This document shows positions 1 to 64,000 of a stretch of 64,000 nucleotides of DNA, in pieces. This stretch comes from an uncultured Planctomycetota bacterium (GTDB lineage Bacteria > Planctomycetota > Phycisphaerae > Sedimentisphaerales > Anaerobacaceae): contig CAVVRJ010000016.1 of NCBI GenBank assembly GCA_963750205.1, forward strand, positions 163,400 through 227,399, read 5' to 3'. The translations under genes were made by a program, and so were the position numbers. Numbering within the stretch: position 1 is the first letter of the stretch; every line of letters starts with the position of its first letter. The notes beneath the pieces were generated by a model, which saw only the letters and a list, made by a program, of their open reading frames with translations, had not been told where the DNA came from and did no database searches.

Positions 1-35
1 GATTGCTTCGTCGCTGCGCTCCTCGCAATGACATG
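1..35. repeat. right arm of the GATTGCTTCGTCGCTGCG-CTCGCAATGACAT element (truncated by window edge)
   Basis: gattgcttcgtcgctgcgctcctcgcaatgacat matches 10705..10734 almost exactly. Confidence 0.55.
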
Positions 36-80
36 TGGATGTTCATTCTCTTAAAGGCGCTGAGATTCATAGCCACTCCT

Positions 81-1705
<1,625 letters not shown>

Positions 1706-1747
1706 AAGTCGAACTACGGCAACGCCGTGACGGTTAAGTGAGCCGGG

Positions 1748-4112
1748 CTACTCCTGCACGTAGAACACGGACGTAAGCGGCGGGAGAGCCAGGCGAGTAG
1801 TCGTTACGGGCTGACCGGCGGTCTCCGAAGTCGTGACGTCCGCCTTCTTCTGTTGGCCCGTGTGGGGGTCCCAGAGGGCCAGGTTCTTGCTGCCCCGCAG
1901 GACGACCGTGGCATCGACGGCGGCATCGGTGGAATTGGCGAAGAAGTAGATGTCGCGGCCGCTCTTGACTTTGTGGATGTAGGTCAACGCTCCGGCGTAA
2001 GACCGGTTCATCGGCACCGGCCATAGCCAGGGCGTCTGGACATCGACATCACGCACGGGCAAGGCCTCTTTCAGCACCGCGTCCACCATCTTCGGTTCCG
2101 GCCGAGGCAGGAAATAGGCCTTGCCGCCCGCCTGGTTGGGATGGGCGAAGAAGGTCTTGAAATCATCGGTGAAGGCGCGGATCGACGCGGTCATCGGGCC
2201 GTAAGCGGGAATGCCGAACACCTCGCCGACGATCTGCTGGACTTGCTTATCCTGCTTGAACTCGGCGGATCGGGTCGGCAGCTTGCTGGTGGCGATGACC
2301 GTTCCGCCGGCGCGGTAGAAAGTCGAGGATCTTCTGGGCCGTGGCGACGGAGATCGTGTTGCCGCCTGGGACGATCAGGACGCGGAACTCTTCGCGGTTC
2401 TCCTTGTTGTCGAGAATCAGCTTGTTGCCGGCGACGAGGCACTTGCTCTCCAGGATTTCGGGGTGCAGGTAGGTGAAGTCGATGCGCATGCCGCGAAACA
2501 GCATCTCGCCCAGATCCATGTAATCGTTCTCCGGGGCCAGGATGCCGCCTTCCAGGGCATAGTAGAAGCCGGGCTCGCCGCGACCGCGACTGCCGCCGGT
2601 GACGCGGCTCGACCGCCACGGGCTGCGCGAAAGCGTAGTCGGCCTGCAGGGCCGCGATGGGGTAGAGGATGGCGATATCCGCCACGTGCCGGCCGTGACG
2701 CAGCAGGTACTCCATCCGGCCGACGTAGCGGCCCATTTCCGCCGTGGCCGTGTCGCCGGGGCGACCGCCGATCTGGAGATTGACGCCCATGGCGTGCTGG
2801 TCCATCGCCGTGCGGTACACCCACTTGGCGGTCCGGTACTCCGGCTGGTAGGCGGCGTAGGTCTCGGCCATCATCAGGGGCCGGTCATAGTTGTACGCCG
2901 CCGAGGTGACGACCTTGTACGAGACGTTGGAGCGCCCCGTGAACCAGATGTCGTCAATGCCGGGGATTTGCTGGTGCTTGAAGATCTTCATCAGATCGCC
3001 CTGCGTCCCGACGGGATTACGCGACTCCTCCTGGTCCAAGTGGCCCGACATGGCGATGCCGTGCTTCTGGCACCAGGCGGCGATCCGGCCGATGAAGTTC
3101 TCCGCATACAGCTCCGTACGGAAGCCGTACAACGCATTGCGGGCCGCCGCGGTTTCGGGGCCGATGTCGTACCACAGGGCCGGATAGTATTTCATCGGGG
3201 AGTAGCCGAACTTCTTCTCAAAGGCGTCATTGTAGCCGGCGGTCCAGAGCCGGCCGCTGACGGCGTTGTGCAGCGACGGCTCGTCGTAGAACGACATCTT
3301 GATGACCTTCCCGAAATACTCCTTGAGATGGCCGTAATACTGGTCGTACATGACCTCGATCAACTCATCGACGGCCTTGGGATCGAGATAGTCGCAGATG
3401 CCCCGTCGGCGGGCCGGGTCGAGATAGAACACCATGACCTTCCAATTGCCGGCCGGGACCTGGCACGTGAATGTCGCCTTGTCCCGGCTGGTCTGGCCGC
3501 TGACATCGACACATTCGAGCGTGTCGAGGTTCATCATCGCGTGTGCCAATGTAGATCCCGTTGGCGATAGGCAGCGCCAGCTCCGCCTGCGCGGGCCCCG
3601 TCACATCCTTTTCGACTTTCTCCAAGCTCTTCTCGGCGTCATTGGGATACTTCGCATAGAACAGGCCCGCCCGCCATGCCGGTCGGGAACTGCTGCTCGT
3701 CATAGAGCACGTCCATCGGGAGATTGTTCTTCAATCCTTCCTCAATCGCCACTTTGTAGAGCCGGAAGAACTCCTCGTTGAGGTACGTGACGGGTGTGCC
3801 GCCGCTCGCCGCGCCGCTACCGCCTCCCCTGCCGCCGAACCCGCCGGAGGGCGTTATCATGAAGCCGCCGTAGGAGTCACTCTTAACAGCCTGCTGCACC
3901 ATCGCCCGGACGCGTTCTTCGTTCAGAGAGCCCAGGTTGAAGGTGAACCAGGCATGGCCCCGGTACTGGCGAGGCGGGTCCTTGAAGGCGGCATAATCGA
4001 CCGGGCCGCCGTTCGGGTCATTGGCCGCGATGGTCCCTACCTGATTTTGGGCCCCGGCGCTCAACGCCAGAGCCAGAATGAACACACCCAGAGATTTGTC
4101 TGCCCGACCCAT
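1748..4112 (-). pseudogene. secreted glycoside hydrolase (family not assigned), about 790 aa, split over >=4 frames
   Basis: Fragments 3639..4112 (signal peptide MGRADKSLGVFILALALSAGAQ, YDEQQFPTGMAGG), 3365..3703, 2191..3549 (FYDEPSLH, MAETYAAYQ, GHLDQEE), 2247..2519 and 1748..2221 are colinear on the minus strand and read as one protein when the frame is switched. Confidence 0.45.
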
Positions 4113-4141
4113 GGCCGACCATCCTTTCCGAATTCATCGAT

Positions 4142-5454
4142 TCACGGCTGCAGGTGCATCTGCATGAATTTCAGGAACACGGGCCAGTCCGCCGGAGCGG
4201 AGCCGTGGCCGCCCGGGTGCATATAGAAGCCGATCGTGTGCAGGATGGGCTCTCCGGCGGGAGGCATCTTATCCGTGTCCAGCCCCTGTTTGCCGAGCAA
4301 TTTGTAGACCGGTCCGGCGGCGACCGCGGCCAGGAACTCGCCATAGGGGTCCGACCATTTATCGGTGTAGCCCGTTTGGAGTAGCACCGGGCGCGGTGCG
4401 ATCAGGGCGATGAGCAGGTGCGCATCGACGGGGAACTCGTTGACCTTGTCCGCCCATTTCGCGTAGTTGCGCAGAATTGATACGGGAAACGCGTCGGGGC
4501 GACCAGATGCTTGATGGTCTCGCCGTAGTTGCGCCGGCTCAGGGCCGCGCCGCCCTCGCCGGAACAACTGGCAATCACCAGGGCGACGCGCGTGTCGTGG
4601 GCCCCCGCCCACAGCACGGTCTTGCCCAGCCGGGACACACCCATGATAGCGATCCGTTTGGCATCCACGTCCTTGTCCGTCTCGAAGTAATCGATCGCCC
4701 GGCTCAAGCCCCAGGCCCAGGCGGCAATGGAACCCCACTCGTCCGGCGCGGGCCCCGTCTGCCCCTCTTTCAGATATAGCTTCCGCACACCATAGGCGAC
4801 CGCCCCAAGAGCATCCGGATCGACGTCGGTATAGTTGAAAGTGGCGATGCCGAACCCCTTCTCCAGCACGGGCAGCACGTTCAAGCCCCCGAAGCCAGGT
4901 CGGGTCGCCGGCACTCTCCGGTTCTGCTTGCGGTCCCACGTGGTCCCGACCTTCACGTTGGGATCGTTCACCGCTGTATTGTTCGCGCCGAAACCCAGAT
5001 TCAGCAACAGCGGTACCGGTTTGCCGGCGCCGGCGGGCAGATAGACCAGCAGGTCCATCTTGGGACCGGCCTTATCCTTCGAGAAATAGATCGTCACTTG
5101 CCGGCGGGTGGCCTTGCCCTGGAAGGCCGGTGTCGCCTTCTCGAACACCTCGAAAGTCATGTCGGCAGGACGGCCCGGGCTGCGGCCGTACTGATTCTCC
5201 TCGAACAGTCTGACGATCTCCGGCCGGCGCTTCTCGAACCACGTGGCGGCGTCGCGCACCGGCGTGCCGTCGGCGAGTTTCAGCACCTCCGGCAGCGTAT
5301 ACTGCCCCACCTTCGCCTCCGTGTAGTTGACAGGAATGTTCGCGACGCTGGCGTCGGGCGAGTCAGCGATTTGGGCTTGGACGGCGTTACTCACGGACAA
5401 GAGGATCAGACAGCAACCGGCGGCTTTCATTTTATCTACCCTTCCAGAAGACAC
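4142..5454 (-). CDS. CE15-like glucuronoyl esterase / acetyl-xylan-esterase-like serine hydrolase (one apparent frameshift near 4500)
   Basis: ORF 4402..5454 has a signal peptide (MKAAGCCLILLSVSNAVQAQ) and a G-V-S-R-L-G nucleophile-elbow motif resembling the CE15 G-C-S-R-x-G. The C-terminus continues in ORF 4142..4939 (HPGGHG...). Confidence 0.45.
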
Positions 5455-5563
5455 GTTCGCTGACGGATTATAGCACCAAATCCTGCCAAATGAGCAATTT
5501 CCTTAGTTTGTTCGCGTCCCGAGCATATCAGATGTTGCAATTATGTGACTTTCCGCTATAATA

Positions 5564-6190
5564 ATGATGGAGTCTGCGGGTGCGATCCGCGTGGGAGTGT
5601 GTATCTCCCACTTGGCAGGCGGGGGTTGCTTTTGGTTGGGGCAACCGGTAGTGACAGAGGTTCAAGGAAATGCAAGGCCGGGCAGCGACGTGGTTGAAGC
5701 TGCGGCCGGGATTTTCGCCGAATACGGCGGTTTCATCCGTGCTGTCGTTGGTTTTCAGGCCCACAACAAGTCCGAGGAAGAGGATATCTTCCAAGCGTTC
5801 TTCCTCACCCTGATTCGTCGGCCCGTGCCGATAGACGTGCAGAACATCAAGAGCTATCTCTACCAGGCAATCACCAACCACATTCGAGATTTCGTGCGGC
5901 GACGAGCGAGGTACTGCGCCGCGGTGAAAAAATATGCGAGAGAAATCAGAATTCCCATCAACAATTGCCCGGCGGAAAACGTCTTAATAGAGGATACGGA
6001 GGAGAAAAACGCGATCATTGTCTCCTTCGCCCGGCACTTGCAGCAGCGGCAGGCCCAGGCCTTCTTGTTGCGGTATCGGGATCATTTCAGCATTCGCGAG
6101 ATCGCGGTGAAAATGGGCGTGAAAGGAAGGACAGTCAGCCGGTACTTGTCGGACAGTATCCGGACGCTCCGTAAGGTGCTGGCCACTTGA
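5564..6190 (+). CDS. ECF-type RNA polymerase sigma-70 family factor
   Basis: Sigma region 2 (FQAFFLTLIRRPVPIDVQNIKSYLYQAITNHIRDFVRRR) and region 4 HTH (FLLRYRDHFSIREIAVKMGVKGRTVSRYLSDSIRTLRK). The true start is probably an internal or alternative codon downstream of 5564. Confidence 0.7.
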   Translation: MMESAGAIRVGVCISHLAGGGCFWLGQPVVTEVQGNARPGSDVVEAAAGIFAEYGGFIRAVVGFQAHNKSEEEDIFQAFFLTLIRRPVPIDVQNIKSYLYQAITNHIRDFVRRRARYCAAVKKYAREIRIPINNCPAENVLIEDTEEKNAIIVSFARHLQQRQAQAFLLRYRDHFSIREIAVKMGVKGRTVSRYLSDSIRTLRKVLAT

Positions 6191-6202
6191 TGAGGGACGT
6201 CA

Positions 6203-7777
6203 ATGAGAGCCGATGAGGGAAACCGCCTGTGCCGGGAGGCGGAGGTTCATTATTACGATCTGCTCGGCCCGGATGAGGCAGCCGTGCCGGAGTCGATTTG
6301 TCGGCACGTAGCGGCTTGCCCTGCGTGCCAGGAGCAGATGCGCCGCCTGCGCGAAGCCCTGTTTGAGGCGGAGCGCTCGCGGGACGGTACTTGTTCTGGA
6401 GATGACGAGACCATCGAGGCCTTGGCCCAGCAGTTCCAACTGCTGGAGGAGTACGTCACGTGCGCCGAGGTCAAGCCCTTCCTCCCGAAGCTGGCACTGC
6501 CCGCACTGCAGATTCGGATTCCCACGCCGGTGACGGTCCATGTGGATCATTGCCCGCGCTGCGCCAAGGATTTGGTGGCGCTCCGGGCACTGGACCTCAC
6601 CACCGACCAGTTGCAGCGGCTCAGCCGGTTCTTCGCGTCAGGTAGTCGTGAGGATGTCCTTGGGGTCGAGAGCTTCCCTCTGGTCGAGAGTACCGATATT
6701 ACTTGCCGTGACGTATCCCGGGCCGATCTCTTCGATGCCGTGGTCCCCTATGGGGCGCCGCCGGACGACAGGCACCGAGCCATTATCTCGCACGTTCGTA
6801 CCTGCCGCACGTGCCGGAAGATGGCCCAAACGTTGCGGCAGCGGATCTGGGCTATCCTGGAGCGAGCGGATTCCGGGACAAGCACTATTTACCATGCCAA
6901 AGGTGACATCGAACACACTCCGGGGGAGGTCGAGAGCCCTTATCCGTACCCGATCGATGTGGAAGTTCAGCACGGCGCATCGACCTGTGGCGCCGGTCCG
7001 AGCGCGAGGGAAGAGAGAAGACACGCCCTTGCTTCCGCCGAGCGCAAAGACTTCCTCGCAAGAGCAACGAACGAGGGAACCGCAGAAGGTCCCCTTCTCG
7101 TCACGAGGCACCGGTCCCGAGCGGCGCTCGTGGCCGTGGGCTTGGCCGCCCTGCTGCTGCTGCGGTGGGCCAACACGCCCACGGCGTTCGGGACCGGCAT
7201 CGGCGACCTGCTCAAGCCCCTGGCCGGGGTCCGTAGCGTTCATGTCGTCAGCACGTACCGAAACAATGAGCGGCCGATCCAGCAGTTTTGGATCGCGTAT
7301 CATTCGAACAGACTGGTGGTGAACGGGGAGGAGCATTTCGACCTGTACGATCTCAACCACAATTGCGTGAGGAAGACGGAGCGGGGGATGAGGGCCGGTC
7401 CGCCCGTCAGACTGAGCAAGGCCCAGTGGGATGGGGCCAGAAGCCTCGTGAGCAACTACCTGCGGGATGTGATGACGTGCGTCTCCCCCGATACCAAACT
7501 GTCTCCGCCGATGGTCAATCCGGGCCGCGAGACGGCACAGAACCTCGCTGTCTATGAGACAAACTCGCTGTCGCGCACTGCGAGCCCATCTCTGCACAAC
7601 AAACGACGAGTGTATGTCGACCCGGCGACGGGATTGCCCCAAAGAACGGAAATCTACCGAGAGATACGCGACAAGACCGGCGGAACGTTCTGGGATCTCC
7701 TGACGACAACGGTATTTACATATCCCACCGAACTGGAAATGGATCGGGAGATTGCGACGATGTTTCCGGCCCAGTGA
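6203..7777 (+). CDS. anti-sigma factor, zf-HC2 type, single-pass membrane protein with large C-terminal extracytoplasmic domain
   Basis: Lies immediately downstream of the ECF sigma gene. Three H-x3-C-x2-C motifs (HVAACPACQEQM, HCPRCAKDL, HVRTCRTCRKM). Hydrophobic TM segment AALVAVGLAALLLLRW near residue 310. Confidence 0.6.
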   Translation: MRADEGNRLCREAEVHYYDLLGPDEAAVPESICRHVAACPACQEQMRRLREALFEAERSRDGTCSGDDETIEALAQQFQLLEEYVTCAEVKPFLPKLALPALQIRIPTPVTVHVDHCPRCAKDLVALRALDLTTDQLQRLSRFFASGSREDVLGVESFPLVESTDITCRDVSRADLFDAVVPYGAPPDDRHRAIISHVRTCRTCRKMAQTLRQRIWAILERADSGTSTIYHAKGDIEHTPGEVESPYPYPIDVEVQHGASTCGAGPSAREERRHALASAERKDFLARATNEGTAEGPLLVTRHRSRAALVAVGLAALLLLRWANTPTAFGTGIGDLLKPLAGVRSVHVVSTYRNNERPIQQFWIAYHSNRLVVNGEEHFDLYDLNHNCVRKTERGMRAGPPVRLSKAQWDGARSLVSNYLRDVMTCVSPDTKLSPPMVNPGRETAQNLAVYETNSLSRTASPSLHNKRRVYVDPATGLPQRTEIYREIRDKTGGTFWDLLTTTVFTYPTELEMDREIATMFPAQ

Positions 7778-8276
7778 CGATTACGCTCCGCCCCTCCGAA
7801 CGGCCGAACGCTTGCGCGTAGCCGTCACAATGGATGTGGACCATGGCCTTGGAGGCCGCGTCAAATACGACCACGACCATACCGCAGCCGCCATCGCACA
7901 CCCATGGGAATCCCACGTCCTTGTGCCCCTGACGAGGAGCAAAATGCAGTAGCGCTCGATCCCCTCCCATGCGATCCCAGCGGCCCCCCGAGCGAACACG
8001 AGGCCTTCCCAAGACTTCAACGGCCGATTTTATCGGACCCGCACCGAGATATCCTCTTCCTTCCTCTGGAATCACGTCACGGAGGGACGGAAGACGTCTG
8101 GCGCGGCTGGAAATCGTCGCAATGATTATCGGCCCAAGTGAAGAAAGGTTGCAGCCTTCTGCGCCCCAACCCGGTTTCGCCTTGACCAGCTTAAGGCAAT
8201 GACCCCACGTAGGCTTCTCGATGCACGTATGGGCCGGCGCGAAGAACACACACGCTTCACAGAGTTGCTGGCTCAT
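7716..8276 (-). CDS. hypothetical Cys/His-rich small protein (doubtful)
   Basis: The ORF sits in a lower-GC intergenic stretch. The N-terminus MSQQLCEACVFFAPAHTCIEKPTWGHCLKL is Cys/His rich, and there is no recognisable family. Confidence 0.15.
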   Translation of the reverse strand: MSQQLCEACVFFAPAHTCIEKPTWGHCLKLVKAKPGWGAEGCNLSSLGPIIIATISSRARRLPSLRDVIPEEGRGYLGAGPIKSAVEVLGRPRVRSGGRWDRMGGDRALLHFAPRQGHKDVGFPWVCDGGCGMVVVVFDAASKAMVHIHCDGYAQAFGRSEGRSVIVTGPETSSQSPDPFPVRWDM

Positions 8277-8497
8277 CCCGGTCAGTCTCCTACTCGAATT
8301 CTACGCTTGAACGCCAAGTTTCCGTTCGTCAACGACACCGGGTTTCCCGGTTCTGGCTGCGAATCTTCCCTTTCTTTTAGTAAGGCGATTCTCGACGCCT
8401 CACTGTTGATAGAGAAATGGAGCAAGCCTCAAGCAAATCCTCCAGGCGGTCGATGAAAGAGGACGCGGAGACCAAGAAGGGTTTCGATTCTTAACGA

Positions 8498-9238
8498 GTG
8501 TCCCTGGGCATCGGGGTGGATATGGGGCTCAAGACTTTGTACGCGAGAAGCGTGGTCACCACCACGACCCTCCGCGATTTCGAGATCGAGGGGGCCGCCG
8601 AAGTGGGCGAATGCACCGGGGCGCAGTCCTTTCGCGCCACCCGTCAGCGTGACGCCCAGCCGGTCCTGCTGCACAAGTTCCGGCCGGCCGAGTCTCTGCT
8701 CGAATTGGGACCGCTGGTCACCCATGAAGAGCCGCCCGATTTCACGAAGTCGTTCGTCACTCACTTCACTGACCTGTTCGTCGTCGCCGGCAGCGCCTAC
8801 CTGGTCGAGCCGCTGCCGCCCTGCTTTGCCTTGCGCGATCTGTGGCGGTACGTGCTGCAGAAGCGGCCCGACCAGGCGTATACCGTGATCGCCCTGGTGA
8901 TGCGCCAACTGCTTGCCATTCTCCGGCGGCTCACACGGCAGAGCCGCTACCACGGCGCCTTGAGCCTCGGGAACATCGTGCTGGCGCCGACGGCCCGTTT
9001 CGGCATCCTGGCCGGGCATCTGGCCTGCCAGGACGGCCGGCTCTGGCTCCGCAAAGACCCCGCAAGCCCTGTAGAGCCTGACTCTCATGCTCTCGCCGAC
9101 CTCTTGGGCACACTGCTCGACATCGAGGCCGAGGTCGCCACTCTCCAGAACGTGCCCACGCTCCTGCCCGCGGAGGCTCGCCACCGGATTCACGAGCTGC
9201 GGCGGGCCGTCCTGCAGGCCACGGCACAGACGATATAG
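8498..9238 (+). CDS. hypothetical protein with degenerate protein-kinase-like fold (pseudokinase-like)
   Basis: Diverse amino-acid composition, unlike the Arg/Gly-rich antisense ORF 8429..9331. Weak kinase-like landmarks: FEIEGAAEVGECTGAQSF (Gly-loop-like), VLLHKF, and VMRQLLAILRRL...YHGALSLGNIVLA (catalytic-loop-like with HRD replaced). Confidence 0.4.
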   Translation: MSLGIGVDMGLKTLYARSVVTTTTLRDFEIEGAAEVGECTGAQSFRATRQRDAQPVLLHKFRPAESLLELGPLVTHEEPPDFTKSFVTHFTDLFVVAGSAYLVEPLPPCFALRDLWRYVLQKRPDQAYTVIALVMRQLLAILRRLTRQSRYHGALSLGNIVLAPTARFGILAGHLACQDGRLWLRKDPASPVEPDSHALADLLGTLLDIEAEVATLQNVPTLLPAEARHRIHELRRAVLQATAQTI

Positions 9239-9457
9239 AATCACCAGCGACGCTCTTCGAACGACGGCCTTCCAAGGCAGCCCCAGGCCCAATTGGTCAG
9301 GCGGAATTCCCGACGAAGCTCTTTGAGCCAACGGGCCTGGACGTTACAATGGGCCTTTCGGCGCCGGAATCGAGGAAGCACGGTCAAACGAGTTTGGCTG
9401 TGCCACCCGTTTCGAGATGGACTGGCGCGGACGGGGTCTTGTACCACAGGATAGGAC

Positions 9458-10643
9458 ATGAAGACTTACGAACAGATCAACGATCGGATCGAGTCGGGCA
9501 AGGCCGTCGTGCTAACCGCCGACGAGATCATGGATTACGTCGATAAGAAGGGCGTGGCGGCGGCCGCGAAGGAGGTGGACGTGGTCACGACCGCCACCTT
9601 CGGGCCGATGTGCTCGTCAGGCTGCTTCCTGAACTTCGGGCACTCCAAGCCGCGGATTCGCATGTCGGAGGCGTGGGTCGAGGACGTCCTCGTCTACGCG
9701 GGCGTCGCGGCGGTGGACGTCTACCTCGGGGCGACGCAACTACGCCACGCCGACCCGGCGAACATGTACTATCCGGGCGAGTTCCGCTACGGCGGCGGCC
9801 ACGTCATCGAGGACCTCGTCGCGGGCAAGACGCTCCAGCTCTTTGCCCTCTCCTACGGGACGGACGAGTACCCGCGCCGCGAGATCCGCACGTACTTCAC
9901 GATCCAGGACCTCAACCAGGCGATCATGGTCAACCCGCGGAACTGCTACCAGAACTACAACGTGGCGATCAACGACTCGGACCGGACGATCTACACGTAT
10001 CTGGGCATCCTGGAGCCCCGCCGCAAGAACGCGACCTACTGCTCCGCCGGCCAGTTGTCGCCGCTGCTTGAACGATCCCTACTACGAGACCATCGGCGTG
10101 GGGACGCGCGTCTGGCTGGCGGGGGCCCAGGGGCACGTCTACGCCGAGGGGACCCAGCACGCCGGCGACTGCGAGCGGACCCCCAACGGCGTGCCGAAGG
10201 AAGGGGCGGGGACCTTGGCCCTGACCGCCGACATGAAGCAGATGCGGCCCGAGTTCGTCCGGGGCGTGAGCCTGCGCGGCTACGGCGTGTCGCTGGCCCT
10301 GGGCGTCGGCGTGCCCATCCCGATTCTCAATGAGCAGGTCCTCCAGCGCACCTGCATCCGGGACCGGGATATCCTCGCGCCCGTGACCGACTATAGCCAC
10401 GACTATCCCGAGAAGACCGGCCGGGTGATCCGCTACGCCAATTATGAGGAGCTGCGCAGCGGCCAGATCGACGTCGAGGGCAAGAAAGTCGAGGTCGGCT
10501 CGATGTCGTCCTACTACAAGGCCCTGGAGATCGCCAACCTGCTGGCCGACGAGATTCGCCGGGGCGATTTTCTGGTGAGCCGGCCGATCGCTCCGCTGCC
10601 CCGCAATACGAAAATGAAACCGTTGGTGATCAGAGAGAAGTGA
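9458..10643 (+). CDS. homocysteine biosynthesis protein, COG1900/DUF39 (L-aspartate-semialdehyde sulfurtransferase-like); one apparent frameshift near 10070
   Basis: N-terminus MKTYEQINDRIESGKAVVLTADEIMDYV...TATFGPMCSSGCFLNFGH in ORF 9458..10333 continues as NDPYYETIGVGTRVWLAGAQGHVY... in ORF 9843..10643. It is followed by a NIL-ferredoxin gene, which is the typical partner. Confidence 0.65.
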
Positions 10644-10658
10644 GAAGTCTCAGGCATG

Positions 10659-10734
10659 CCATTGCGAGCGAAGCGAAGCAATCTCCCCTGCCGAGGATTG
10701 AGATTGCTTCGTCGCTGCGTCCTCGCAATGACAT
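10659..10734. repeat. ~76-nt imperfect palindromic element (family GGATTGAGATTGCTTCGTCGCTGCGTCCTCGCAATGACAT)
   Basis: ccattgcgagcgaagcgaagcaatctc ...loop... gagattgcttcgtcgctgcgtcctcgcaatgacat. Lies 16 nt after the COG1900 gene stop. The right arm recurs at 1..35 and 47666..47727. Confidence 0.65.
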
Positions 10735-10737
10735 TCC

Positions 10738-11181
10738 TTGGACCCCTTTGGGAAACCTGATATGAGTCCGACCGTAACGAAGAAACTGATGCTTTTCTTC
10801 CCGAAATGCGAGTGTGAGAAACCGATCATTTATCACCTGGTGAAGGACCACAACCTCATCGTGAACGTCTACCGGGCGAGGGTGACGCCGGAGGAAGAGG
10901 GCTACCTGGTTCTGGACGTGACGGGAACGGAGCAGGACATCGAGGGGGCGATGGACTTCGTGCGGACCTTCAACGTCACGATCAACACCACCGGCAAAGG
11001 CGTGACGTGGGACGAGCATCGCTGCACGCATTGCGGCCAGTGCCTCCCCCGCTGCCCGACCGAGGCCCTGCACTTCGCCGACGCGGGCACGCGCCGGGTG
11101 GTCTTCGACGAAGCGGAATGCATCGAGTGCCTGGCGTGCATCCGGGTCTGCCCCTTCAGCGCCTGCGCCTCGGCCTTTTGA
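10738..11181 (+). CDS. NIL-domain / 2x[4Fe-4S] ferredoxin partner of COG1900
   Basis: The N-terminal NIL-like domain is followed by CTHCGQCLPRCP and CIECLACIRVCP cysteine clusters. Confidence 0.65.
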   Translation: MDPFGKPDMSPTVTKKLMLFFPKCECEKPIIYHLVKDHNLIVNVYRARVTPEEEGYLVLDVTGTEQDIEGAMDFVRTFNVTINTTGKGVTWDEHRCTHCGQCLPRCPTEALHFADAGTRRVVFDEAECIECLACIRVCPFSACASAF

Positions 11182-11323
11182 TCCGGACCTGTCATGCGTG
11201 TGTCTTGTCATCCCTTCGGCAAGCTCGGGGCAGGCTCTGAACGGAGCGAAGCGCAGGGAAGGATCTGGCACGCGTATTTAAAACTCCTCCCATTCGCCGG
11301 CCAGATCCTTCGCTGCGCTCAGG

Positions 11324-12046
11324 ATGACAGAACACGACCCTATGACTGACACTCGCAGACGAACCTACCGCACCTTCACGCATCACGAAGCGGTCCTCCG
11401 CGTCTGCTGCGACCAGTTCGACGTGGTCGTGGCGGAGATCGTCCGCCAGCGGCGGATTCTCGAAGAGTACATCGCGCGCCAGCCCGAGTTCAAAACCGCG
11501 TTCGTGCCACTCGACTTGCGGGCCGATGCGCCGGAAGTGGCCCGGCGCATGGCTTGGGCGGCCCGGAGAGCCAATGTCGGTCCGATGGCCGCAGTCGCCG
11601 GCGCGATGGCGCAGCTCGCCGCGGAGGCCGCTCTGGCCGCCGGGGCCGAAGAGGCCATCGTGGATAACGGCGGCGATATCTATCTCAAAGCCGTCGAGCC
11701 GGTGATCGTCGCTCTCGGCACGGGCACCGCCAGGTTGGCCGACCGGCTGGCCTTTTCGGTCGAGCCGCAGGAGACGCCGGTCTCGATCTGCTCCTCCTCG
11801 GGCAAGATGGGTCACTCGTGGAGTTTCGGCCTGTGCGACCTGGCGACGATCGTCGCGAAGGACGCCGCCCTGGCCGACGCCGCCGCCACGCAGGCCGGGA
11901 ACCTCGTCAAGACCATCCGCGACGTGGACGCCGCCCTGGAGCGGATCATCGCCATTGACGGAGTGGACGGCGTCATGCTCGTCAAAGACGACCGCGTCGG
12001 CCTCGCCGGCCACCTGCCCCGCTTGGTCAAGACCGCCGGTTTTTGA
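11324..12046 (+). CDS. UPF0280 family (ApbE-like) protein
   Basis: A 240-aa protein with IVDNGGDIY and SSSGKMGHSWSFGLCDLATIVAKDAALADAAATQAGN motifs typical of UPF0280. The antisense 297-aa ORF is Arg/Gly-rich shadow. Confidence 0.5.
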   Translation: MTEHDPMTDTRRRTYRTFTHHEAVLRVCCDQFDVVVAEIVRQRRILEEYIARQPEFKTAFVPLDLRADAPEVARRMAWAARRANVGPMAAVAGAMAQLAAEAALAAGAEEAIVDNGGDIYLKAVEPVIVALGTGTARLADRLAFSVEPQETPVSICSSSGKMGHSWSFGLCDLATIVAKDAALADAAATQAGNLVKTIRDVDAALERIIAIDGVDGVMLVKDDRVGLAGHLPRLVKTAGF

Positions 12047-12116
12047 CTTGGCGATCCGTCTCCCTTGCGTTATTCTCGGGCACACATGGTGAGAGCATAT
12101 TCGTCGTGGTTCTGCT

Positions 12117-13019
12117 TTGGGAGACGGGAAAATGGAGACGATGCAATTCGAGCCGATGTCGGTGGGCCGGATCTTCGACCGGGCCTTCGCAATCTACCGC
12201 AACAACTTCCTGCGTTTCGTCACCATCGTGGCGATCATCGAAGTGCCCCTGGCGCTGTTCTCGATTGCCACCAGCTCGTGGACGGAAACGAGAGGGACGC
12301 CTCATCAGACCTTCTTCGAGCGAATGAAAGCCCTACAAGAAGACCCTCGCGCTGCAGCCGAGCGAGATACTCGGGACGACAAGGCACCCAGCCCCCTCGG
12401 CTTCGTGGGCCGAGGCATTACGGTCCTGCTGACGATGGTGGGAACCATGCTCTGCCAGGCGGCCCTGATCAAGAGCGTCTCGGAGACGTATCTGGGCCAT
12501 GAAATCACGATCGGGCAAGCCTACCGATTTGCTCTCCCGAAGTCAGTGACGTTGGTCTTGGCCACCCTCTGCGTCGGCTTGGTGACCGGGCTTGGATTCC
12601 TGCTGCTCATCATCCCCGGCGTGATCTTCAGCTTGTGGTTCTACCTCACCGCACCGGCCATTGTCGTGGAGAATCACTCGGTTGGCAATGGGATGTCGCG
12701 TAGCAAGGCCCTGGTCGGGGGCAATCTGGGCAAGGTCTTTGGCGTCATGTTTCTGGCCGTCCTCATGAACTGGGTCATCTGGATCCTGTTCCTTCTCCCG
12801 GAAAGTTGGATTAACAGGATGCTGCCGGCCGATAGCGCGACGTTTCGGTCGTTCGTGAGCTACCTCGGCGGCACGGTCAGCACGATCCTGACGATGCCGA
12901 TCGGCGCCACCGCTTCCATCCTGCTGTACTACGATCTGCGCATTCGTAAGGAAGGCTTCGATTTGCAGATGCTCGCCCAGAGCATGACCGGGGAGCAAGG
13001 GGACTTGCGTGCGGCTTAG
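12117..13019 (+). CDS. polytopic membrane protein (GP-PDE-membrane-domain/DUF975-like)
   Basis: N-terminus FDRAFAIYRNNFLRFVTIVAIIEVPLALFSIA plus 5-6 further hydrophobic segments. Lies immediately upstream of the DUF4129 gene. Confidence 0.4.
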   Translation: MGDGKMETMQFEPMSVGRIFDRAFAIYRNNFLRFVTIVAIIEVPLALFSIATSSWTETRGTPHQTFFERMKALQEDPRAAAERDTRDDKAPSPLGFVGRGITVLLTMVGTMLCQAALIKSVSETYLGHEITIGQAYRFALPKSVTLVLATLCVGLVTGLGFLLLIIPGVIFSLWFYLTAPAIVVENHSVGNGMSRSKALVGGNLGKVFGVMFLAVLMNWVIWILFLLPESWINRMLPADSATFRSFVSYLGGTVSTILTMPIGATASILLYYDLRIRKEGFDLQMLAQSMTGEQGDLRAA

Positions 13020-13735
13020 CTTCGTCAGTGTTGGCGCAGCCCTTGTTCTGCTGCTGTGTGGCGTCGCGACCGCCGGGTCCCGGGGCCGAACAACATCGAC
13101 CTCCGCCTCGGCGGATTACGCGCGGGCGGATGCTGAGACGATCCGGGCGCACTTAGAGGGCATCCTCTCCGATCCGCGGTTTGCCGCGCATAAAACGTTC
13201 TGGGACTGGCTCAGGGAAAGACTGCGACGCTGGGGAGGCCCCCATCTGTCCCCCGAGTGGGGGAGGTTCATCGCCTGGGCGGTTGCGGCTTGGTGCCTTC
13301 TCTCGCTGCTGGCCATTCTTGGCGACCTCGGCTGGACGATCTGGCTGCTGGTCCGCCCGGAGAAACGCACCTCGATGGCAGAAGTGCCCGGTGGCTCGGA
13401 GAGGTATGAGAACGCGTCGTTCGAGCAGCTTTGGGAACGTTCCGCCGGGCTGGCCCGGGCCGGAGAGTTTCGCGGCGATTGGCGTCCTGCTGGTGGCGCT
13501 GCTGCGCCGGCTGGACGCCTTGAAGGTGCTACACTTCCACAAGAGCAAGACCAACGGCGAATACGTTCGTGAGTACCCGGGCGAGCGCGCGGGCCGACGC
13601 GAATTTGTGCAATTCATCACCGCGTTCGAGCACAGCATTTACGGCGGCTCCGAGGCGGCCGGACCCACTTACGATACCATGACCATCCTGGCGCAACAGG
13701 TCCTCCGCGATGCCTCCGAAAAACCCCAAATCTGA
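13009..13735 (+). CDS. DUF4129 domain membrane protein (one apparent frameshift near 13440)
   Basis: Signal/TM N-terminus plus second TM (FIAWAVAAWCLLSLLAILGDLGWTIWLL). The C-terminus in frame 13181..13735 carries LKVLHFHKSKTNGEYVREY...FVQFITAFEHSIYGG, which is DUF4129-like. Confidence 0.5.
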
Positions 13736-14987
13736 GTATACGATCCTGACCGTGCTGGGGTTGGTCACGGCCCTCGCGCTGGGGTGGATGGCCTGGCGCG
13801 GGATGCTGCGCGAGCAGCGCGAGGGGCGGACGGGCGTGCGCACGACGCGCTCTACCAGCGATGACGGCATGCTCATTGGCTACACGCTTTTCGAACGCTT
13901 GGGCCTGCCCGTAGAGCGCTCGAACCAGATGCTCCTGGCGGATCAGCTCGACGGCGTGGGAACGGTCTTCCTGATCGACCCGCTCGTGCCGGTCGGTGCC
14001 GTCGAGACGGAGGACCTGGGTGCATGGGTCGCGCACGGCGGCGTGCTGGTCACCACGGAACTCATCGCGAATCTGTCCCCCGCAACACGAAAGCTCGCCA
14101 AGGAGATACCGACGCCCTCCCCGCAACGTCACCGGCATCCGACCGAAGAGGGGCGCTTCACGAAGGTGCCTGAAGAGGCGAAATCGTTGCCTCTGGCGCG
14201 AGACGTCTCCGGCATCTTTGTCGAGACCAGCGACGTGCTTCCAGCACGCCCGCCGGACTCGAACGCCCCGACGAGCATCCTGGAGCCGCTCTTCACGGCG
14301 GGTACCGGCGTGCGCATCGCACAATGGGGAGTGGGCCGGGGCCGCGTCATTCTCCTTTCCGATAGCTCGTTCCTGGCCAACGTGAATACCGCCCAAGGCG
14401 ACAATGCCATCCTGGCAACCAATCTCGTCTCCTATGCGCAGGCTCAAGCGACAAGTCCACGAATTGTATTCAACGAGTTCCACTACGGCTCCGGCGGCTT
14501 CGGCCAGGGAATGGGCGTCCTGGCGGTCATGCTTTTCACCACCAGCCCCGGATGGGCGGTGCTCGCCTTGACGACCGCCGGCATCTTGTTTCTCTTTTAC
14601 CGAGGCCGGCAATTCGGACCCCGGCGGGATTTCGGCCGGCAGCGGCGTCGCTCGAAGCTGGAGTACGTGCGGGCAGTGGGCGCCACGTACCGCGCCGCCG
14701 GAGCGCATCACCTGACACTCCGGTTGATTTACACGTGGTTCCGCCAGCAATTGACGAATCGAGCCGGTTTGACTGCCAGTGCTTCGAACAGCCTCGTGGC
14801 CCAGGAGCTGGCGCGGTACGGCCGGTCCGAGGCGGCGGACTACGAGCAAATGCTGGATGAATGTGACGGGGTCCTGTCCCAACAGATGATATCGCAGCGG
14901 CAGCTCACCGCGACGTTGACGCAATTGGTACGCCTAGAGAAGGAGATTCTGCATGGATCTGGCAACGGCAAACAGCCTGGCCGGTAG
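13710..14987 (+). CDS. DUF4350 domain protein
   Basis: TM N-terminus followed by a DUF4350-like region (LGAWVAHGGVLVTTELIANL...RVILLSDSSFLANVN). Position between DUF4129 and MoxR is typical. Confidence 0.5.
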   Translation: MPPKNPKSEYTILTVLGLVTALALGWMAWRGMLREQREGRTGVRTTRSTSDDGMLIGYTLFERLGLPVERSNQMLLADQLDGVGTVFLIDPLVPVGAVETEDLGAWVAHGGVLVTTELIANLSPATRKLAKEIPTPSPQRHRHPTEEGRFTKVPEEAKSLPLARDVSGIFVETSDVLPARPPDSNAPTSILEPLFTAGTGVRIAQWGVGRGRVILLSDSSFLANVNTAQGDNAILATNLVSYAQAQATSPRIVFNEFHYGSGGFGQGMGVLAVMLFTTSPGWAVLALTTAGILFLFYRGRQFGPRRDFGRQRRRSKLEYVRAVGATYRAAGAHHLTLRLIYTWFRQQLTNRAGLTASASNSLVAQELARYGRSEAADYEQMLDECDGVLSQQMISQRQLTATLTQLVRLEKEILHGSGNGKQPGR

Positions 14988-15930
14988 TATAACGCAGGAG
15001 CTGGGCAAGGCCCTCGTCGGGCAGGAGAGGGTCTTGGAAGAAGCGGTGATCGCCCTGCTGGCCGGCGGGCATGCCCTGCTCGAAGGGGTCCCCGGGACGG
15101 GCAAGACCCTCCTCGGACGGGCCCTGGCCCGTGTCACGGGCACCCGCTTCCGGCGGATTCAATTCACGCCGGACCTCATGCCCTCGGACATCATCGGCGT
15201 CAATGTCTTCGATCTGGCGGCCAAGCAATTCGACTTCCGGCCCGGCCCCGTCTTCGGCGACATCGTCCTGGCCGACGAGATCAACCGCGCTCCCGCCAAG
15301 ACGCAAGCCGCTTTGCTGGAAGCGATGCAGGAGCGGCAGGCCACCGTGGACGGCAAGGCCTACCGGCTCTCCAACGTCTTCACTGTGTTTGCCACGCAAA
15401 ATCCGGTCGAGTTCGAGGGGACCTACCCCCTGCCGGAGGCCCAGGTGGACCGCTTCATGCTCAAGATCGTGATCGACTACCCGCAGGAGGCTGCCGAGGC
15501 CCAGATTCTGGACAAGGTGGAAGCGGGCTTCGACGCCGCCTTGGCCGGCTCGGAGGTCCAGCCCATGCTGGATGCCCAGAAACTCCTGGACCTTCGCGCG
15601 GCCACGCGAACCGTCCACGTCGAGGAGATAGTCCGCCGCTACGTGACGCGTGTGATTCGGGCCACACGATCCCGCTCCCAGATCACGCTCGGCGCCAGCC
15701 CGCGGGCCGGCGTCATGCTCATGCTCGCCGCCAAGGCCAAGGCCCTCCTGGCCGGCCGGGACTTCGTCAGTCCCGATGATGTCAAGGCGATGGCCCCGGC
15801 CGTGCTGCGGCATCGGATCCTGCTCTTGCCCGAGGTGGAGGTCGAGGGGCTTACTCCCGATGACTGCCTCAAAGAAATCCTCCTGGCGCGGAGGTGCCGA
15901 GGTAGAGCATGGTTCCATCCCCGCGTTTGA
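14953..15930 (+). CDS. MoxR-family AAA+ ATPase
   Basis: Walker A GVPGTGKT; FRRIQFTPDLMPSDIIG; Walker B ILADEINRAPAKTQAALLEAMQE; sensor FTVFATQNP. Confidence 0.85.
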   Translation: MDLATANSLAGSITQELGKALVGQERVLEEAVIALLAGGHALLEGVPGTGKTLLGRALARVTGTRFRRIQFTPDLMPSDIIGVNVFDLAAKQFDFRPGPVFGDIVLADEINRAPAKTQAALLEAMQERQATVDGKAYRLSNVFTVFATQNPVEFEGTYPLPEAQVDRFMLKIVIDYPQEAAEAQILDKVEAGFDAALAGSEVQPMLDAQKLLDLRAATRTVHVEEIVRRYVTRVIRATRSRSQITLGASPRAGVMLMLAAKAKALLAGRDFVSPDDVKAMAPAVLRHRILLLPEVEVEGLTPDDCLKEILLARRCRGRAWFHPRV

Positions 15931-17396
15931 TGATCCTGGTGATGGCGGCGGCGCCCCTGTTCCTGGCGGGCGCGCTCTACGAAGGGGCCGCGGCCGTCGG
16001 CGTGCTGTACGTGATCGTCCTGGCGTTGTACACGACTCTGGATGCCTTGCTGCTGCCCCGCCGCCGGCAGATCGTGGTGGCCCGAAGCCTTCCCGCGCGC
16101 ATCTCCGTTGGCTATCCGACCGCCCTGCGCTACACCGTGGAGAATCGCACGCGCCGACGCCTTCAGGTCCAACTGGCGGAGGACAATCCAGAGGAGATTG
16201 ACTTATCCTCGGCGCAAGACGATATCGTTCTCGATATACCACGCTCTCCTTTTGCTGGTATTCGAATGCTGGGTGGCAGCCTCAAGCGCAGCTTGGGGAT
16301 GGCCTACCCCGCAAACGGTAATCGGCCTGCAACCGGAGCCCAACCATCCCCAAGGCCTTCGGCCTTGAGGCTGCCACCCGGAAACTGCCGGCCTCTCACA
16401 TGTTCTCTGAATCCGGGTCAGTCGGCTGAACTCGAATGCCGTCTGACGGCGCATCAGCGCGGCACCCACCGGCTGGAACGCCTCTTCGTACGTGTGCTTC
16501 CCGCCGCGGGACTTCTGTACCGCCAGTTCACGCTGGACCTGCCGACGGAGATCCAGGTCTTTCCGAACCTGATGAACGTCCGCAAGACGGAGCTGCTGGC
16601 CCGCCGGGGCTCCAGTTACGAACAGGGACTGGCTCGACTGCGACATATCGGCCAGGGCTACGCGTTCGAGAGCCTCCGCCGCTACGTGCGGGGCGACGAG
16701 ATGACACGGATCGAGTGGAAGGTGACCGCCCGGCGGGGCGAGCTGATCGTCAAGAATTTCGAGCCGGAACGGCAGCAGAGCATCCTGGTGGCCCTGGATG
16801 TGGGCCGGGCCACGGCGGGCGAGTTCCAGGGCCTTAGCCGCGTCGATTACCTGGTCAATGCGACGCTCATGCTCGCCTTTATCGCCTTACGCCAGCGGGA
16901 CCTGTTCAGCCTGGTCGCCTTCAGCGACCGGATCGAGAGCTATCTGCCCCCGGTCTCCGGCGTCAAGAACATCGAGCAGGTCGCCCGGGCCCTGTTCCAG
17001 GTGCAGCCCCGCCTGGTCGAGTCCGACTACGACGGCGCCTGCCGTTTCCTCGGCCTGAAGAACCGCAAGCGCAGCCTGCTGTGCCTGATGACCGACGTGA
17101 TCGACCGCCAGGCCAGCGACGTGCTCCTCGCCTACATGGCCCGCTTCGCCCGGTACCATTTGCCGCTGGCTGTGACGCTGTCGAACCCGGAGTTGCAGCA
17201 AGTGGCCCATCAGCCGCTCGCCTCGTGTGAAGATCCCTACAGCAAAGCGGTAGCCCTGGACGTCCTGGCGGCCCGAGAGGAAGCACTGATATCAATGCGG
17301 CGCAAGGGCGTGTCCGTTCTGGACGTCCCCCCGAACCGCCTGACGCCGGAGTTGATCAACCGCTATACTGCCATCAAATCAATGCGACGGTTGTAG
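15909..17396 (+). CDS. DUF58 (vWA-like) protein, MoxR partner
   Basis: DUF58 signature LRRYVRGDEMTRIEWKVTARRGELIVKNFE; start overlaps the MoxR stop; N-terminal TM helices. Confidence 0.7.
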   Translation: MVPSPRLMILVMAAAPLFLAGALYEGAAAVGVLYVIVLALYTTLDALLLPRRRQIVVARSLPARISVGYPTALRYTVENRTRRRLQVQLAEDNPEEIDLSSAQDDIVLDIPRSPFAGIRMLGGSLKRSLGMAYPANGNRPATGAQPSPRPSALRLPPGNCRPLTCSLNPGQSAELECRLTAHQRGTHRLERLFVRVLPAAGLLYRQFTLDLPTEIQVFPNLMNVRKTELLARRGSSYEQGLARLRHIGQGYAFESLRRYVRGDEMTRIEWKVTARRGELIVKNFEPERQQSILVALDVGRATAGEFQGLSRVDYLVNATLMLAFIALRQRDLFSLVAFSDRIESYLPPVSGVKNIEQVARALFQVQPRLVESDYDGACRFLGLKNRKRSLLCLMTDVIDRQASDVLLAYMARFARYHLPLAVTLSNPELQQVAHQPLASCEDPYSKAVALDVLAAREEALISMRRKGVSVLDVPPNRLTPELINRYTAIKSMRRL

Positions 17397-17471
17397 AGAA
17401 ACACGTGGGTTAAGAACCCACCCTACACACTTCGGAGCTTGCCGATGGGGCGCAGGTGTGCATGGCACACT

Positions 17472-18445
17472 CTACACGCTGGAGCCTTCCCGACCGACGA
17501 GGAGCAAGTAGGTGAGCACGACGGCCGCGACCGTCAGGCCCAGGACGATCTTCACAACGCCGGACCAGTAGGAGGGCGTAATAAAACCTTCGATGAAGGC
17601 CGCGACGGCGAACATCGGGATCGTGCCCAGGACCAACAGCACGGCGTCCCGCGCGCGAGACGCAGAGAAGCCGAACGGGTCCGGAAGCCGGGGACCGCCA
17701 GTGAGAAGCCCAATCGCAGCCCGGCCGCCGCCGCAACCAGAATCGCAAAGATCTCCAGCGTGCCGTGCGGGAGGAGAAACGACCAAAGCGGATAGCTCAA
17801 GCCGTAATTCGTGAAATGTCCGGCAAAGCCACCCAGCATCATCGCGTTCATCAGCAGCATGTAGCAGGTCCCAATCCCGGCTGTGATGCCAAGGGCAAAA
17901 ACGTTGAACGCCACGGAGATGTTGTTGGCCACAATGCCCGCCGCCATCGGCGGGTTTGGCATGCGCCGGAACCGCTCGCTGACATCCTCGCTGGTGACGG
18001 CGCCCGGATCGCTGACATCCAGCCCGCGCGGCACGAACAGATAGGCATTCGCGGGCACCAGTCGCGTGGCCACGTAGGCGCCCATAGAGCCGACAAGGAA
18101 AATGGTGGTCGCCAGGGTCATATAGGGCCACAGCCGGCGAAACAGCCGAGGGTACTCCCATCGAAAGAACCGCCAGACGATACCCAGCTTGCGGGGGCTG
18201 GCGCGCCGGTACAACAACCCGTGTGCGGCAATGGCGAGCTGATTCATCCGTCGCTGGGTGCCGGAGTCCGCCTGGACCAGCCGGGCCCGGGCCACATCGA
18301 CGGCCGCCGCTGGATAGAGGCGGGTCAGCTCATGCAACTCGGTTTCCGTCAAACTCCGCAGGCCGCCTTTCTGGGCCTTGGCGACCAGCGCCCCGAGTCG
18401 GTCCCAGACGGCTCGTCGTGTCTCCGGAAAATGGCCGGCGGTCAT
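17472..18445 (-). CDS. SpoIIM/DUF95-family integral membrane protein (one apparent frameshift near 17700)
   Basis: ORF 17552..18445 (FNVFALGITAGIGTCYMLLMNAMMLGGF) continues in ORF 17472..18161 (LVLGTIPMFAVAAFIEGFITP), which is DUF95-like. Confidence 0.5.
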
Positions 18446-19266
18446 GTCTGCTCCTTCTCGATGAAATCAGGGCCCGCGGTATCGCGCGGAGCGGTGCGGG
18501 CCTGCCGCAGCAGTTCTTCAACGCGCCGCTCCAGCATCGGCAGCGTGTTCGCTTCCAGCGGCGTTCCGGTGCGTTCCAGGATGGGCCGCAACAGCTTCGG
18601 CAGCAGTTGCGCACGGGCCTCGAGGCTGAGCTGGTCCCGCCGGAGCCAGTAGTTGTACAGCAGACGATACTCCTGCGGCTTCAATTGTGCGGCCTCCAAG
18701 GCAGCCGGGGCCGGAGGGATTTCGTCCGGGACCGTCGCCTTCGTGTCAGGCTGGGCCGCATAATCCGGGATCTCCTCGGAGACGACCACCGTCCCGGCGG
18801 CCAAGTCACCCAGCCGCTGGACCTTGCGGGTCAGGAACATCACCACCCCCGCCACGGCGTACAGGCCCATCATATCCACCGCTCGCAGGAGGTTGCGGAT
18901 CGCGATAGCGTTGAAGGAAATCGCGCCCCCTTCCTGCTGAACGACGCGGATTCTCATGTACCGCTTGCCCGGCGTCTGACCGTTCAGCCAGGTTTCAAAG
19001 AGGACAAAGTAGCCCCAATAGATGAGAAAGAGCAGCACGAAGAATAGAGCGAGCACCCACGCGTCGGCCCGGCGCGCTGCGCCCGCGCCCAAGGTCACGA
19101 AGCTGACGCCGAACGCCAGAGCAAGAAGCCCCAAGACCAGCAACGCCGTGACGATCAGTACCGTATCCAGCAGACCCGCCAGAAAACGAGAGCCGATGCC
19201 GGCCAACCGCCGCTGCAAGTCGACATTCTCCGGCGTCTCGATAGTGTCGAACTCGTCCATCATCGC
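18442..19266 (-). CDS. RDD-family membrane protein
   Basis: GQTPGKRYMRIRVVQQEGGAISF within two TM helices. Probable start MMDEFDTIE near 19266; sequence upstream in the same ORF overlaps the adjacent gene. Confidence 0.6.
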   Translation of the reverse strand, partial: AMMDEFDTIETPENVDLQRRLAGIGSRFLAGLLDTVLIVTALLVLGLLALAFGVSFVTLGAGAARRADAWVLALFFVLLFLIYWGYFVLFETWLNGQTPGKRYMRIRVVQQEGGAISFNAIAIRNLLRAVDMMGLYAVAGVVMFLTRKVQRLGDLAAGTVVVSEEIPDYAAQPDTKATVPDEIPPAPAALEAAQLKPQEYRLLYNYWLRRDQLSLEARAQLLPKLLRPILERTGTPLEANTLPMLERRVEELLRQARTAPRDTAGPDFIEKEQT

Positions 19267-19267
19267 T

Positions 19268-20626
19268 TCAGAGAGTCCAGCCTTTGCGGTATTCGCGCCG
19301 GAGGAAGGCGTCCGCCTGGGAGCAGTTCGTCGCCTTGAGGGCCTTGGGGTCCCAAACGAGCTTTCGGCCCGTTCGCAGAGCGACGTTACACAACAGCGCC
19401 GCCTCGGTGAGGGCGCCGGAGTAGTCAAAGTTGCAGGTGGTGGCGCCGCCGGTCTTGCAGGCCTGGATCCATTCCTGATGATGGCCAATGGAGTTCGGAA
19501 TGAAAGGCTCGGGCCGCTGGAAGTCCGCGAACTTCTCCTGCGGCAGCAATTGATGCTTCGTGTAGTCGGCGATCAGCATCCCTTGGGACCCGAGGAACAG
19601 GACGGCGCTATTCCACTTGTCGGTGGGGATATTCTTCTCTCTGATAAAGGCCGGATACCCGCCGCCGTTGTACCAGGTGAGCGTCACGGGAGGCAGCTCA
19701 CCCCGCGCGGGGTACTCCTGCCTGGCGATCGTCCATTTCGCGGTGCTCTCCGGATGGACCGGTCCTTCGGCCTGAACTGTGGTCGGATACCGCAGCTTGA
19801 GCGCCCAGAACGCCAGATCGCAATAGTGGCAGAAGAAATCGCCGAGTTGGCCATTGGCGAAATTCCACCAGTAGCGCCACTGGAAGGGTGCGTATTGGGG
19901 GCTGTAGGGCCGGTAGGCGGCCGGGCCCAACCACAGGTCCCAATCGAGCGTCGGCGGCACGGGCAGTTGCTCTTTCGGCGCATCGGGCTGCGACATATCA
20001 GTTGGCTGGGCCGGGCCTTTGAAGTTGGCGCCCATCCACACGTGGACCTCACCGATCGAGCCGATGGCCCCGCTTTGCACGAGCTCCACGACCCGGCGGT
20101 AGTTGTTGTCGGCGTGGATCTGCGTGCCCATCTGCGTGACGAGCTTCTTGTCCCGAGCGACCTCAGCCATAACGCGGGCCTCGTACACCGTGTGAGCGAG
20201 CGGTTTCTCGCAATAGCAGTGTTTGCCGAGCTTCATGGCCATGACGGCCGCCGGGGCGTGCGTATGGTCCGGCGTGCCCACCACCACCGCGTCGATCTGG
20301 CCGTGCATCTCGTCCAGCATCTTGCGGAAATCCTTGTACCGCTTGGCCGCCGGGAACTTCTCAAATGTCCTGGCCGCGTGGGCGTCATCGACGTCGCACA
20401 GAGCCACGAGGTTTTCACTGGCCACGCCTTGGACATCGTCGCCCCCGCGTCCGGCCACGCCGATGGCGGCGATATTCAGCTTCTCATGGGCCGGCACACC
20501 ACGTACCGACCGTGGGTCTGATAAAATGATGAGACCGGAACCAGTCAAGGCCATCGTGCGAAGAAACGTGCGACGGGTCACGGGTCGAGACATCGGCCAC
20601 CGCTCCTTTCTGAGTGGCACGGGCAT
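19268..20626 (-). CDS. Gfo/Idh/MocA-family oxidoreductase with twin-arginine signal
   Basis: TAT motif RRTFLRTMALTGSG; Rossmann IAAIGVAGRG; EKP motif CYCEKPLA. Confidence 0.75.
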   Translation of the reverse strand: MPVPLRKERWPMSRPVTRRTFLRTMALTGSGLIILSDPRSVRGVPAHEKLNIAAIGVAGRGGDDVQGVASENLVALCDVDDAHAARTFEKFPAAKRYKDFRKMLDEMHGQIDAVVVGTPDHTHAPAAVMAMKLGKHCYCEKPLAHTVYEARVMAEVARDKKLVTQMGTQIHADNNYRRVVELVQSGAIGSIGEVHVWMGANFKGPAQPTDMSQPDAPKEQLPVPPTLDWDLWLGPAAYRPYSPQYAPFQWRYWWNFANGQLGDFFCHYCDLAFWALKLRYPTTVQAEGPVHPESTAKWTIARQEYPARGELPPVTLTWYNGGGYPAFIREKNIPTDKWNSAVLFLGSQGMLIADYTKHQLLPQEKFADFQRPEPFIPNSIGHHQEWIQACKTGGATTCNFDYSGALTEAALLCNVALRTGRKLVWDPKALKATNCSQADAFLRREYRKGWTL

Positions 20627-20800
20627 CCGGCTGTACTCCAGCCCGGGCGGGCGAGATGCTCATGCTCCTGGACATTTCTATCGACGGCCCCAAGTTATCC
20701 GACGTTTGTTCCGGAGTCAACGTGTCATCGGAAATGGGGCATCGAAAGACAGGATGGTCCCGCCCTCTTGACTTTCAGGCAAAGATAGGATATTATTATA

Positions 20801-21964
20801 ATGTCTGACCGCGAAGGGAAGACTGCACAGCAAGGAGGCGCGGGTGTTTCGTCTTCGCATTTCCCAAGCCCGATGATGCACGGAGCTCATCGGAGACGAC
20901 CAGGTGACTTGAGCTCAATGACGCCCGTAGAGAGAACATCGACCGCGGCACGATTGCCCTACCCTCCGGAACTGGACGAGCCCCACGTCTTGGCGGACCG
21001 GATGATTCCCCAGATGCCGACGGAGCCGGCGACGCTGGCCATGCCCGCGCAACGGGTGGCGAGCATCGATCTGCTGCGGATTGTGGCGGCCGTGGGAATT
21101 GTCTGGTTCCACACGGACGGAGCGCCGTATAGCCAGATCGGCTATGCGGGGCTGCCGGTCTTCCTGCTGATCTACTTTTCCCTGATCACGAAGCAAAGCG
21201 GGGTACACACCACCCGGGAGTTTCTGCAGCGGCGCTGGGATCGACTGCTCCAGCCGTGGCTGTTCTGGTGGGTCGTCTATGGTCTGGGCAAAGTGGTCAA
21301 AGCCGCCTACAGCATGGATTTGAGCCCGGTCGAACGCATGCTCTCGCTGCAGACTCTTTTGGCCGGCACGTGCATTCATCTGTGGTACTTGCCCTATGCG
21401 TTCGCCTCGGGATTCTTGCTCTACCAGCTTAATCGCCGGATCGTGAGAGCCAACGACACGCTGGTCATCTTCGTGGCCACGGCTGTCGGCGCGCTCACGC
21501 TGGTAGCGTGCACCGTCAGCCTGCAAGCTTTCCGGCTGGCGCCTCCGTGGCCACAGTGGGAGTTTGGGCTGGCCGCTATTCCCCTGGGGTTGGCCGTGGG
21601 ACGGTCTCTGGCGGCCCCGTCGCGCCGGGCGCAGATGGAGCGTCTGGCCGTGATCTCCGCCGTGACTATAGGAGTCTCTCTGGTTCTGATCTCCCGGGTC
21701 CCCACCTCCGCGGCGTTTCCTTACAGTCTGGCCCTCGTGCTGGTATGCCTCGCCTACGGTTGCCCAGTGAGCGGCAATGGTTTCATCGCCGCCGTGGCGC
21801 CGCTGACCCTGGGGATTTACCTTCTTCATCCGCTGGTCATTGTCGCCTTGACGCGTTTCCTCCCGGCTTCCGGGAATTACCCCGCCTTCATCCTCCTCGC
21901 GGCCCTTATTTCCGCCACCGTCACCTGGGTCCTGATGCAAACACCCCTACGAAGGTTTGTCTGA
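20801..21964 (+). CDS. acyltransferase family 3 (OatA-like) membrane protein
   Basis: IDLLRIVAAVGIVWFH N-terminal signature and about 10 TM helices. True start is likely near 21040. Confidence 0.6.
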   Translation: MSDREGKTAQQGGAGVSSSHFPSPMMHGAHRRRPGDLSSMTPVERTSTAARLPYPPELDEPHVLADRMIPQMPTEPATLAMPAQRVASIDLLRIVAAVGIVWFHTDGAPYSQIGYAGLPVFLLIYFSLITKQSGVHTTREFLQRRWDRLLQPWLFWWVVYGLGKVVKAAYSMDLSPVERMLSLQTLLAGTCIHLWYLPYAFASGFLLYQLNRRIVRANDTLVIFVATAVGALTLVACTVSLQAFRLAPPWPQWEFGLAAIPLGLAVGRSLAAPSRRAQMERLAVISAVTIGVSLVLISRVPTSAAFPYSLALVLVCLAYGCPVSGNGFIAAVAPLTLGIYLLHPLVIVALTRFLPASGNYPAFILLAALISATVTWVLMQTPLRRFV

Positions 21965-22110
21965 GAGACTCTGAACCAGGCTTATCACGCCAGAATGGTC
22001 AAGCGGCACGTTCGCGCTGCTCGTATCATTCACCCCTGATGTCCCATTGAGGAAAAAATGTGTCACAGGGCTTGCCAGCAGTGACAACCATTGGTACACT
22101 ATTGACATGA

Positions 22111-22821
22111 TTGCCCCAGGAGGGTCAATCGCTGGAGGTTTGTACCATGCTTTCGGTTCGTGAGGCCGCAGAAGTACTGGGAATTTCCCAGAAGACCGTC
22201 TATCGCTGGATTCAAGACGGCCGGTTGCCGTCCCACCGTCTGGGGGGACAGCACTTCCTGGAACGGTCCGAGGTGAACAACCTGGTGATCCGGGAAGGGC
22301 TGCGTCCCCTGCCCGACACGGCGGACCAGACGGAGGACAACGAGGACATTTCCCTGCACGACATGCTCGTCAAGGGCGGGGTTTTCTATCGGATTAGTGG
22401 CTCGACCAAGAAAGATATCCTGCAAAATGCCCTGAACATGGTCAAGGGGGTGGATGAGAGCGTCTCGGGCCCCCTGTTCCAGATGTTCGTCGCGCGGGAG
22501 GAGCTGGCTTCCACGGGTATCGGGGACCACATCGCGATCCCCCACGCCCGGGGGTCGCTGGTCGGCTACATCAGCCAGCCGATTCTCTCGTTGTCATTCC
22601 TGGAGACGCCGATCGACTACGGCGCCCTGGATGGCAAGCCCGTATACGCCCTGTTCCTGCTGGTGTCACCCAACGTCCGCACACACCTGCGCATTCTGGC
22701 GCAGTTGTCGTTCTGTCTGCACGATCCGGAATTCAAGCAAGCGGTCTTAAGCCAAGCCTCACGGGAGGCGATTCTAAGTACTCTCGCGCAGACGGAAGCC
22801 CGTCTGCGCCGAGATTCATGA
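22111..22821 (+). CDS. HTH (excisionase/MerR-like) - PTS EIIA type-2 (EIIA-Ntr/PtsN-like) fusion regulator
   Basis: N-terminus LSVREAAEVLGISQKTVYRWIQDGRLPSHRLGGQHF (HTH_17). The C-terminal EIIA-2 domain carries the phospho-His motif GDHIAIPHARG. RBS GGAGG at 22134; likely start ATG at 22147. Stop overlaps the next start (ATGA). Confidence 0.7.
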   Translation: MPQEGQSLEVCTMLSVREAAEVLGISQKTVYRWIQDGRLPSHRLGGQHFLERSEVNNLVIREGLRPLPDTADQTEDNEDISLHDMLVKGGVFYRISGSTKKDILQNALNMVKGVDESVSGPLFQMFVAREELASTGIGDHIAIPHARGSLVGYISQPILSLSFLETPIDYGALDGKPVYALFLLVSPNVRTHLRILAQLSFCLHDPEFKQAVLSQASREAILSTLAQTEARLRRDS

Positions 22822-24845
22822 AAGACCGCGGCATGGAAGTATTCATCCTGGGTTGCCTCATTCCGATTGTGCTGGGCGCCGGCGTTCTTGGCATCGGTCG
22901 TTCCAAGGCCGCCCCGTGGATCGCTGCCTTCGGCGTTTGGCTGGGCTGTGGGATCGTGGCGGTCCCAGTCATCGCGGCGTTCGCTGGGAGTGTCCCGGCG
23001 CCGCTGCGGGCCGCCTGGAACGTTCCCGGCGGATCGCTCACCTTCGCACTGGACGGGCTTTCGGCTTTCTTCTGCCTGCCGATTCTGGTCGTGTCACCGC
23101 TGGCGGCGCTCTACGGCTGCCAATACCTGGCTCACGAGAAGAAGCCTCTGGGGCCGGCGTCGCTCTTTTATAACGTGCTGACAGCCAGCATGCTCCTGCT
23201 CCTGGTCGCCCGCAATGGCCTGCTGTTTCTGGTCATTTGGGAGGTCATGGCGATCAGCTCGTTCTTCCTTGTCGTTTTCGACGATGAGCACGCCCACGTG
23301 CGTCAGGCGGGCTGGACCTACCTGATCGCCGCTCACGTTGGGACAGGGGCCCTGCTGGTGATGTTCGCTCTCTTGGGCGGGCAGGCGCACTCGCTGGATT
23401 TCGATCTGATGGCGAAGGCCGCCTTGTCCCCCACGATGGCCACCATCCTCTTCATCCTGGCCGTGATCGGGTTCGGCACAAAGGCCGGCTTCATCCCGCT
23501 GCACGTTTGGCTGCCGGAAGCGCATCCGGCCGCTCCGAGCCATGTCTCGGCGCTGATGTCCGGTGTGATGATCAAAACAGGCATCTATGGCCTGTTACGC
23601 ATCGTGACGATGCTGGGCCACCCCTCGGCGGCCTGGGGTTGGACGCTGGTAATTATCGGACTGGTCTCGGGCATCCTCGGCGTGGCCTTTGCCCTGGCCC
23701 AGCACGACCTCAAGCGGCTCTTAGCCTATCATAGCGTCGAGAACATCGGCATCATTGCCTTGGGCATTGGTGCAGGTCTCCTGGGAATCAGTTGGAACCA
23801 GCCTGCGCTGGCGGTGCTCGGCTTCGGAGGCGGCATCCTCCACGTGCTCAATCACGCGGTCTTCAAGAGCCTGCTCTTCCTCGGGGCGGGCGCGGTGGTC
23901 CACAGCACCGGCACGCGGGACATCGACCACCTCGGCGGCCTGATCAAGTCGATGCGCTGGACCGCCGTAACGTTCGTCATTGCCTCTGCGGCCATCTCCG
24001 GATTGCCCCCGTTCAACGGATTCATCAGCGAGTTCCTCATCTACGTCGCCGCTTTCACCGGCGTGCAGGCCGGAGCCGCCGGGACAGTAATCCTGGCCAT
24101 CGTGATCGGGGCCGGCCTGGCAATGATCGGCGGTCTGGCCGCGGCCTGCTTCGCCAAAGCGTTCGGCATCGTCTTCCTCGGCGAGCCGCGCAGCTCGCAT
24201 GCGACCCACGCCGAGGAGGTAGGAGCTGCGATGCGATGGCCCATGGCCGTACTCGCCGCGGCCTGCCTCGGCATTGGCCTGTTCGCCCCGGCCGTGGTGA
24301 AGATCGTTCTCCCCGCGGTCCGCGTCGTTTGTAGTGTGCCCCTAAGGGCATTTGAAGAAACGCCTGACGGCGTCACTACGGACGCGCCTGTGGCAACGGC
24401 CCTGGGGAGCTTGACCAGTATCGTGCATGTATCTGCTGCGTTGCTCTTGCTGGCGCTTGGGCTCCTGCTCGTCCGCCGCTATCTGCCGCGTGGCAAAGAG
24501 GAGACGGCCACGGGAACCTGGGACTGCGGCTACGCCCGGCCGACGCCGCGCATGCAATACACCGCCTCGTCCTTCGCACAACCCCTGACAGATCTGTTCC
24601 AGATCTTCCTGGGGACGCGCAAGCACGGCGCTGCCCTGAGCGGCTTCTTTCCGCCGCGGACGACGTTCGAGACCCACACACCGGATGCGGCCCGCGAGTA
24701 TCTGTTCGCCCCGCTGTTCAAGCTGATCGACCGGGCACTGTCCCCGATCCGCCGGATGCAGCATGGACGCATTCACGAGTACCTGCTCTATATTGCCCTG
24801 GTCCTGATACTGCTGCTCATCTGGAAGGCGGGAGGGCGATCATGA
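22818..24845 (+). CDS. NuoL/HyfB-like proton-translocating antiporter-type membrane subunit (EhrA/HyfB-like)
   Basis: A 675-aa polytopic protein with MrpA/NuoL signatures (GWTYLIAAHVGTGALLV..., HSVENIGIIALGIG). Confidence 0.7.
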   Translation: MKDRGMEVFILGCLIPIVLGAGVLGIGRSKAAPWIAAFGVWLGCGIVAVPVIAAFAGSVPAPLRAAWNVPGGSLTFALDGLSAFFCLPILVVSPLAALYGCQYLAHEKKPLGPASLFYNVLTASMLLLLVARNGLLFLVIWEVMAISSFFLVVFDDEHAHVRQAGWTYLIAAHVGTGALLVMFALLGGQAHSLDFDLMAKAALSPTMATILFILAVIGFGTKAGFIPLHVWLPEAHPAAPSHVSALMSGVMIKTGIYGLLRIVTMLGHPSAAWGWTLVIIGLVSGILGVAFALAQHDLKRLLAYHSVENIGIIALGIGAGLLGISWNQPALAVLGFGGGILHVLNHAVFKSLLFLGAGAVVHSTGTRDIDHLGGLIKSMRWTAVTFVIASAAISGLPPFNGFISEFLIYVAAFTGVQAGAAGTVILAIVIGAGLAMIGGLAAACFAKAFGIVFLGEPRSSHATHAEEVGAAMRWPMAVLAAACLGIGLFAPAVVKIVLPAVRVVCSVPLRAFEETPDGVTTDAPVATALGSLTSIVHVSAALLLLALGLLLVRRYLPRGKEETATGTWDCGYARPTPRMQYTASSFAQPLTDLFQIFLGTRKHGAALSGFFPPRTTFETHTPDAAREYLFAPLFKLIDRALSPIRRMQHGRIHEYLLYIALVLILLLIWKAGGRS

Positions 24846-25756
24846 ACGCGATGCGCTGGGCACTGCCGTTGACCGCCTGGGTTCTCGCGCCCCTGATGCT
24901 CGGCGATCATCAACCGGGTGAAGTCGTTCTTCGCCGGCCGCCGTGGCCCTTCCGTGTGGCAGCTCTACTACGATCTCTTCAAGCTGCTGCAAAAGGGCTC
25001 AGTCTACAGCCGCTCGACGAGCACCGTGATTCGCCTCGGCCCGTCGGTGGTGCTGGCGTGCATGGTCCTGGGCACAACGATGCTGCCCTGGGGCGAATTG
25101 CAGGCTCCTGTGACGTTCCTCGGGGACATCATTCTGTTGGCCTATCTCCTGGGCCTGGCCCGTTTCGTCACCGTGCTGTCGGCCCTCGACACGGGATCGA
25201 GCTTCGAGGGCATGGGCGCCAGCCGCGAGGTCCAATTCGCGGCCTTGGCCGAGCCGTCGTTCTTCCTGGGGATGCTGGTCCTGGTGCTCCATTTCGGGTT
25301 CTCGGGCCTGTCGAAAATGGTCTCGGAGATCTCGTTCGAGACCTGGCAGACCTCCGGCGTGCTCCTGATTCTGGTCGGCTGCTCCTGGTTCGTCCTGCTG
25401 CTGACGGAGAACTCGCGCATCCCGGTTGACGATCCCAACACGCACCTGGAGCTGACGATGATCCACGAGGTCATGGTGCTCGACTACGGCGGGCCGGACC
25501 TCGCGTTCATCCTGTACGCCGCATCGTTGAAAATGTGGATCTTCGCCGCCCTGGTCGTGAATCTCGTGGTCCCCATGCACTCCCTGACGCCCTGGCTGCA
25601 GCGCCGATCTTCCTGCTGGGCATGGTCTTCGTCATGGCCCTGGTGGGCGTCGTGGAGTCCATCTTGGCCCGGCTGCGACTGAACCAGATTCCGAAAATCC
25701 TGATCGGCTCGGCGCTGCTGAGCTTGGTCGCCTTGATCGTTCGTTTGATGGGTTAG
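24842..25756 (+). CDS. NuoH/HycD-like membrane subunit (two apparent frameshifts)
   Basis: KSFFAGRRGPSVWQLYYDLFKLLQKGSVYS matches the HycD/HyfC N-terminal signature. Frames 24842, 24918..25682 and 25535..25756 are colinear. Confidence 0.6.
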
Positions 25757-25762
25757 CCAACG

Positions 25763-26437
25763 ATGACTGTTATTTCCGTCCTGCTCATCCTCTCGTGTCT
25801 ATGGCTGCTGGCGTCCAGCCGCCTGCACGTCGCGATCCGCGTGGTGGCGATCCAGGGCGTGCTGCTGGGCGTGCTTCCGATCGTCCGGTCGATGGGGGAC
25901 ATCGGCCTGGGCGTCGGGCTTCTGGGGCTGACCACGATCATCTCCAAGAGCATCCTGCTGCCGTGGCTGATGAATACGTGTTTGCGGCTTTCGGGGCTGC
26001 GGCGGGAGATCGAGCCCTTCATCGGTTTTGGCCCTTCGCTGCTCTGCGGCACGGCCCTGCTCGGGCTGGCCGTCTGGATCACCGACCGCCTGCAACTGAC
26101 CCAGGCCCAGGCCCCGCTCGTCCTGCTGACCAGTTCCTTCTTCGCGATGCTCGTGGGCCTCTTTCTCATGGTCACCCGACGCAAGGCCATCACCCAATCC
26201 CTGGCCTACTTGGTCATGGAAAACGGCGTTTACGGCGTCGGCGTCAGCCTGAGCCTGGACTTCCCGTTCATCGTGGAGCTCGGCATCCTGCTGGACGTCT
26301 TTGTGGGCGTGTTCCTCATGGGCAACCTCCTGTTCCATCTGGATCGAGAGTTCGAGCATCTCGACACGGATAAGATGACCGAGTTGTCCGATCTCTCGAA
26401 GCCGGCCGCGGCGGCACCGCTGGAGGAGAAGGCATGA
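25763..26437 (+). CDS. HyfE-like small membrane subunit
   Basis: A 224-aa polytopic protein in an operon position equivalent to HyfE. Confidence 0.5.
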   Translation: MTVISVLLILSCLWLLASSRLHVAIRVVAIQGVLLGVLPIVRSMGDIGLGVGLLGLTTIISKSILLPWLMNTCLRLSGLRREIEPFIGFGPSLLCGTALLGLAVWITDRLQLTQAQAPLVLLTSSFFAMLVGLFLMVTRRKAITQSLAYLVMENGVYGVGVSLSLDFPFIVELGILLDVFVGVFLMGNLLFHLDREFEHLDTDKMTELSDLSKPAAAAPLEEKA

Positions 26438-27901
26438 TGCTTCTGCTGCTGACGATCCTGCTGCCGGCAGCCGCAGGGACGGCCTCGTATTTCATTCGCC
26501 CCCACCATTGGCGGCGTTTTCTTTGGGGGGCTGTCGCCGCGGCGCATTTCACGCTGGCCGTCACGGCGGCGCTGACGATCACCGCCCCGCCGCTGGACCA
26601 TTGGATCGGCATGGATGCGCTCAGCGCGATCTTTCTCGTGTTGACGAGTCTGCTTTTCCTGGGGGCCACCGTGTACGGGATCGGCTACGTGGCCCGCGAG
26701 CCCGTGGCCGGGCAGACGGACTCCGAAGACGGCAGCCTCTTCAAGAACGAGCCCGAATCCGTCTTCACCGGCGCCCTGCTCCTGCTGCTGGCCGCCATGA
26801 CGCTGGCCATCCTGAGCCGGCATCTGGCCCTGCAGTGGGTGGCGATCGAAGCCACGACACTGGCCAGCGCCCCGCTGATCTACTATCACCAGAACCGCCG
26901 GTCGCTGGAGGCCGCCTGGAAGTACCTGATGCTGTGCTCGGTCGGCATCGCCATCGCCCTGCTGGGGATCTTTTTCCTCCGCATGACGATCCAGGACGGT
27001 CCTCACGACCTGACCCTGACCGCCCTGCTGGAGCGGGCCGGCACGCTGAACCACAAGTGGCTCGGCACGGCCTTCATCTGCATGCTGGTCGGCTACGGCA
27101 CCAAGATGGGCTTGGCCCCGCTGCACACGTGGCTGCCCGACGCCCATAGCGAAGCGCCGTCGCCGGTCTCGGCGCTGCTCTCCGGGGCCCTGCTCAATTG
27201 CGCTTTTCTCGGTATCCTTCGCGTGCAACAGGTTTGTGCGGCGGCGGGCATGGCCTCCTTCGGCGGCGACCTGCTGATCCTGTTCGGCCTGCTGTCGATG
27301 GGACTGGCCGGCGGCGTTCATCCTCCGCCAAACCGACTACAAACGCATGCTGGCGTACTCCAGCGTGGAGCACATGGGCATTCTGGCGCTGGGTGTCGGC
27401 CTGGGCGGGCTGGGGCTCTTCGGCTCGTTCCTGCACGCGGTCAATCATTCCGTCGTCAAGGCGATGCTGTTCTTCACGGCGGGCAACATCCTGTCCCGCT
27501 TCCATACCAAGGACACGACGAAGATTCAGGGAGCGTGTGACGCCCTGCCGATTTCCGGGGCCTTGTGGATCGCGGGATTCCTGGCCGTGACGGGATCGCC
27601 TCCCTTCGGGACATTCATCAGCGAGTTTACGATCTTGCGGGCGACCCTCGACCAGGGCCGGTGGGTGATCGCCGTGCTTTACGTGCTGTTTCTGCTGCTG
27701 GCGTTCGCCGGGATGTCGGGGATCGTGCTGCGGATGGCGCTGGGCAAATCCGAGGTGAACCGGGTCCGCGAGCCGGTCACGGCGGTCCTGCCGCCCATCG
27801 TCTTGGCGGTGCTGGCGCTGCTGCTGGGCGTGTATCTGCCCGGCCCGCTGGCGGACCGGCTGCACGAGGCCGCCCAACTGCTGGGAGGGATGGCGAAATG
27901 A
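26434..27901 (+). CDS. NuoN/HyfF-like antiporter-type membrane subunit (one apparent frameshift near 27320)
   Basis: ORF 26434..27540 (WLPDAHSEAPSPVSALLSGALLNCAF) continues in ORF 27347..27901 (MLAYSSVEHMGILALG...HAVNHSVVKAMLFFTAG). Confidence 0.6.
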
Positions 27902-29414
27902 TCACACTGCCGCAACTCCATAACGGCCAGGCCCTGCCTTTGAAGGACATTCCGGAACTCGCCGTGCCGGACTTTCGCGGCCTGATTCTGGAGCGGGTCC
28001 GCCGGGGCAGGCGGATTTCGTCGCTCTTCGGCATGCCGGACGGCGACCAGATCATGATTCTGGCGGTGCTGGCCCATGACAGCCAGGGCATGCTGGAACT
28101 GTGCCGCACGCGGGTCCGCGACCGGTATCCGGCCCTGACCCCCGATGTCCCCCAGGCCCACTGGTTCGAGCGGGAAATCGCCGAGCAGTGGGGCATCGTG
28201 CCGGAGGGACACCCGTGGCTCAAGCCCATCCGGTTCCACACTTCCTATGTCCCGAATCGCGATGCGTGGAGCCGGGACAAGGCGATGCCGATCGAGCCGT
28301 GGCGTCACCAACTACTTCCGCGTCGAGGGCGAGGAGATTCACGAGGTCGCGGTCGGTCCCGTGCACGCCGGCATCATCGAGCCGGGCCATTTCCGCTTCC
28401 AATGCCACGGCGAGAACGTCCTGCACCTGGAGATCGAGCTCGGCTACCAGCACCGGGGCATCGAGCGGGCCCTGGTCGGCGGCCCCGGCCCGCGCACGAT
28501 CCACTACATGGAGACGCTGGCCGGCGACACCACGATCGGGCACGCCACGGCCTACGCTTCGATCCTGGAGGCCCTCGGCGATGTGACGCCTTCGCCGCGG
28601 GCCCAGGCGATTCGCGCCATCGCGCTGGAACTGGAGCGACTGGCGAACCACACCGGCGATCTGGGCGCTCTTGGCCGGCGACATCGGGTTTCTGCCCACC
28701 GCCTCCTACTGCGGCCGGTTGCGGGGCGATTTTCTCAATATCACCGCCCTGCTGTGCGGCAATCGCTTCGGCCGCAACCTCATCCGTCCCGGCGGCGTGC
28801 GGTTCGATCCGACGCCGCAAACCGCGGACGATCTCTTGACCCGCCTGCAGACGACCTTCGAGTCCGTGCAGAACGCCGTGGATTTGCTGTGGGAGACGCC
28901 GTCGGTCATGTCGCGATTCGACGGGACCGGGACCGTTTCCCGGCAGGATGCCGCCCGGCTCGGCCTCGTCGGACCGGCGGCCCGCGCCGCCGGCGTCGAG
29001 CGTGATGTCCGCAGCGACCTGCCCTGGGGCATCTACCAGTCGCACGAGTTGCCCTCGGTCACGCTGCAAACGGGCGATGTCGCCGCCCGGGCGTACGTGC
29101 GCTGGTTCGAGATGCAAAAGTCCGTCGAGTTCATCAGCGACGTGACCCGCGCCTTGCCGGCGGGACCCGTTTTGCAGGAGGTCCCCCCGCCGGCGCAAGA
29201 GCATCTGGCGGTCGCTCTGGTGGAAGGGTGGCGGGGAGAAATCTGCCACGTTGCCGTGACCAACGAGCACGGCCGGCTGCGGCATTACAAAGTTACGGAT
29301 CCGTCGTTCCACAACTGGTTCGGATTGGCGCTGGCCCTCCGCCGCCAGCAGATCTCCGATTTCCCGTTGTGCAACAAGAGCTTCAACCTGTCCTATTGTG
29401 GACATGATCTGTAG
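27898..29414 (+). CDS. group-4 [NiFe]-hydrogenase large-subunit-like / NuoCD-like catalytic subunit, apparently lacking the N-terminal Ni-ligating CxxC (two apparent frameshifts)
   Basis: Three colinear frames (27898.., 28145..29005, 28671..29414). Motifs: GPVHAGIIEPGHFRFQCHGENVLHLEIELGYQHRGIE (GPxHP...GYxHRGxEK). Where HycE/EchE have ERxCGxCxxAHSTAY this protein has ETLAGDTTIGHATAY. The C-terminus FPLCNKSFNLSYCGHDL does not match DPCxxCxxR. Confidence 0.6.
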
Positions 29415-29417
29415 AAA

Positions 29418-29495
29418 GAATGGAATATTGGAAAGCTGAAAACGTTGGGATGACAGGGCGACCTGCCCAGTATTCCATGATTCCACTATTCCCTT
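29418..29495. promoter_or_regulatory. intergenic inverted array of TGGAAT (x2) ... ATTCCA (x3) hexamers between the large-subunit-like gene and the Fd/small-subunit gene
   Basis: agaaTGGAATATTGGAAag...cagTATTCCATgATTCCActATTCCC within an AT-rich 110-nt gap. Confidence 0.45.
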
Positions 29496-29523
29496 ATTAC
29501 AATTTACCTTAGAGGTTTGCGTC

Positions 29524-30564
29524 ATGTTGAGAATACTGCGGGCCAGGCTCAAACAGGGGTACCGCACGATCCGGTTTCCGGACCAGCCGCCGGTCCTGCC
29601 GGAGCAGTACCGGGGCCGGCCCCAGTGGGACGCCGGCAAGTGCACGGGCGACTGCACGGCCTGTGTTCAGGCCTGCCCTACCGGAGCCCTGAGCAAATCG
29701 AACGGTGCCGTGACCATCGACTTGGGCCGGTGCCTGTTCTGCACGGATTGCACGGACGCCTGCCCGACCCAGGCCATCCAGTTCACCGCGGAGTATCGTC
29801 TGGCGACCCGCACCCGCGAGGCGTTGCTCGTGGACCATCGTCCTTACGCACTGGCCCAGGCCTTGGACGAGAAAGCCCGCAAGCTCTTCGGCCGCTCGCT
29901 CAAGCTGCGTCAAGTCAGTGCCGGCGGCTGCAACGCCTGCGAAGCGGACACCAACGTGCTCAACACCGTCGGATTCGATCTGGGCCGCTTCGGCATCCAG
30001 TTCGTGGCTTCGCCGCGCCATGCGGACGGTCTCCTCGTAACCGGCCCGGTCCCGAAGAACATGGAGCTGGCCCTCAAAAAGACCTACGATGCCACGCCCG
30101 CCCCCCGGCTCGTGATTGTGGTCGGCGCCTGTGCGATTTCGGGCGGCGTCTTCGCCGGCCATCCGGAAGTGAACAACGGGGCCACGTCGATCGTCCCCGT
30201 GGACCTCTTCATCCCCGGCTGCCCACCCCACCCCATCACCATCCTCGACGGCCTGCTCCGCCTGCTCGGCCGGATTGAATGGACGTCGCCAACAACCCGC
30301 GTTTGTAGCGTAGCCCAGTACATGGGCATGTCAAGAAACGCATGGAACGGACAGTCACTGCAAGACACCTGCGTTTCGAAATGTCATCTTGCTGTGGTCT
30401 GCCTCGGTGAATTTGCCGTAATAGAACTCGGCTTTCAGGCCCAGATGAGAAAGAAGGCGATCGAATACCGCCGCGATCCGGTCCATATCTACACCCGGGC
30501 GATCTCGGAGCTCCGATGCGGGTCCGTCAGAAAGCCGGGAATCTTCTCCGCGAGCAGCCGGTAG
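29524..30564 (+). CDS. fused 2x[4Fe-4S] ferredoxin (HycF-like) + NuoB/hydrogenase-small-subunit-like (HycG-like) protein
   Basis: CTGDCTACVQACP and CLFCTDCTDACP clusters, then GGCNACEAD...VGACAISGG...IPGCPP (NuoB/HycG N2-cluster cysteines). The last 90 aa or so are non-homologous and overlap a convergent gene, so the true stop is probably near 30290. Confidence 0.6.
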   Translation: MLRILRARLKQGYRTIRFPDQPPVLPEQYRGRPQWDAGKCTGDCTACVQACPTGALSKSNGAVTIDLGRCLFCTDCTDACPTQAIQFTAEYRLATRTREALLVDHRPYALAQALDEKARKLFGRSLKLRQVSAGGCNACEADTNVLNTVGFDLGRFGIQFVASPRHADGLLVTGPVPKNMELALKKTYDATPAPRLVIVVGACAISGGVFAGHPEVNNGATSIVPVDLFIPGCPPHPITILDGLLRLLGRIEWTSPTTRVCSVAQYMGMSRNAWNGQSLQDTCVSKCHLAVVCLGEFAVIELGFQAQMRKKAIEYRRDPVHIYTRAISELRCGSVRKPGIFSASSR

Positions 30565-30868
30565 TAGATGCAGTCCTCGTGGTTGATCAGCACGGCCCGC
30601 TGACCGAGGGAAAGGCCCGGTGGATCAGCTCGAGCCGGTCCTTCATGAACTTGAATTCCTTGGGCAACCTCTCGGGATAGGCCAGCGCCCCCGCCCCGCC
30701 CCCTACGACCGTAGGAATGTACTGCCCCTTGGCCAAGCCCAGCTCGTTCTCGATGAACGGGACGAACGCCGTCTGAAGCCGGGGGTCGCCACAGTAGACC
30801 ACGGCCGCCTCCGGGTGGACATGCGGCAGCGCCTCGTACACGTTCGTGTTCCCTCCCGACTCGGACAT
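30489..30868 (-). CDS. hypothetical protein (about 126 aa, one apparent frameshift near 30610)
   Basis: MSESGGNTNVYEALPHVHPEAAVVYCGDPRLQTAFVPFIENELGLAKGQYIPTVVGGGAGAL... continues in another frame as GQRAVLINHEDCIYYRLLAEKIPGFLTDPHRSSEIARV. No family recognised. Confidence 0.3.
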
Positions 30869-31048
30869 AGCCCGGCCCTTTCAGGAGCCCGTCTGTCTCA
30901 TCGTCGTTATCTGGGTGGCCGCCAAGCCGGAAGGTCTTGGCGATGGCCTCTGCTTCGTGGCGACGGCGTCGGCCCTTGCGTCGCGAGGCCATCTTGGCCT
31001 CGCCTTATCCGCCTGTGGCATGTTTACCGCCCGAACAGCAAGGGCCAG

Positions 31049-31084
31049 GGTCCCCAAACGCAATCAGTTCGCGTTTGGGAACCC
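31049..31084. repeat. palindromic REP-like element, family CCCAAACGCG-N6-8-CGCGTTTGGG (copy 1, intergenic between convergent genes)
   Basis: ggtccccaaacgcaatcagttcgcgtttgggaaccc forms a perfect 9-bp stem. Confidence 0.7.
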
Positions 31085-31172
31085 ACGATGCCTTCGCCAC
31101 GAAGGAGCCGTCAGGCTTTCTTGCCGTCAAAAGGAGAGGCGGATTCTTCTTCAACAGGCGGCCGGGGCGACT

Positions 31173-32828
31173 TCAGTTCCACCGATTTGACTGCCGCCGG
31201 CTTGGTCTCGGCGATTTCGTGGTCAGGAGTTGCTCCAGCTCTTCGAGGCTGATCCCCAGCTTGCCCAGTAGCGGCTTGAGGTCGATGCCCTGGACCTTCA
31301 GGGCCGACAGGAACTTGAAGACGGTGTTGGGCACGATCGAGCTGAACTGGTCGAGTCCCCGGCCGTTGCCGCCCATGTCGATGATTCGCACCTCGTCGAT
31401 CTGGCCCAGCGGCGCCGCCACGCTCGAGAAGACCGAAGTCGCGACCTTGCTCATCGCATCGCCGCCGCGATCGAGCAGCAAGGGCAGCCGGTCGAGGATC
31501 AGGATCATCTTCGCGTCGGCCGACATCTTGGCCAGCGCCTCGGCGAGTTGCTTGGTGCCCTCGGCCTCCGCCTTGAGGACCATGCCCTTCTTGGCGGCCT
31601 CGCCTTCGGCCTGGGCCACCAGGGCCTGCTTGGTCTTGGCCGCTTCGCCTTCCGCCTGGGCGAGCATCACGGCCTTGGTCTTCGAGGCCTCGCCTTCGCC
31701 TTCGTAGACGCGGGCTTGTCTCTCGCCTTCCGCCCGGCGGATCGCGGCTTCCTTGGCCGCCTCGGCGTTGGTCACCGCCACCATCTTCGCGGCCTCCGCG
31801 TCGATCACTTGCTTGGACCGGTTGGCCTGGGCCAGCTTGACCACCGTGGCATCGAGCTCCTGCTCCTTGCGGGCGGCCTCTTTGCACTGGACCTCGATCT
31901 GGGCCTCCTTCTCCGCGGCGTCGCGCTCGGCCTGGCGAACCTTGAGCGTCTTTTCCTGCTCGGCCAGGGCAATGCCAAACGCCTGCTCGGCTTTGGCTCT
32001 TTCCGTGTCGGCGATAGCTTTGAACTGAGCCCTTTTCACGTCCCGGTCCCGCTCGGCCTGGGCCACTTGCACCGCGTTGCTGGCGACCTGGATATCCGCC
32101 TCGCGCGTGGCGTCGCTGACCTTCTTCTTGGTCTCCGCCTCGGCTTGGGCCGTCTTGATGTTGGCGTCCCGGATGGCCTCGGCGACCGACTGCTTGCCGA
32201 GGGCGTCAATGTAGTGAAACTCGTCCGTCACTTCCTGGATCACCAGCGTGATGATCTGGATGCCGAGCCGCCGGAGCTCTTCCGTGGATTCCTCGACCAC
32301 CTTCTTGTTGAAGGCATCCCGGTCCCGCAGAATCTCACTGATGTTCAGCTTGCCGATGATCGACCGCAAATGGCCCTGGAGGATGTTCCGGACGATCCGC
32401 GCCAGCTCGTCCTCGGTCTTGCCGAGGAAGGCGGCGGCCGCATTGTGGAGCGATTCCTGCGTCGTCTCGATCTTGTACGTCGCCACGCCCCGGGCGCTGA
32501 TCTTCACGTTGTCCTTGTTCGGGATGTCGTGCTCGTCGATCTCGACCTGGGAGACGCCCGTGGACATCGGCTGAAAATGCTCGACGATCGGCCACAGCAG
32601 CGCGCCGCCCCCGGCGACGACCCGGAAGCCCCGGTGCTGCATCTTCCCCTCGGCGTCCAGGTACTTGTACTTGCGGCCATAGAAGATGCCCACCTGGTTG
32701 GGCGGGATCTTCTTGTAGCGGCTGGCCATCGCCCAGACGACCACGATAAAGGCCACCGCGATCAGAAGGATCATCCCCGCGATCAACACGGAGCCACTCG
32801 TTTCGGCTATCAGCGGCAATGCGTTCAT
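31173..32828 (-). CDS. flotillin / SPFH (band-7) domain protein (YqiK/FloT-like)
   Basis: N-terminal TM segment, SPFH domain (QVGIFYGRKYK...) and a long Ala/Glu/Lys-rich coiled-coil. Confidence 0.8.
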   Translation of the reverse strand: MNALPLIAETSGSVLIAGMILLIAVAFIVVVWAMASRYKKIPPNQVGIFYGRKYKYLDAEGKMQHRGFRVVAGGGALLWPIVEHFQPMSTGVSQVEIDEHDIPNKDNVKISARGVATYKIETTQESLHNAAAAFLGKTEDELARIVRNILQGHLRSIIGKLNISEILRDRDAFNKKVVEESTEELRRLGIQIITLVIQEVTDEFHYIDALGKQSVAEAIRDANIKTAQAEAETKKKVSDATREADIQVASNAVQVAQAERDRDVKRAQFKAIADTERAKAEQAFGIALAEQEKTLKVRQAERDAAEKEAQIEVQCKEAARKEQELDATVVKLAQANRSKQVIDAEAAKMVAVTNAEAAKEAAIRRAEGERQARVYEGEGEASKTKAVMLAQAEGEAAKTKQALVAQAEGEAAKKGMVLKAEAEGTKQLAEALAKMSADAKMILILDRLPLLLDRGGDAMSKVATSVFSSVAAPLGQIDEVRIIDMGGNGRGLDQFSSIVPNTVFKFLSALKVQGIDLKPLLGKLGISLEELEQLLTTKSPRPSRRQSNRWN

Positions 32829-32984
32829 GCTTGTCTCTCCTATGCAGATTCTCGTTTATCGTCCCAAGGTGCGCGGCTCGTCTCATTGGTTCGGCGTTCC
32901 GCGTTTACGCGGGTCGGACCGGTCTTTCCCGCCTGAAGGCGGAACTCCGAACGAGCGTCGCAACCGCCCTCGCTCCACGATTAT

Positions 32985-33587
32985 TCAGCCTTGGCCGGCA
33001 TCGACCGTGAGGACCGAGCCCGACACATCGACGATCCGCACGGCATGCCCTTTGCACGCCGTGTTCGGGCCTTGCAGGCGCGCCGGGTACGTGCGGTATT
33101 CGCCCCCGACACTGACGCCGATCTCGCCGACGCTGTCCCGATTGATCGGCACGGTCACGGTGCCCGTGCAGCCAAGGAGAGCGTCGGCGGCAATGACGGA
33201 GTTGGCCTGTTGCTCGGTGAACAACAGGATAATACCGTACATGAGGGTGGCCAGCACGATGCCGGCCGCCACGCCGATGAGGGAAGCGAGGGGGTAGCCG
33301 GTGCCGTAGAACTGCGCGATGGCTCCCGCCGCTCCGAATCCCATGATGAAGGTGAAAATCACCTTCGTCGAGAAAATGCCGACGATCCCATGCGTGTCCG
33401 GACCGGCCTCATGGCTGAAGTCGTGGTCGAAATCGCCGCCGAGATCGTGGTCATGGCCGAACAGGAACGCCCCGGCTATCACGATGAACGCCGCCAGTGC
33501 TATCGCCACAAAGATAGTCATAGCCGTCTCCTTTCGTAGCACGGGTACGAGATCCCCAGCGCGACCTATCGCGTTTGGGAACTCCAT
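32985..33587 (-). CDS. NfeD-like (YqiJ-like) membrane protein
   Basis: Likely start MTIFVAIALAAFIVIAG near 33521. TM helices plus a C-terminal OB-fold (GTVTVPINRDSVGEIGVSVGGEYRTYPA...AVRIVDVSGSVLTVD). Lies immediately upstream of the flotillin gene. Confidence 0.65.
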   Translation of the reverse strand: MEFPNAIGRAGDLVPVLRKETAMTIFVAIALAAFIVIAGAFLFGHDHDLGGDFDHDFSHEAGPDTHGIVGIFSTKVIFTFIMGFGAAGAIAQFYGTGYPLASLIGVAAGIVLATLMYGIILLFTEQQANSVIAADALLGCTGTVTVPINRDSVGEIGVSVGGEYRTYPARLQGPNTACKGHAVRIVDVSGSVLTVDAGQG

Positions 33588-33814
33588 CTTGCCCGTGGTT
33601 GAGAATCCATGAGCGAGACGCCCATGCTACTTAGATAGACGCGGACACCGGTCCCGTACTTCATTCGAATTGTCGAGAAATATACCCATTTTCCCGAAGC
33701 CTGTCTACCGCCGTCCGGGTCCTTTTTTGTCTCGACTTGTCGCTCCCGACAGGGCACAATTACCATATGATCCGGGAAATCCGGGTAGCTTGGGCAATGA
33801 ACAGAATCGGAGTG

Positions 33815-33910
33815 CTGGAATAATGGAATACTGGAACGATGGAATGCTGGGATTCCTGGCTCTTCACCCATTATTCCAAGATTCCAATGTTCCATTATTC
33901 CAATTCCTTA
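33815..33910. promoter_or_regulatory. divergent-promoter region containing 5x TGGAAT (8-10-nt period) followed by 5x ATTCCA, a large imperfect palindrome of the same hexamer as at 29418
   Basis: ctGGAATaaTGGAATacTGGAAcgaTGGAATgcTGGGAttcctgg...ccATTATTCCAagATTCCAatgTTCCATTATTCCAATTCC. Lies between the NfeD-like (-) and ydcF-like (+) genes. Confidence 0.45.
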
Positions 33911-33932
33911 TCCCCTGCGGAGAGCTTGAGTT

Positions 33933-34719
33933 ATGGCTGTAGTGAAATCGTTGGCCACGCCGATGGTCTGGGTCCTGGTGCTGCTGGTGCTGGGCTTGGT
34001 CTTGACGCGCAAGAGTCGCCGCCGGGATCCGCAACCTTGTGGCTCGCGGAGATTAGGGCGACTTCTACTGCTGATTGGCGTCGTGCTGCTGGCCACCCTG
34101 AGCTCCAAACCGATCGCCAACGGTCTGACGTACCCGCTGGAATCTCAATACCGACCACCCCCGGCGGAGGCCCTGGACGGGCTCGACGTCGTCGTGGTCC
34201 TGGGGGGCGGCCTATATCCCTCGGGGGGATTGCGGCAGGAGGCGGAGTTGGGCCGGCACACGTATCCGCGCTTTTATCATGGCGTGCACATTTTCCGAGA
34301 TCATCACGCCGGTCTGCTGGCTTTCTGCGGCGGTCCGCCTCGCCCAGGGACCGAGAGCGAGGCCCAAATCATGAAGACCATGGCCGTGCGCCTGGGCATT
34401 CCCGAGGACAAAATCCTGGCGGAGACGACGTCGCGGACCACGTTTGAGAACGCGGCCAACCTGGCCCGCTTGCTGCCGGCCGGACAGGGCCGACGCCTTG
34501 GTCTGGTCACCTCCGCCACGCACATGTGGCGGTCCTACCGGACCCTCGCCAGCCAATTCCCGCACGACACGATCGTGCCCATCCCGGTCCATTACACCTA
34601 CGATCCGAATCGGCTGGCGCCCGGACACCTTCGTGCTTTCCGCCGGCAATCTCGAACAAAGCACGCTGGCCCTCCATGAGTGGGTCGGGCTGCTGTGGTA
34701 CGATTTGCGCCATCGATAG
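33933..34719 (+). CDS. YdcF/DUF218 (SanA-like) family protein (one apparent frameshift near 34640)
   Basis: TM N-terminus, DVVVVLGGG motif and LGLVTSATHMWRS. Confidence 0.55.
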
Positions 34720-34746
34720 AGTTTTCCGGGAGAATGGAAGAATGTC

Positions 34747-37700
34747 TTGCGGAGGGTCGAAATGAAATTGATGAACTGTCCAACCGGACTCTCTCGATTC
34801 ACGGTGCGCCTCGGCGTATTCGCGCTGCTCTGGGCGCTGGCCCCGCTCGCACAGGGCCAGTCGGTCGTGATCAATGAGTTCCTCGCCTCCAACCACCACG
34901 GCCTGCTCGACGGCGACGGGAATGCCTCGGACTGGATCGAGCTGTACAATGGCAGTTCGACAACCGTCGCTCTGGAGGGCTGGCACCTGACGGACGACGC
35001 GCGTAACCTGCGAAAATGGACCTTCCCGGCCGGCACGTCCCTGCCGACCGGCCATTACTTGGTCGTTTTCGCGTCGGCCCACGTGTCGCCCACCGGCGTC
35101 TACGTGGACCCCAAAGGCTATCTCCACACCAACTTCTCTCTCGACAAAGACGGCGAATACCTGGCCCTGGTTGCCCCCGACGGCACGGTCGTGCACGAGT
35201 ACGCCCCCAGTTTCCCGCCGCAGCAGATGGATGTTTCCTACGGGCTCTGGCAACGTGCGTACCGCTACTTCTCGCCCCCGACGCCGGGACAGCCCAATGG
35301 CGCGGGGTTCATCGGCCTCGTGGAGCCGACGACTCACAGCCGCCAGCGCGGATTCTACGATCAGCCCTTTGCGGTGCAGATATCCTGCAGCACACCCGAC
35401 GTACAGATTCGGTACACCCTGGATGGATCGGAACCGACGGAACAACGCGGCACCCTGTACGCCCCGAGCACGTCGATTCCTATCACGACCACCACGCTCC
35501 TGCGGTCCGTCGCTTTCAAGACCGGCTGGAAGACCGCGAGTGTTACGACGCACACCTATGCCTTCGTAAATGACGTCGCCCATCAGCCGGCCAATCCGCC
35601 CGGCTGGCCCAGCGACTGGGGCTACGATTCCGAGGTTCATGGCACCGTCCCGGCCGACTACGCCATGGACCCGCGCGTCGTCAACAACACGCTGCCGGGC
35701 TACTCCATCCGCACCGCCCTTCTCGATGTTCCCACGGTCTCGATCGCAATGCTGCCCGACGATTTCATCAGCCGGACCACCGGCATCTGGACCAATCCCC
35801 TCAGCCGTTGGGACCGCAAATGCTCAGTCGAATACATCCTGCCGGGAACCGGAGGACAGACGACAGAGGACGGAGGACGGACACCGGCTGGCGACGCTGC
35901 CCTCAGTTCTCCGTCTTCCGTCATCCAGAATGAGGGCTTCCAGTGCGACTGCCAGATCAAGATCCACGGCAATTCCAGCCGCCGACCCTACCGCATGCAG
36001 AAACACTCGTTCGCCCTGACCTTCACCAGCCTCTACGGCCCGGCGAAGCTCCACTACCCCCTGTTTCCCGGCTCGGACGTGGATGAATTCAACGAGCTCA
36101 TCCTCCGCGGCGGCTTCACCGATTCCTGGGCCCTCGTCTCGTGGGATGTCACGCGCTACCGCCCCAATGACGCCCAGTACATCCGCGACACCTGGATAAA
36201 GGAGAGCCTACGCGACATGGGCCAACCTTCCAGCTACGGCTCGTTCGCCCACCTTTATGTCAACGGCCTCTATTTCGGTCTCTACAACCTCACCGAGCGC
36301 GTGGACCAGGACTTCGTGGCCAGCCATCTCGGCGGAACACCCGAGGACTGGGAAATCAACGAGGACTTCGCGACCCCCGGCCCCCGCTGGAACACGATGA
36401 TGGCCCTCGATCCTTCCACCCGCGCCGGCTATACGCAGATGCAGCAGTATCTCGACCTGGAGAATTTCGCCGACTACTTCCTCCTGCACCTCTACGGCGA
36501 CGCGGAAGACTGGCCCTTCCACAACGGGTACGCCGCCGCCAACGCCAAGAGCGGCGACGGGAAGTTCCGGTTCTTTGCCTGGGACCAGGAGATCGTCCTG
36601 GATTATCACGGCCGGGCCGCCCAGCGCATCGACTCCACGGGCGGAGCCGGCGATGTCTTCCTGAAACTGCGGACCAGCGCGGAGTTCCGCCTCCTCTTCG
36701 CCGACCGGGTCTACAAGCATTGTTTCAACGACGGCGCCCTGAGCGTCGGCGTGTCGCAGCAGCGCGACCGCGAACGTCGCGAGCTGGATCGACAAGGCCA
36801 TCGTGGCGGAGTCCGCCCGCTGGGGCGACGTCAAGATGACCACGCCCTACGGCAGCACACTCCAGCAGCCCAACCCGCTCACCGACATCGACAACATCCT
36901 CTACCCGCCCGTCCCGCACGGTCCCAACTACTATTTCACGCGGGAAGACTCCTGGGTCGTCGAGCGGGATAACGTCATCAATAACTACATTCCCGCCATC
37001 CACAATACGGCCAACTCTTACGCCCTGATCCGGCTCCTGCGCACCAAGAACCTCTATCCGGACCTCGATCCGCCGACGCTGCTGGCCAACGGCGCGCGCA
37101 GCACGGGGGGCCGATCGTCGCGGGCGCCGTGTTGACGCTCGCCAATCCCAACGGGCGAGGCATCATCTACTACACCCTCGACGGCAACGACCCGCGTCCC
37201 TCCGGGGGCACTGCCGCCCCAGACACGACCAACACGTTCGTCGCCGAGCAGGCGGCCAAACGGGTTCTCGTCCCGACGAGCGACATCGGCTCCGCCTGGA
37301 GAAACGTCACCTACAACGACACGCTCTGGACCAGCGGCACCGGCGGCGTCGGGTACGACCAAGGGGTGGGTTATCAACCGTATTTCAGCATGGACGTCGG
37401 GTCGCAGATGTACGGCGTCAACGGCAGTTGCTACATTCGTATCCCGTTCACCCTGACCGCCGGCAACCTGCAGAACCTGACCACTTTGATCCTGCGGGTG
37501 CGATATGACGACGGCTTCGTCGCTTATCTCAACGGCGTCGAGGTGGCCCGGGACAAGTTCCTCGGAACGCCCCTGTGGAATTCCTTGGCCAATGACAGTC
37601 ACGCCCGCGAGGAGGCGGTGAGCTTCGTGGATTTCGATATCGCCCCCTTCATCGGTCTGCTCCACGCGGGTAACAATCTCTTGGCGATCCACGGCTTGAA

Positions 37701-37914
37701 CGCTTCCACGACCAGCTCCGATTTCCTGATCTCCGTGGCCCTGGTCAAGTCCGTGAGCGTTCCGAAAAGCGATCCGAGCCTCTCCCCCGACGCGGTCCTC
37801 TATACCGGCGCCGTCCCCTTGACCCAGACCACGCGGATCAAGACGCGCATCCTGGACAATGGCCAGTGGAGCGCATTGAACGAGGCGGTGTACGAGGTGT
37901 CGGCCCAGAACTGA
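34747..37914 (+). CDS. secreted CotH-family (atypical kinase-like) protein with N-terminal lamin-tail domain and C-terminal Fn3/CHB_HEX_C-like domain (two apparent frameshifts near 36790 and 37120)
   Basis: Signal peptide. LTD signature VINEFLASN...DWIELYN...LEGWHLTD. CotH-like core (CSVEYILPG...IKIHGNSSRRPYRMQKHSFALTF). Colinear continuation in frames 36803..37135 and 37129..37914. Confidence 0.55.
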
Positions 37915-39506
37915 GAACCGTGCCTGGACATGGTAAAGGGACAGATTGCATGACAAGATGCAGGATCGCATTATTCGTGGGACTCGTTCTAACGGGCGTC
38001 CGTCCCGGCGCATCGAAGTCCTTGTCACCGAGCGATTACTTCGCCATCGAGGTGGTGGACGAGCAGACCGGCCGGGGCGTCCCGATGGTAGAGCTGCAGA
38101 CGACCAGCAGCGTCCGCTACTACACCGACTCGAATGGCTTGATCGCGTTTGACGAGCCGGGACTGATGGACAAGAAAGTCTGGTTCGGCGTCTCCGCCCA
38201 CGGCTATGAATTCCCGCCGGACGGCTTCGGCATCCGCGGCGTCAGCCTCCAGACCACACCCGGCGCCGGTGCCAAGCTCAAGATCAAACGCCTCAACATC
38301 GCCGAGCGGCTCTACCGCATCACGGGCCAGGGAATCTACCGCAACACGGTCCTGCTCGGCCGCAAGCCGCCCATTGCGGAGCCACTCCTCAATGCCCAAG
38401 TGACCGGCCAAGACGGCATCTTGACCGCGATCTATCGCGGCAAGCTCTATTGGCTCTATGGCGACACGAACCGACTATCTTATGCCCTGGGCGGTTTCGC
38501 CATGACCGGGGCCACGACCGAACTACCCGAGAAGATCGACCCGTCCATCGGGATCGATCTGCGGTACTTCATCGGCCCCGATGGTTTCGCCCGGCCGATG
38601 GCTCCCATGAAAGGTGAGGGTGTAGTCTGGTTGGCGGGCCTGGTCGTTCTGCCCGACGAATCGGGCCGGGAGCGCATGCTGGCTTGGTTCCAGAGACGCC
38701 AAGGCTTGGGAGCTGTTCTCGAGAACAGCTTCGTCGTCTACAATGACGAGAAGGACATGTTCGAAAAGCTCAAGGTGGTGGACGTGGACCCGCCGCTCGT
38801 GCCCACCGGCTACCCTTTCCGTGCTAAGCAGGAGGACGGAGCCGAGTACATCTACTTCACCGCCCCCTATCCGGCGCTCCGCGTCAAGGCCGAATGGAAG
38901 TCCTACCTCGACCTCTCCTCGTACGAAGGCTACACCTGCCTGGCCCCGGGCACACGCTACGGCGGCAAGGATAAGGTCCAGCTCGACCGCGACGCCGCCG
39001 GCAAGCTCAGGTGGGCGTGGAAGAAGGGCACGCCCCCCCTGAGCGCCAAGGACCAGGAGGAGTTGGTCGACGCCGGCAAGATGGAACACACGGAATCGCC
39101 GCTGCGTCTGCAAGACGCCGAGAACGGCAAGAGGATCGTGCTCAGCAACTGCTCCTGCTTCTGGAACGACTATCGCCGGCAGTACATCATGATCGCCTCA
39201 GAGGTCCTCGGCGCTACTGTGCTCGGGGAGGTCTGGTACAGCGAAGCCGACCGGCCCGAAGGCCCGTGGGTCCAGGCGCACAAGATCATCACCCACGCCA
39301 ACAAAAAAGGCGACGCCCACGACTTCTACAACCCGACCCAACACCCTTTCTTCGATCAGGCCCGCGGCCGCGTGATCTACCTCGAAGGCTCTTACGTCAA
39401 CACCTTTTCCAGCAACCCGCACCCGACCCCCTACTACGAATACAACCAGATCATGTACCGCCTCGACCTCGCCGACCCGCGGCTGAAGTTTGTAGTGACG
39501 CCGTAA
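37866..39506 (+). CDS. hypothetical secreted protein
   Basis: Likely start MTRCRIALFVGLVLTGVRPG (signal peptide) near 37947. A 500-aa protein with diverse composition and no family recognised. Confidence 0.45.
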   Translation: MERIERGGVRGVGPELRTVPGHGKGTDCMTRCRIALFVGLVLTGVRPGASKSLSPSDYFAIEVVDEQTGRGVPMVELQTTSSVRYYTDSNGLIAFDEPGLMDKKVWFGVSAHGYEFPPDGFGIRGVSLQTTPGAGAKLKIKRLNIAERLYRITGQGIYRNTVLLGRKPPIAEPLLNAQVTGQDGILTAIYRGKLYWLYGDTNRLSYALGGFAMTGATTELPEKIDPSIGIDLRYFIGPDGFARPMAPMKGEGVVWLAGLVVLPDESGRERMLAWFQRRQGLGAVLENSFVVYNDEKDMFEKLKVVDVDPPLVPTGYPFRAKQEDGAEYIYFTAPYPALRVKAEWKSYLDLSSYEGYTCLAPGTRYGGKDKVQLDRDAAGKLRWAWKKGTPPLSAKDQEELVDAGKMEHTESPLRLQDAENGKRIVLSNCSCFWNDYRRQYIMIASEVLGATVLGEVWYSEADRPEGPWVQAHKIITHANKKGDAHDFYNPTQHPFFDQARGRVIYLEGSYVNTFSSNPHPTPYYEYNQIMYRLDLADPRLKFVVTP

Positions 39507-39531
39507 GGCGTTTCTGCGCAAGTGTCAGATT

Positions 39532-39601
39532 GGTAGGGTGTGCATCGCACACCAATAAAAGGTCCTGGTAACGAGAGGTGGTGTGCGGTGCACACCCTAC
39601 C
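39532..39601 (+). terminator. long perfect hairpin (22-bp stem GGTAGGGTGTGCATCGCACACC / GGTGTGCGGTGCACACCCTACC), candidate intrinsic terminator and repeat-family member
   Basis: Lies 26 nt after the stop of the 37866..39506 gene. It shares stem termini GTAGGGTG...CACCCTAC with the element at 50444. Confidence 0.5.
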
Positions 39602-39883
39602 ACCTGAAACTCGCTTCTATGCCCATGCAGACACACTGCTTCTCGGGTGGATGACCAAACAGCGGCAGCAAGACCGGTCCTACGCGTTTGTCGCTTTCCG
39701 GGTACCAACGGAGAGTTGGCGGGACGTAACCACAAGGACAGACGGGGTGTGGCGGCGCGAGGAACCGGGTGAGGCCCCCACGCACGCCATGTCACAACTG
39801 CCCGTCCCTGGCATCCCCTGATTCACTAATTGTTAAGTTGAGGGCGGGCCCTCTGAGTCCCCACCCGTGCCGGGGCCGCCACT

Positions 39884-41181
39884 TCATTCCCCGTTTGATT
39901 CCTTGTCTTGAAACTTCACCATGACAACCGAATGACCATTCACCAAGGTGTCGAAGTGATTCGAATATGTTCCCAGATCCGTATGCAGCCACAGATCACG
40001 TGCCGTAACCGACTGTGTCTCCGAAAGCCCGATCTCTGACCAGGTCACTGTCATTGCCAGGGTATCTTCTCCCCGGTTGAGAAATGCGACACAGTGGCTG
40101 CCATCCTCCAGCTCCTTCATCCAAATGTCCTTGTCACCATCGAGTTTGAGGCGGTGTCCTTGTTTTCCCAGGGGATCCTGATCGACCGCGATCACTTCCC
40201 GGTTAGTCAGAATCTCTTGAATCTCCGGGGACATGTTTCGAAGATCGTTTCCGGCCACTGAGGCGCGGCCAGAATCGCCCACAGGCTGAAGTGGGCCTGG
40301 TATTCTTTGATCGTCATGCCGCCGTTTCCCACCTCCAGCATATCCGGATCATTCCAGTGCCCGGGACCCGCATACTTCGCCAGGTCTTCCTGCTTGTCCA
40401 GGATCTGCAAAAATCCCAGCCCCATGGAAATAGGTGATGGGCCACCCTGTCCACCTCCAGGCGGAGGACCGCCCGCTCCTCCGGGTGGAGGTCCCTGCGG
40501 AGATCCTCCACCCCCCGCCGGCGAGCTCATTCCACCTCCTGCGTTGCTCCAGGCATCGGTAATATCCCCTGTGGTCCGCCAAAGGTTTCCGACATCCTGT
40601 GCCCAGGTCCAGGGCTCGGATAATCCCCACTCACAGATACTGAAGACAATGGGTTTTCCCGCCGCTTCCAGGGCGTCCCGCATGACGGTGTAGGATTCCT
40701 TGGCGTCCTGGCCCGCGGTGTTGCACCAGTCATATTTCAGGTAATCCACCCCCCATTCGGCGTATTGCAGGGCGTCTTGAACCTCGTAACCTTTGCTGCC
40801 GGGGCGACCCTGGCAGGTCTGCGTACCGGCATCGGAATAGAGACCGAACTTCAGACCTCTGGAATGGATATAATCAGCCAGGGCCTTCATTCCTGAGGGA
40901 AAACGATCCGGAGCGGCCATAATGCGGCCGTCCGAATCGCGACCCACCTGCCAGCAATCATCGATAACGATGTACTGGTATCCGGCGTCCTTCATGCCCG
41001 CATGGACCATGGCGTCGGTCATTTCCATGATCAGCGTCTCGTTGACGTCACAACCAAAACTGTTCCAACTGTTCCATCCCATAGGCGGCGTTCTCGCCAA
41101 TCCATTTTCCAGGGCGCTGGCCGTGGATATGGTCAGAAGTAGAAGAACGGCCATGACCGTGAATCTGCTGTTTGATATCAT
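39884..41181 (-). CDS. alpha-galactosidase, GH27 (melibiase), with Gly/Pro-rich low-complexity insertion; one apparent frameshift near 40250
   Basis: Signal peptide. Motifs GWNSWNSFGCDVNE, IVIDDCWQ, YLKYDWC, PGHWNDPDMLEVGNGGMT and the C-terminal beta-sandwich. G+C is visibly lower than surrounding genes. Confidence 0.8.
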
Positions 41182-41479
41182 CTGATAACTCCTTCTGGTA
41201 CATGGTCATAGAAATCAACGTTATCTATACTCCGATCGCAGTGAAGACCGTCGTTGGGTTTCCCAACTGCGACGCGCCGTCTTTGGGCACCCTTCTCCCC
41301 GTGTCGTGGTTTCATCATGGTCGTTTCCCTTTCAAACTGTTGGGACGATTGCCTTCTGGAGACATTCCAGCATGGCTTTCGTCAGCACATTATGCCCACG
41401 ACGGGCATTATCGAATAATGTAAAGGGTGGAACCTTAAGACAACGTGAAGGACACTGCCCGGGGGGCTTCGCAGGGCCG

Positions 41480-41560
41480 GGGGCTTCGCAGAGCCTGCCC
41501 TCAAACTGGCAATCAGCGGGAAGTGTTCCCTTGGGAATTCCGGGAGCGCCATACCTATTT
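41480..41560. repeat. diverged/partial copy R1 of the ~120-nt element (with internal duplication of GGGGGCTTCGCAG)
   Basis: gggggcttcgcagggccgggggcttcgcagagcctgccctcaaactggcaatcagcggg aligns to the 5' 70 nt of R2/R3. Lies upstream of the ABC-F gene. Confidence 0.6.
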
Positions 41561-41717
41561 CGGGAGTGAGTTTGGTGTCCGTGAATTCACAGTGGCCCGC
41601 GAGGGCCGGTCGTGGGAGGCAGGAATTGCGTTGGGGCGGCGGGCGTGGTAGGATAATAGAGGGGTATGGTCGCTGACGGAACCCTGGAATCGACATGATG
41701 CGGGATGGTTCTATACG

Positions 41718-43613
41718 ATGGCCTTGGTATCGCTGCAAGAGATCAGTATCGCCTTTGGCGGGCCCCCGCTGCTGGAGAGGGTCAATCTGCAAATCGACAA
41801 GCACCAGCGGATCGGTCTGCTGGGCCGCAACGGGACCGGCAAGTCGACGCTGATGAAGATCCTCGCCGGACAGGTCGTCCCGGATGCGGGGACCGTGCAG
41901 GCGGAAGCGGGACTGAAGATCGCGTACTTCTCGCAGACGATCCCGCAAGACCTCGAGGGCTCGGTCTTCGAGATCATCGCGCGCGGCCTGGGCCAACGCG
42001 GCGAATTGATGGTGCGCTACCATCGCGAGGAAGCGCGGCTGGCGGCGCATCGGGATCCCGACCACCGCCGGCTGCACCAGTTGCACGAACAACTGGACGC
42101 CCATCGGGCGTGGTCGGTGCTCGAAGAAATCGCGAGCATCACGACCCGCATGGGCCTGGACCCCGACGGGGATTACCCGGCCCTTTCGGGCGGTCAGAAG
42201 CGGCGGGTGCTGCTGGCGGCGGCGCTGGTGTGCGAGCCCGACCTGCTCCTGCTGGATGAGCCGACGAACCACCTGGATATCGACGCGATCGCCTGGCTGG
42301 AGAACTATCTGCTCGGGATGGGCAAGACGCTCTTGTTCGTCACGCACGACCGCCTGCTGCTGCGCCGGCTGGCCACGCGGATCATCGAGATCGACCGGGG
42401 GCAGTTGTTCGACTGGTCGTGCGACTACGACACGTTCCTCGCACGCAAGCAGGCGACGCTCGAGGCCGAGGAGAAGGAGTGGGAACGCTTCGACAAGAAG
42501 CTGGCCCAGGAAGAGGTCTGGATTCGCCAGGGCATCAAGGCCCGGCGCCACCGCAACGAAGGGCGCGTGCTCGCCCTGCAGAAGATGCGCGCCGAGCGTC
42601 AGGCCCGGCGCGAAAAGCTGGGGACCGCCCGGTTGAAGCTGGGCGACGCCCAGAGCTCGGGCGCGATGGTGCTGGAGGCCAAGGGCGTCGGCTATAGCTA
42701 TGACGACCAGCTGCTCATCCGGGATTTCGACGCGCTGGTCACGCGGGGGGACAAGATCGGCATCATCGGACCCAATGGGTGCGGCAAGACCACGCTGGTG
42801 CGGCTGCTGCTGGGCGAGCTGACGCCGCAGACGGGCACGGTCCGGCAGGGAACGCAACTGTCGATCACCTACTTCGACCAGTTGCGCCGCAAGCTCGACG
42901 AGGATAAGAGCGTCTGGGAGAACGTGCTGCCCAACGGGAGCACCGTGACCATCGACGGCAAGAGCAAGCACATCATCGGCTATCTCCAGGACTTTCTGTT
43001 CACGCCGGAGCGGGCCAAGACGCGCGTCCGCTACCTCTCCGGCGGGGAACGCAACCGACTGCTGCTGGCCCAGCTCTTCACCCAACCCGCCAACCTCCTG
43101 GTCCTCGACGAGCCGACCAACGATCTGGACAGCGAGACGCTGGAACTGCTCGAAGAGCTGCTGGTCAACTTCCCGGGGACCGTGCTGCTGATCTGCCACG
43201 ACCGGGCGTTTCTCGACAACGTCGTCACCAGCACCTGGGTCTTCACGGGCGCCGGCGCGATCGCAGAGTACGTCGGCGGCTACCAGGACTGGCGCCGGCA
43301 GCAGAGCCAGGAAGCGCCCGCGCCCGAGAAGCCCCAGGTTGACAAGAAGAAGCTCTACCAGGAAGCCCGCAAGGCCCGCCAAACGCGGAAGCTCTCGTTC
43401 AAGGAGTCCCGGGAGTTGGAGTCGTTGCCGGCGCTGATCGAGTCGCTGGAAGGCGAGCTGGCCGTCCTGCACCAACAACTGGCCGACCCGGCGTTCTATC
43501 GCCACCCCGACAACGTCATCCTCGCCACGAAGCGCCTGGCCGAGCTCGAAGCCCAACACGCCCAAGCCTTCGCGCGCTGGGAGCACCTCGAATCCATCGC
43601 CGCGGCATCCTGA
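41718..43613 (+). CDS. ABC-F family ATPase (two ABC domains, Uup/YheS-like)
   Basis: Two Walker A motifs (GRNGTGKST, GPNGCGKTT), two LSGG signatures, and an inter-domain linker. The 791-aa antisense ORF is a shadow. Confidence 0.85.
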   Translation: MALVSLQEISIAFGGPPLLERVNLQIDKHQRIGLLGRNGTGKSTLMKILAGQVVPDAGTVQAEAGLKIAYFSQTIPQDLEGSVFEIIARGLGQRGELMVRYHREEARLAAHRDPDHRRLHQLHEQLDAHRAWSVLEEIASITTRMGLDPDGDYPALSGGQKRRVLLAAALVCEPDLLLLDEPTNHLDIDAIAWLENYLLGMGKTLLFVTHDRLLLRRLATRIIEIDRGQLFDWSCDYDTFLARKQATLEAEEKEWERFDKKLAQEEVWIRQGIKARRHRNEGRVLALQKMRAERQARREKLGTARLKLGDAQSSGAMVLEAKGVGYSYDDQLLIRDFDALVTRGDKIGIIGPNGCGKTTLVRLLLGELTPQTGTVRQGTQLSITYFDQLRRKLDEDKSVWENVLPNGSTVTIDGKSKHIIGYLQDFLFTPERAKTRVRYLSGGERNRLLLAQLFTQPANLLVLDEPTNDLDSETLELLEELLVNFPGTVLLICHDRAFLDNVVTSTWVFTGAGAIAEYVGGYQDWRRQQSQEAPAPEKPQVDKKKLYQEARKARQTRKLSFKESRELESLPALIESLEGELAVLHQQLADPAFYRHPDNVILATKRLAELEAQHAQAFARWEHLESIAAAS

Positions 43614-43806
43614 GGACCCCGCGCCAATCCCGGGAAGACCAGGGCTGCACAGAACAGGACTGTCGGAAGCGTTTGGCGCTTTACGGGTGCAAGCGGGGAG
43701 AGGAGTGGGGCCCGCCCGGTGGCTCTTGCCGTCTCCAAATGGTAGCCTCGGGGACACCTCGAATATCTTCCTGCATGTGCCTCACCTTAATTTGTATCTT
43801 GAGGGC

Positions 43807-43855
43807 TGACCCTCGAAGTTCCCTCGAAGTTCCCCCTGACCCTCGAAGTTCCCCT
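43807..43855. repeat. three tandem copies of (TGA)CCCTCGAAGTTCC immediately upstream of the candidate promoter
   Basis: tgaccctcgaagttcc ctcgaagttccc cctgaccctcgaagttcccc. Confidence 0.6.
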
Positions 43856-43886
43856 TCGTCGCCTGGGGGTATTGAAGTTGTTGGGT

Positions 43887-43915
43887 TTGACAATCTCGCC
43901 GCGTGGTGTCATACT
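43887..43915 (+). promoter_or_regulatory. candidate sigma-70 promoter for the TolB-like gene
   Basis: TTGACA, then a 17-nt spacer (atctcgccgcgtggtgt), then CATACT. Lies 77 nt upstream of ATG 43992. Confidence 0.4.
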
Positions 43916-43955
43916 GATGCTTGCGCGGGCCGGTGGCGTAGCCGGTCGTTGGTAA

Positions 43956-45344
43956 ATGGAAAGTGCCGACCAGAGTCGCCGGAGGCACCCGATGCAAACT
44001 CAGACGAAGACTCTCATTTCAATCCCACTCGTTATTGCCGGCCTGCTTGTGCTCGCGCACGCTGTTGACAGCCCTTCCTCATCGACTCGTTCTGCCGACC
44101 AAAGCCCAGGCAAGGACAGCAATTCTGTTGCTGCGTTCCGCCAACGTATAACTGCCAAAGTCGAGCTGGTGAAGGAGGGTGTGCAAACATGGGCATCCAA
44201 GGGGCGCGATCCGTCGGCCATTGTGAAGACGCTTCAAGAGACGATCAAACCTCTGATCGATGCTGGTAAAGCTATCGAAGCTGAGGCTGAGTTGGATCGT
44301 CTGCTCGAACAACTAAAGCAGCCCGCGCCAGCTCCGAGTGACGGCCGGCCAGCTCGCGAGAAGTCTCTGGGCAACAAGATCAGAATAGACCCAACCGATC
44401 ATTTCAGCGTCTGGGTCTCCAAAATGGATGGCAGTGACCGAGGACTGATCCTAAGCGATCCTAAACGGCAGATCACTCACACGCGTGTATCCCCGGATCT
44501 GAAATGGATCGTTTTCACAACCTACAACAATCCTGGCAAGGACGGATTGGCAGTAGAAGGCAAGGGCTATGCGAACACCGAGATAGGTCTCTTCCAGCTT
44601 GGTGGAACTGAAACCAGAACCATCGCCGGTCCAGTGCCTGGGGAAGTCAATGCCAATGCCAGCTTTTCGTCAGATGGGAAACGTATCATCTTTGCATCCA
44701 CCCGCTCGGGCAAAGGAGCCCACCTCTATTGGTATGACGTCGAGACCGGATTGACCACCCAGGTTCCCACGCCACCTTCGCTGCATCAACTGTCGGACCC
44801 GCACGAAGTAGGGAACAAGATCGTGTTCCCCTCGAATCCAGGACCCCGCGGCGGCTTGCAGGGTATTTGGCTGATGAACCGGGATGGCTCTAACGCCCGC
44901 CAAATCACTTTTCCGCAGAAGGCCGCGGACGCTCCATCGGAGAGCATCAGCCAGGGAGACTATGATCCCCGGCTTTCCCCCGATGGCTCCCGCTTCACCA
45001 TTTTGCGGAATGTAGGCGGGGCCTTTCACGTTGTGTTGGCTGACGCGGCCTCGGGGCAGGAAAAAGACTTGACCGAGCCCCTTTTTCCCGACCGAAAGCA
45101 AACCGCGGAAGGAGTGGCCGCCTGGTCAAGTGATGGGAATTTGCTCGTCTTTCGCCATATTGCCCTGCCCCGGGAAGGCCCTCGGGGGGTCGGCATTTAC
45201 ATCATGAAACCAGATGGAAGCGGGCGAAAGAAGATCCCCATCGCGAAAGGAGAATTCCCTCACGTTCAGCCTGAGTTCTTTCCTGAGGGATCGGGTCCCG
45301 AGACTCGGGTAATTTATCAAACGGAGAAGAACCCGCTATTTTGA
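43956..45344 (+). CDS. TolB-like WD40/PD40 beta-propeller repeat protein, secreted
   Basis: Likely start MQTQTK at 43992 with RBS GGAGG at 43979. PD40 repeats (SPDGKRIIFASTRSGKGAHLYWYDVETG; SPDGSRFTIL). Lower G+C than the flanking DNA. Confidence 0.65.
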   Translation: MESADQSRRRHPMQTQTKTLISIPLVIAGLLVLAHAVDSPSSSTRSADQSPGKDSNSVAAFRQRITAKVELVKEGVQTWASKGRDPSAIVKTLQETIKPLIDAGKAIEAEAELDRLLEQLKQPAPAPSDGRPAREKSLGNKIRIDPTDHFSVWVSKMDGSDRGLILSDPKRQITHTRVSPDLKWIVFTTYNNPGKDGLAVEGKGYANTEIGLFQLGGTETRTIAGPVPGEVNANASFSSDGKRIIFASTRSGKGAHLYWYDVETGLTTQVPTPPSLHQLSDPHEVGNKIVFPSNPGPRGGLQGIWLMNRDGSNARQITFPQKAADAPSESISQGDYDPRLSPDGSRFTILRNVGGAFHVVLADAASGQEKDLTEPLFPDRKQTAEGVAAWSSDGNLLVFRHIALPREGPRGVGIYIMKPDGSGRKKIPIAKGEFPHVQPEFFPEGSGPETRVIYQTEKNPLF

Positions 45345-45364
45345 GGTGGGGATACTGGGGGGGC

Positions 45365-45487
45365 GGGCTTCGCAGGGCCTGCCCTCAAATTAGCAATTAG
45401 CGGGGAGTGTTCCTTGGTGGGGACTACGAGGATCAGCCCTCAAATCAGCGCTTAGCAGATCGAGGGGCCAAAGGGGCAGGCGCTGTA
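45365..45487. repeat. ~120-nt repeat element copy R2 (imperfect terminal inverted repeats CGCAGGGCCTGCCC / GGGCAGGCGCTG)
   Basis: Near-identical to 46282..46400 and partially to 41480..41560. Lies between the TolB-like gene and vapB. Confidence 0.8.
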
Positions 45488-45549
45488 GAATCTCTCCTCG
45501 CACACTTTCTGCGGCCTTCGCGGGATTTGCTCTTGATCCACACACCTCC

Positions 45550-45777
45550 ATGTGTTATGCTTTGTGTGGAAAGGAGCTGATTATGGCTACGAATCTGGCC
45601 CTGGACAATCGCCTGATCGAGGAAGCCCAAGCTGTGGGCGGCCACAAGACCAAGAAGGAAGCCGTCACGGCGGCCCTGAAAGAGTACGTCGCCCGGCGCG
45701 AGCAACTCGGCGTGCTGAAGCTCATCGGCAAGATCGAGTTCGATCCCGCCTACTGCTATAAGGACGCCCGGAGATGA
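45550..45777 (+). CDS. vapB: type II antitoxin, VapB family
   Basis: Likely start MATNLALDNRLIEEAQAVGGHKTKKEAVTAALKEYVARRE at 45583. Stop overlaps the vapC start (ATGATGA). Confidence 0.65.
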   Translation: MCYALCGKELIMATNLALDNRLIEEAQAVGGHKTKKEAVTAALKEYVARREQLGVLKLIGKIEFDPAYCYKDARR

Positions 45778-46180
45778 TGAGGGTCCTCATCGACACCTGC
45801 GTCTGGTCGAAGGTGCTGCGGCGCAAGCGCCGGACAAGGACCTCGCGGCCTTGATTGAGGACCTGATCCGGGAGGGGCGTGTCGTGTTGATCGGGCCGAT
45901 CCGACAGGAGCTTCTCTCCGGCGTGCCCAACGCGGCGCAGTTCGAGATTCTCCGCAAGGTGCTCGATCCCTTCGAGGAGATCTCCCTGAGAACGGAACAC
46001 TTCACGCGAGCCGCCGAATTCAGCAACCAATGCCGCCGCAAGGGTGTCCAAGGTTCAACCATCGATTTCCTGATCTGTGCCGTGGCCGCCCTCGAAGAAC
46101 TCCAGATCCTGACCACCGATTCCGACTTCCTCCGCTACGCCAAGCACCTCCCCATCAACCTCTGCGGCATCAGCACCTGA
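45774..46180 (+). CDS. vapC: PIN-domain toxin VapC (one apparent 1-nt deletion near 45835)
   Basis: MMRVLIDTCVWSKVLRRKR runs into a stop. The same PIN domain continues in ORF 45851..46180 (DLAALIEDLIREGRVVLIGPIRQELLSG...ILTTDSDF). A CCC->CC change would restore the frame. Confidence 0.6.
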
Positions 46181-46281
46181 TCTCGGGGTAGGAATTCCGC
46201 GGCTGTCTGCGGGGTCGTTGCTCAAGGCAACAGCCGTTGCAGCTTCTTATACAGCTCTGCGCCCCACCCAAGCGTGGAGCG

Positions 46282-46400
46282 GGGCTTCGCAGGGCCTGCC
46301 CTCAAATTAGCAATTAACGGGGAGTGTTCCTTGGTGGGGACTACGAGGATCAGCCTCCAAATCAGCAATTAGCAGATCGAGGGGGCAAAGGGGCAGGCGT
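46282..46400. repeat. ~120-nt repeat element copy R3
   Basis: About 95% identical to R2 over roughly 118 nt and lies immediately after vapC. Together with R2 it brackets the vapBC module as direct repeats. Confidence 0.8.
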
Positions 46401-46563
46401 TGGGCAAAGGGGATTGCCGCCCAGCCTGTCACGGCATCGTCTCCGGTCACCATGCTCCCGCCCCAAGCTTGTCCCCCCGCAGGCGGGGAGCGGTAAACCT
46501 CCCCCGCACGACCGCCGGGGGCGTGCCCGGCTTCACCGGATGCCGGCAGCCACAGGCGTTCTT

Positions 46564-46600
46564 GGGTTCCCAAACGCGATACGTCGCGTTGGGGAGACCC
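46564..46600. repeat. palindromic REP-like element, same family (copy 2)
   Basis: gggttcccaaacgcgatacgtcgcgttggggagaccc. Confidence 0.7.
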
Positions 46601-46660
46601 TCTCGTCCCTAGCGTGACTCGCTTCGTTTCCTGCCCCGATTCCCAGCAATGAATTGCTGG

Positions 46661-46696
46661 GCTATGGCCTGGGTTCCCAAACGCGAAACTCTGCGT
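46661..46696. repeat. palindromic REP-like element, same family (copy 3)
   Basis: gggttcccaaacgcgaaactctgcgtttggggtccc. Confidence 0.7.
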
Positions 46697-46942
46697 TTGG
46701 GGTCCCTCTTTCGCCCTCCGGGCTGGACTGGCTTTAGGGATGAGCATTTCTCCCGTATTTTGGGTTTTTGTATAACATACAGACATCGAGAGACGTCTAT
46801 TATAGAGTGCGGCTGCCGCTGGAGGGGGCCGCGACGATGCGCGGGGTCAGGGACTCCGCGGAGGGGACGGGAGCAAAGAAACGTCCATCGGGGAGAAGTG
46901 GCAGGTGGGAAGTTGGAAGTGTCAAGCCAAGAGGGGCTCCGA

Positions 46943-47442
46943 GGGGAACCCGGTCGGTGGTACAAACAAAGCCAATTGGAAGAGAGTTTCAAGTTGGAGG
47001 TGTCAAGTGTCAAGAGGGCAAGGCAGTGGTCCGTGGTCCGAGCTTCAAACTTCACACTCCACACGGCAAACTCGGCCGACGGCCATTCGCGCGAAACGAA
47101 GCCAATCGAGCGCCCCGACTCCGCGTTTGGTGGTTCCTCCGTCCGCCAGAAACGCCTGGCGGCGTCACTACGAACGAGGCGACCGTGCCAAACAAAGCCA
47201 ATTCCCGGCCGGGCCCGCCGTCCGCTTTGGCCGCCCGCCCCTGGGGTCGGGAGTCTGCCGCACACCAAAGATGCGAAACAAAGCCAATTTGCCGCGAGGA
47301 CGTAATGACGGCCAATCGGGAGATTGGCGGTCCCAGGAAATATGCGAAACGAACCCAATTTCCGGGGGAGGGTGCGGACTGGCCCCGGTCGGCCAAGGCG
47401 GGCAGACCCCCGCTGGGGTTGGGCGTGCGAAACAAAGCCAAT
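46943..47442. repeat. array of six ~19-nt direct repeats (consensus rTGCGAAACAAAGCCAATTy) with irregular 50-110-nt spacers, in a 1.1-kb ORF-free region
   Basis: Copies at 46943, 47091, 47186, 47272, 47343 and 47425. Each spacer contains its own short hairpin (for example CGCCAGaaacgcCTGGCG, GCCAATCgggaGATTGGC). The overlapping multi-frame ORFs here are Arg/Gly-rich shadows. Confidence 0.7.
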
Positions 47443-47665
47443 TCAGGAGGAGTCTCAAGTGGAAAGTGTCGAGTTTGAAGTGCGGCGTTTGAAGCCGGAG
47501 GGCTTGCCGGCGGTTCTGCTTGCTTGACCCTTGAAACTCCAAACTTGACACTTCGCGCAAACGTATGGTTCTGCGAACGAGCTTGCCAACCTTGCGTTCC
47601 GCCGGTATAGTTCTGCCCACGTGCAGGATGCATTGTGAGCGAACCCAAGCGATCTCTCATCCGGT

Positions 47666-47727
47666 GGATTGAGATTGCTTCCCCTGCCTTCGCAGGGGCA
47701 GGCGTTGCGCGGTCCTCGCAATGACAT
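47666..47727. repeat. variant copy of the GATTGAGATTGCTTC...CCTCGCAATGACAT element with an internal CCCCTGCCttcgCAGGGGCAGG palindrome
   Basis: Lies 48 nt upstream of ettA. A further copy is truncated by the window start at 1..35. Confidence 0.6.
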
Positions 47728-47774
47728 GCGGGGCGTTTGTCTCGTTGGCTCTGATCCGATGATGGGGATTCTGC

Positions 47775-49487
<1,713 letters not shown>

Positions 49488-49568
49488 TTTGTGATTCCAG
49501 ATTTACAGATCGACACTGCAACCAGCGACACTTCGCACATTATGTAGTCAGCTTAAAGGGGAGAAATC

Positions 49569-50447
49569 ATGTCGATGAAGATTCTACCGCAGCAGTCTCG
49601 TTCTTATGGCTCTTTCGTCGGTCCAGGCGCAGGAGCAGAAGACGCCGGCCGCCGATACGGGCGATGCCTCGTACAAGCTCGTCTGGGCGGATGAGTTCAA
49701 CTACAACGGTGTGCCGGACCCCAATAAATGGACCTACGAGCGCGGTTTCGTGCGTAACCGAGAGCTGCAATGGTATCAGCCGGAGAACGCCCGGTGCGAG
49801 AACGGCATGCTCATCATCGAGGCCCGGCGCGAGCGCAAGCCGAATCCCGGACGCCCAGGCCGACGCTGGGAAGCGCCGCGGGAGCCGGGAATCCGCCGAG
49901 TACACCTCCGCGAGCGTGACCACGAAGGGTCTGCACAGTTGGCAGTACGGCCGGTTCGAGATGCGGGCGCGGATCGACACGCGGCCCGGTCTGTGGCCCG
50001 CCTTCTGGACGGTGGGCGTCGCAGGCCGCTGGCCCCAGGGCGGCGAGATCGACATCATGGAATACTACAGGGGCATCCTCTTGGCCAACGTCGCCTGGGG
50101 CTCCAAGCAGCCCGGGACGGCCAAATGGCATCGACAGCAAGAAGCCCCTCACGGAGTTCGGCGATCCTGATTGGTCCAAGAAGTTCCACGTCTGGCGGAT
50201 GGACTGGGACGAAAAGAGCATCAAGCTCTACGTGGACAACCTGCTGCTCAATTCCACCGACCTCAAGGACACCGTCAACGAGGACGAAGAGGCCAAGAAC
50301 CCCTTCCACCAGCCCCACTACATCATCCTGAATCTCGCCATCGGCGGCACCTCCGGCGGCGATCCCTCCGCCACCGAGTTCCCCGCCCGGTTCGAAGTGG
50401 ATTACGTGCGCGATCTATCAGAGGCAGACGCAATAGAGACGGCGTAG
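49569..50447 (+). pseudogene. GH16 beta-glucanase (laminarinase-like), >=3 apparent frameshifts
   Basis: Signal peptide MSMKILP... Fragments 49606..50331 (KLVWADEFNYNG...), 49484..50170 (WPAFWTVGVAGRWPQGGEIDIMEY, catalytic ExDxxE) and 50199..50447 (KFHVWRMDWDEKSIKLYVDN). Confidence 0.65.
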
Positions 50448-50511
50448 GGTGGGGCTTGCCCCACCGACACGGCGAATGCGCAGGAATTCGGTGGGGCAAG
50501 CCCCACCCTAC
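50444..50511 (+). terminator. long hairpin (GTAGGGTGGGGCTTGCCCCACC ... GGTGGGGCAAGCCCCACCCTAC), candidate terminator and repeat-family member
   Basis: It begins at the TAG stop of the GH16 gene. The stem is 22 nt and the loop 24 nt. Confidence 0.5.
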
Positions 50512-50530
50512 ATGCGCGTGGTCTGCGTAG

Positions 50531-51796
50531 CTACCGGCGCGTGGTCGCGGAAGGCGGGTGATCCAATATGGGGCCGATGTCGAGGACGTACATCTGCCGG
50601 CCCAGGCCCTCGTGAGTGGCATCGATGGAGACGATCCGGCTATTCCGGCTAAGCCTCGGATGCAGGTCTACTCGGAAGATGCCGTCCGGGGCGGTGGATT
50701 TGAGCTTGGCCAGCAGCACGAACCGTTTGCGTCGGCTTGTGGAACAGGAACAGGTACTGGTAGCCCTTGATGGCGTAGGTGTCGGAGATGAGCCAGTCGC
50801 CGCCGGGACCGGGGATCGAGCTGGCGTGACCGTTGTACGAGGATTGAAGAGCCGGCCCTGCGCCTTGCCAGTCCCGTCGTCCCGATAGAGATAATAGCCG
50901 CGGCCGTCCAGAAGGGTCTGGTCGTCCTGCCACTCGTGATGACTCGGCTGGTCGTACAGGAAGCGAACGTCCGTGCCATCGGCCTTCAGGGAGTAGGCTT
51001 TGTCAAAGTTGTTCTGGGGGTCTTTGACGAACGCGATGAAGCGCGACCCGGAGAGGTTCCAGCCCTCGCGGAAGATGTAGAGACAGCCGGAGGAGGGCGG
51101 GCCTTGGGGATAGGCGATCCGGGCCATCTTCTCCAGGCTCAGCAGGAGCACGGCGTCGCCCGTATTCAGGTCCATTTTCCAGATGCCCGTTTCCTTGGGA
51201 GCGTACTGGTCCGCGTACTTGTCCTTGATCCCGACATAGGGGGTGCCGCCATGCTTCATCCGCTCGAAATCGTGCGTCAGGGCGCAGGTGCCATCGGGCG
51301 ACAGCGTGTAGATGGGCCGGGGCAAGGTTCGTCTCGCCCCCGTCTTGAAGTTGTACACCCGGCACACGTAGCCGGCGCCATCGTCCGAGCGGTCATTCCA
51401 CAGGATTTCCTCCGAGCCGGGCCGCCATTGCAGGCGGGCGCCCTGCTGCCAGTTCCACGCCGTCGTCGCGCCGATCTGGGTCCATTTGTACCCGTCTTGC
51501 AGATCGATGACGCCGATCTCTGCACAGTCGGTCGGGCGAACGTCGCGGTTCTGACAATGGACTCTCATGCCGAGGATGTACCGGTCCGTCGGATCGAATT
51601 GCAGGCACTGATAGAAGAAGAAGCCGGTGTAGATCGGGTTCTCGCTCGTTCCCGGCTCGGAGACGCGGATGAGCTTCGGATACCGGGCATTCTCGCCTGC
51701 CATCAACTCCGCGAAGCTGCCGTAGGTCGTGTACGGCGGACCGTCCTGCGCCGCGACCGCCGCCGACACAACCAAAGCCGCCAGCAATACGGGCAT
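50531..51796 (-). CDS. hypothetical secreted beta-propeller-like protein (oligogalacturonide-lyase-like?), two apparent frameshifts
   Basis: Signal peptide MPVLLAALVVSAAVAAQ. The out-of-frame patch at about 50650-50940 is restored by frame 50649..50933. Confidence 0.3.
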   Translation of the reverse strand: MPVLLAALVVSAAVAAQDGPPYTTYGSFAELMAGENARYPKLIRVSEPGTSENPIYTGFFFYQCLQFDPTDRYILGMRVHCQNRDVRPTDCAEIGVIDLQDGYKWTQIGATTAWNWQQGARLQWRPGSEEILWNDRSDDGAGYVCRVYNFKTGARRTLPRPIYTLSPDGTCALTHDFERMKHGGTPYVGIKDKYADQYAPKETGIWKMDLNTGDAVLLLSLEKMARIAYPQGPPSSGCLYIFREGWNLSGSRFIAFVKDPQNNFDKAYSLKADGTDVRFLYDQPSHHEWQDDQTLLDGRGYYLYRDDGTGKAQGRLFNPRTTVTPARSPVPAATGSSPTPTPSRATSTCSCSTSRRKRFVLLAKLKSTAPDGIFRVDLHPRLSRNSRIVSIDATHEGLGRQMYVLDIGPILDHPPSATTRR

Positions 51797-51833
51797 CTTC
51801 CAGATCTGCGTGCATCTTCATCTTCTCTCTTCG

Positions 51834-54800
51834 CTACCAGCGGAAGAACCGATACGGATCGTCCCATTCCTGGGGCTGGTCGAGGTAGAGGCCATTCGAC
51901 CAACGCCTTTCCGGCTTCGCCGTGTCTACGGGCTGGTGGAAGCGGTCCAGCAGCGGCGTCGAGCCCGAGACGCCCAGATTCGCCAGCAGCCGCGAAACCA
52001 GGAAGGACACATGCCGGTGCGTCCGGCGGAGGTTGGACGTCGAGCCGTCGAACTGCCAGGGCGCAAGCTGGCAGAACACGACATTCGCTCCTTCCGCCTG
52101 GGCGAGGACGCCGTCCCCCACGACTTGGGCCCCCGCCGTGACCAGAGGCAATTGGCGCGGGTCGCGGTTGTGAACATCCGCCGGCCCGACCCCGGCCAGC
52201 GGCGAATCCATGCCCGAGGGCTCAAAGTAGGCCGCGATGTGCTCCGCTTTCTTCATGGTGACTTTGAAAGGCAGCCACGCATTCGTGTCCGCTTCGTCCA
52301 GTCCGAGGGTCAGGACGCTGCCGCCCGTTTTGATCCAGTCCGCGACCTGGGCCGCCAATTTCGGTCCGCCGCCCGGACCCACGATGAGGACTTGATGGGG
52401 CGACAGGCTCCCGCCTTCATAGGAACACAGAGATACGCCGGTGGATTCGAGATAGCTCTTGCCCGCAGGGTCGCCGACGTAGACGGCCTCGCGGCGTGGG
52501 GCCGGCTTCCAAGCCGATACGTACCGCAGGAGATTGCGGACCAGTGCATCCGCCGCTGGCTCCGCCTCGGTGCGTCCCGTCACGTCTATCTGGCAGAAGA
52601 GCATCATGCCTTTGCCTTCGCGGTACTCCAGGAGCGGGCTGTACTGGAGGGCAAAGCCGCCATCAAGGATCGGCAGGAAGTCGCCGCAGGCGGGCTTTTC
52701 GATCAGGACGGAGGCGACGTTGCCTTGGTTTCCGCAGCGCCATACCTGCGTAACCGGAATGTCACACCATTGAATAGTCGGCCCATAGCGTGGCCGCATC
52801 TCGTACTTCAGTCGTGGTGGCTGGATCGTCGCCGCGCCGCGCCAATCGTGCAGATGCTGGGCAGCGAGTCCCGCCACCAGAGGATGGTCCGGCACGCGGG
52901 CAAAGACCTGCCGCAGCCCATATTGCGCCACGCGGAAGCCGAACCGCTGTTCCAGAACCTCGGGTGTCTGCTCGAACATGATTACTTTCAGGCCGTCGCG
53001 CACCCGGCTGGATATCCGGCGCCGGCCCTCTGACCGACAAGGCGGCCTTGCCCACGATCAGAGTATCATAGGTGGACAAATCGGCGTCCGGCTCCACGGA
53101 TCGAGCCGGGACGCCGAGCTTACTCAGTAATGTGCCGGTCTCCCCTTTGGGGTCGAACAAGGCGATCTTTCCGGCCTGTCGGCACCGCCGCCGTCGGCAG
53201 CGGCAGGATATCAATGGGGAGACTGTCTGTCTGGGTCTCGCCGGTGCTGAATTGGAACTGGGCCTGGTAGCACATAGCTCCCGGGCGCCAGCGTGGTCGG
53301 CAGCTCGAAGCGCAGCCGAATGCGCTCCGCGTTGGCCGGTGGCGACAACCGCCGTGGCGTTGCCGGCCATCGCTTGTGGGAAGTTGCAGCGACCATTGGT
53401 GCAATCTGCACGACAGTCACGTCTCACGAGAGTTGTTGATGACGACAATCTGCTTCTCGACGATGTCGCCGGGGCGGAAGATGTGGTCCTTGCTGGTGAA
53501 GCGGGCGGGCTTGCCGGCGATGTAGGCCAACAGCGGCTGGTTGTTGCGGATCAGGGCTTGGGCGGCCTCGGTCGCGATCCAGTCGGAGACGTTGTAGGCC
53601 AGGTCCATCCGCTCGTACCGCTGATCGCTGTAGTCCGGACTGAATCCCGGCCGCTGCAAGGCGTCCCAATCCACCTTGAAGTTCCTGGCGGCGCCGGTCC
53701 ACGCCGGGACGCAGCTTCCAGTAGTGCCCGCACTCCCACGGCGAGATCGCGGACACGCCCCACGTGCGGAAGGCCCGCCAGTTGTCCGTGAGATACTTGG
53801 CGAAGACCGGGTAGCGCTCGTCGAACTGCGTGGAGCCCACCTGGACGGGATAGTCCCAGCGGTGCCAGACCCGGCCGGCCTGGAACTGTTTCGCCTCCCA
53901 GCGCAGGTCGGTCTTCTCCGCCTCGCTGATCTGGAAGGCCTTGTCGCCGAAGAACTGGGCGTTCCACTCGGCGATGCAGAACTCCCACGGCACGACGGCA
54001 CTGCCGAACTCGCGCTGGCCCTTGTACCAGCCGCGATACATCGTCCAGTCCCAGGTGAACGGGGCGCCATACTCGCACATGAACGCCGGCTTGACGCCCT
54101 ACCGTCGCCCAGTGCTCGAACCAGTCGGACAATTCCTGGATCGGGACGAAGTTCGGGTAGAAGTTGATCGGGTGCATCGAGCCGAGATTGCCCGAGGCGT
54201 GGTGATAGACGATCCGGCTGGGGTCCATGTGCTTCACGATCGCCTCGGCCCGCAAGGCGAGCTTCACGTTCCGCATGCCCCATTGGTCGCGGTCGTCGTG
54301 AATGCCGTCGATCATGTCCGGGTTCATGTCCTCGCTGTAGCCGCGTGGCGTTGTGGCTCATCGCGTACATCACGACGGAAGGATGGTTCTGGGCGGCGCG
54401 CACGTAGAATTCCGCATGGCGGGCATAGCCGTTATTGCGGTCGGCGTCGGCGGCTTGCCACTCGTAGTGACTGAAATGCGGCTGCGAGAACGAGACGAGC
54501 ATCCCTACGTCGTCCGCGGCCCGCAGAATCTCGGCAAAGCCCAGGTGCGAGCCCGGATCGCAGCCGTAGTTGTGGGTGTAGACAAAGTTGATGCCGATGC
54601 TCTTGAGACGCTTGAGGCTCTCGCGGGCGGCGTCGTAGGTGGAGAGCGCCGCGCTCACGCCGGCATTATCCACCGGCAGGGCACAAAGGAAGATGCGCGT
54701 GCCGTTGAGGTAGAAGTCCCGGCCGTCGATCCACAGCTCGCGGAACCCGAACCGGACCGGTCCAGGTAGTGTCGAGGGCGTCCTTGTGTCGCCGGCGTCC

Positions 54801-55765
54801 ACCAGCGAGACCTCCAGATCGAATTGGTTCTGGGGCGTGTGGATGTCCCAAAGCTGGTCGGGCATCCATTTCTCGGTCGTCGCGATGCGGCCTTCCTTAA
54901 GGTCGCTCGCCTGGAACGGCTTTGCTCGTGAATTCCTTGATCGTGCGGCCCGTCCTTCATGATCCGCGCGCGAAAGGCGTACTGTGCATCCGCTGCGAGT
55001 CCTTCAACCGCCGCATCGAGCGTGATCTCCTGCTTCCGCACCGAGGTGTCCACCCGCACGTCCGCGATGTGCGGCCCGGAGGGCGTGCTCACCAGGTAGA
55101 CGTCGCCGCACAGGCCCCGCCGGGCGACGGAGCCCTTCACTTCCCGGGCCGAGGCGCTATCGGTGTAGGAGAGCATGACGCCTTTGAGCGGCAGGGCCAC
55201 TACGAGCAGACTGAGCCGATAGGTGCCGCCCGGACGGCAGACCGACCGTGAGGTCCACCGCGCCGCCCGGAAACCGGGTTTCGCCCGCCTTGGCGCCGTC
55301 GAGGTACACGGCCGCGAAGGAATTCAGGTATTCCATGCTGAGCGCCACGCGACGGCCGGCCCAATCGGCGGGGATCGCGATCTGGCGCTCGTACCAGGCC
55401 GCCGTGATGCCGCCGAGCCGGCGGTCCTTCCAGCTCGGATGACGTGTAGAGCGTCTGGCAGTCTTTCTGCATATAGTCGCCGATGCCGGGCCAGCACGCC
55501 GGGACCTTGAAATAGCCCCAGTTCGCCGTGGGCGTCTGCTCCGCTTTGGCCTCCGCCGGCTGCCACCGCCAAAGTCCGTTGATGCAGATCCGCTCCCGGG
55601 TGGGCGTCGTCTCGTGGTACGCCTTGCCCAGGTCCCAAACCGCCTTCACACCCGCCGGCAAGTCCACCGCGGATGGCGGCGGCGTTTGGGCCTGCAGATT
55701 CGCAATTCCCGAGGTGCCGGTCGCCAGCGTGGCGACCACGGCGATGGATCAGCTTCTTCATATTA
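51834..55765 (-). pseudogene. very large secreted glycoside hydrolase (GH2-like jelly-roll + TIM-barrel architecture), >=7 apparent frameshifts
   Basis: Colinear minus-strand fragments 55324..55899 (MKKLIH...), 55200..55739 (signal peptide plus TANWGYFKVPACWPG), 54655..55200, 53417..54865 (ELWIDGRDFYLNGTRIFL...GINFVYTHNYG), 53551..54327, 53424..54080, 52762..53448 and 51834..53003. Confidence 0.4.
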
Positions 55766-56075
55766 TGGTGCTCCTTAAAGATCGCGACAACAGTATACAC
55801 TCCCTTCGCGCCTGCCGTAGAGCAAGACGGCGGCAGATATGCGGTATGGCAGGAATGTCGCCCCCTTGCTCCGGCAGACAAGAAAAAGCCTAGCGACACC
55901 TTCTCCAGGTTGAATTATCTGACCCTCGGGATATTAACCTCTGGAGCTTTTTTGGTATAATACGTGAAGGGTAAAGGAGTTCCCGGGTTTGCTCTGGGCA
56001 AGCCAGAGGGTGGAGGTGTGCCACCAGCGTCACGATCATGAGAATACGGGTGTCGGGTGTCTTTGAGAGGGTCTG

Positions 56076-59000
56076 ATGATGAGCCGATCGATCAAGAGTC
56101 TGATGGGCGTTCTCGTCGTACTGCTGGCGGCGCACAGCTGCCCGGGCAGAGCTGAAACTGGTAGCGAATTTCGATGGCATGACGGGCAATCCGGACGGCC
56201 AGGCCTGCAACGGCGTCCTGGGCGGTACCTTGGATACCGAGAGCGAAGCCACCGGCAACGCCTCCCTCCCCACGCAGGATGGAAGCGTCACCCTGAGTGT
56301 CATTGGTCATAGCTCCGGCACCCTGGCCCGCGCCATCGGGTTCAACGGCATCACCAACCCGATCGATAAGGGCGAGACGGGCATCGGGTTCTTCCGGTTC
56401 ATGATGCCTACGGGCGGCACGGTGCGTTCCCACATGGGCTTGATCGCCGATGCGACGACCAATCCCATCAACAGCACGAACACCGCGGACCCGAAGACGG
56501 TGGCGGCGGGATTCCGTCTTGTGGATAACGGGACTGGGTACGACCTGCTGACCACGGATGGCGCGACCACCCTTACTACCGGTTTGGCCCGCAGCCAATG
56601 GTACAACGTCTGGATCGTGGCGGACCATGCGGCCAAGACGTTCGACCTGTATGTCAGCAAGGCGGCGGGACCGGCGGGCGCGCCCACGCTGCCCACTGCG
56701 GCGGACCTTGTGAAAGGTGGCATACCGTTCGCAACGGCGGCGACAGGCTCCCTGAACGGCATGATCTTTGCCTGTCCCATCAGTCCCACGGGGTCCGGCC
56801 AAGCCACCCGCATCTACGTCGATGAAATCTGGTGGGATGGAGATCAGGGGCTGTCCAAACCGACCACGGCCAAAAATCCCGGTCCCGGCGACAAAACGCA
56901 GGACGTGGCCCAGGACGTGGTCTTAAGCTGGACACCAGGACTGACGGGGGCCAAGCATGACGTGTATTTCGGGGCTTCCCTGGACGACGTCAGCAACGCC
57001 GACAGAACCAAGCCGCTGGCCGTTTTGGCCGGTCAGGCCCAGGACGCCAACACGTTCGATCCGGCCGGCCTACTCGCGTTCGGCCAGACCTATTACTGGC
57101 GCGTCGACGAAGTCAACGCCGCGCCGAGCACCACGATTTTCAAGGGCAACGTCTGGTCCTTCACCGTCGAGCCGTATGCCTATCCGATCCAGAAGGTCAC
57201 GGCCACCGCGTCGAGCGCCAGCTGATGGAATGGGACCGGAGAAGACCATCGATGGCTCGGGTCTGAACGCCAGCGATCAGCATGCGACGGATCCGACGCA
57301 GATGTGGCTCAGCGCCACGGTGCGGCGCAGCCGGCGTGGATTCAGTACCAGTTTGACGCCAGTCTATAAGCTCGATCGACCTGCTGGTCTGGAATTCCAA
57401 CCAGTTGCTGGAGTCGGTCCTCGGCTTCGGGGCCAAGAGCGTGACGGTGGAGTACTCCACCGATGCCGCCACCTGGACGAAGCTGGGCGATTTTGAGTTT
57501 GCCCGGGCCTACAGGTGCCGCGACTTACACAGCCAACACCACGGTGGATTTCGCCGGCGCCAGTCGCCAAGTACGTCCGGCTGACGATCAACAGCAACTG
57601 GGGCGGCGTGCTGGCCCAATACGGCTTGAGCGAGGTGCGGTTCTACTATATTCCGGTTCTGCCGCGGGCGCCGCTCCCGGCGGTCGGCCCAGACGGGCGT
57701 CGCCCTCGATACCATGCTGAGCTGGCGGCCCGGTCGGGAGGCGGCCTCGCATCAGGTCTACTTCAGCACCGACAAGCAGGCGGTGGCCAATGGCACAGCC
57801 CCGCGTCAAGACGGTCAGCAGCGATAGCTTCAATCCCGGCCCGCTGAACCTGGGAACCACCTACTACTGGAAAGTCGCCGAGGTCAACAACGCCAAGACG
57901 CCCAACACCTGGACCGGCGACGTCTGGAGCTTCACCACGAAGGAATACCTCGTCGTGGAGGACTTCGAGAGCTATAACGACGATGACAACCGCATCTACG
58001 ACACCTGGATCGACGGCTACGAGCGACAGGCAGCAGCGGCTCGGCCGTCGGCTACCTGGCGGCCCCGTTCGCCGAGCAGAAGATCGTCCACGGCGGCAAA
58101 CAGTCGATGCCGTTGGAATACAACAACGTCAAGACGCCCTATCTACAGCGAAGCCAGCACGGACTTCACCCCCGTCCAGAACTGGACCGTGGATGGGGCC
58201 GACACGCTCTCGCTGTACGTGCACGGCCAGCCGGTCGGCTTCACGGAGACCTCTGGGGGTCATATGGTGATGAGCGGCACGGGCACGGACATCTACAACA
58301 CGGCGGACCAGGGCCGGTTCGTCTACAAGCAGCTTACCGGCGACGGCACGATCATCGCCCAGGTCGATAATCTCACCAACACCAACGCCTGGGCCAAAGC
58401 CGGCGTCATGATCCGCCAGAGCCTGGACGCGGGCTCGTCCTGGGCCTATTCGCTGGCCAGCACCGGCAACGGCGTGCACTTCCAGGCCCGGCTGCTCGCC
58501 GCTGGGGCCGCCACGAGCGACACGACCCTGACGCTGCCGACCTCGCAGACCACCGCTCCCGATCCCGGTGTGGGTCAAGCTCGAACGCAAGGGCAATCAG
58601 TTCAACGCCTACTACTCGACCGACGGGACTACTTGGACGCCGAATCCGTGGAACCCGCAGACGATTACGATGGGCGCCAACGTCTACATCGGCTTGGCCG
58701 TGACCAGTCACCAGTCCGGAGCGGTGACCGCAGGCGGAGTTCTCCTCCGTCGCCACCACAGGCACCGTCACCGGCGCCTGGCAGTCGGTCTCGCTGGGCA
58801 TTGCACAGCCCGCCGGCAACACGCCGGATACGCTCTATATCGCCGTACAGGACAGCAGCGGTCACAAGGCCACGGTGACCTATCCCGATTCGTCTATTCT
58901 CACGACGGACGATTGGACGCAGTGGAGCATTCCGCTGAGCAAGTTCACCGCGGCGGGCGTCAAGACCAGCAGCATCAAGAAGCTGAGCATCGGTATTGGC

Positions 59001-59081
59001 GACAAGACGAAATCCGCTCCAGGCGGCGCCGGCCTGATCTTCATCGACGACATCGCCTTCGGCCATCCGGCGGGGCAGTAA
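56076..59081 (+). pseudogene. large secreted multidomain protein (repeated beta-sandwich modules, discoidin-like and ConA/LamG-like domains), >=5 apparent frameshifts
   Basis: Signal peptide MMSRSIKSLMGVLVVLLAAHS. The module G(Q)TYYWRV/KV(D/A)EVNxA...VWSFT(V/T) occurs 3 times. F5/8-type-C-like segment NWGGVLAQYGLSEVRFYY. Lectin-like segment RFVYKQLTGDGTIIAQVDNLTNTNAWAKAGVMIRQSL. Fragments 56179..57225, 57790..58878 and 58568..59134. Confidence 0.4.
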
Positions 59082-59258
59082 TACGGACCGTGCTTAGGTC
59101 GTGTGCCCCGTTTGTCATCCTGAACGGAGCGTAGCGGAGTGAAGGATCTGGGCATCGAACGGGAGAAACCTCCCCTTCGGTGGCCGGATCCTTCGGCTTC
59201 GCCTCAGGATGACAGAGTGGAAAGTGCCGCACGAACTCCTGCGAATCCGTGGGAGAAT

Positions 59259-61529
59259 CTACTGAGCAGGCGCCAGTTCGAGGATTTCCTGGCCGTACAC
59301 CGACAGCGTCAGTTCCACGCCCGCAGATTGCAGTTGGCGGCCCGTGAACTCACCAAGCCGCCGCTCGCCGAAGCAGGCGGTCACGACGTACCGCCGCTCG
59401 GGCCGGACCCACGGAACGTTGATCGCCCGGCGTTCGGCGCCGCCGCTGCCGCGCACCACGACGACCGCGCCGCAGCCGTCGTCGTTCAGCTTGCCCCACC
59501 AATGCCAATCGTCGTCGTTCGGGGCGGGCACCCCGCTGAATTGAAAGTGGTGATAGATGTCCCAGGATCGATGCAAGCGGTTGACCAACGCAAAACGCTT
59601 CTGATAGTGCGCCAGGTGCTCATCGGAAAGCGTGCTCAGGTCGCCCGAGAAAACCAGCGGGGCGCCGAGCAGCCAACTGACGACCTGCCGATCCTGGACC
59701 TCCGGGGTCAGGCTGCCCTGGTGATCCTCCGTGGCCGCCCCGTAGAATTCGAGGCAATACAGCGGCAGGCCACGATGCGAGTAGAAGATCTGCCGGGCCT
59801 GGTAGCAGGCGGCGATCAATTCCGCCCGCAGCTTTTTCGGGTCCACGACGGGCGCGGGCTGGCCCGGCCGGGCACGCGGGGCGAGGCCGCGGCAGGCATT
59901 GGGCGAGACGTGATAGCGGGCCGCGTGCTTCAACGCAGCCAAGTCGCATGGGGCCCCGGGGGTATCCCAGTAAATCTCGTGGGTCATCTCGTTCATCACG
60001 CCGGGCGCGAGGGCCCGGAGACGGTCCTGAGCCTCCAGCAATCCCCGCAAACCGCGCAGAACCGACTCCTTCCTCGTGCGATTGGGATGACCTTCGGCCA
60101 GGTCGCCGTAGATGACGTTGCTGAAGTCCTGCTTGAAGTAGACGGCACCGTAACGCTCGTGCAGCCGGGCCAGGTCCTGGGCATAGAACTCGCGCCAGGG
60201 CGTGGTGAAGCTCATCGCGACGCCACCCAGCCGGGTGACCACAGGCAGCGAGCGAGCGTCGGGCATGGCTTTGCGGTCGGGCGAATTCGGATCGCGAAAG
60301 CAGGAAAGCCACAGCCCCAGCTTGAGACCACGAGAACGAACGTAATCCGCGGTGGCCGCGAAATCCGGAAATCGGGCCGGGTTCGGCTCCGTGCCGAGCC
60401 GGTCCCGCTGCCAGCCGTCGTCCATGAGGAATTGCACGAAACCCGGCCCGGGCCGCACGGTCGGCCTGTCGGCGGATCATCTTGTCGTTGAGGTCCGGAC
60501 CGAACGTGGCCCACGTCAGCCACTGCGGAGCATCACACGACAGCCGCGGGCCGATGATGCCGATGTGCTGCGATAAGAAGTCCTGGAAAGGACCTTCGAC
60601 GGTGCGGTCCAGGGGCGTCGAGCGGGCCGAGATCGTCTGCTCCACCGGGCCGCTGAAAGCATAGAGGAACACCGGCTCCGAGACGAATCGTTCGCCCGGT
60701 CCCAGCACCCACTCGAAGATCGCCGGGTGATAACCCGTGGCCCCGTGCCGGCGATCGTCCGCAGCCCCGAGGGGATCTCGCTGGCCACAATCACACCGAA
60801 AGCGCCGTCGGCCGAGGTGCAGCCGACCATGCTCGTCGGAACCCCATAGCCGTCGGGAGTCAGCGGCACGCGTTCGGAAACGCTCGGAGCCAGCGCAAAG
60901 TCATCGATCGTCAACTTCTCGATCTTGCGCCAAACACTGCCCTCATTGACAACCTCCACCCACTTGCGCACGACCGGCGCGCCGCGATAGACCTCATAGA
61001 TGACCGTGAGGCCCAGTCCGTCCAACGCACTCTCTCTTCGAGCACGCGCATGGACGGTCAACCGAGACACATCGGGAGCCGGCGTAGAGACTTCGGGCGT
61101 TGCGAGCAGGAAGGTATCCGCCCATTGACTGGCGCCCACGCGCATCGGCTCGACCCAGCGGGTCGTCTGGCCGAGGGCCGTGTCATCGTACGTGGCGGGA
61201 TCGTTATGGTGGCCCGGATAGGGATTGAAGGTCTTCACACTGTCGATGGTGCCACCTTCACCCGGCTCGAGCCCTTTCGGCTTGCCGTTCGGCTCGGCCC
61301 GCGTGACGGTGAAGCTTACTTCGGTGGCCGGCCCCGTCAGCAGATCATGTCCATCGACGTGCAGGTGCGTCGTGCTCAGATTCCCGTTCGTCAGATCGAT
61401 CATGCGCTCCAGGATTCCCGCCGAGACGCGTACCTGGTGATCGGAAACCTCGATCGGTTGAGCGGCACGGGTTCGAACCGGCAGGCACACCAGCAAAACC
61501 GAGACCAGTAAAAACAGCAGGCTCTTCAT
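59259..61529 (-). CDS. alpha-galactosidase-like glycoside hydrolase (clan GH-D, GH36-like), >=2 apparent frameshifts
   Basis: Signal peptide MKSLLFLLVSVLLVCLPVRTRA in ORF 60516..61598. Catalytic-domain signature FLMDDGWQ in ORF 59259..60458. An intermediate frame 59620..60708 bridges the two. Confidence 0.45.
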
Positions 61530-61680
61530 ACAGACCCCTTCGATGACGTTCCTTTGGATGAACACGGACATCGTATGGTCGCGACTTGTTTTGGGCAAGC
61601 ACTATGGTAGACTGGTGTACGATGTATCGCCCCCGAGGCAAGGGGCAGCACACGGTTTGTGACAGTCTGAGGAGACCTCC

Positions 61681-64000
61681 AATGAGAGTAAGACGATCCT
61701 GCAGTCTCGTGTCGGCGCTGTTGGTCTGCGCGGGGTTCGGTGGGGCAAGCCCTGCCCTGCACGCCCAGACCACCTCCGGCGGCCTCAATCTCGCCGTCGT
61801 GGCCAAGCCTTCCTGCTCCTACGTCTCCGGCGACACCACGCCGGCGGCCCTCAATGACGGCTACGATCCGCGCAGCTCGCGCGACAACCGCCGGGGGTCG
61901 TACGGCAACTGGCCCCGCAGAGGCACGCAATGGGTGCAGTACGATTGGAGCCAGTCCATCAGCACCAATAAGATCGACGTGTACTGGTGGGACGACCAGC
62001 AAGGTGTTCGTCTGCCCAAGGTCTCGCGTCTGCTCTATTGGAACGGCGACGCCTTCGTCCCCGTGACCAACGCCTCCGGGCTCGGCGTGGCGGGTAACCG
62101 CTACAACACTACGACCTTTGACGAGGTCCAGACGGCCAAGCTCCGGCTGGAGATCGACGCCAACGATGCCTATTCGACCGGTATCCTCGAATGGAAGGTC
62201 TACGATTCCGGCAAGTCGCCCGACTTCCCCCCGATGGTCACGGCCGGCATCGACCGCGACACGGTGCTGGGAGGCAAGACCTATTTGTCCGGGACGATCA
62301 AGGCGCTCAAAGGCGACGCCGGAACGGTGACTTGGAGCAAGGCCTCCGGGCCCGGCACAGTCACGTTTGAGGACGCCAAAGCGGCAGTCACGACGGCCAC
62401 GTTTTCCGAGAAGGGCACGTACGTCCTGCAATTGACAGCAGAGAAGAACTCTGGTGGGGCAAGCGGGACCCCAAACGCGAACGATTCGCGTTTGGGAGCC
62501 CGACCCACCCTACGTGCCTCGTCCACGCTGCTCGTTAAAGTGGTCTCTCCGCCGCCGGCGGACCGCCTGGATGTGGTCTACACGAAGGAATACCAGATCG
62601 ACAGCCCCCTGTGGAATTCACGGGCCAAGGCCCTGATCGTCCACTGGATTCCCCATTGCATCGACCAGATCAACGACCCGAATCTCCGGCAAGGCCAGGG
62701 CGGGATCGACAACTTCATCGAAGCGGCCAAGGCCCTCCGCGGCGAGGCCCACGGGCGTCACAAGGGCTATGTCTTCTCCAACGCCTGGGTGCATCAGACG
62801 GTGGAGTCGATGTGCCTGGCGCTGATGGTCGATCCGCGCGGCGATCCGGAGATCATCAAGGCCCAGGAGAGGATGAAGGCCACTCTGGAGGACTGGATCC
62901 CCAAGATCCTGGCCGCCCAGGAACCCGACGGCTACCTCCAGACGGCATATACGCTCTCCGACCGCAATCGCTGGCCCCAGCGCTGGAACCCGCCGCAGCG
63001 AGGCAACCACGAGGGGTACGTCGCCGGCTACTTCATCGAGTCGGCCATCAATCATTACACGCTGACCAACGGCACGGACAAGCGCCTGTACAACGCCGCC
63101 AAGAAGCTGGCCGATTGCTGGGTCGCCAACCTCGGCCCGGGCAAGAAAGACTGGTACGACGGTCACCAGGAAATGGAGCAGGCCCTGGTGCGGTTCGGCC
63201 GATTCGTCAACGACATGGAAGGCCCGGGCAGCCACGGCGATAGTTACATCAAATTGGCCAAGTTCCTGCTCGACAGCCGCAAGGGCGGCAGCGAATACGA
63301 CCAGAGCCACGTCCCGGTCCAGCAACAGTACGAGGCCGTCGGGCACGCGGTCCGGGCCTCCTACACCTATTCGGGCATGGCCGACGTGGCTGCCGAGACG
63401 CACGATGTCGATTACCAGAGCGCCGTCATGAGCCTCTGGGACAACATGGTCAACAAGAAGTATTACGTCACGGGCGGCATCGGCAGCGGCGAGACCTCCG
63501 AAGGCTTCGGCCCCAATTACTCGCTGCGTCAGAGCGCCTACAACGAGTCCTGTTCGACCTGCGGCCTGATCTTCTTCCAATACAAAATGAACCTCGCCTA
63601 CCACGACGCCAAGTACGCGGACCTGTATGAGGAGTCGCTCTATAACGCCCTGCTCGGCTCGATCGATCTGGAAGGCAAGAACTTCTATTACGACAACCCG
63701 CTGGACTCGCGCGGCCCCCGCTATGACTGGCACGTTTGCCCGTGCTGCGTGGGCAACATCCCGCGCACGCTGCTGATGATCCCCACTTGGACCTACGTCA
63801 AGGGCAAGGACGGCCTCTACGTCAACCTGTTCATCGGCAGCACGATCAACGTGGAGAAGGTCGCGGGCACCAACGTCCAAATGGTGCAGCAGACCGATTA
63901 CCCCTGGAGCGGCAAGGTCGCCATTACTGTCAACCCCGAAAACGCCAAGCGGTTCTCGATTTACGTGCGCGTGCCCAACCGCACGACGAGCGAGTTGTAC
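61681..64000 (+). CDS. GH127 beta-L-arabinofuranosidase (DUF1680) with N-terminal discoidin-like domain; 3' end beyond window
   Basis: Not in the ORF track because there is no stop within the window; I translated it myself from ATG 61681. Signal peptide MRVRRSCSLVSALLVCAGFGGA. GH127 Cys cluster DWHVCPCCVGNIPRT. A roughly 60-nt palindromic repeat lies in frame at about 62455-62515. Confidence 0.7.
62455..62515. repeat. composite palindromic element inside the GH127 CDS, in frame
   Basis: The right half of the GTAGGGTGGGGC...GGTGGGGCAAGC...CCACCCTAC family carries an embedded copy 4 of the CCCAAACGCG family: ggtggggcaagcGGGACCCCAAACGCGaacgattCGCGTTTGGGAGCCCGacccaccctac. It encodes SGGASGTPNANDSRLGARPT, which sits between the discoidin-like and GH127 domains. 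Confidence 0.65.

What the first reader, a model, noticed from the sequence alone, without database searches (positions are those of the whole stretch)
46943..47442. Six phased ~19-nt direct repeats in a 1.1-kb ORF-free region, an unclassified array
The repeat rTGCGAAACAAAGCCAATTy occurs six times in the same orientation, with 16/17 core identity in four copies. Spacers are unique, GC-rich, 50-110 nt, and each contains its own hairpin. The region also has several GTCAAG/TTTCAAG words and is bounded by REP-like palindromes (46564, 46661, 47666). It is too irregular and too short-repeat for a canonical CRISPR, and no cas genes are nearby. It could be an iteron or centromere-like binding array, a tandem family of small structured RNAs sharing a 5' or 3' box, or a degenerate exotic array. 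It sits at the end of a cassette-like island next to a toxin-antitoxin module, which is where defence or plasmid-derived elements tend to sit.
Basis: seen in the sequence. Interest (0 to 1): 0.75.

Follow-up and report, generated by a model that had tools for sequence, protein, structure and literature searches.

The report
Orphan box array of unknown element
The six repeats are real and belong to a widespread, apparently undescribed family of 13-base "box" arrays that sit just after a very large uncharacterised small-protein gene family in Planctomycetota, Acidobacteriota and other phyla; in this window the gene has decayed and only the array is left.

Summary
Six same-strand copies of GCGAAACAAAGCCAATT lie at 46961-47443, with none elsewhere in 64 kb (0.05 expected).

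It is not a CRISPR array, plasmid iterons, a REP element or an Rfam family. The 13-nt core AAACRAASCCAAT forms same-strand arrays of 2-15 copies in more than 119 loci from Planctomycetota, Acidobacteriota, Zixibacteria, Thermomicrobiales and others, with several arrays per genome.

The arrays lie just downstream of a ~190-aa all-helical protein gene with the N-terminus M.TEAQILANRRNAQKSTGPRT. The family has 23,208 clusters and no Pfam, NCBIfam, PDB or literature match. Most arrays, including this one, retain only remnants of that gene: a stereotyped sigma-70 promoter, an SD/start remnant and the boxes.

A syntenic EttA locus in a relative (L121) carries 11 boxes at the same place. Boxes stay perfect there while spacers diverge to about 70% identity or are replaced. 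The spacers are not unique, and their hairpins are mostly no better than chance.

Function is unknown. My best inference is multivalent recognition sites for a trans-acting factor, probably the family's own protein. This is a new kind of element and of high interest.

The parts
46748..46776 (+). Decayed remnant of the element's stereotyped sigma-70 promoter: -35 TTCTCC at 46748-46753, a 17-nt spacer, -10 TATAAC at 46771-46776.
   Evidence: Colinear with ttcacTTGACA-N17-TATGAT/TATAAT of L100, L019, L067, L044 and L048 in the alignment. That promoter class lies 100-400 nt upstream of arrays in about 30 loci. The tool's own scan does not call it a promoter in the window.
46757..46837 (+). Leader segment conserved with the syntenic locus L121.
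   Evidence: blastn: window 46757-46837 against L121 2798-2880, 76% over 83 nt.
46821..46839 (+). SD-like GGAGGG (46821-46826) plus ATG (46837-46839). This is a remnant of the ribosome-binding site and start of the family gene. No family ORF follows.
   Evidence: Aligns with GGAGGG..(A/G)TG of the other ORF-less copies and with aggaggNNNNNNNATG-ATEAQILANRR of intact or truncated copies. tblastn with family proteins finds nothing significant in the whole window.
46876..46926 (+). Possible seventh, degenerate unit: relic box AAACG-TCCAT at about 46879-46889 followed by a GTGTCAAG-type module.
   Evidence: Third member (63% identity) of direct-repeat family D1, together with 46964-47014 and 47430-47480. 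The reading as a relic box is my inference from the sequence.
46961..46977 (+). Box 1, TACAAACAAAGCCAATT.
   Evidence: The core AAACAAAGCCAAT fits the consensus.
46984..47073 (+). Module after box 1: long imperfect hairpin built of GTGTCAA/GTTTCAA heptamer-like words.
   Evidence: As a fold it is not better than shuffles (z = -0.1). It is homologous to L120 1172-1302 (72%) and to the first module of L121.
47091..47107 (+). Box 2, GCGAAACGAAGCCAATC.
47187..47203 (+). Box 3, GCCAAACAAAGCCAATT.
47273..47289 (+). Box 4, GCGAAACAAAGCCAATT.
47311..47329 (+). Recurrent module hairpin GCCAATC-GGGA-GATTGGC.
   Evidence: The same module is GCCGATC-(G/C)GGA-GATCGGC in L121, L070 and L105, and GCCAATC..GATTGCC in L005. 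That is a G-C to A-T change on both sides of the stem. Spacer fold z = -1.5.
47344..47360 (+). Box 5, GCGAAACGAACCCAATT.
47427..47443 (+). Box 6, GCGAAACAAAGCCAATT.
47459..47558 (+). Terminal long hairpin, a paralogue of the module after box 1. It encloses a terminator-like stem 47494-47511 followed by GGTTCTGCTT, and probably marks the 3' end of the element.
   Evidence: Fold energy -48.2 kcal/mol, z = -2.97, 0 of 200 shuffles as good. Terminator-like site on the + strand. Repeats D1, I2 and I6.
47583..47611 (+). Boundary, not part of the element: sigma-70-like promoter TTGCCA-17-TATAGT of the downstream ettA gene (47775-49487).
   Evidence: 10 of 12 matches. A second same-strand promoter 0-200 nt after the last box is common in other loci.

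Best explanation
What it is (shown). The array is the downstream 'box array' of a decayed, orphan copy of a widespread chromosomal element. The intact element has four parts:
- a stereotyped strong sigma-70 promoter (ttcacTTGACA-17-TATAAT);
- a leader rich in heptamer repeats;
- a gene for a ~190-aa all-helical protein with an almost invariant basic N-terminal peptide (M.TEAQILANRRNAQKSTGPRT.EGK);
- directly after it, one to about 15 copies of the box AAACRAASCCAAT, separated by modules drawn from a recurrent repertoire.
In the window the promoter is weakened, and only the SD/ATG remnant of the gene survives. All six boxes are intact.

How it most likely works (inferred). The boxes are multivalent recognition sites for a sequence-specific trans-acting factor. 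The most plausible factor is the family's own protein, made from an intact copy elsewhere in the genome. An orphan array such as this one would then be a cluster of high-affinity binding sites on the DNA and/or on the transcript made from the element's promoter, sitting just upstream of the ettA promoter. I cannot say whether binding serves regulation, insulation, nucleoid organisation or propagation of the element.
For: Family membership:
- The same 13-nt core occurs in same-strand arrays in more than 119 loci.
- The syntenic ettA locus L121 has 11 boxes at the same position.

Gene-box linkage, sampled by motif:
- An intact family gene lies directly upstream on the same strand in L008, L023, L051, L066, L077, L091 and L103. 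It is truncated in L039 and L058.

Gene-box linkage, sampled by protein:
- P0126 and P0223 loci have boxes about 200 nt after the stop codon.
- P0507 and P0496 loci have one box each.
- 119 of 150 family representatives and about 106 of 120 acidobacterial homologues carry a translated box in the ORF tail, against 0-4 in the first 140 residues.

Constraint on the boxes:
- All six window boxes and 10 of 11 L121 boxes fit the core perfectly, while orthologous spacers are 68-76% identical or replaced.
- The box is conserved from 45% GC to 69% GC genomes and across phyla.

The boxes are not coding:
- Spacing shows no 3-nt periodicity.
- Translated boxes occur about equally in all three frames, 60/77/77.

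Recognition does not look simply strand-specific:
- In acidobacterial homologues the box follows the gene in either orientation: 68 reverse, 39 forward, 1 both.

Multivalency:
- There are tandem 10-11-nt sub-repeats and arrays of up to about 15 boxes.

On the sense transcript the boxes are predicted to be unpaired islands, 0.55-0.73 unpaired against 0.31-0.36 for spacers.
Against: - No binding has been shown, and the protein has no recognisable nucleic-acid-binding fold. The AF2 model has pLDDT 72, consists of long helical hairpins, and has no significant Foldseek hit in the PDB.
- There is no helical (10.5-bp) phasing of box spacing beyond the 10-11-nt doublets.
- Retention of perfect -35 and -10 hexamers in ORF-less copies points to the transcript mattering. 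The two orientations in Acidobacteriota argue against one strand-specific RNA. The two clues pull in different directions.
- The window's own promoter is decayed, so this copy may be inert.
- No intact family gene is present in the 64 kb available, so a trans supply is assumed, not shown.
Confidence: 0.45

Rival explanations
1. Selfish or mobile element. The gene plus array is an autonomous unit, and the ORF-less promoter-plus-array copies are its non-autonomous derivatives, as MITEs are to insertion sequences. The boxes would be the cis-acting end or the recombination/target site. The spacer modules would be small cassettes or scars added each time a box is used, which would generate box-module-box arrays.
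For: - At least 6-7 arrays per MAG, next to unrelated genes.
- Presence or absence differs between orthologous loci: L120 has only 113 nt upstream of ettA and carries an array elsewhere, whereas the window and L121 have the array upstream of ettA.
- Internal-deletion derivatives keep both ends: promoter plus the first ~8 codons plus the array (L011, L039, L058).
- Many family proteins sit on ~1-kb contigs, as expected for repeats that break assemblies.
- Modules recur between genomes in different orders.
- The phylum distribution is patchy.
Against: - No transposase, recombinase or reverse-transcriptase fold or domain in the protein.
- No terminal inverted repeats or target-site duplications were seen. 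This was a limited look at left ends only.
- The intact gene sits at one conserved locus, upstream of prmC, in several Sedimentisphaerales samples. That looks like vertical inheritance.
- Only 2 hits in 2.9 million viral contigs.
Confidence: 0.25
2. Non-coding RNA. The conserved promoter drives a 0.5-1.5-kb transcript in which single-stranded A/C-rich boxes alternate with GC-rich structured modules. It would act as a sponge or scaffold for an RNA-binding factor, as CsrB/RsmZ or CrcZ do, or be cut at the boxes into a family of small RNAs.
For: - Same-strand sigma-70 promoters are enriched 100-400 nt upstream of arrays: 31 hits against 8 on the opposite strand.
- The hexamers are invariant in ORF-less copies while the leader is only about 60% identical.
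- Boxes are predicted to be unpaired on the sense strand: 0.55-0.73 against 0.31-0.36.
- A terminator-like hairpin closes the window array.
- There is a compensatory change in one module hairpin.
Against: - No Rfam match.
- RNAalifold finds no consensus structure in the conserved ~90-nt module on either strand.
- Spacer folds are no better than shuffles.
- The box occurs in reverse orientation after the gene in 68 of 120 acidobacterial homologues.
- The window's own promoter is degenerate.
Confidence: 0.22
3. Transcription insulator or terminator cluster between the upstream operon and ettA. On the minus strand each box reads AAUUGGCUUUGUUUCGC, a U/G-rich tail after a GC hairpin. On the plus strand the C-rich, G-poor boxes could load Rho.
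For: - Three minus-strand terminator-like calls use the boxes as T-tails.
- In L103, L039 and L073 an array in reverse orientation starts 25-100 nt after a stop codon.
- Arrays lie between a terminator and the next promoter in L045.
Against: - 13-nt sequence conservation across phyla is not needed for either kind of terminator.
- The hairpins are usually not adjacent to the tail.
- The reverse-oriented arrays have their own promoter on their own strand (L103).
- Up to 15 copies per array is far more than termination needs.
- The link to one gene family is left unexplained.
Confidence: 0.05
4. A degenerate CRISPR-like array, plasmid iterons or centromere, or a protein-coding repeat.
For: Direct repeats with variable spacers. 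An ORF-free look is hard to judge in GC-rich DNA, where spurious ORFs of 195-249 aa overlap the array on both strands.
Against: - The repeat core is 13-17 nt. Spacers range from about 0 to 113 nt and recur between genomes.
- No cas, rep or par genes.
- Arrays are chromosomal, multi-copy and next to housekeeping genes.
- No 3-nt periodicity, and all frames are used equally.
Confidence: 0.02

Closest known systems
REP/BIME and BOX-type mosaic extragenic repeats (E. coli BIMEs, pneumococcal BOX elements)
   Same: Intergenic, multi-copy, modular arrays whose copy number varies between orthologous loci. They are transcribed with neighbouring genes and often mis-annotated as ORFs.
   Different: The conserved unit here is a non-palindromic 13-17-nt box, strand-consistent within an array. 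The variable parts, not the conserved part, carry the hairpins. No RAYT-type transposase is involved. The arrays are tied to a specific small-protein gene and carry their own promoter.
Iteron and centromere arrays next to their binding-protein gene (plasmid Rep-iterons, R1 parC-ParR)
   Same: A small protein gene lies adjacent to an array of short direct repeats. Some boxes are in tandem at 10-11 bp. There are orphan arrays without the gene.
   Different: These arrays are chromosomal, with many per genome, and lie downstream rather than upstream of the gene. Spacing is irregular at 10-130 nt. There is no replication or partition context, and the protein has no RHH, HTH or winged-helix fold that I could detect. 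Binding is untested.
Protein-sponge RNAs (CsrB/RsmZ with GGA motifs, CrcZ with A-rich CA motifs)
   Same: Own promoter. Multiple copies (six here) of a short single-stranded motif separated by stem-loops. Closed by a terminator-like hairpin.
   Different: The motif is neither GGA nor AANAANAA. No partner is known. The box also occurs in reverse orientation in one branch of the family. No covariation-supported structure.
Abundant intergenic heptamer direct repeats (TAACTGA repeats of Beggiatoaceae and cyanobacteria, PMC4679880)
   Same: Short direct repeats in many intergenic regions, shared by distant lineages, with an unknown, presumed regulatory role. The leaders and modules of these elements are themselves rich in tandem heptamers.
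   Different: Different sequence and unit length. The box arrays have long variable spacers and a linked gene family. I take this comparison from the title and abstract only.
Type III toxin-antitoxin RNA arrays (ToxI/ToxN)
   Same: A non-coding direct-repeat array is genetically coupled to one small protein gene.
   Different: ToxI repeats are near-perfect 34-36-nt head-to-tail units lying upstream of the toxin gene. Here 13-nt boxes with heterogeneous spacers lie downstream. There is no PADLOC match.

Membership tests
AAACRAASCCAAT box arrays linked to the 'AQILANRRNAQKSTGPRT' protein family (defined here) | Two or more same-strand copies of the 13-nt core within a few hundred nt. | tested here: met
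   Six of six boxes fit the core exactly, all on the + strand.
AAACRAASCCAAT box arrays linked to the 'AQILANRRNAQKSTGPRT' protein family (defined here) | Stereotyped promoter, leader and SD/start upstream on the same strand. | tested here: inconclusive
   A colinear remnant is present (TTCTCC-17-TATAAC, GGAGGG..ATG). The -35 is decayed, and the promoter scan does not call it.
AAACRAASCCAAT box arrays linked to the 'AQILANRRNAQKSTGPRT' protein family (defined here) | Intact family gene directly upstream. | tested here: not met
   No significant tblastn hit anywhere in the window. This copy is an orphan, as are most arrays in GC-rich relatives (L100, L019, L067, L044, L048).
AAACRAASCCAAT box arrays linked to the 'AQILANRRNAQKSTGPRT' protein family (defined here) | Homologous array at the orthologous locus, or shared modules. 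| tested here: met
   L121 (EttA 87% identical) has 11 boxes just upstream of ettA. Shared segments are 68-83% identical.
CRISPR array | Near-identical repeats of about 23-55 nt, with unique spacers of nearly constant length. | tested here: not met
   The conserved unit is 13-17 nt. Spacers are 54-113 nt here and about 0-130 nt elsewhere, and they recur between genomes.
CRISPR array | cas genes or a leader nearby. | tested here: not met
   The neighbours are ABC-F, PD40, VapBC, EttA and GH16-like genes. Arrays in other genomes flank 107 different Pfam families.
Plasmid iterons / partition centromere | Adjacent rep or par gene, regular spacing, replicon context. | tested here: not met
   No such genes. 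Spacing is irregular. The arrays are chromosomal and multi-copy.
REP/BIME | The conserved unit is an imperfect palindrome, usually in alternating orientation. | tested here: not met
   The box is not self-complementary, and all copies in an array share one strand. Separate REP-like palindromes exist at 46563-46701 but are a different element.
Integron cassette array / CALIN (attC sites) | 57-141-nt imperfect palindromes with RYYYAAC...GTTRRRY cores separating ORF cassettes. | tested here: not met
   The box has no inverse core partner, and the modules are 20-110 nt and non-coding. This rests on reading the sequence. No attC covariance model was run.
Any Rfam 15 family | A score at or above the family's gathering threshold. 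| tested here: not met
   No hits in the window. In 15 related loci the only hits are an unrelated group II intron and a TPP riboswitch. The best sub-threshold hit near the array is Acido-Lenti-1 at 46642-46674, 26 bits against a threshold of 37.
Csr/Rsm- or CrcZ-type sponge RNA | Repeated GGA-in-loop or AANAANAA motifs, with a known protein partner. | tested here: not met
   The box sequence differs from both motifs. Only the general architecture of unpaired boxes between structured spacers is shared.
Type III toxin-antitoxin | Perfect tandem ~35-nt repeats upstream of an endoribonuclease toxin. | tested here: not met
   TRF finds no such tandem array. The family protein has no PADLOC match.

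The most novel reading that the evidence does not exclude
The box arrays and the ~190-aa 'AQILANRRNAQKSTGPRT' protein form a previously unrecognised protein-nucleic-acid system. It has one or a few intact genes per genome plus many promoter-bearing orphan arrays, and it is conserved across Planctomycetota, Acidobacteriota, Zixibacteria and other phyla. It could be a new class of selfish element with an unknown propagation mechanism, or a genome-wide regulatory or architectural network. Either way, no current family of repeats, RNAs or defence systems describes it.
Probability: 0.5. Interest if true: 0.85.

Novelty: categorically new. Interest (0 to 1): 0.78.

Why it matters
- **Unannotated protein family.** A family with more than 23,000 clusters at 50% identity and no Pfam, NCBIfam, PDB or literature annotation is tied to a 13-nt box that has stayed the same from 45% to 69% GC genomes and across phyla. 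That degree of constraint implies a specific molecular partner and a function that is currently unknown.
- **Annotation errors.** Gene callers routinely translate the arrays into spurious hypothetical proteins, or into false C-terminal tails on the family protein. Recognising the arrays would clean up annotation in Planctomycetota and Acidobacteriota MAGs.
- **Assembly.** The arrays probably contribute to assembly breaks.
- **A directly testable pair.** The protein and the box can be tested together by EMSA, ChIP-seq or CLIP, and RNA-seq, in phyla where almost no cis-regulatory or mobile-element biology is known.

Tried and rejected
- **Rfam.** Gathering and E-value thresholds on the window and on 15 loci gave nothing relevant.
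- **tRNA/tmRNA and TRF.** Nothing.
- **Sigma-54 promoter reading of the reverse box.** By inspection, GG and GC are 9 nt apart rather than 10. Rejected.
- **Coding repeat.** The ~90-nt module shows ATG-like and SD-like strings and some 90-nt (30-codon) spacing. However, the ATG is often ACA/ACG, stops occur, spacing is 86-94 nt, and there is no 3-nt periodicity overall. Rejected.
- **Reverse-strand coding of IGFV.** The two degenerate box positions fall on third codon positions of ATT-GGS-TTY-GTT. Acidobacterial homologues use two different frames (LASF 52, IGFV 16), and forward boxes use all three frames. I treat this as coincidence plus ascertainment.
- **Conserved RNA structure of the 90-nt module.** RNAalifold found none on either strand.
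- **Helical phasing.** No 10.5-nt signal. There is an odd 9.5-nt peak that I attribute to non-independent module families.
- **Structure-based function.** The AF2 model has no significant Foldseek hit in the PDB.
- **Domain libraries.** Pfam, NCBIfam, PADLOC and PHROGs all gave no match.
- **Literature.** Searches by box sequence, by peptide and by keywords found nothing specific.
- **Viral origin.** 2 hits in IMG/VR.
- **Exact-protein look-up of the window's EttA.** It failed, so the source genome was not identified beyond being a relative of Phycisphaerae-like MAGs.
- **Mobile-element boundaries.** Sequence left of the -35 is not conserved between copies, and no inverted repeat or target duplication was found.
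Full report
**1. The observation**

Six copies of GCGAAACAAAGCCAATT (0-3 mismatches) lie at 46961, 47091, 47187, 47273, 47344 and 47427. All are on the + strand, and there are none elsewhere in the 64-kb window. Chance expectation is 0.05 matches. Spacers are 113, 79, 69, 54 and 66 nt at 57-79% GC.

The region 46180-47775 lies between a VapB/VapC(PIN) pair and an EttA-type ABC-F gene, all on the + strand. Tandem Repeats Finder sees only two 7-nt doublets. There are no tRNAs and no Rfam match at gathering threshold. The best sub-threshold Rfam hit nearby is Acido-Lenti-1 at 46642-46674, outside the array.

- The spacers are not unique.
- Their hairpins are no better than shuffled GC-rich sequence (z = -0.1, -0.3, +1.4, -1.5, +0.2). 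Only the terminal hairpin 47459-47558 is exceptional, at z = -3.0.

**2. The box is a widespread element**

I scanned one genome per species with two copies of the core AAACRAASCCAAT set 55-85 nt apart. Chance expectation, by my own estimate, is about 0.1 hits. They come from:
- Planctomycetota (Phycisphaerae, Sedimentisphaerales, Pirellulales, Isosphaeraceae, Gemmataceae);
- Acidobacteriota (Bryobacterales, Solibacteraceae);
- Zixibacteria, Sumerlaeota, Chthonomonadaceae and Thermomicrobiales.

Up to seven loci come from a single MAG.

In almost every locus all boxes share one strand. The logo from 547 instances is (G)(C)(A)AAAC[A/G]AA[C/G]CCAAT(T). Arrays hold 2 to about 15 boxes. Spacing has three peaks:
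- 10-11 nt, from tandem CAAA[C/G]CCAAT(T) sub-repeats;
- 21-25 nt;
- a sharp peak at 89-91 nt.

The 90-nt class is a conserved module (..CCGAAAGGCCAAAATGAACGTAAAC..ACAAAGGAKTTATGA..). It has no RNAalifold consensus structure on either strand and no conserved reading frame. Fifteen of these loci gave no relevant Rfam hit. Only two viral contigs carry the pattern.

**3. Context of the arrays**

The 68 long same-strand ORFs downstream of arrays hit 107 different Pfam families, including GidA, topoisomerase, TrpA, aconitase and ribosomal protein S9. There is therefore no functional theme.

With crude gene calls, the downstream gene is on the box strand in 58 cases and on the opposite strand in 35. 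Some arrays lie in reverse orientation just after a gene's stop codon.

A sigma-70-like promoter for the downstream gene lies between the array and that gene in L045, L100, L104, L007 and the window (47583-47611). The array is therefore not that gene's 5' UTR.

**4. The key link**

I ran a promoter scan over 129 arrays:
- Same-strand promoters are enriched 100-400 nt upstream of the first box: 31 hits, against 8 on the opposite strand.
- They are enriched again 0-200 nt after the last box: 20 hits.

The upstream promoter is stereotyped (ttcacTTGACA-N17-TATAAT/TATGAT). It is followed by a heptamer-rich leader, an SD, and an ORF starting M(A/S)TEAQILANRRNAQKSTGPRT.

tblastn finds the intact gene (about 170-260 conserved residues) directly upstream of the array on the same strand in seven loci:
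- L023, L066, L091 and L103 (Planctomycetota);
- L051 and L077 (Bryobacteraceae);
- L008 (Zixibacteria).

L039 and L058 have truncated genes, and L011 keeps only about eight codons.

Loci chosen by protein rather than by motif confirm the link:
- P0126 and P0223 (Sedimentisphaerales, upstream of prmC in several samples) have 3 and 6 boxes starting about 200 nt after the stop.
- Among 150 family representatives, 119 carry translated boxes in an ORF tail that reads through the array. All three frames are used about equally (60/77/77), which means read-through of non-coding DNA.

**5. The protein family**

It is large and unannotated:
- 3,342 clusters at 90% identity in one search.
- 23,208 representatives at 50% identity with E <= 1e-3, of which 7,042 have E <= 1e-10.
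- Every name given by a source is 'hypothetical protein'.
- No Pfam, NCBIfam, PADLOC or PHROGs match, no PDB sequence match and no literature hit.

An AF2 model (mean pLDDT 72) is all-helical. It has two long helical hairpins and a lower-confidence basic N-terminus. Foldseek finds nothing significant in the PDB.

**6. The window copy is an orphan**

The upstream region aligns colinearly with ORF-less copies from GC-rich relatives:
- TTCTCC (46748-46753), a 17-nt spacer, TATAAC (46771-46776);
- then GGAGGG (46821-46826) and ATG (46837-46839).

No family ORF exists anywhere in the window.

The closest EttA homologues give two informative loci:
- **L121 (87% identity)** has the same ettA/GH16 neighbourhood and carries 11 boxes (2935-3807) just upstream of ettA. 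A gene caller placed a 315-aa ORF without any Pfam hit on that stretch.
- **L120 (88% identity)** has only 113 nt upstream of ettA, and has 13 boxes in front of the neighbouring CotH gene instead.

Window and L121 share the leader (76%) and a two-module block (68%). The boxes within that block differ only at the two degenerate positions.

One recurrent module hairpin shows a G-C to A-T change on both sides of the stem in the window and in L005, relative to L121, L070 and L105.

**7. Weighing mechanisms**

*What is shown:*
- The box is a nucleotide-level element, not a coding one. There is no 3-nt periodicity and all frames are used.
- It is under strong constraint relative to its spacers.
- It is tightly linked to the 3' side of one gene family.
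- It persists in many copies after the cis gene has decayed.

*Clues for a role of the transcript:*
- Perfect -35 and -10 hexamers are kept in ORF-less copies although the leader is only about 60% identical.
- Boxes are predicted to be unpaired on the sense strand, 0.55-0.73 against 0.31-0.36.
- The window array ends with a strong hairpin and a terminator-like site.

*Clues against a simple strand-specific RNA:*
- In acidobacterial homologues the box follows the gene in reverse orientation in 68 of 120 cases and forward in 39, almost mutually exclusively.
- No conserved secondary structure was found.

*Against phased DNA binding:* there is no 10.5-bp periodicity.

I therefore commit to 'multivalent recognition sites for a trans-acting factor, probably the family's own protein' as the most likely mechanism, at about 0.45. 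The level of action, DNA or RNA, stays open. The rivals are a selfish or mobile element (0.25), an RNA acting on its own (0.22) and a terminator/insulator (0.05). CRISPR, iteron and coding readings are effectively excluded.

**8. Comparison with known systems**

The architecture recalls REP/BIME or BOX mosaic repeats, iterons next to a Rep or ParR gene, and CsrB- or CrcZ-type sponge RNAs. Each defining feature I could test for those families is not met (see the membership table). To the extent of the libraries and literature available here, the box, its arrays and the linked protein family are undescribed.

**9. Limits**

- All relatives are MAGs or metagenome contigs.
- My gene calls on the loci are crude.
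This biases the sample towards the 90-nt module and suppresses variation at core positions.
- No expression or binding data exist.
- The source organism of the window was not identified beyond its similarity to Phycisphaerae-like MAGs.

Noticed in passing
window 46563-46594 and 46670-46701: Two copies (84% identical) of a REP-like palindrome, TGGGTTCCCAAACGCG....CGCGTTTGGGG. The same element occurs in L120 at 60-99 (87-88%). It is unrelated to the box.
   Followed up: partly
window 47668-47735 (also 46389-46405 against 47694-47710): A GAGATTGCTTC...CTCGCAATGACA-type palindromic element just upstream of ettA. Similar strings appear in L040 (tgtcattgcgagcgtggcgaagcaatctc) and L067. It is probably another dispersed repeat family.
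   Followed up: no
window 46642-46674: Sub-threshold Rfam hit to Acido-Lenti-1 RNA (26 bits against a gathering score of 37, E = 0.002) on a simple hairpin, CCCAGCAAT-GA-ATTGCTGGG. The Acidobacteria/PVC range implied by that family's name resembles the range of the box arrays.
   Followed up: no
L121 2980-3927; L120 519-1400; L125 3602-4921; L126 3628-4968: Public gene calls translate the arrays. They produce 293-315-aa 'genes' with no Pfam hit, or prmC ORFs extended by about 80 residues. Many family proteins are annotated at 250-450 aa because the ORF reads through the boxes.
   Followed up: yes
L124-L130 (Sedimentisphaerales): The intact family gene plus array sits immediately upstream of prmC (release-factor methyltransferase) in several independent samples. 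In the window and L121 the orphan array sits upstream of ettA, another translation-related gene. This may be coincidence.
   Followed up: partly
L133 3011-3023; L136-L138 3071-3083; proteins P0391-P0510: Acidobacterial homologues carry a single reverse-oriented box after a proline-rich stretch. It is translated as ..PE-LASF-RQ.. (52 proteins) or ..EIGFVP.. (16 proteins), and never in the third frame. Whether this tail is really translated is unknown.
   Followed up: partly
window 47000-47014 and 47026-47040; L125 3583-3720; L087, L099 and L060 leaders: Leaders and modules of these elements are full of short tandem heptamers (GTGTCAA, ATCCAGN/ATCGAGN, GATTGCG, GAACTAC). They are reminiscent of the intergenic heptamer repeats reported in Beggiatoaceae and cyanobacteria (PMC4679880).
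   Followed up: no
window 41718-43613 and 47775-49487: Two ABC-F genes, one Uup-like with the C-terminal ABC_tran_CTD domain and one EttA-like, lie 4 kb apart. They flank the PD40 gene, the VapBC module and the array.
   Followed up: no
L011, L003, L055, L072, L110 (first ~100 nt after the -10): A second type of conserved leader, ..gttagccagcaggctaac.taaaccgccagcaggcgaag.., with two neat hairpins, precedes some arrays. It has no Rfam match and may be a separate structured RNA.
   Followed up: no
spacing of boxes, all loci: Box spacings (25-170 nt, excluding the 90-nt class) show an unexplained Fourier peak at a period of 9.5 nt (power 8.6). There is none at 10.5 or 3 nt.
   Followed up: no

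Follow-up and report, generated by a model that had tools for sequence, protein, structure and literature searches.

The window analysed here (the whole 64,000-nt stretch of DNA, from an uncultured Planctomycetota bacterium) ends within a gene for a secreted glycoside hydrolase, and this gene carries a composite of two palindromes, hereafter the outer REP and the inner palindrome. The features concerned are the following.

31048 to 31084, unstranded: solo copy of the inner family, intergenic, between convergent genes
33548 to 33582, unstranded: degenerate copy of the inner family, upstream of a minus-strand gene
46564 to 46704, unstranded: two solo copies of the inner family (46564-46600 and 46670-46704), intergenic, in a repeat-rich non-coding stretch
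50444 to 50511, unstranded: reference doublet of the outer family, REPIN-type (GTAGGGTGGGGCTTGCCCCACCGA, 20-nt spacer, TCGGTGGGGCAAGCCCCACCCTAC), intergenic, between convergent genes
61682 to 64000 and beyond the window end, plus strand: gene for a secreted GH127 (beta-L-arabinofuranosidase family) protein, from translation and Pfam
61739 to 61760, plus strand: degenerate right-hand REP GGTGGGGCAAGCCCTGCCCTGC (19/22 positions) in the signal-peptide coding region (FGGASPALH)
62234 to 62545, plus strand: PKD/Ig-like domain, residues about 185-288, from AlphaFold2 secondary structure and Pfam (PF22352, PF00801)
62453 to 62464, plus strand: 5' part of the outer REP, GGTGGGGCAAGC, which covers the 5' arm, the loop and the opening 2 nt of the 3' arm and encodes G258-S261
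62465 to 62503, plus strand: inner 39-nt palindrome, GGGAC CCCAAACGCGAACGATTCGCGTTTGGG AGCCC GA, encoding G262-R274 (GTPNANDSRLGAR)
62504 to 62513, plus strand: 3' part of the outer REP, CCCACC plus the CTAC tag, encoding P275, T276, L277 and the first base of codon 278

The host open reading frame starts at ATG 61682 and continues for 773 codons without a stop, and is partial as it reaches the window end. From the N- to the C-terminus, the protein comprises a signal peptide, an N-terminal beta-sandwich, the PKD/Ig-like domain, and the GH127 catalytic and middle domains (Pfam PF07944 at 5.8e-67, PF20736, and PKD matches at residues 197-261). A reading made from the sequence alone (hereafter, the sequence-only reading) had termed the N-terminal domain discoidin-like, for which the sole basis is a sub-threshold Pfam match to F5_F8_type_C_2 (E = 0.0045, 18 bits vs a cut-off of 27.8). 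The gene is under purifying selection, with a dN/dS of 0.10-0.11 against orthologues of 73-88% identity, a mean over the gene's entire history that is uninformative on the insert itself. The genes neighbouring it in the window contain many frame changes.

The 61-nt composite at 62453-62513 reads GGTGGGGCAAGC GGGACCCCAAACGCGAACGATTCGCGTTTGGGAGCCCGA CCCACCCTAC, i.e., a GTAG-tagged REP hairpin (GGTGGGGCAAGC and CCCACCCTAC, with GTAG on the antisense strand) interrupted at 62465-62503 by a 39-nt palindrome of the CCCAAACGCG...CGCGTTTGGG family. Rejoining the outer halves restores the 22-mer GGTGGGGCAAGCCCCACCCTAC. The 5' part is identical to the REP at 50490-50501, and at two related loci (L001 and L002) it is directly contiguous with the 3' part. 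The outer component is thus one complete REP singlet, equivalent to one of the two units at 50444, that the inner element interrupts, and the earlier term "half-copy" was imprecise, whereas the nesting of two distinct REP-like palindrome families was borne out by the sequence, the family copies, and motif counts compared with shuffles. The composite folds into a three-tier coaxial hairpin, both as RNA (-38.8 kcal/mol, z = -4.3) and as DNA (-24.7 kcal/mol, z = -5.4), each equalled by 0 of 200 shuffles. As a hairpin within a hairpin it differs from a BIME, a tandem mosaic of alternating REPs and linker motifs, and no BIME-type linker motifs were seen in the 61 nt. It also differs from a MITE, as the filled and empty sites reveal no target-site duplication and the inner unit is 39 nt rather than 70-300 bp. 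Rfam 15 at the gathering threshold gave zero matches over the whole window, and tRNA and tmRNA genes were absent by ARAGORN, so the repeats are not tRNA-derived.

In the host frame the segment is translated as S257-GGAS-GTPNANDSRLGAR-PT-L277, the same peptide as previously read in the frame of the ATG 61682 ORF. The two units jointly add 57 nt (19 codons), and the inner element is stop-free in all six frames. An AlphaFold2 model of moderate confidence only (mean pLDDT 70.7) has strands at E245-256 and E276-288 joined by coil at 257-275, with pLDDT below 50 at 260-265. The insert is accordingly modelled as the tip of the last beta-hairpin of the PKD/Ig-like domain, and is predicted to form a surface-loop coil that leaves the fold undisrupted. 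It had been taken for a linker between the N-terminal and GH127 domains; the model and the Pfam PKD matches instead place it inside the PKD/Ig-like domain, between its last two strands.

Comparison with 120 orthologues revealed three states of the site. The insert is missing from 118 of them, which read ..TAEKGS-LSGSSTL.., while the other two, which are the closest orthologues (P0011 and P0013; ..SGGAS-PTL..), have the outer REP only (6 aa) at the same site, and the window copy has the full 19 aa; the alignment thus confirmed an in-frame insertion. At the DNA level, L001 and L002 have an intact REP, TCTGGTGGGGCAAGCCCCACCCTAC, that precisely lacks window positions 62465-62503, with unambiguous breakpoints and zero duplicated bases, and a third locus (L003) has neither element there. 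As in RPEs, the insert is present or absent among orthologues, keeps the frame, is stop-free and sits in an otherwise conserved host, although judged from these sequences the presence/absence pattern could also stem from loss. L001 and L002 are nearest to each other (0.882 vs 0.854-0.871), hence a gain in the window lineage and a loss in the L001/L002 ancestor are equally parsimonious. Over the three lineages with the REP at this site, 0 of its 22 positions vary, compared with 26% of the flanking columns (P = 0.0013). Such invariance is not expected of a purely neutral passenger and points instead to homogenised copies, a hairpin under selection, or insertion that has been both repeated and recent. 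Just before the REP, the window has the codon AAC where the orthologues have GGT or GGC, and with AAC the flank resembles the REP-flank consensus GAGAAGAATC, a likeness noticed post hoc.

The outer REP consists of an unpaired GTAG followed by GGTGGGGC / TT / GCCCCACC, an 8-bp GC-rich stem with a 2-nt loop. At 50444-50465 this structure can be read as it stands, and for 62453-62464 joined to 62504-62513 it is read from the antisense strand. The motif GGTGGGGCAAGCCCCACC, with up to 3 mismatches, has 6 matches in the window vs 0.14 expected from shuffles, and the family copies in the window are two intact, one split and one degenerate. A total of 32 copies (up to 2 mismatches) were detected in 1.05 Mb of related sequence. 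REPIN doublets occur at 50444-50511 (24-nt arms at 50444-50467 and 50488-50511, 100% complementary), in L001 (4685-4739 and 9908-9962), L002 (4278-4332 and 7298-7352) and L003 (10049-10103), and inverted doublets are also found in L089 and L118, among others; the copy at 62453-62513 is a singlet. In the window, the REP family is represented by one doublet between genes and two copies within genes, and as the related loci were picked via the GH127 gene, their intragenic fraction is biased. The GC3-based classifier of intragenic copies was conservative, with the copy at L001 10676 and those in signal peptides escaping it. E. coli RayT was used as a phmmer query against all ORFs (80 aa or longer) of the window and 114 loci (about 1 Mb, genome fragments only) and had no match at E ≤ 10; this absence says little, because RAYTs are usually single-copy and the sequence consists of genome fragments. 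Pfam assigned nothing to two ORFs in an extra 3.5 kb upstream, and no transposase was identified among them.

A second site in the same gene carries the outer family. The sequence-only reading had reported a match at 61737 in the signal-peptide region, and this copy is real, at 61739-61760. It is the remnant of a REPIN doublet, which is complete and in frame at this site in L001 (9908-9962), L002 (4278-4332) and L003 (10049-10103), whereas only the left REP is left in L150 and neither REP is present in L149. With four occupancy states and one sub-family swap, the site indicates that REP turnover at fixed sites occurs. In some orthologues REPIN-derived codons form part of the signal peptide (VGWGLPHQIGFGGASPTLQ). 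The gene calls for P0011 and P0013 have shortened N-termini, apparently owing to the REPIN in this region, and such inserts mislead gene callers.

The inner family has five copies in the window, at 31048-31084, 46564-46600, 46670-46704 and 62465-62501, with a degenerate one at 33548-33582. The copies reported earlier are real, although two positions shift (46661 to 46670 and 31049 to 31048). The motif CCAAACGC-N4-14-GCGTTTGG has 3 exact matches in the window vs 0.00 expected. A genome scan for the family returned at least 111 stretches, and among the matches listed for the 26-nt core, 79 of 82 were in Planctomycetota MAGs, most with the GGGnn/nnCCC extension. On the strength of these sequence matches, the inner unit appears to be a separate, Planctomycetota-wide palindrome family of about 36-39 nt, and our literature search found no description of it. 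Solo inner copies also lie in frame in genes for a phosphoglucomutase (an exact 13-aa gap relative to PDB 9vfy) and a histidine kinase. For an oxidoreductase with an insert (L013), the PDB alignment ends before the insert is reached.

To what extent the inner element resides in REP hairpins was evaluated by excising it and refolding the flanks. Excision of 12 of 95 inner copies (12.6%) restored a GTAG/CTAC-tagged hairpin of at least 6 bp, compared with 1.05% of random positions, so the inner element is about 12 times more common inside GTAG-type REP hairpins than at random positions. Only the tagged category was used, the untagged one being uninformative (43% of controls form some 6-bp hairpin). 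A previous metric, the contiguous complementarity of the bases flanking the inner element, performed no better than the control, as the element is placed asymmetrically in its host hairpin. At least three different REP families supply the host hairpins, and the inner element always lies at the junction of the loop and the tag-proximal arm. The same composite as in the window was detected in 32 metagenome stretches with many different flanks, and in L089 and L101; composites of the outer REP have an identical junction and a composite-specific 'GA' throughout. The window copy is identical to a composite at an unrelated locus (L128) at 60 of 61 positions, i.e., they are 1 nt apart. Of the 12 distinct loci with type-A composites, 5 have an inner part of 38 nt and 7 have one of 39 nt. 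An intrinsic unit length of 39 nt was therefore rejected as the cause of the kept frame, given the 38-nt inner parts at 5 of 12 distinct intergenic loci; the kept frame reflects survivorship and not design, because composites elsewhere carry inner parts of either length.

Given these patterns, the segment at 62453-62513 very probably represents two non-coding REP-type palindromes that inserted into the GH127 coding sequence and are carried as a tolerated passenger. Tolerance would stem from the loop tip, which in the model probably projects away from the fold, from the absence of stops in the frame used, and from an added length that is a multiple of three. For the REP, the probable agent of movement or copying is a HUH tyrosine transposase of the RAYT type that works on single-stranded hairpins, and the inner palindrome may insert site-specifically into REP hairpins, or the composite may spread as a unit. 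At this site, either an inner element would have entered a resident REP, or the resident REP would have been replaced, or the site re-hit, by the full composite.

Arrival of the composite as a unit is given close to an even chance, whether by independent entry at a hot spot, by overwriting of a resident REP, or as an ancestral composite precisely excised in L001 and L002. It would account for the conserved junctions of the composite in the 32 metagenome stretches, L089 and L101, for the single nucleotide separating the window and L128 copies, and for the AAC codon that brings the flank near GAGAAGAATC, although this similarity was spotted after the fact. The invariant REP amid variable flanks and the changing occupancy of the signal-peptide site are also consistent with arrival as a unit, which nevertheless needs exact nucleotide re-use, conversion on 10-12 nt of flanking homology, or precise excision.

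Sequential nesting, in which the ancestor shared by the window, L001 and L002 lineages gained a simple REP that a free inner palindrome later entered in the window lineage only, is possible but falls somewhat short of an even chance. The simple REP at the identical site in these closest relatives, the occurrence of solo inner copies, and the clean breakpoints with no duplication are in agreement with it, and nesting at the equivalent position in at least three other REP families indicates that nesting recurs. However, the junction and the 'GA' common to all composites of the outer REP, together with the near-identity to the L128 composite, suggest shared descent of composites rather than independent nesting here, and a gain in the window lineage is no more parsimonious than a loss in the ancestor of L001 and L002.

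It is quite unlikely that domestication gave the repeat-derived peptide a function as a linker or loop, or turned the mRNA hairpin into a regulatory element. The intact frame in a gene under purifying selection, the conservation of the REP beyond its flanks, the strong mRNA hairpin (-38.8 kcal/mol) and the REPIN-derived codons in some signal peptides could be read in this way, but 118 of 120 orthologues function without the insert, which lies at a hairpin tip and not between domains, and the same elements are found in unrelated proteins and as intergenic copies with lengths that are not multiples of three. The dN/dS covers the whole history of the gene and is silent on the insert. The in-frame domestication proposed in the sequence-only reading is thus unsupported, as intergenic composites with 38- or 39-nt inner parts indicate survivorship. 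It is extremely improbable that the resemblance arose by chance or that the assembly is at fault, for instance by a chimeric join at a repeat: the many frame changes in neighbouring genes put assembly quality or locus integrity in question, but the breakpoints relative to L001 and L002 are exact, the chance expectation of the motifs is about 0, the ORF is unbroken over 773 codons, dozens of independent assemblies contain this composite, and after a chimeric join the coding sequence on the two flanks would not again match that of the orthologues.

IS1397 and ISKpn1 insert in the loop of enterobacterial PUs. In P. putida, ISPpu9 is an insertion sequence that targets REP hairpins (PMC8450116). 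As with these three elements, the second element at the present locus would use a REP hairpin as its insertion target; however, they are full, transposase-encoding insertion sequences, whereas the guest here, a palindrome of about 39 nt, is non-coding, lacks terminal inverted repeats other than the palindrome itself, and shows no target duplication.

In-frame insertion of REPs and RPEs is already documented, and the present case extends rather than overturns existing knowledge. The in-frame position was overstated as unusual in the sequence-only reading, as GTAG REPs, including dimers and two per ORF, lie in frame in Opitutus terrae, Rickettsia and other species (Di Nocera, De Gregorio and Rocco 2013, PMC3733652). 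In that survey, intragenic GTAG-tagged REPs were commonest in the PVC bacterium O. terrae and GTAG REPs were reported in Planctomycetes. Those elements share with ours the GTAG tag, a 6-9 bp stem, the occurrence as singlets and inverted dimers, and a location wholly inside ORFs for known proteins, sometimes two per ORF, with dimers encoding 20-30 aa. Their hosts are DNA-repair or replication genes, in contrast to the secreted glycoside hydrolase here, and they were found inside other palindromes, whereas the REP analysed here hosts a second, unrelated palindrome in its own hairpin.

Rickettsia RPEs (Ogata et al. 2000, Science 290:347; cited in PMC3733652 and PMC3184786) are likewise selfish palindromes that are inserted in frame, translated and tolerated. 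As far as these accounts describe them, they are about 105-146 nt vs 22 + 39 nt here, belong to another phylum, have no sequence relation to the present elements, and are not described as nesting two families, unlike the present element. The inverted doublets with a short spacer (50444-50511; L001 9908-9962), the GTAG recognition tetranucleotide and the apparent population of near-identical copies resemble REPIN/RAYT systems (Nunvar 2010; Bertels and Rainey 2011, PMC3116915). REPINs have been described as extragenic (PMC3116915) and several copies here are intragenic; also unlike those systems, no cognate RAYT was found in the genome fragments searched (window and 114 loci). The outer 22-mer is identical to "Chom-22" (GTAGGGTGGGGCTTGCCCCACC), a natural REP of Cardiobacterium hominis and candidate RAYT recognition element that forms a hairpin and a G-tetraplex in vitro (Charnavets et al. 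2015, PMC4690160). This host is a gammaproteobacterium, and the identity across phyla may reflect convergence or transfer of a REP/RAYT system.

We tentatively propose, with confidence a little under even, that an undescribed mobile palindrome of 36-39 nt (GGGnnCCCAAACGCG-loop-CGCGTTTGGGnnCCC) targets the loop/arm junction of GTAG REPs to give composites that then spread as units, that it also generates 13-residue loops (in GH127, phosphoglucomutase and histidine kinase; commonly xPKRDxSRLGx), and that at fixed sites within genes, a stretch of the signal peptide among them, REPs are actively renewed or homogenised and do not decay. The inner palindrome is apparently an undescribed Planctomycetota-wide family associated with REP hairpins. 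If it is true that it targets these hairpins, it would help to reveal how the machinery that recognises hairpins, probably of the HUH type, selects its sites. With the empty site, the REP only, and the REP with the nested palindrome all on show among orthologues, the locus illustrates how selfish non-coding palindromes turn into protein sequence, here at the beta-hairpin tip of an Ig-like domain.

The 61-nt composite at positions 62453–62513 lies in an ORF for a GH127 (beta-L-arabinofuranosidase family) protein, in which Pfam searches detected the GH127 catalytic domain (5.8e-67) and the GH127 middle domain.

61682 to the window end, + strand: GH127 host ORF, beginning at ATG, 773 codons with no stop

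By direct reading, the composite is GGTGGGGCAAGC / GGGACCCCAAACGCGAACGATTCGCGTTTGGGAGCCCGA / CCCACCCTAC, translated as GGAS / GTPNANDSRLGAR / PTL (residues 258–277), and all six frames of its inner element are free of stop codons. As a single strand it is predicted to fold into a three-tier coaxial hairpin (RNA, -38.8 kcal/mol, z = -4.3; DNA, -24.7 kcal/mol, z = -5.4). The whole GH127 gene is under purifying selection (dN/dS 0.10–0.11, dS 0.55–0.66, against four orthologues), and this gene (773 codons) and a 388-aa gene at 50552–51703 are both intact. The genes upstream of GH127 (51837–55676 and 59262–61475, both on the - strand) show many frame switches relative to orthologues on contig L001, at least six in the GH2-like gene and two in the 777-aa alpha-galactosidase-like gene, which suggests pseudogenes, or assembly indels limited to that stretch.

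A protein search retrieved orthologues at 73–88% identity, with named sources that were Planctomycetes or Phycisphaerae MAGs and a single exception labelled Verrucomicrobiae. In an alignment of the best 120 at the insert site, 118 read ..LTAEKGS-LSGSSTL.. with no extra residues and the two closest proteins, P0011 and P0013, read ..EKGSGGAS-PTLHASSTL.. with six; all 19 extra residues were found in the window protein only. The contigs encoding the orthologues were retrieved, and the DNA of the insert site was aligned with the window. The site is empty in L003 (GGCTC/CCTGAGC) and holds an intact REP in L001 and L002 (TCTGGTGGGGCAAGCCCCACCCTAC, net gain 18 nt), and the same REP is broken in the window after GGTGGGGCAAGC by exactly 39 nt (62465–62503). 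The breakpoints of this inner part allow no one-base shift between the window and L001/L002, and thus there is no target-site duplication. The open frame, the orthologues without extra residues, the exact split of the REP and the copies of both elements elsewhere in the window uphold the sequence-only reading of an in-frame insertion composed of two nested REP-type families.

At 50444–50511 the outer sequence has its counterpart in a perfect inverted doublet (24-nt arms, 100% complementary), and its 18-nt core has six matches at ≤3 mismatches in the window, against 0.14 expected. It has a GTAG tag, an 8-bp stem and a 2-nt loop and occurs as inverted doublets (REPIN architecture) in the window and related contigs; by these sequence features it is a GTAG-type REP. 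The outer 22-mer GTAGGGTGGGGCTTGCCCCACC (50444–50465) has exactly the sequence of "Chom-22", a natural REP of Cardiobacterium hominis investigated as a RAYT recognition element (PMC4690160). The Chom-22 host is a gammaproteobacterium and the window host belongs to the Planctomycetota; convergence and horizontal spread of a REP/RAYT system are candidate explanations. A search of the window and of about 1 Mb of related loci, all of them genome fragments, found no RAYT gene. An inverted pair at 39488–39516 and 47147–47175 (29 nt, 90% complementary, containing GTAGTGACGCC...GGCGTCACTAC) may belong to a further GTAG-tagged REP family of the same genome.

The same outer family occupies a second site in the GH127 gene. 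The match at 61739, in the signal-peptide region, agrees at 19 of 22 positions with the right half of a REPIN doublet and is its degenerate remnant, confirming the proposal that it belongs to the same element family. In L001, L002 and L003 the doublet is intact and in frame in the signal-peptide coding region, translated as VGWGLPHQIGFGGASPTLQ. The gene-call starts of P0011 and P0013 lie downstream of it, and their ORFs are still open from an upstream ATG.

Occupancy of the signal-peptide site in the window and in loci with orthologues
L149: none
L150: left REP only
L001–L003: doublet, the left arm in L003 being of a different sub-family
Window: right REP only

A neighbouring GH2-like ORF of L001 contains an in-frame doublet of the outer family (VGWGLPHQTGPGGASPTLQ) that is missing from the L003 orthologue, and two more in-frame inserts formed by other GTAG- or GTGG-tagged hairpins.

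6201–6281 and 3717–3830: further inserts in the L001 GH2-like ORF, both missing from the L003 orthologue

The first is a GTAGCATGGGCG..CGCCCATG + CACGGGCAAGATGCCCGTGCTAC doublet, and the second a GTGGCGAGGGC.. element enclosing a nested CCCGCCGGCAAGATGCCGGCGGG hairpin. By sequence comparison, there are many intragenic REPs in the lineage of the window.

The inner palindrome has other copies in the window at 31048, 33548 (degenerate), 46564 and 46670, and its core pattern gives three exact matches there against 0.00 expected. Scanning the genome collection for CCCAAACGC-N4-14-GCGTTTGGG recovered at least 111 stretches. Among the matches listed, 79 of 82 with the 26-nt core came from Planctomycetota MAGs (labelled Pirellulales, Planctomycetaceae, Phycisphaerae or Sedimentisphaerales), most Planctomycetota copies carried a GGGnn/nnCCC extension giving a ~36-nt palindrome, and those from other phyla had different lengths and no such extension. 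L001–L003 contain no copy, Rfam gave no match, and a full-text literature search by sequence returned no paper describing the palindrome. Judged by these matches, it is a separate family across the Planctomycetota. Of 76 copies in GC-rich loci, a conservative coding test placed 6 in frame within long coding-like ORFs. In the phosphoglucomutase of locus L043 the element matches a gap of exactly 13 residues in the alignment with the solved structure 9vfy, and in the histidine kinase of locus L112 it falls in an ATPase-domain loop.

When the inner element was excised in silico, 12 of 95 copies restored a GTAG/CTAC-tagged hairpin of at least 6 bp, against 1.05% of random positions. At least three REP families host it (GGTGGGGC.., GGCGAGCG.. 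and GCACGGGCA..), each at the junction of the loop and the tag-adjacent arm. Nesting of the inner palindrome in REP hairpins is recurrent. Scanned for the composite junction, metagenomes yielded 32 stretches with a wide variety of flanks; several of these are the right-hand member of a REPIN doublet. All 32 have in common the junction and a composite-specific "GA", and the window composite matches that of L128, at an unrelated locus, at 60 of 61 positions (one base different). These observations indicate spread of the composite as a whole.

Metagenomic composites enclosed in a further (third) palindrome, TTGCACCC...GGGTGCAA, with direct repeats CAAACAAACCCAATT on either side
Many: L117, L125–L127, L129–L131, L137, L142, L145 and L147
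Similar repeats in the window: AAACAAAGCCAATT at 46964 and 47430

L001 and L002 are mutual nearest relatives (0.882 nucleotide identity, against 0.854–0.871 to the window), so a 39-nt gain in the window lineage and a loss in the L001/L002 ancestor are equally parsimonious. An event involving the whole composite (arrival, copying or excision) has close to an even chance; insertion of a free inner element in situ into the resident REP, the state seen in L001 and L002, is a serious if tentative possibility. The three lineages share the 22-nt REP without a single difference, although 78 of 300 flanking columns are variable (P of no variable position = 0.0013). The codon before it is AAC in the window versus GGT or GGC in the orthologues, and with AAC the flank comes to resemble GAGAAGAATC, the REP-flank consensus found next to other composites. 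The invariant REP, the differing codon and the varying signal-peptide occupancy suggest that a fixed site has undergone turnover, by re-insertion or copying, rather than one ancient insertion followed by drift.

Among type-A composites, the inner part is 38 nt in 5 of 12 distinct loci and 39 nt in 7, so the element does not by its nature have a length that keeps the frame; an out-of-frame insertion would have disrupted the gene, and this explains why the intragenic copy is in frame. No evidence for a function of the insert was found in this analysis; with that and the variable inner length, the suggested domestication lacks support, and exaptation is conceivable but very improbable.

The insert had also been read as a linker between domains. 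Sub-threshold Pfam matches place PKD over residues 197–261 and a discoidin-like galactose-binding family in the N-terminal beta-sandwich (E = 0.0045). In an AlphaFold2 model based on 46 aligned sequences (mean pLDDT 70.7), a coil at 257–275 (pLDDT <50 at 260–265) separates strands E245–256 and E276–288, and because of this position the insert would form the tip of the last beta-hairpin of a PKD/Ig-like domain (~residues 185–288), not a linker.

Other repeats and features in the window
55672–59266: ~3.5 kb of extra DNA relative to L003, whose matching gap is 119 bp; its two long ORFs, 56179–57225 and 57790–58878, had no Pfam match
59102–59217: another palindromic repeat, GTCATCCTGAACGGAGCG...GGATCCTTCGGCTTCGCCTCAGGATGAC, with 87–89% identity to loci of other Planctomycetota MAGs (L064, L010, L057)
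11250–11319: inverted repeat related to the 59102–59217 palindrome
45365–45485 and 46282–46402: 121-nt direct repeat (94% identity) bracketing a PIN-domain ORF; third, partial copy at 41474–41529
45851–46180: PIN-domain ORF (Pfam 1.4e-09)
33816–33902: inverted repeat (36-nt arms, 15-nt spacer) with GGAAT-like pentamers (TGGAATAATGGAATACTGGAACGATGGAATGCTGGG / complement), directly upstream of an ORF starting at ~33930
41802–43613 and 47775–49487: two paralogous ABC-F type ATPase genes

Direct-repeat families D1, D2, D4 and D6 were ruled out as mobile repeats, since they correspond to the Walker and signature motifs of the two ABC-F genes, i.e., ordinary paralogy.

The earliest description of palindromic repeats lying in frame within functional genes concerned the Rickettsia RPEs (Ogata 2000, as cited in PMC3733652 and PMC3184786). 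GTAG-tagged REPs are reported in more than 80 species, Planctomycetes among them; intragenic copies were most numerous in the PVC bacterium Opitutus terrae, where they include dimers encoding 20–30 aa and two inserts per ORF (Di Nocera et al. 2013, PMC3733652). REPs are also known insertion-sequence targets (PMC8450116). Because such cases are documented, the insert belongs to an already known phenomenon, and the Opitutus terrae repeats, with the RPEs as cited there, speak against regarding an in-frame REP as unusual. REPs inside other palindromes have been reported (Di Nocera et al. 2013, PMC3733652), whereas here the REP is the host of the inner palindrome. Within the reach of our searches, three things are new: the inner family, its link with REP hairpins that act as hosts rather than guests, and the preservation of a three-state series (empty, REP, REP with nested palindrome) in one gene.
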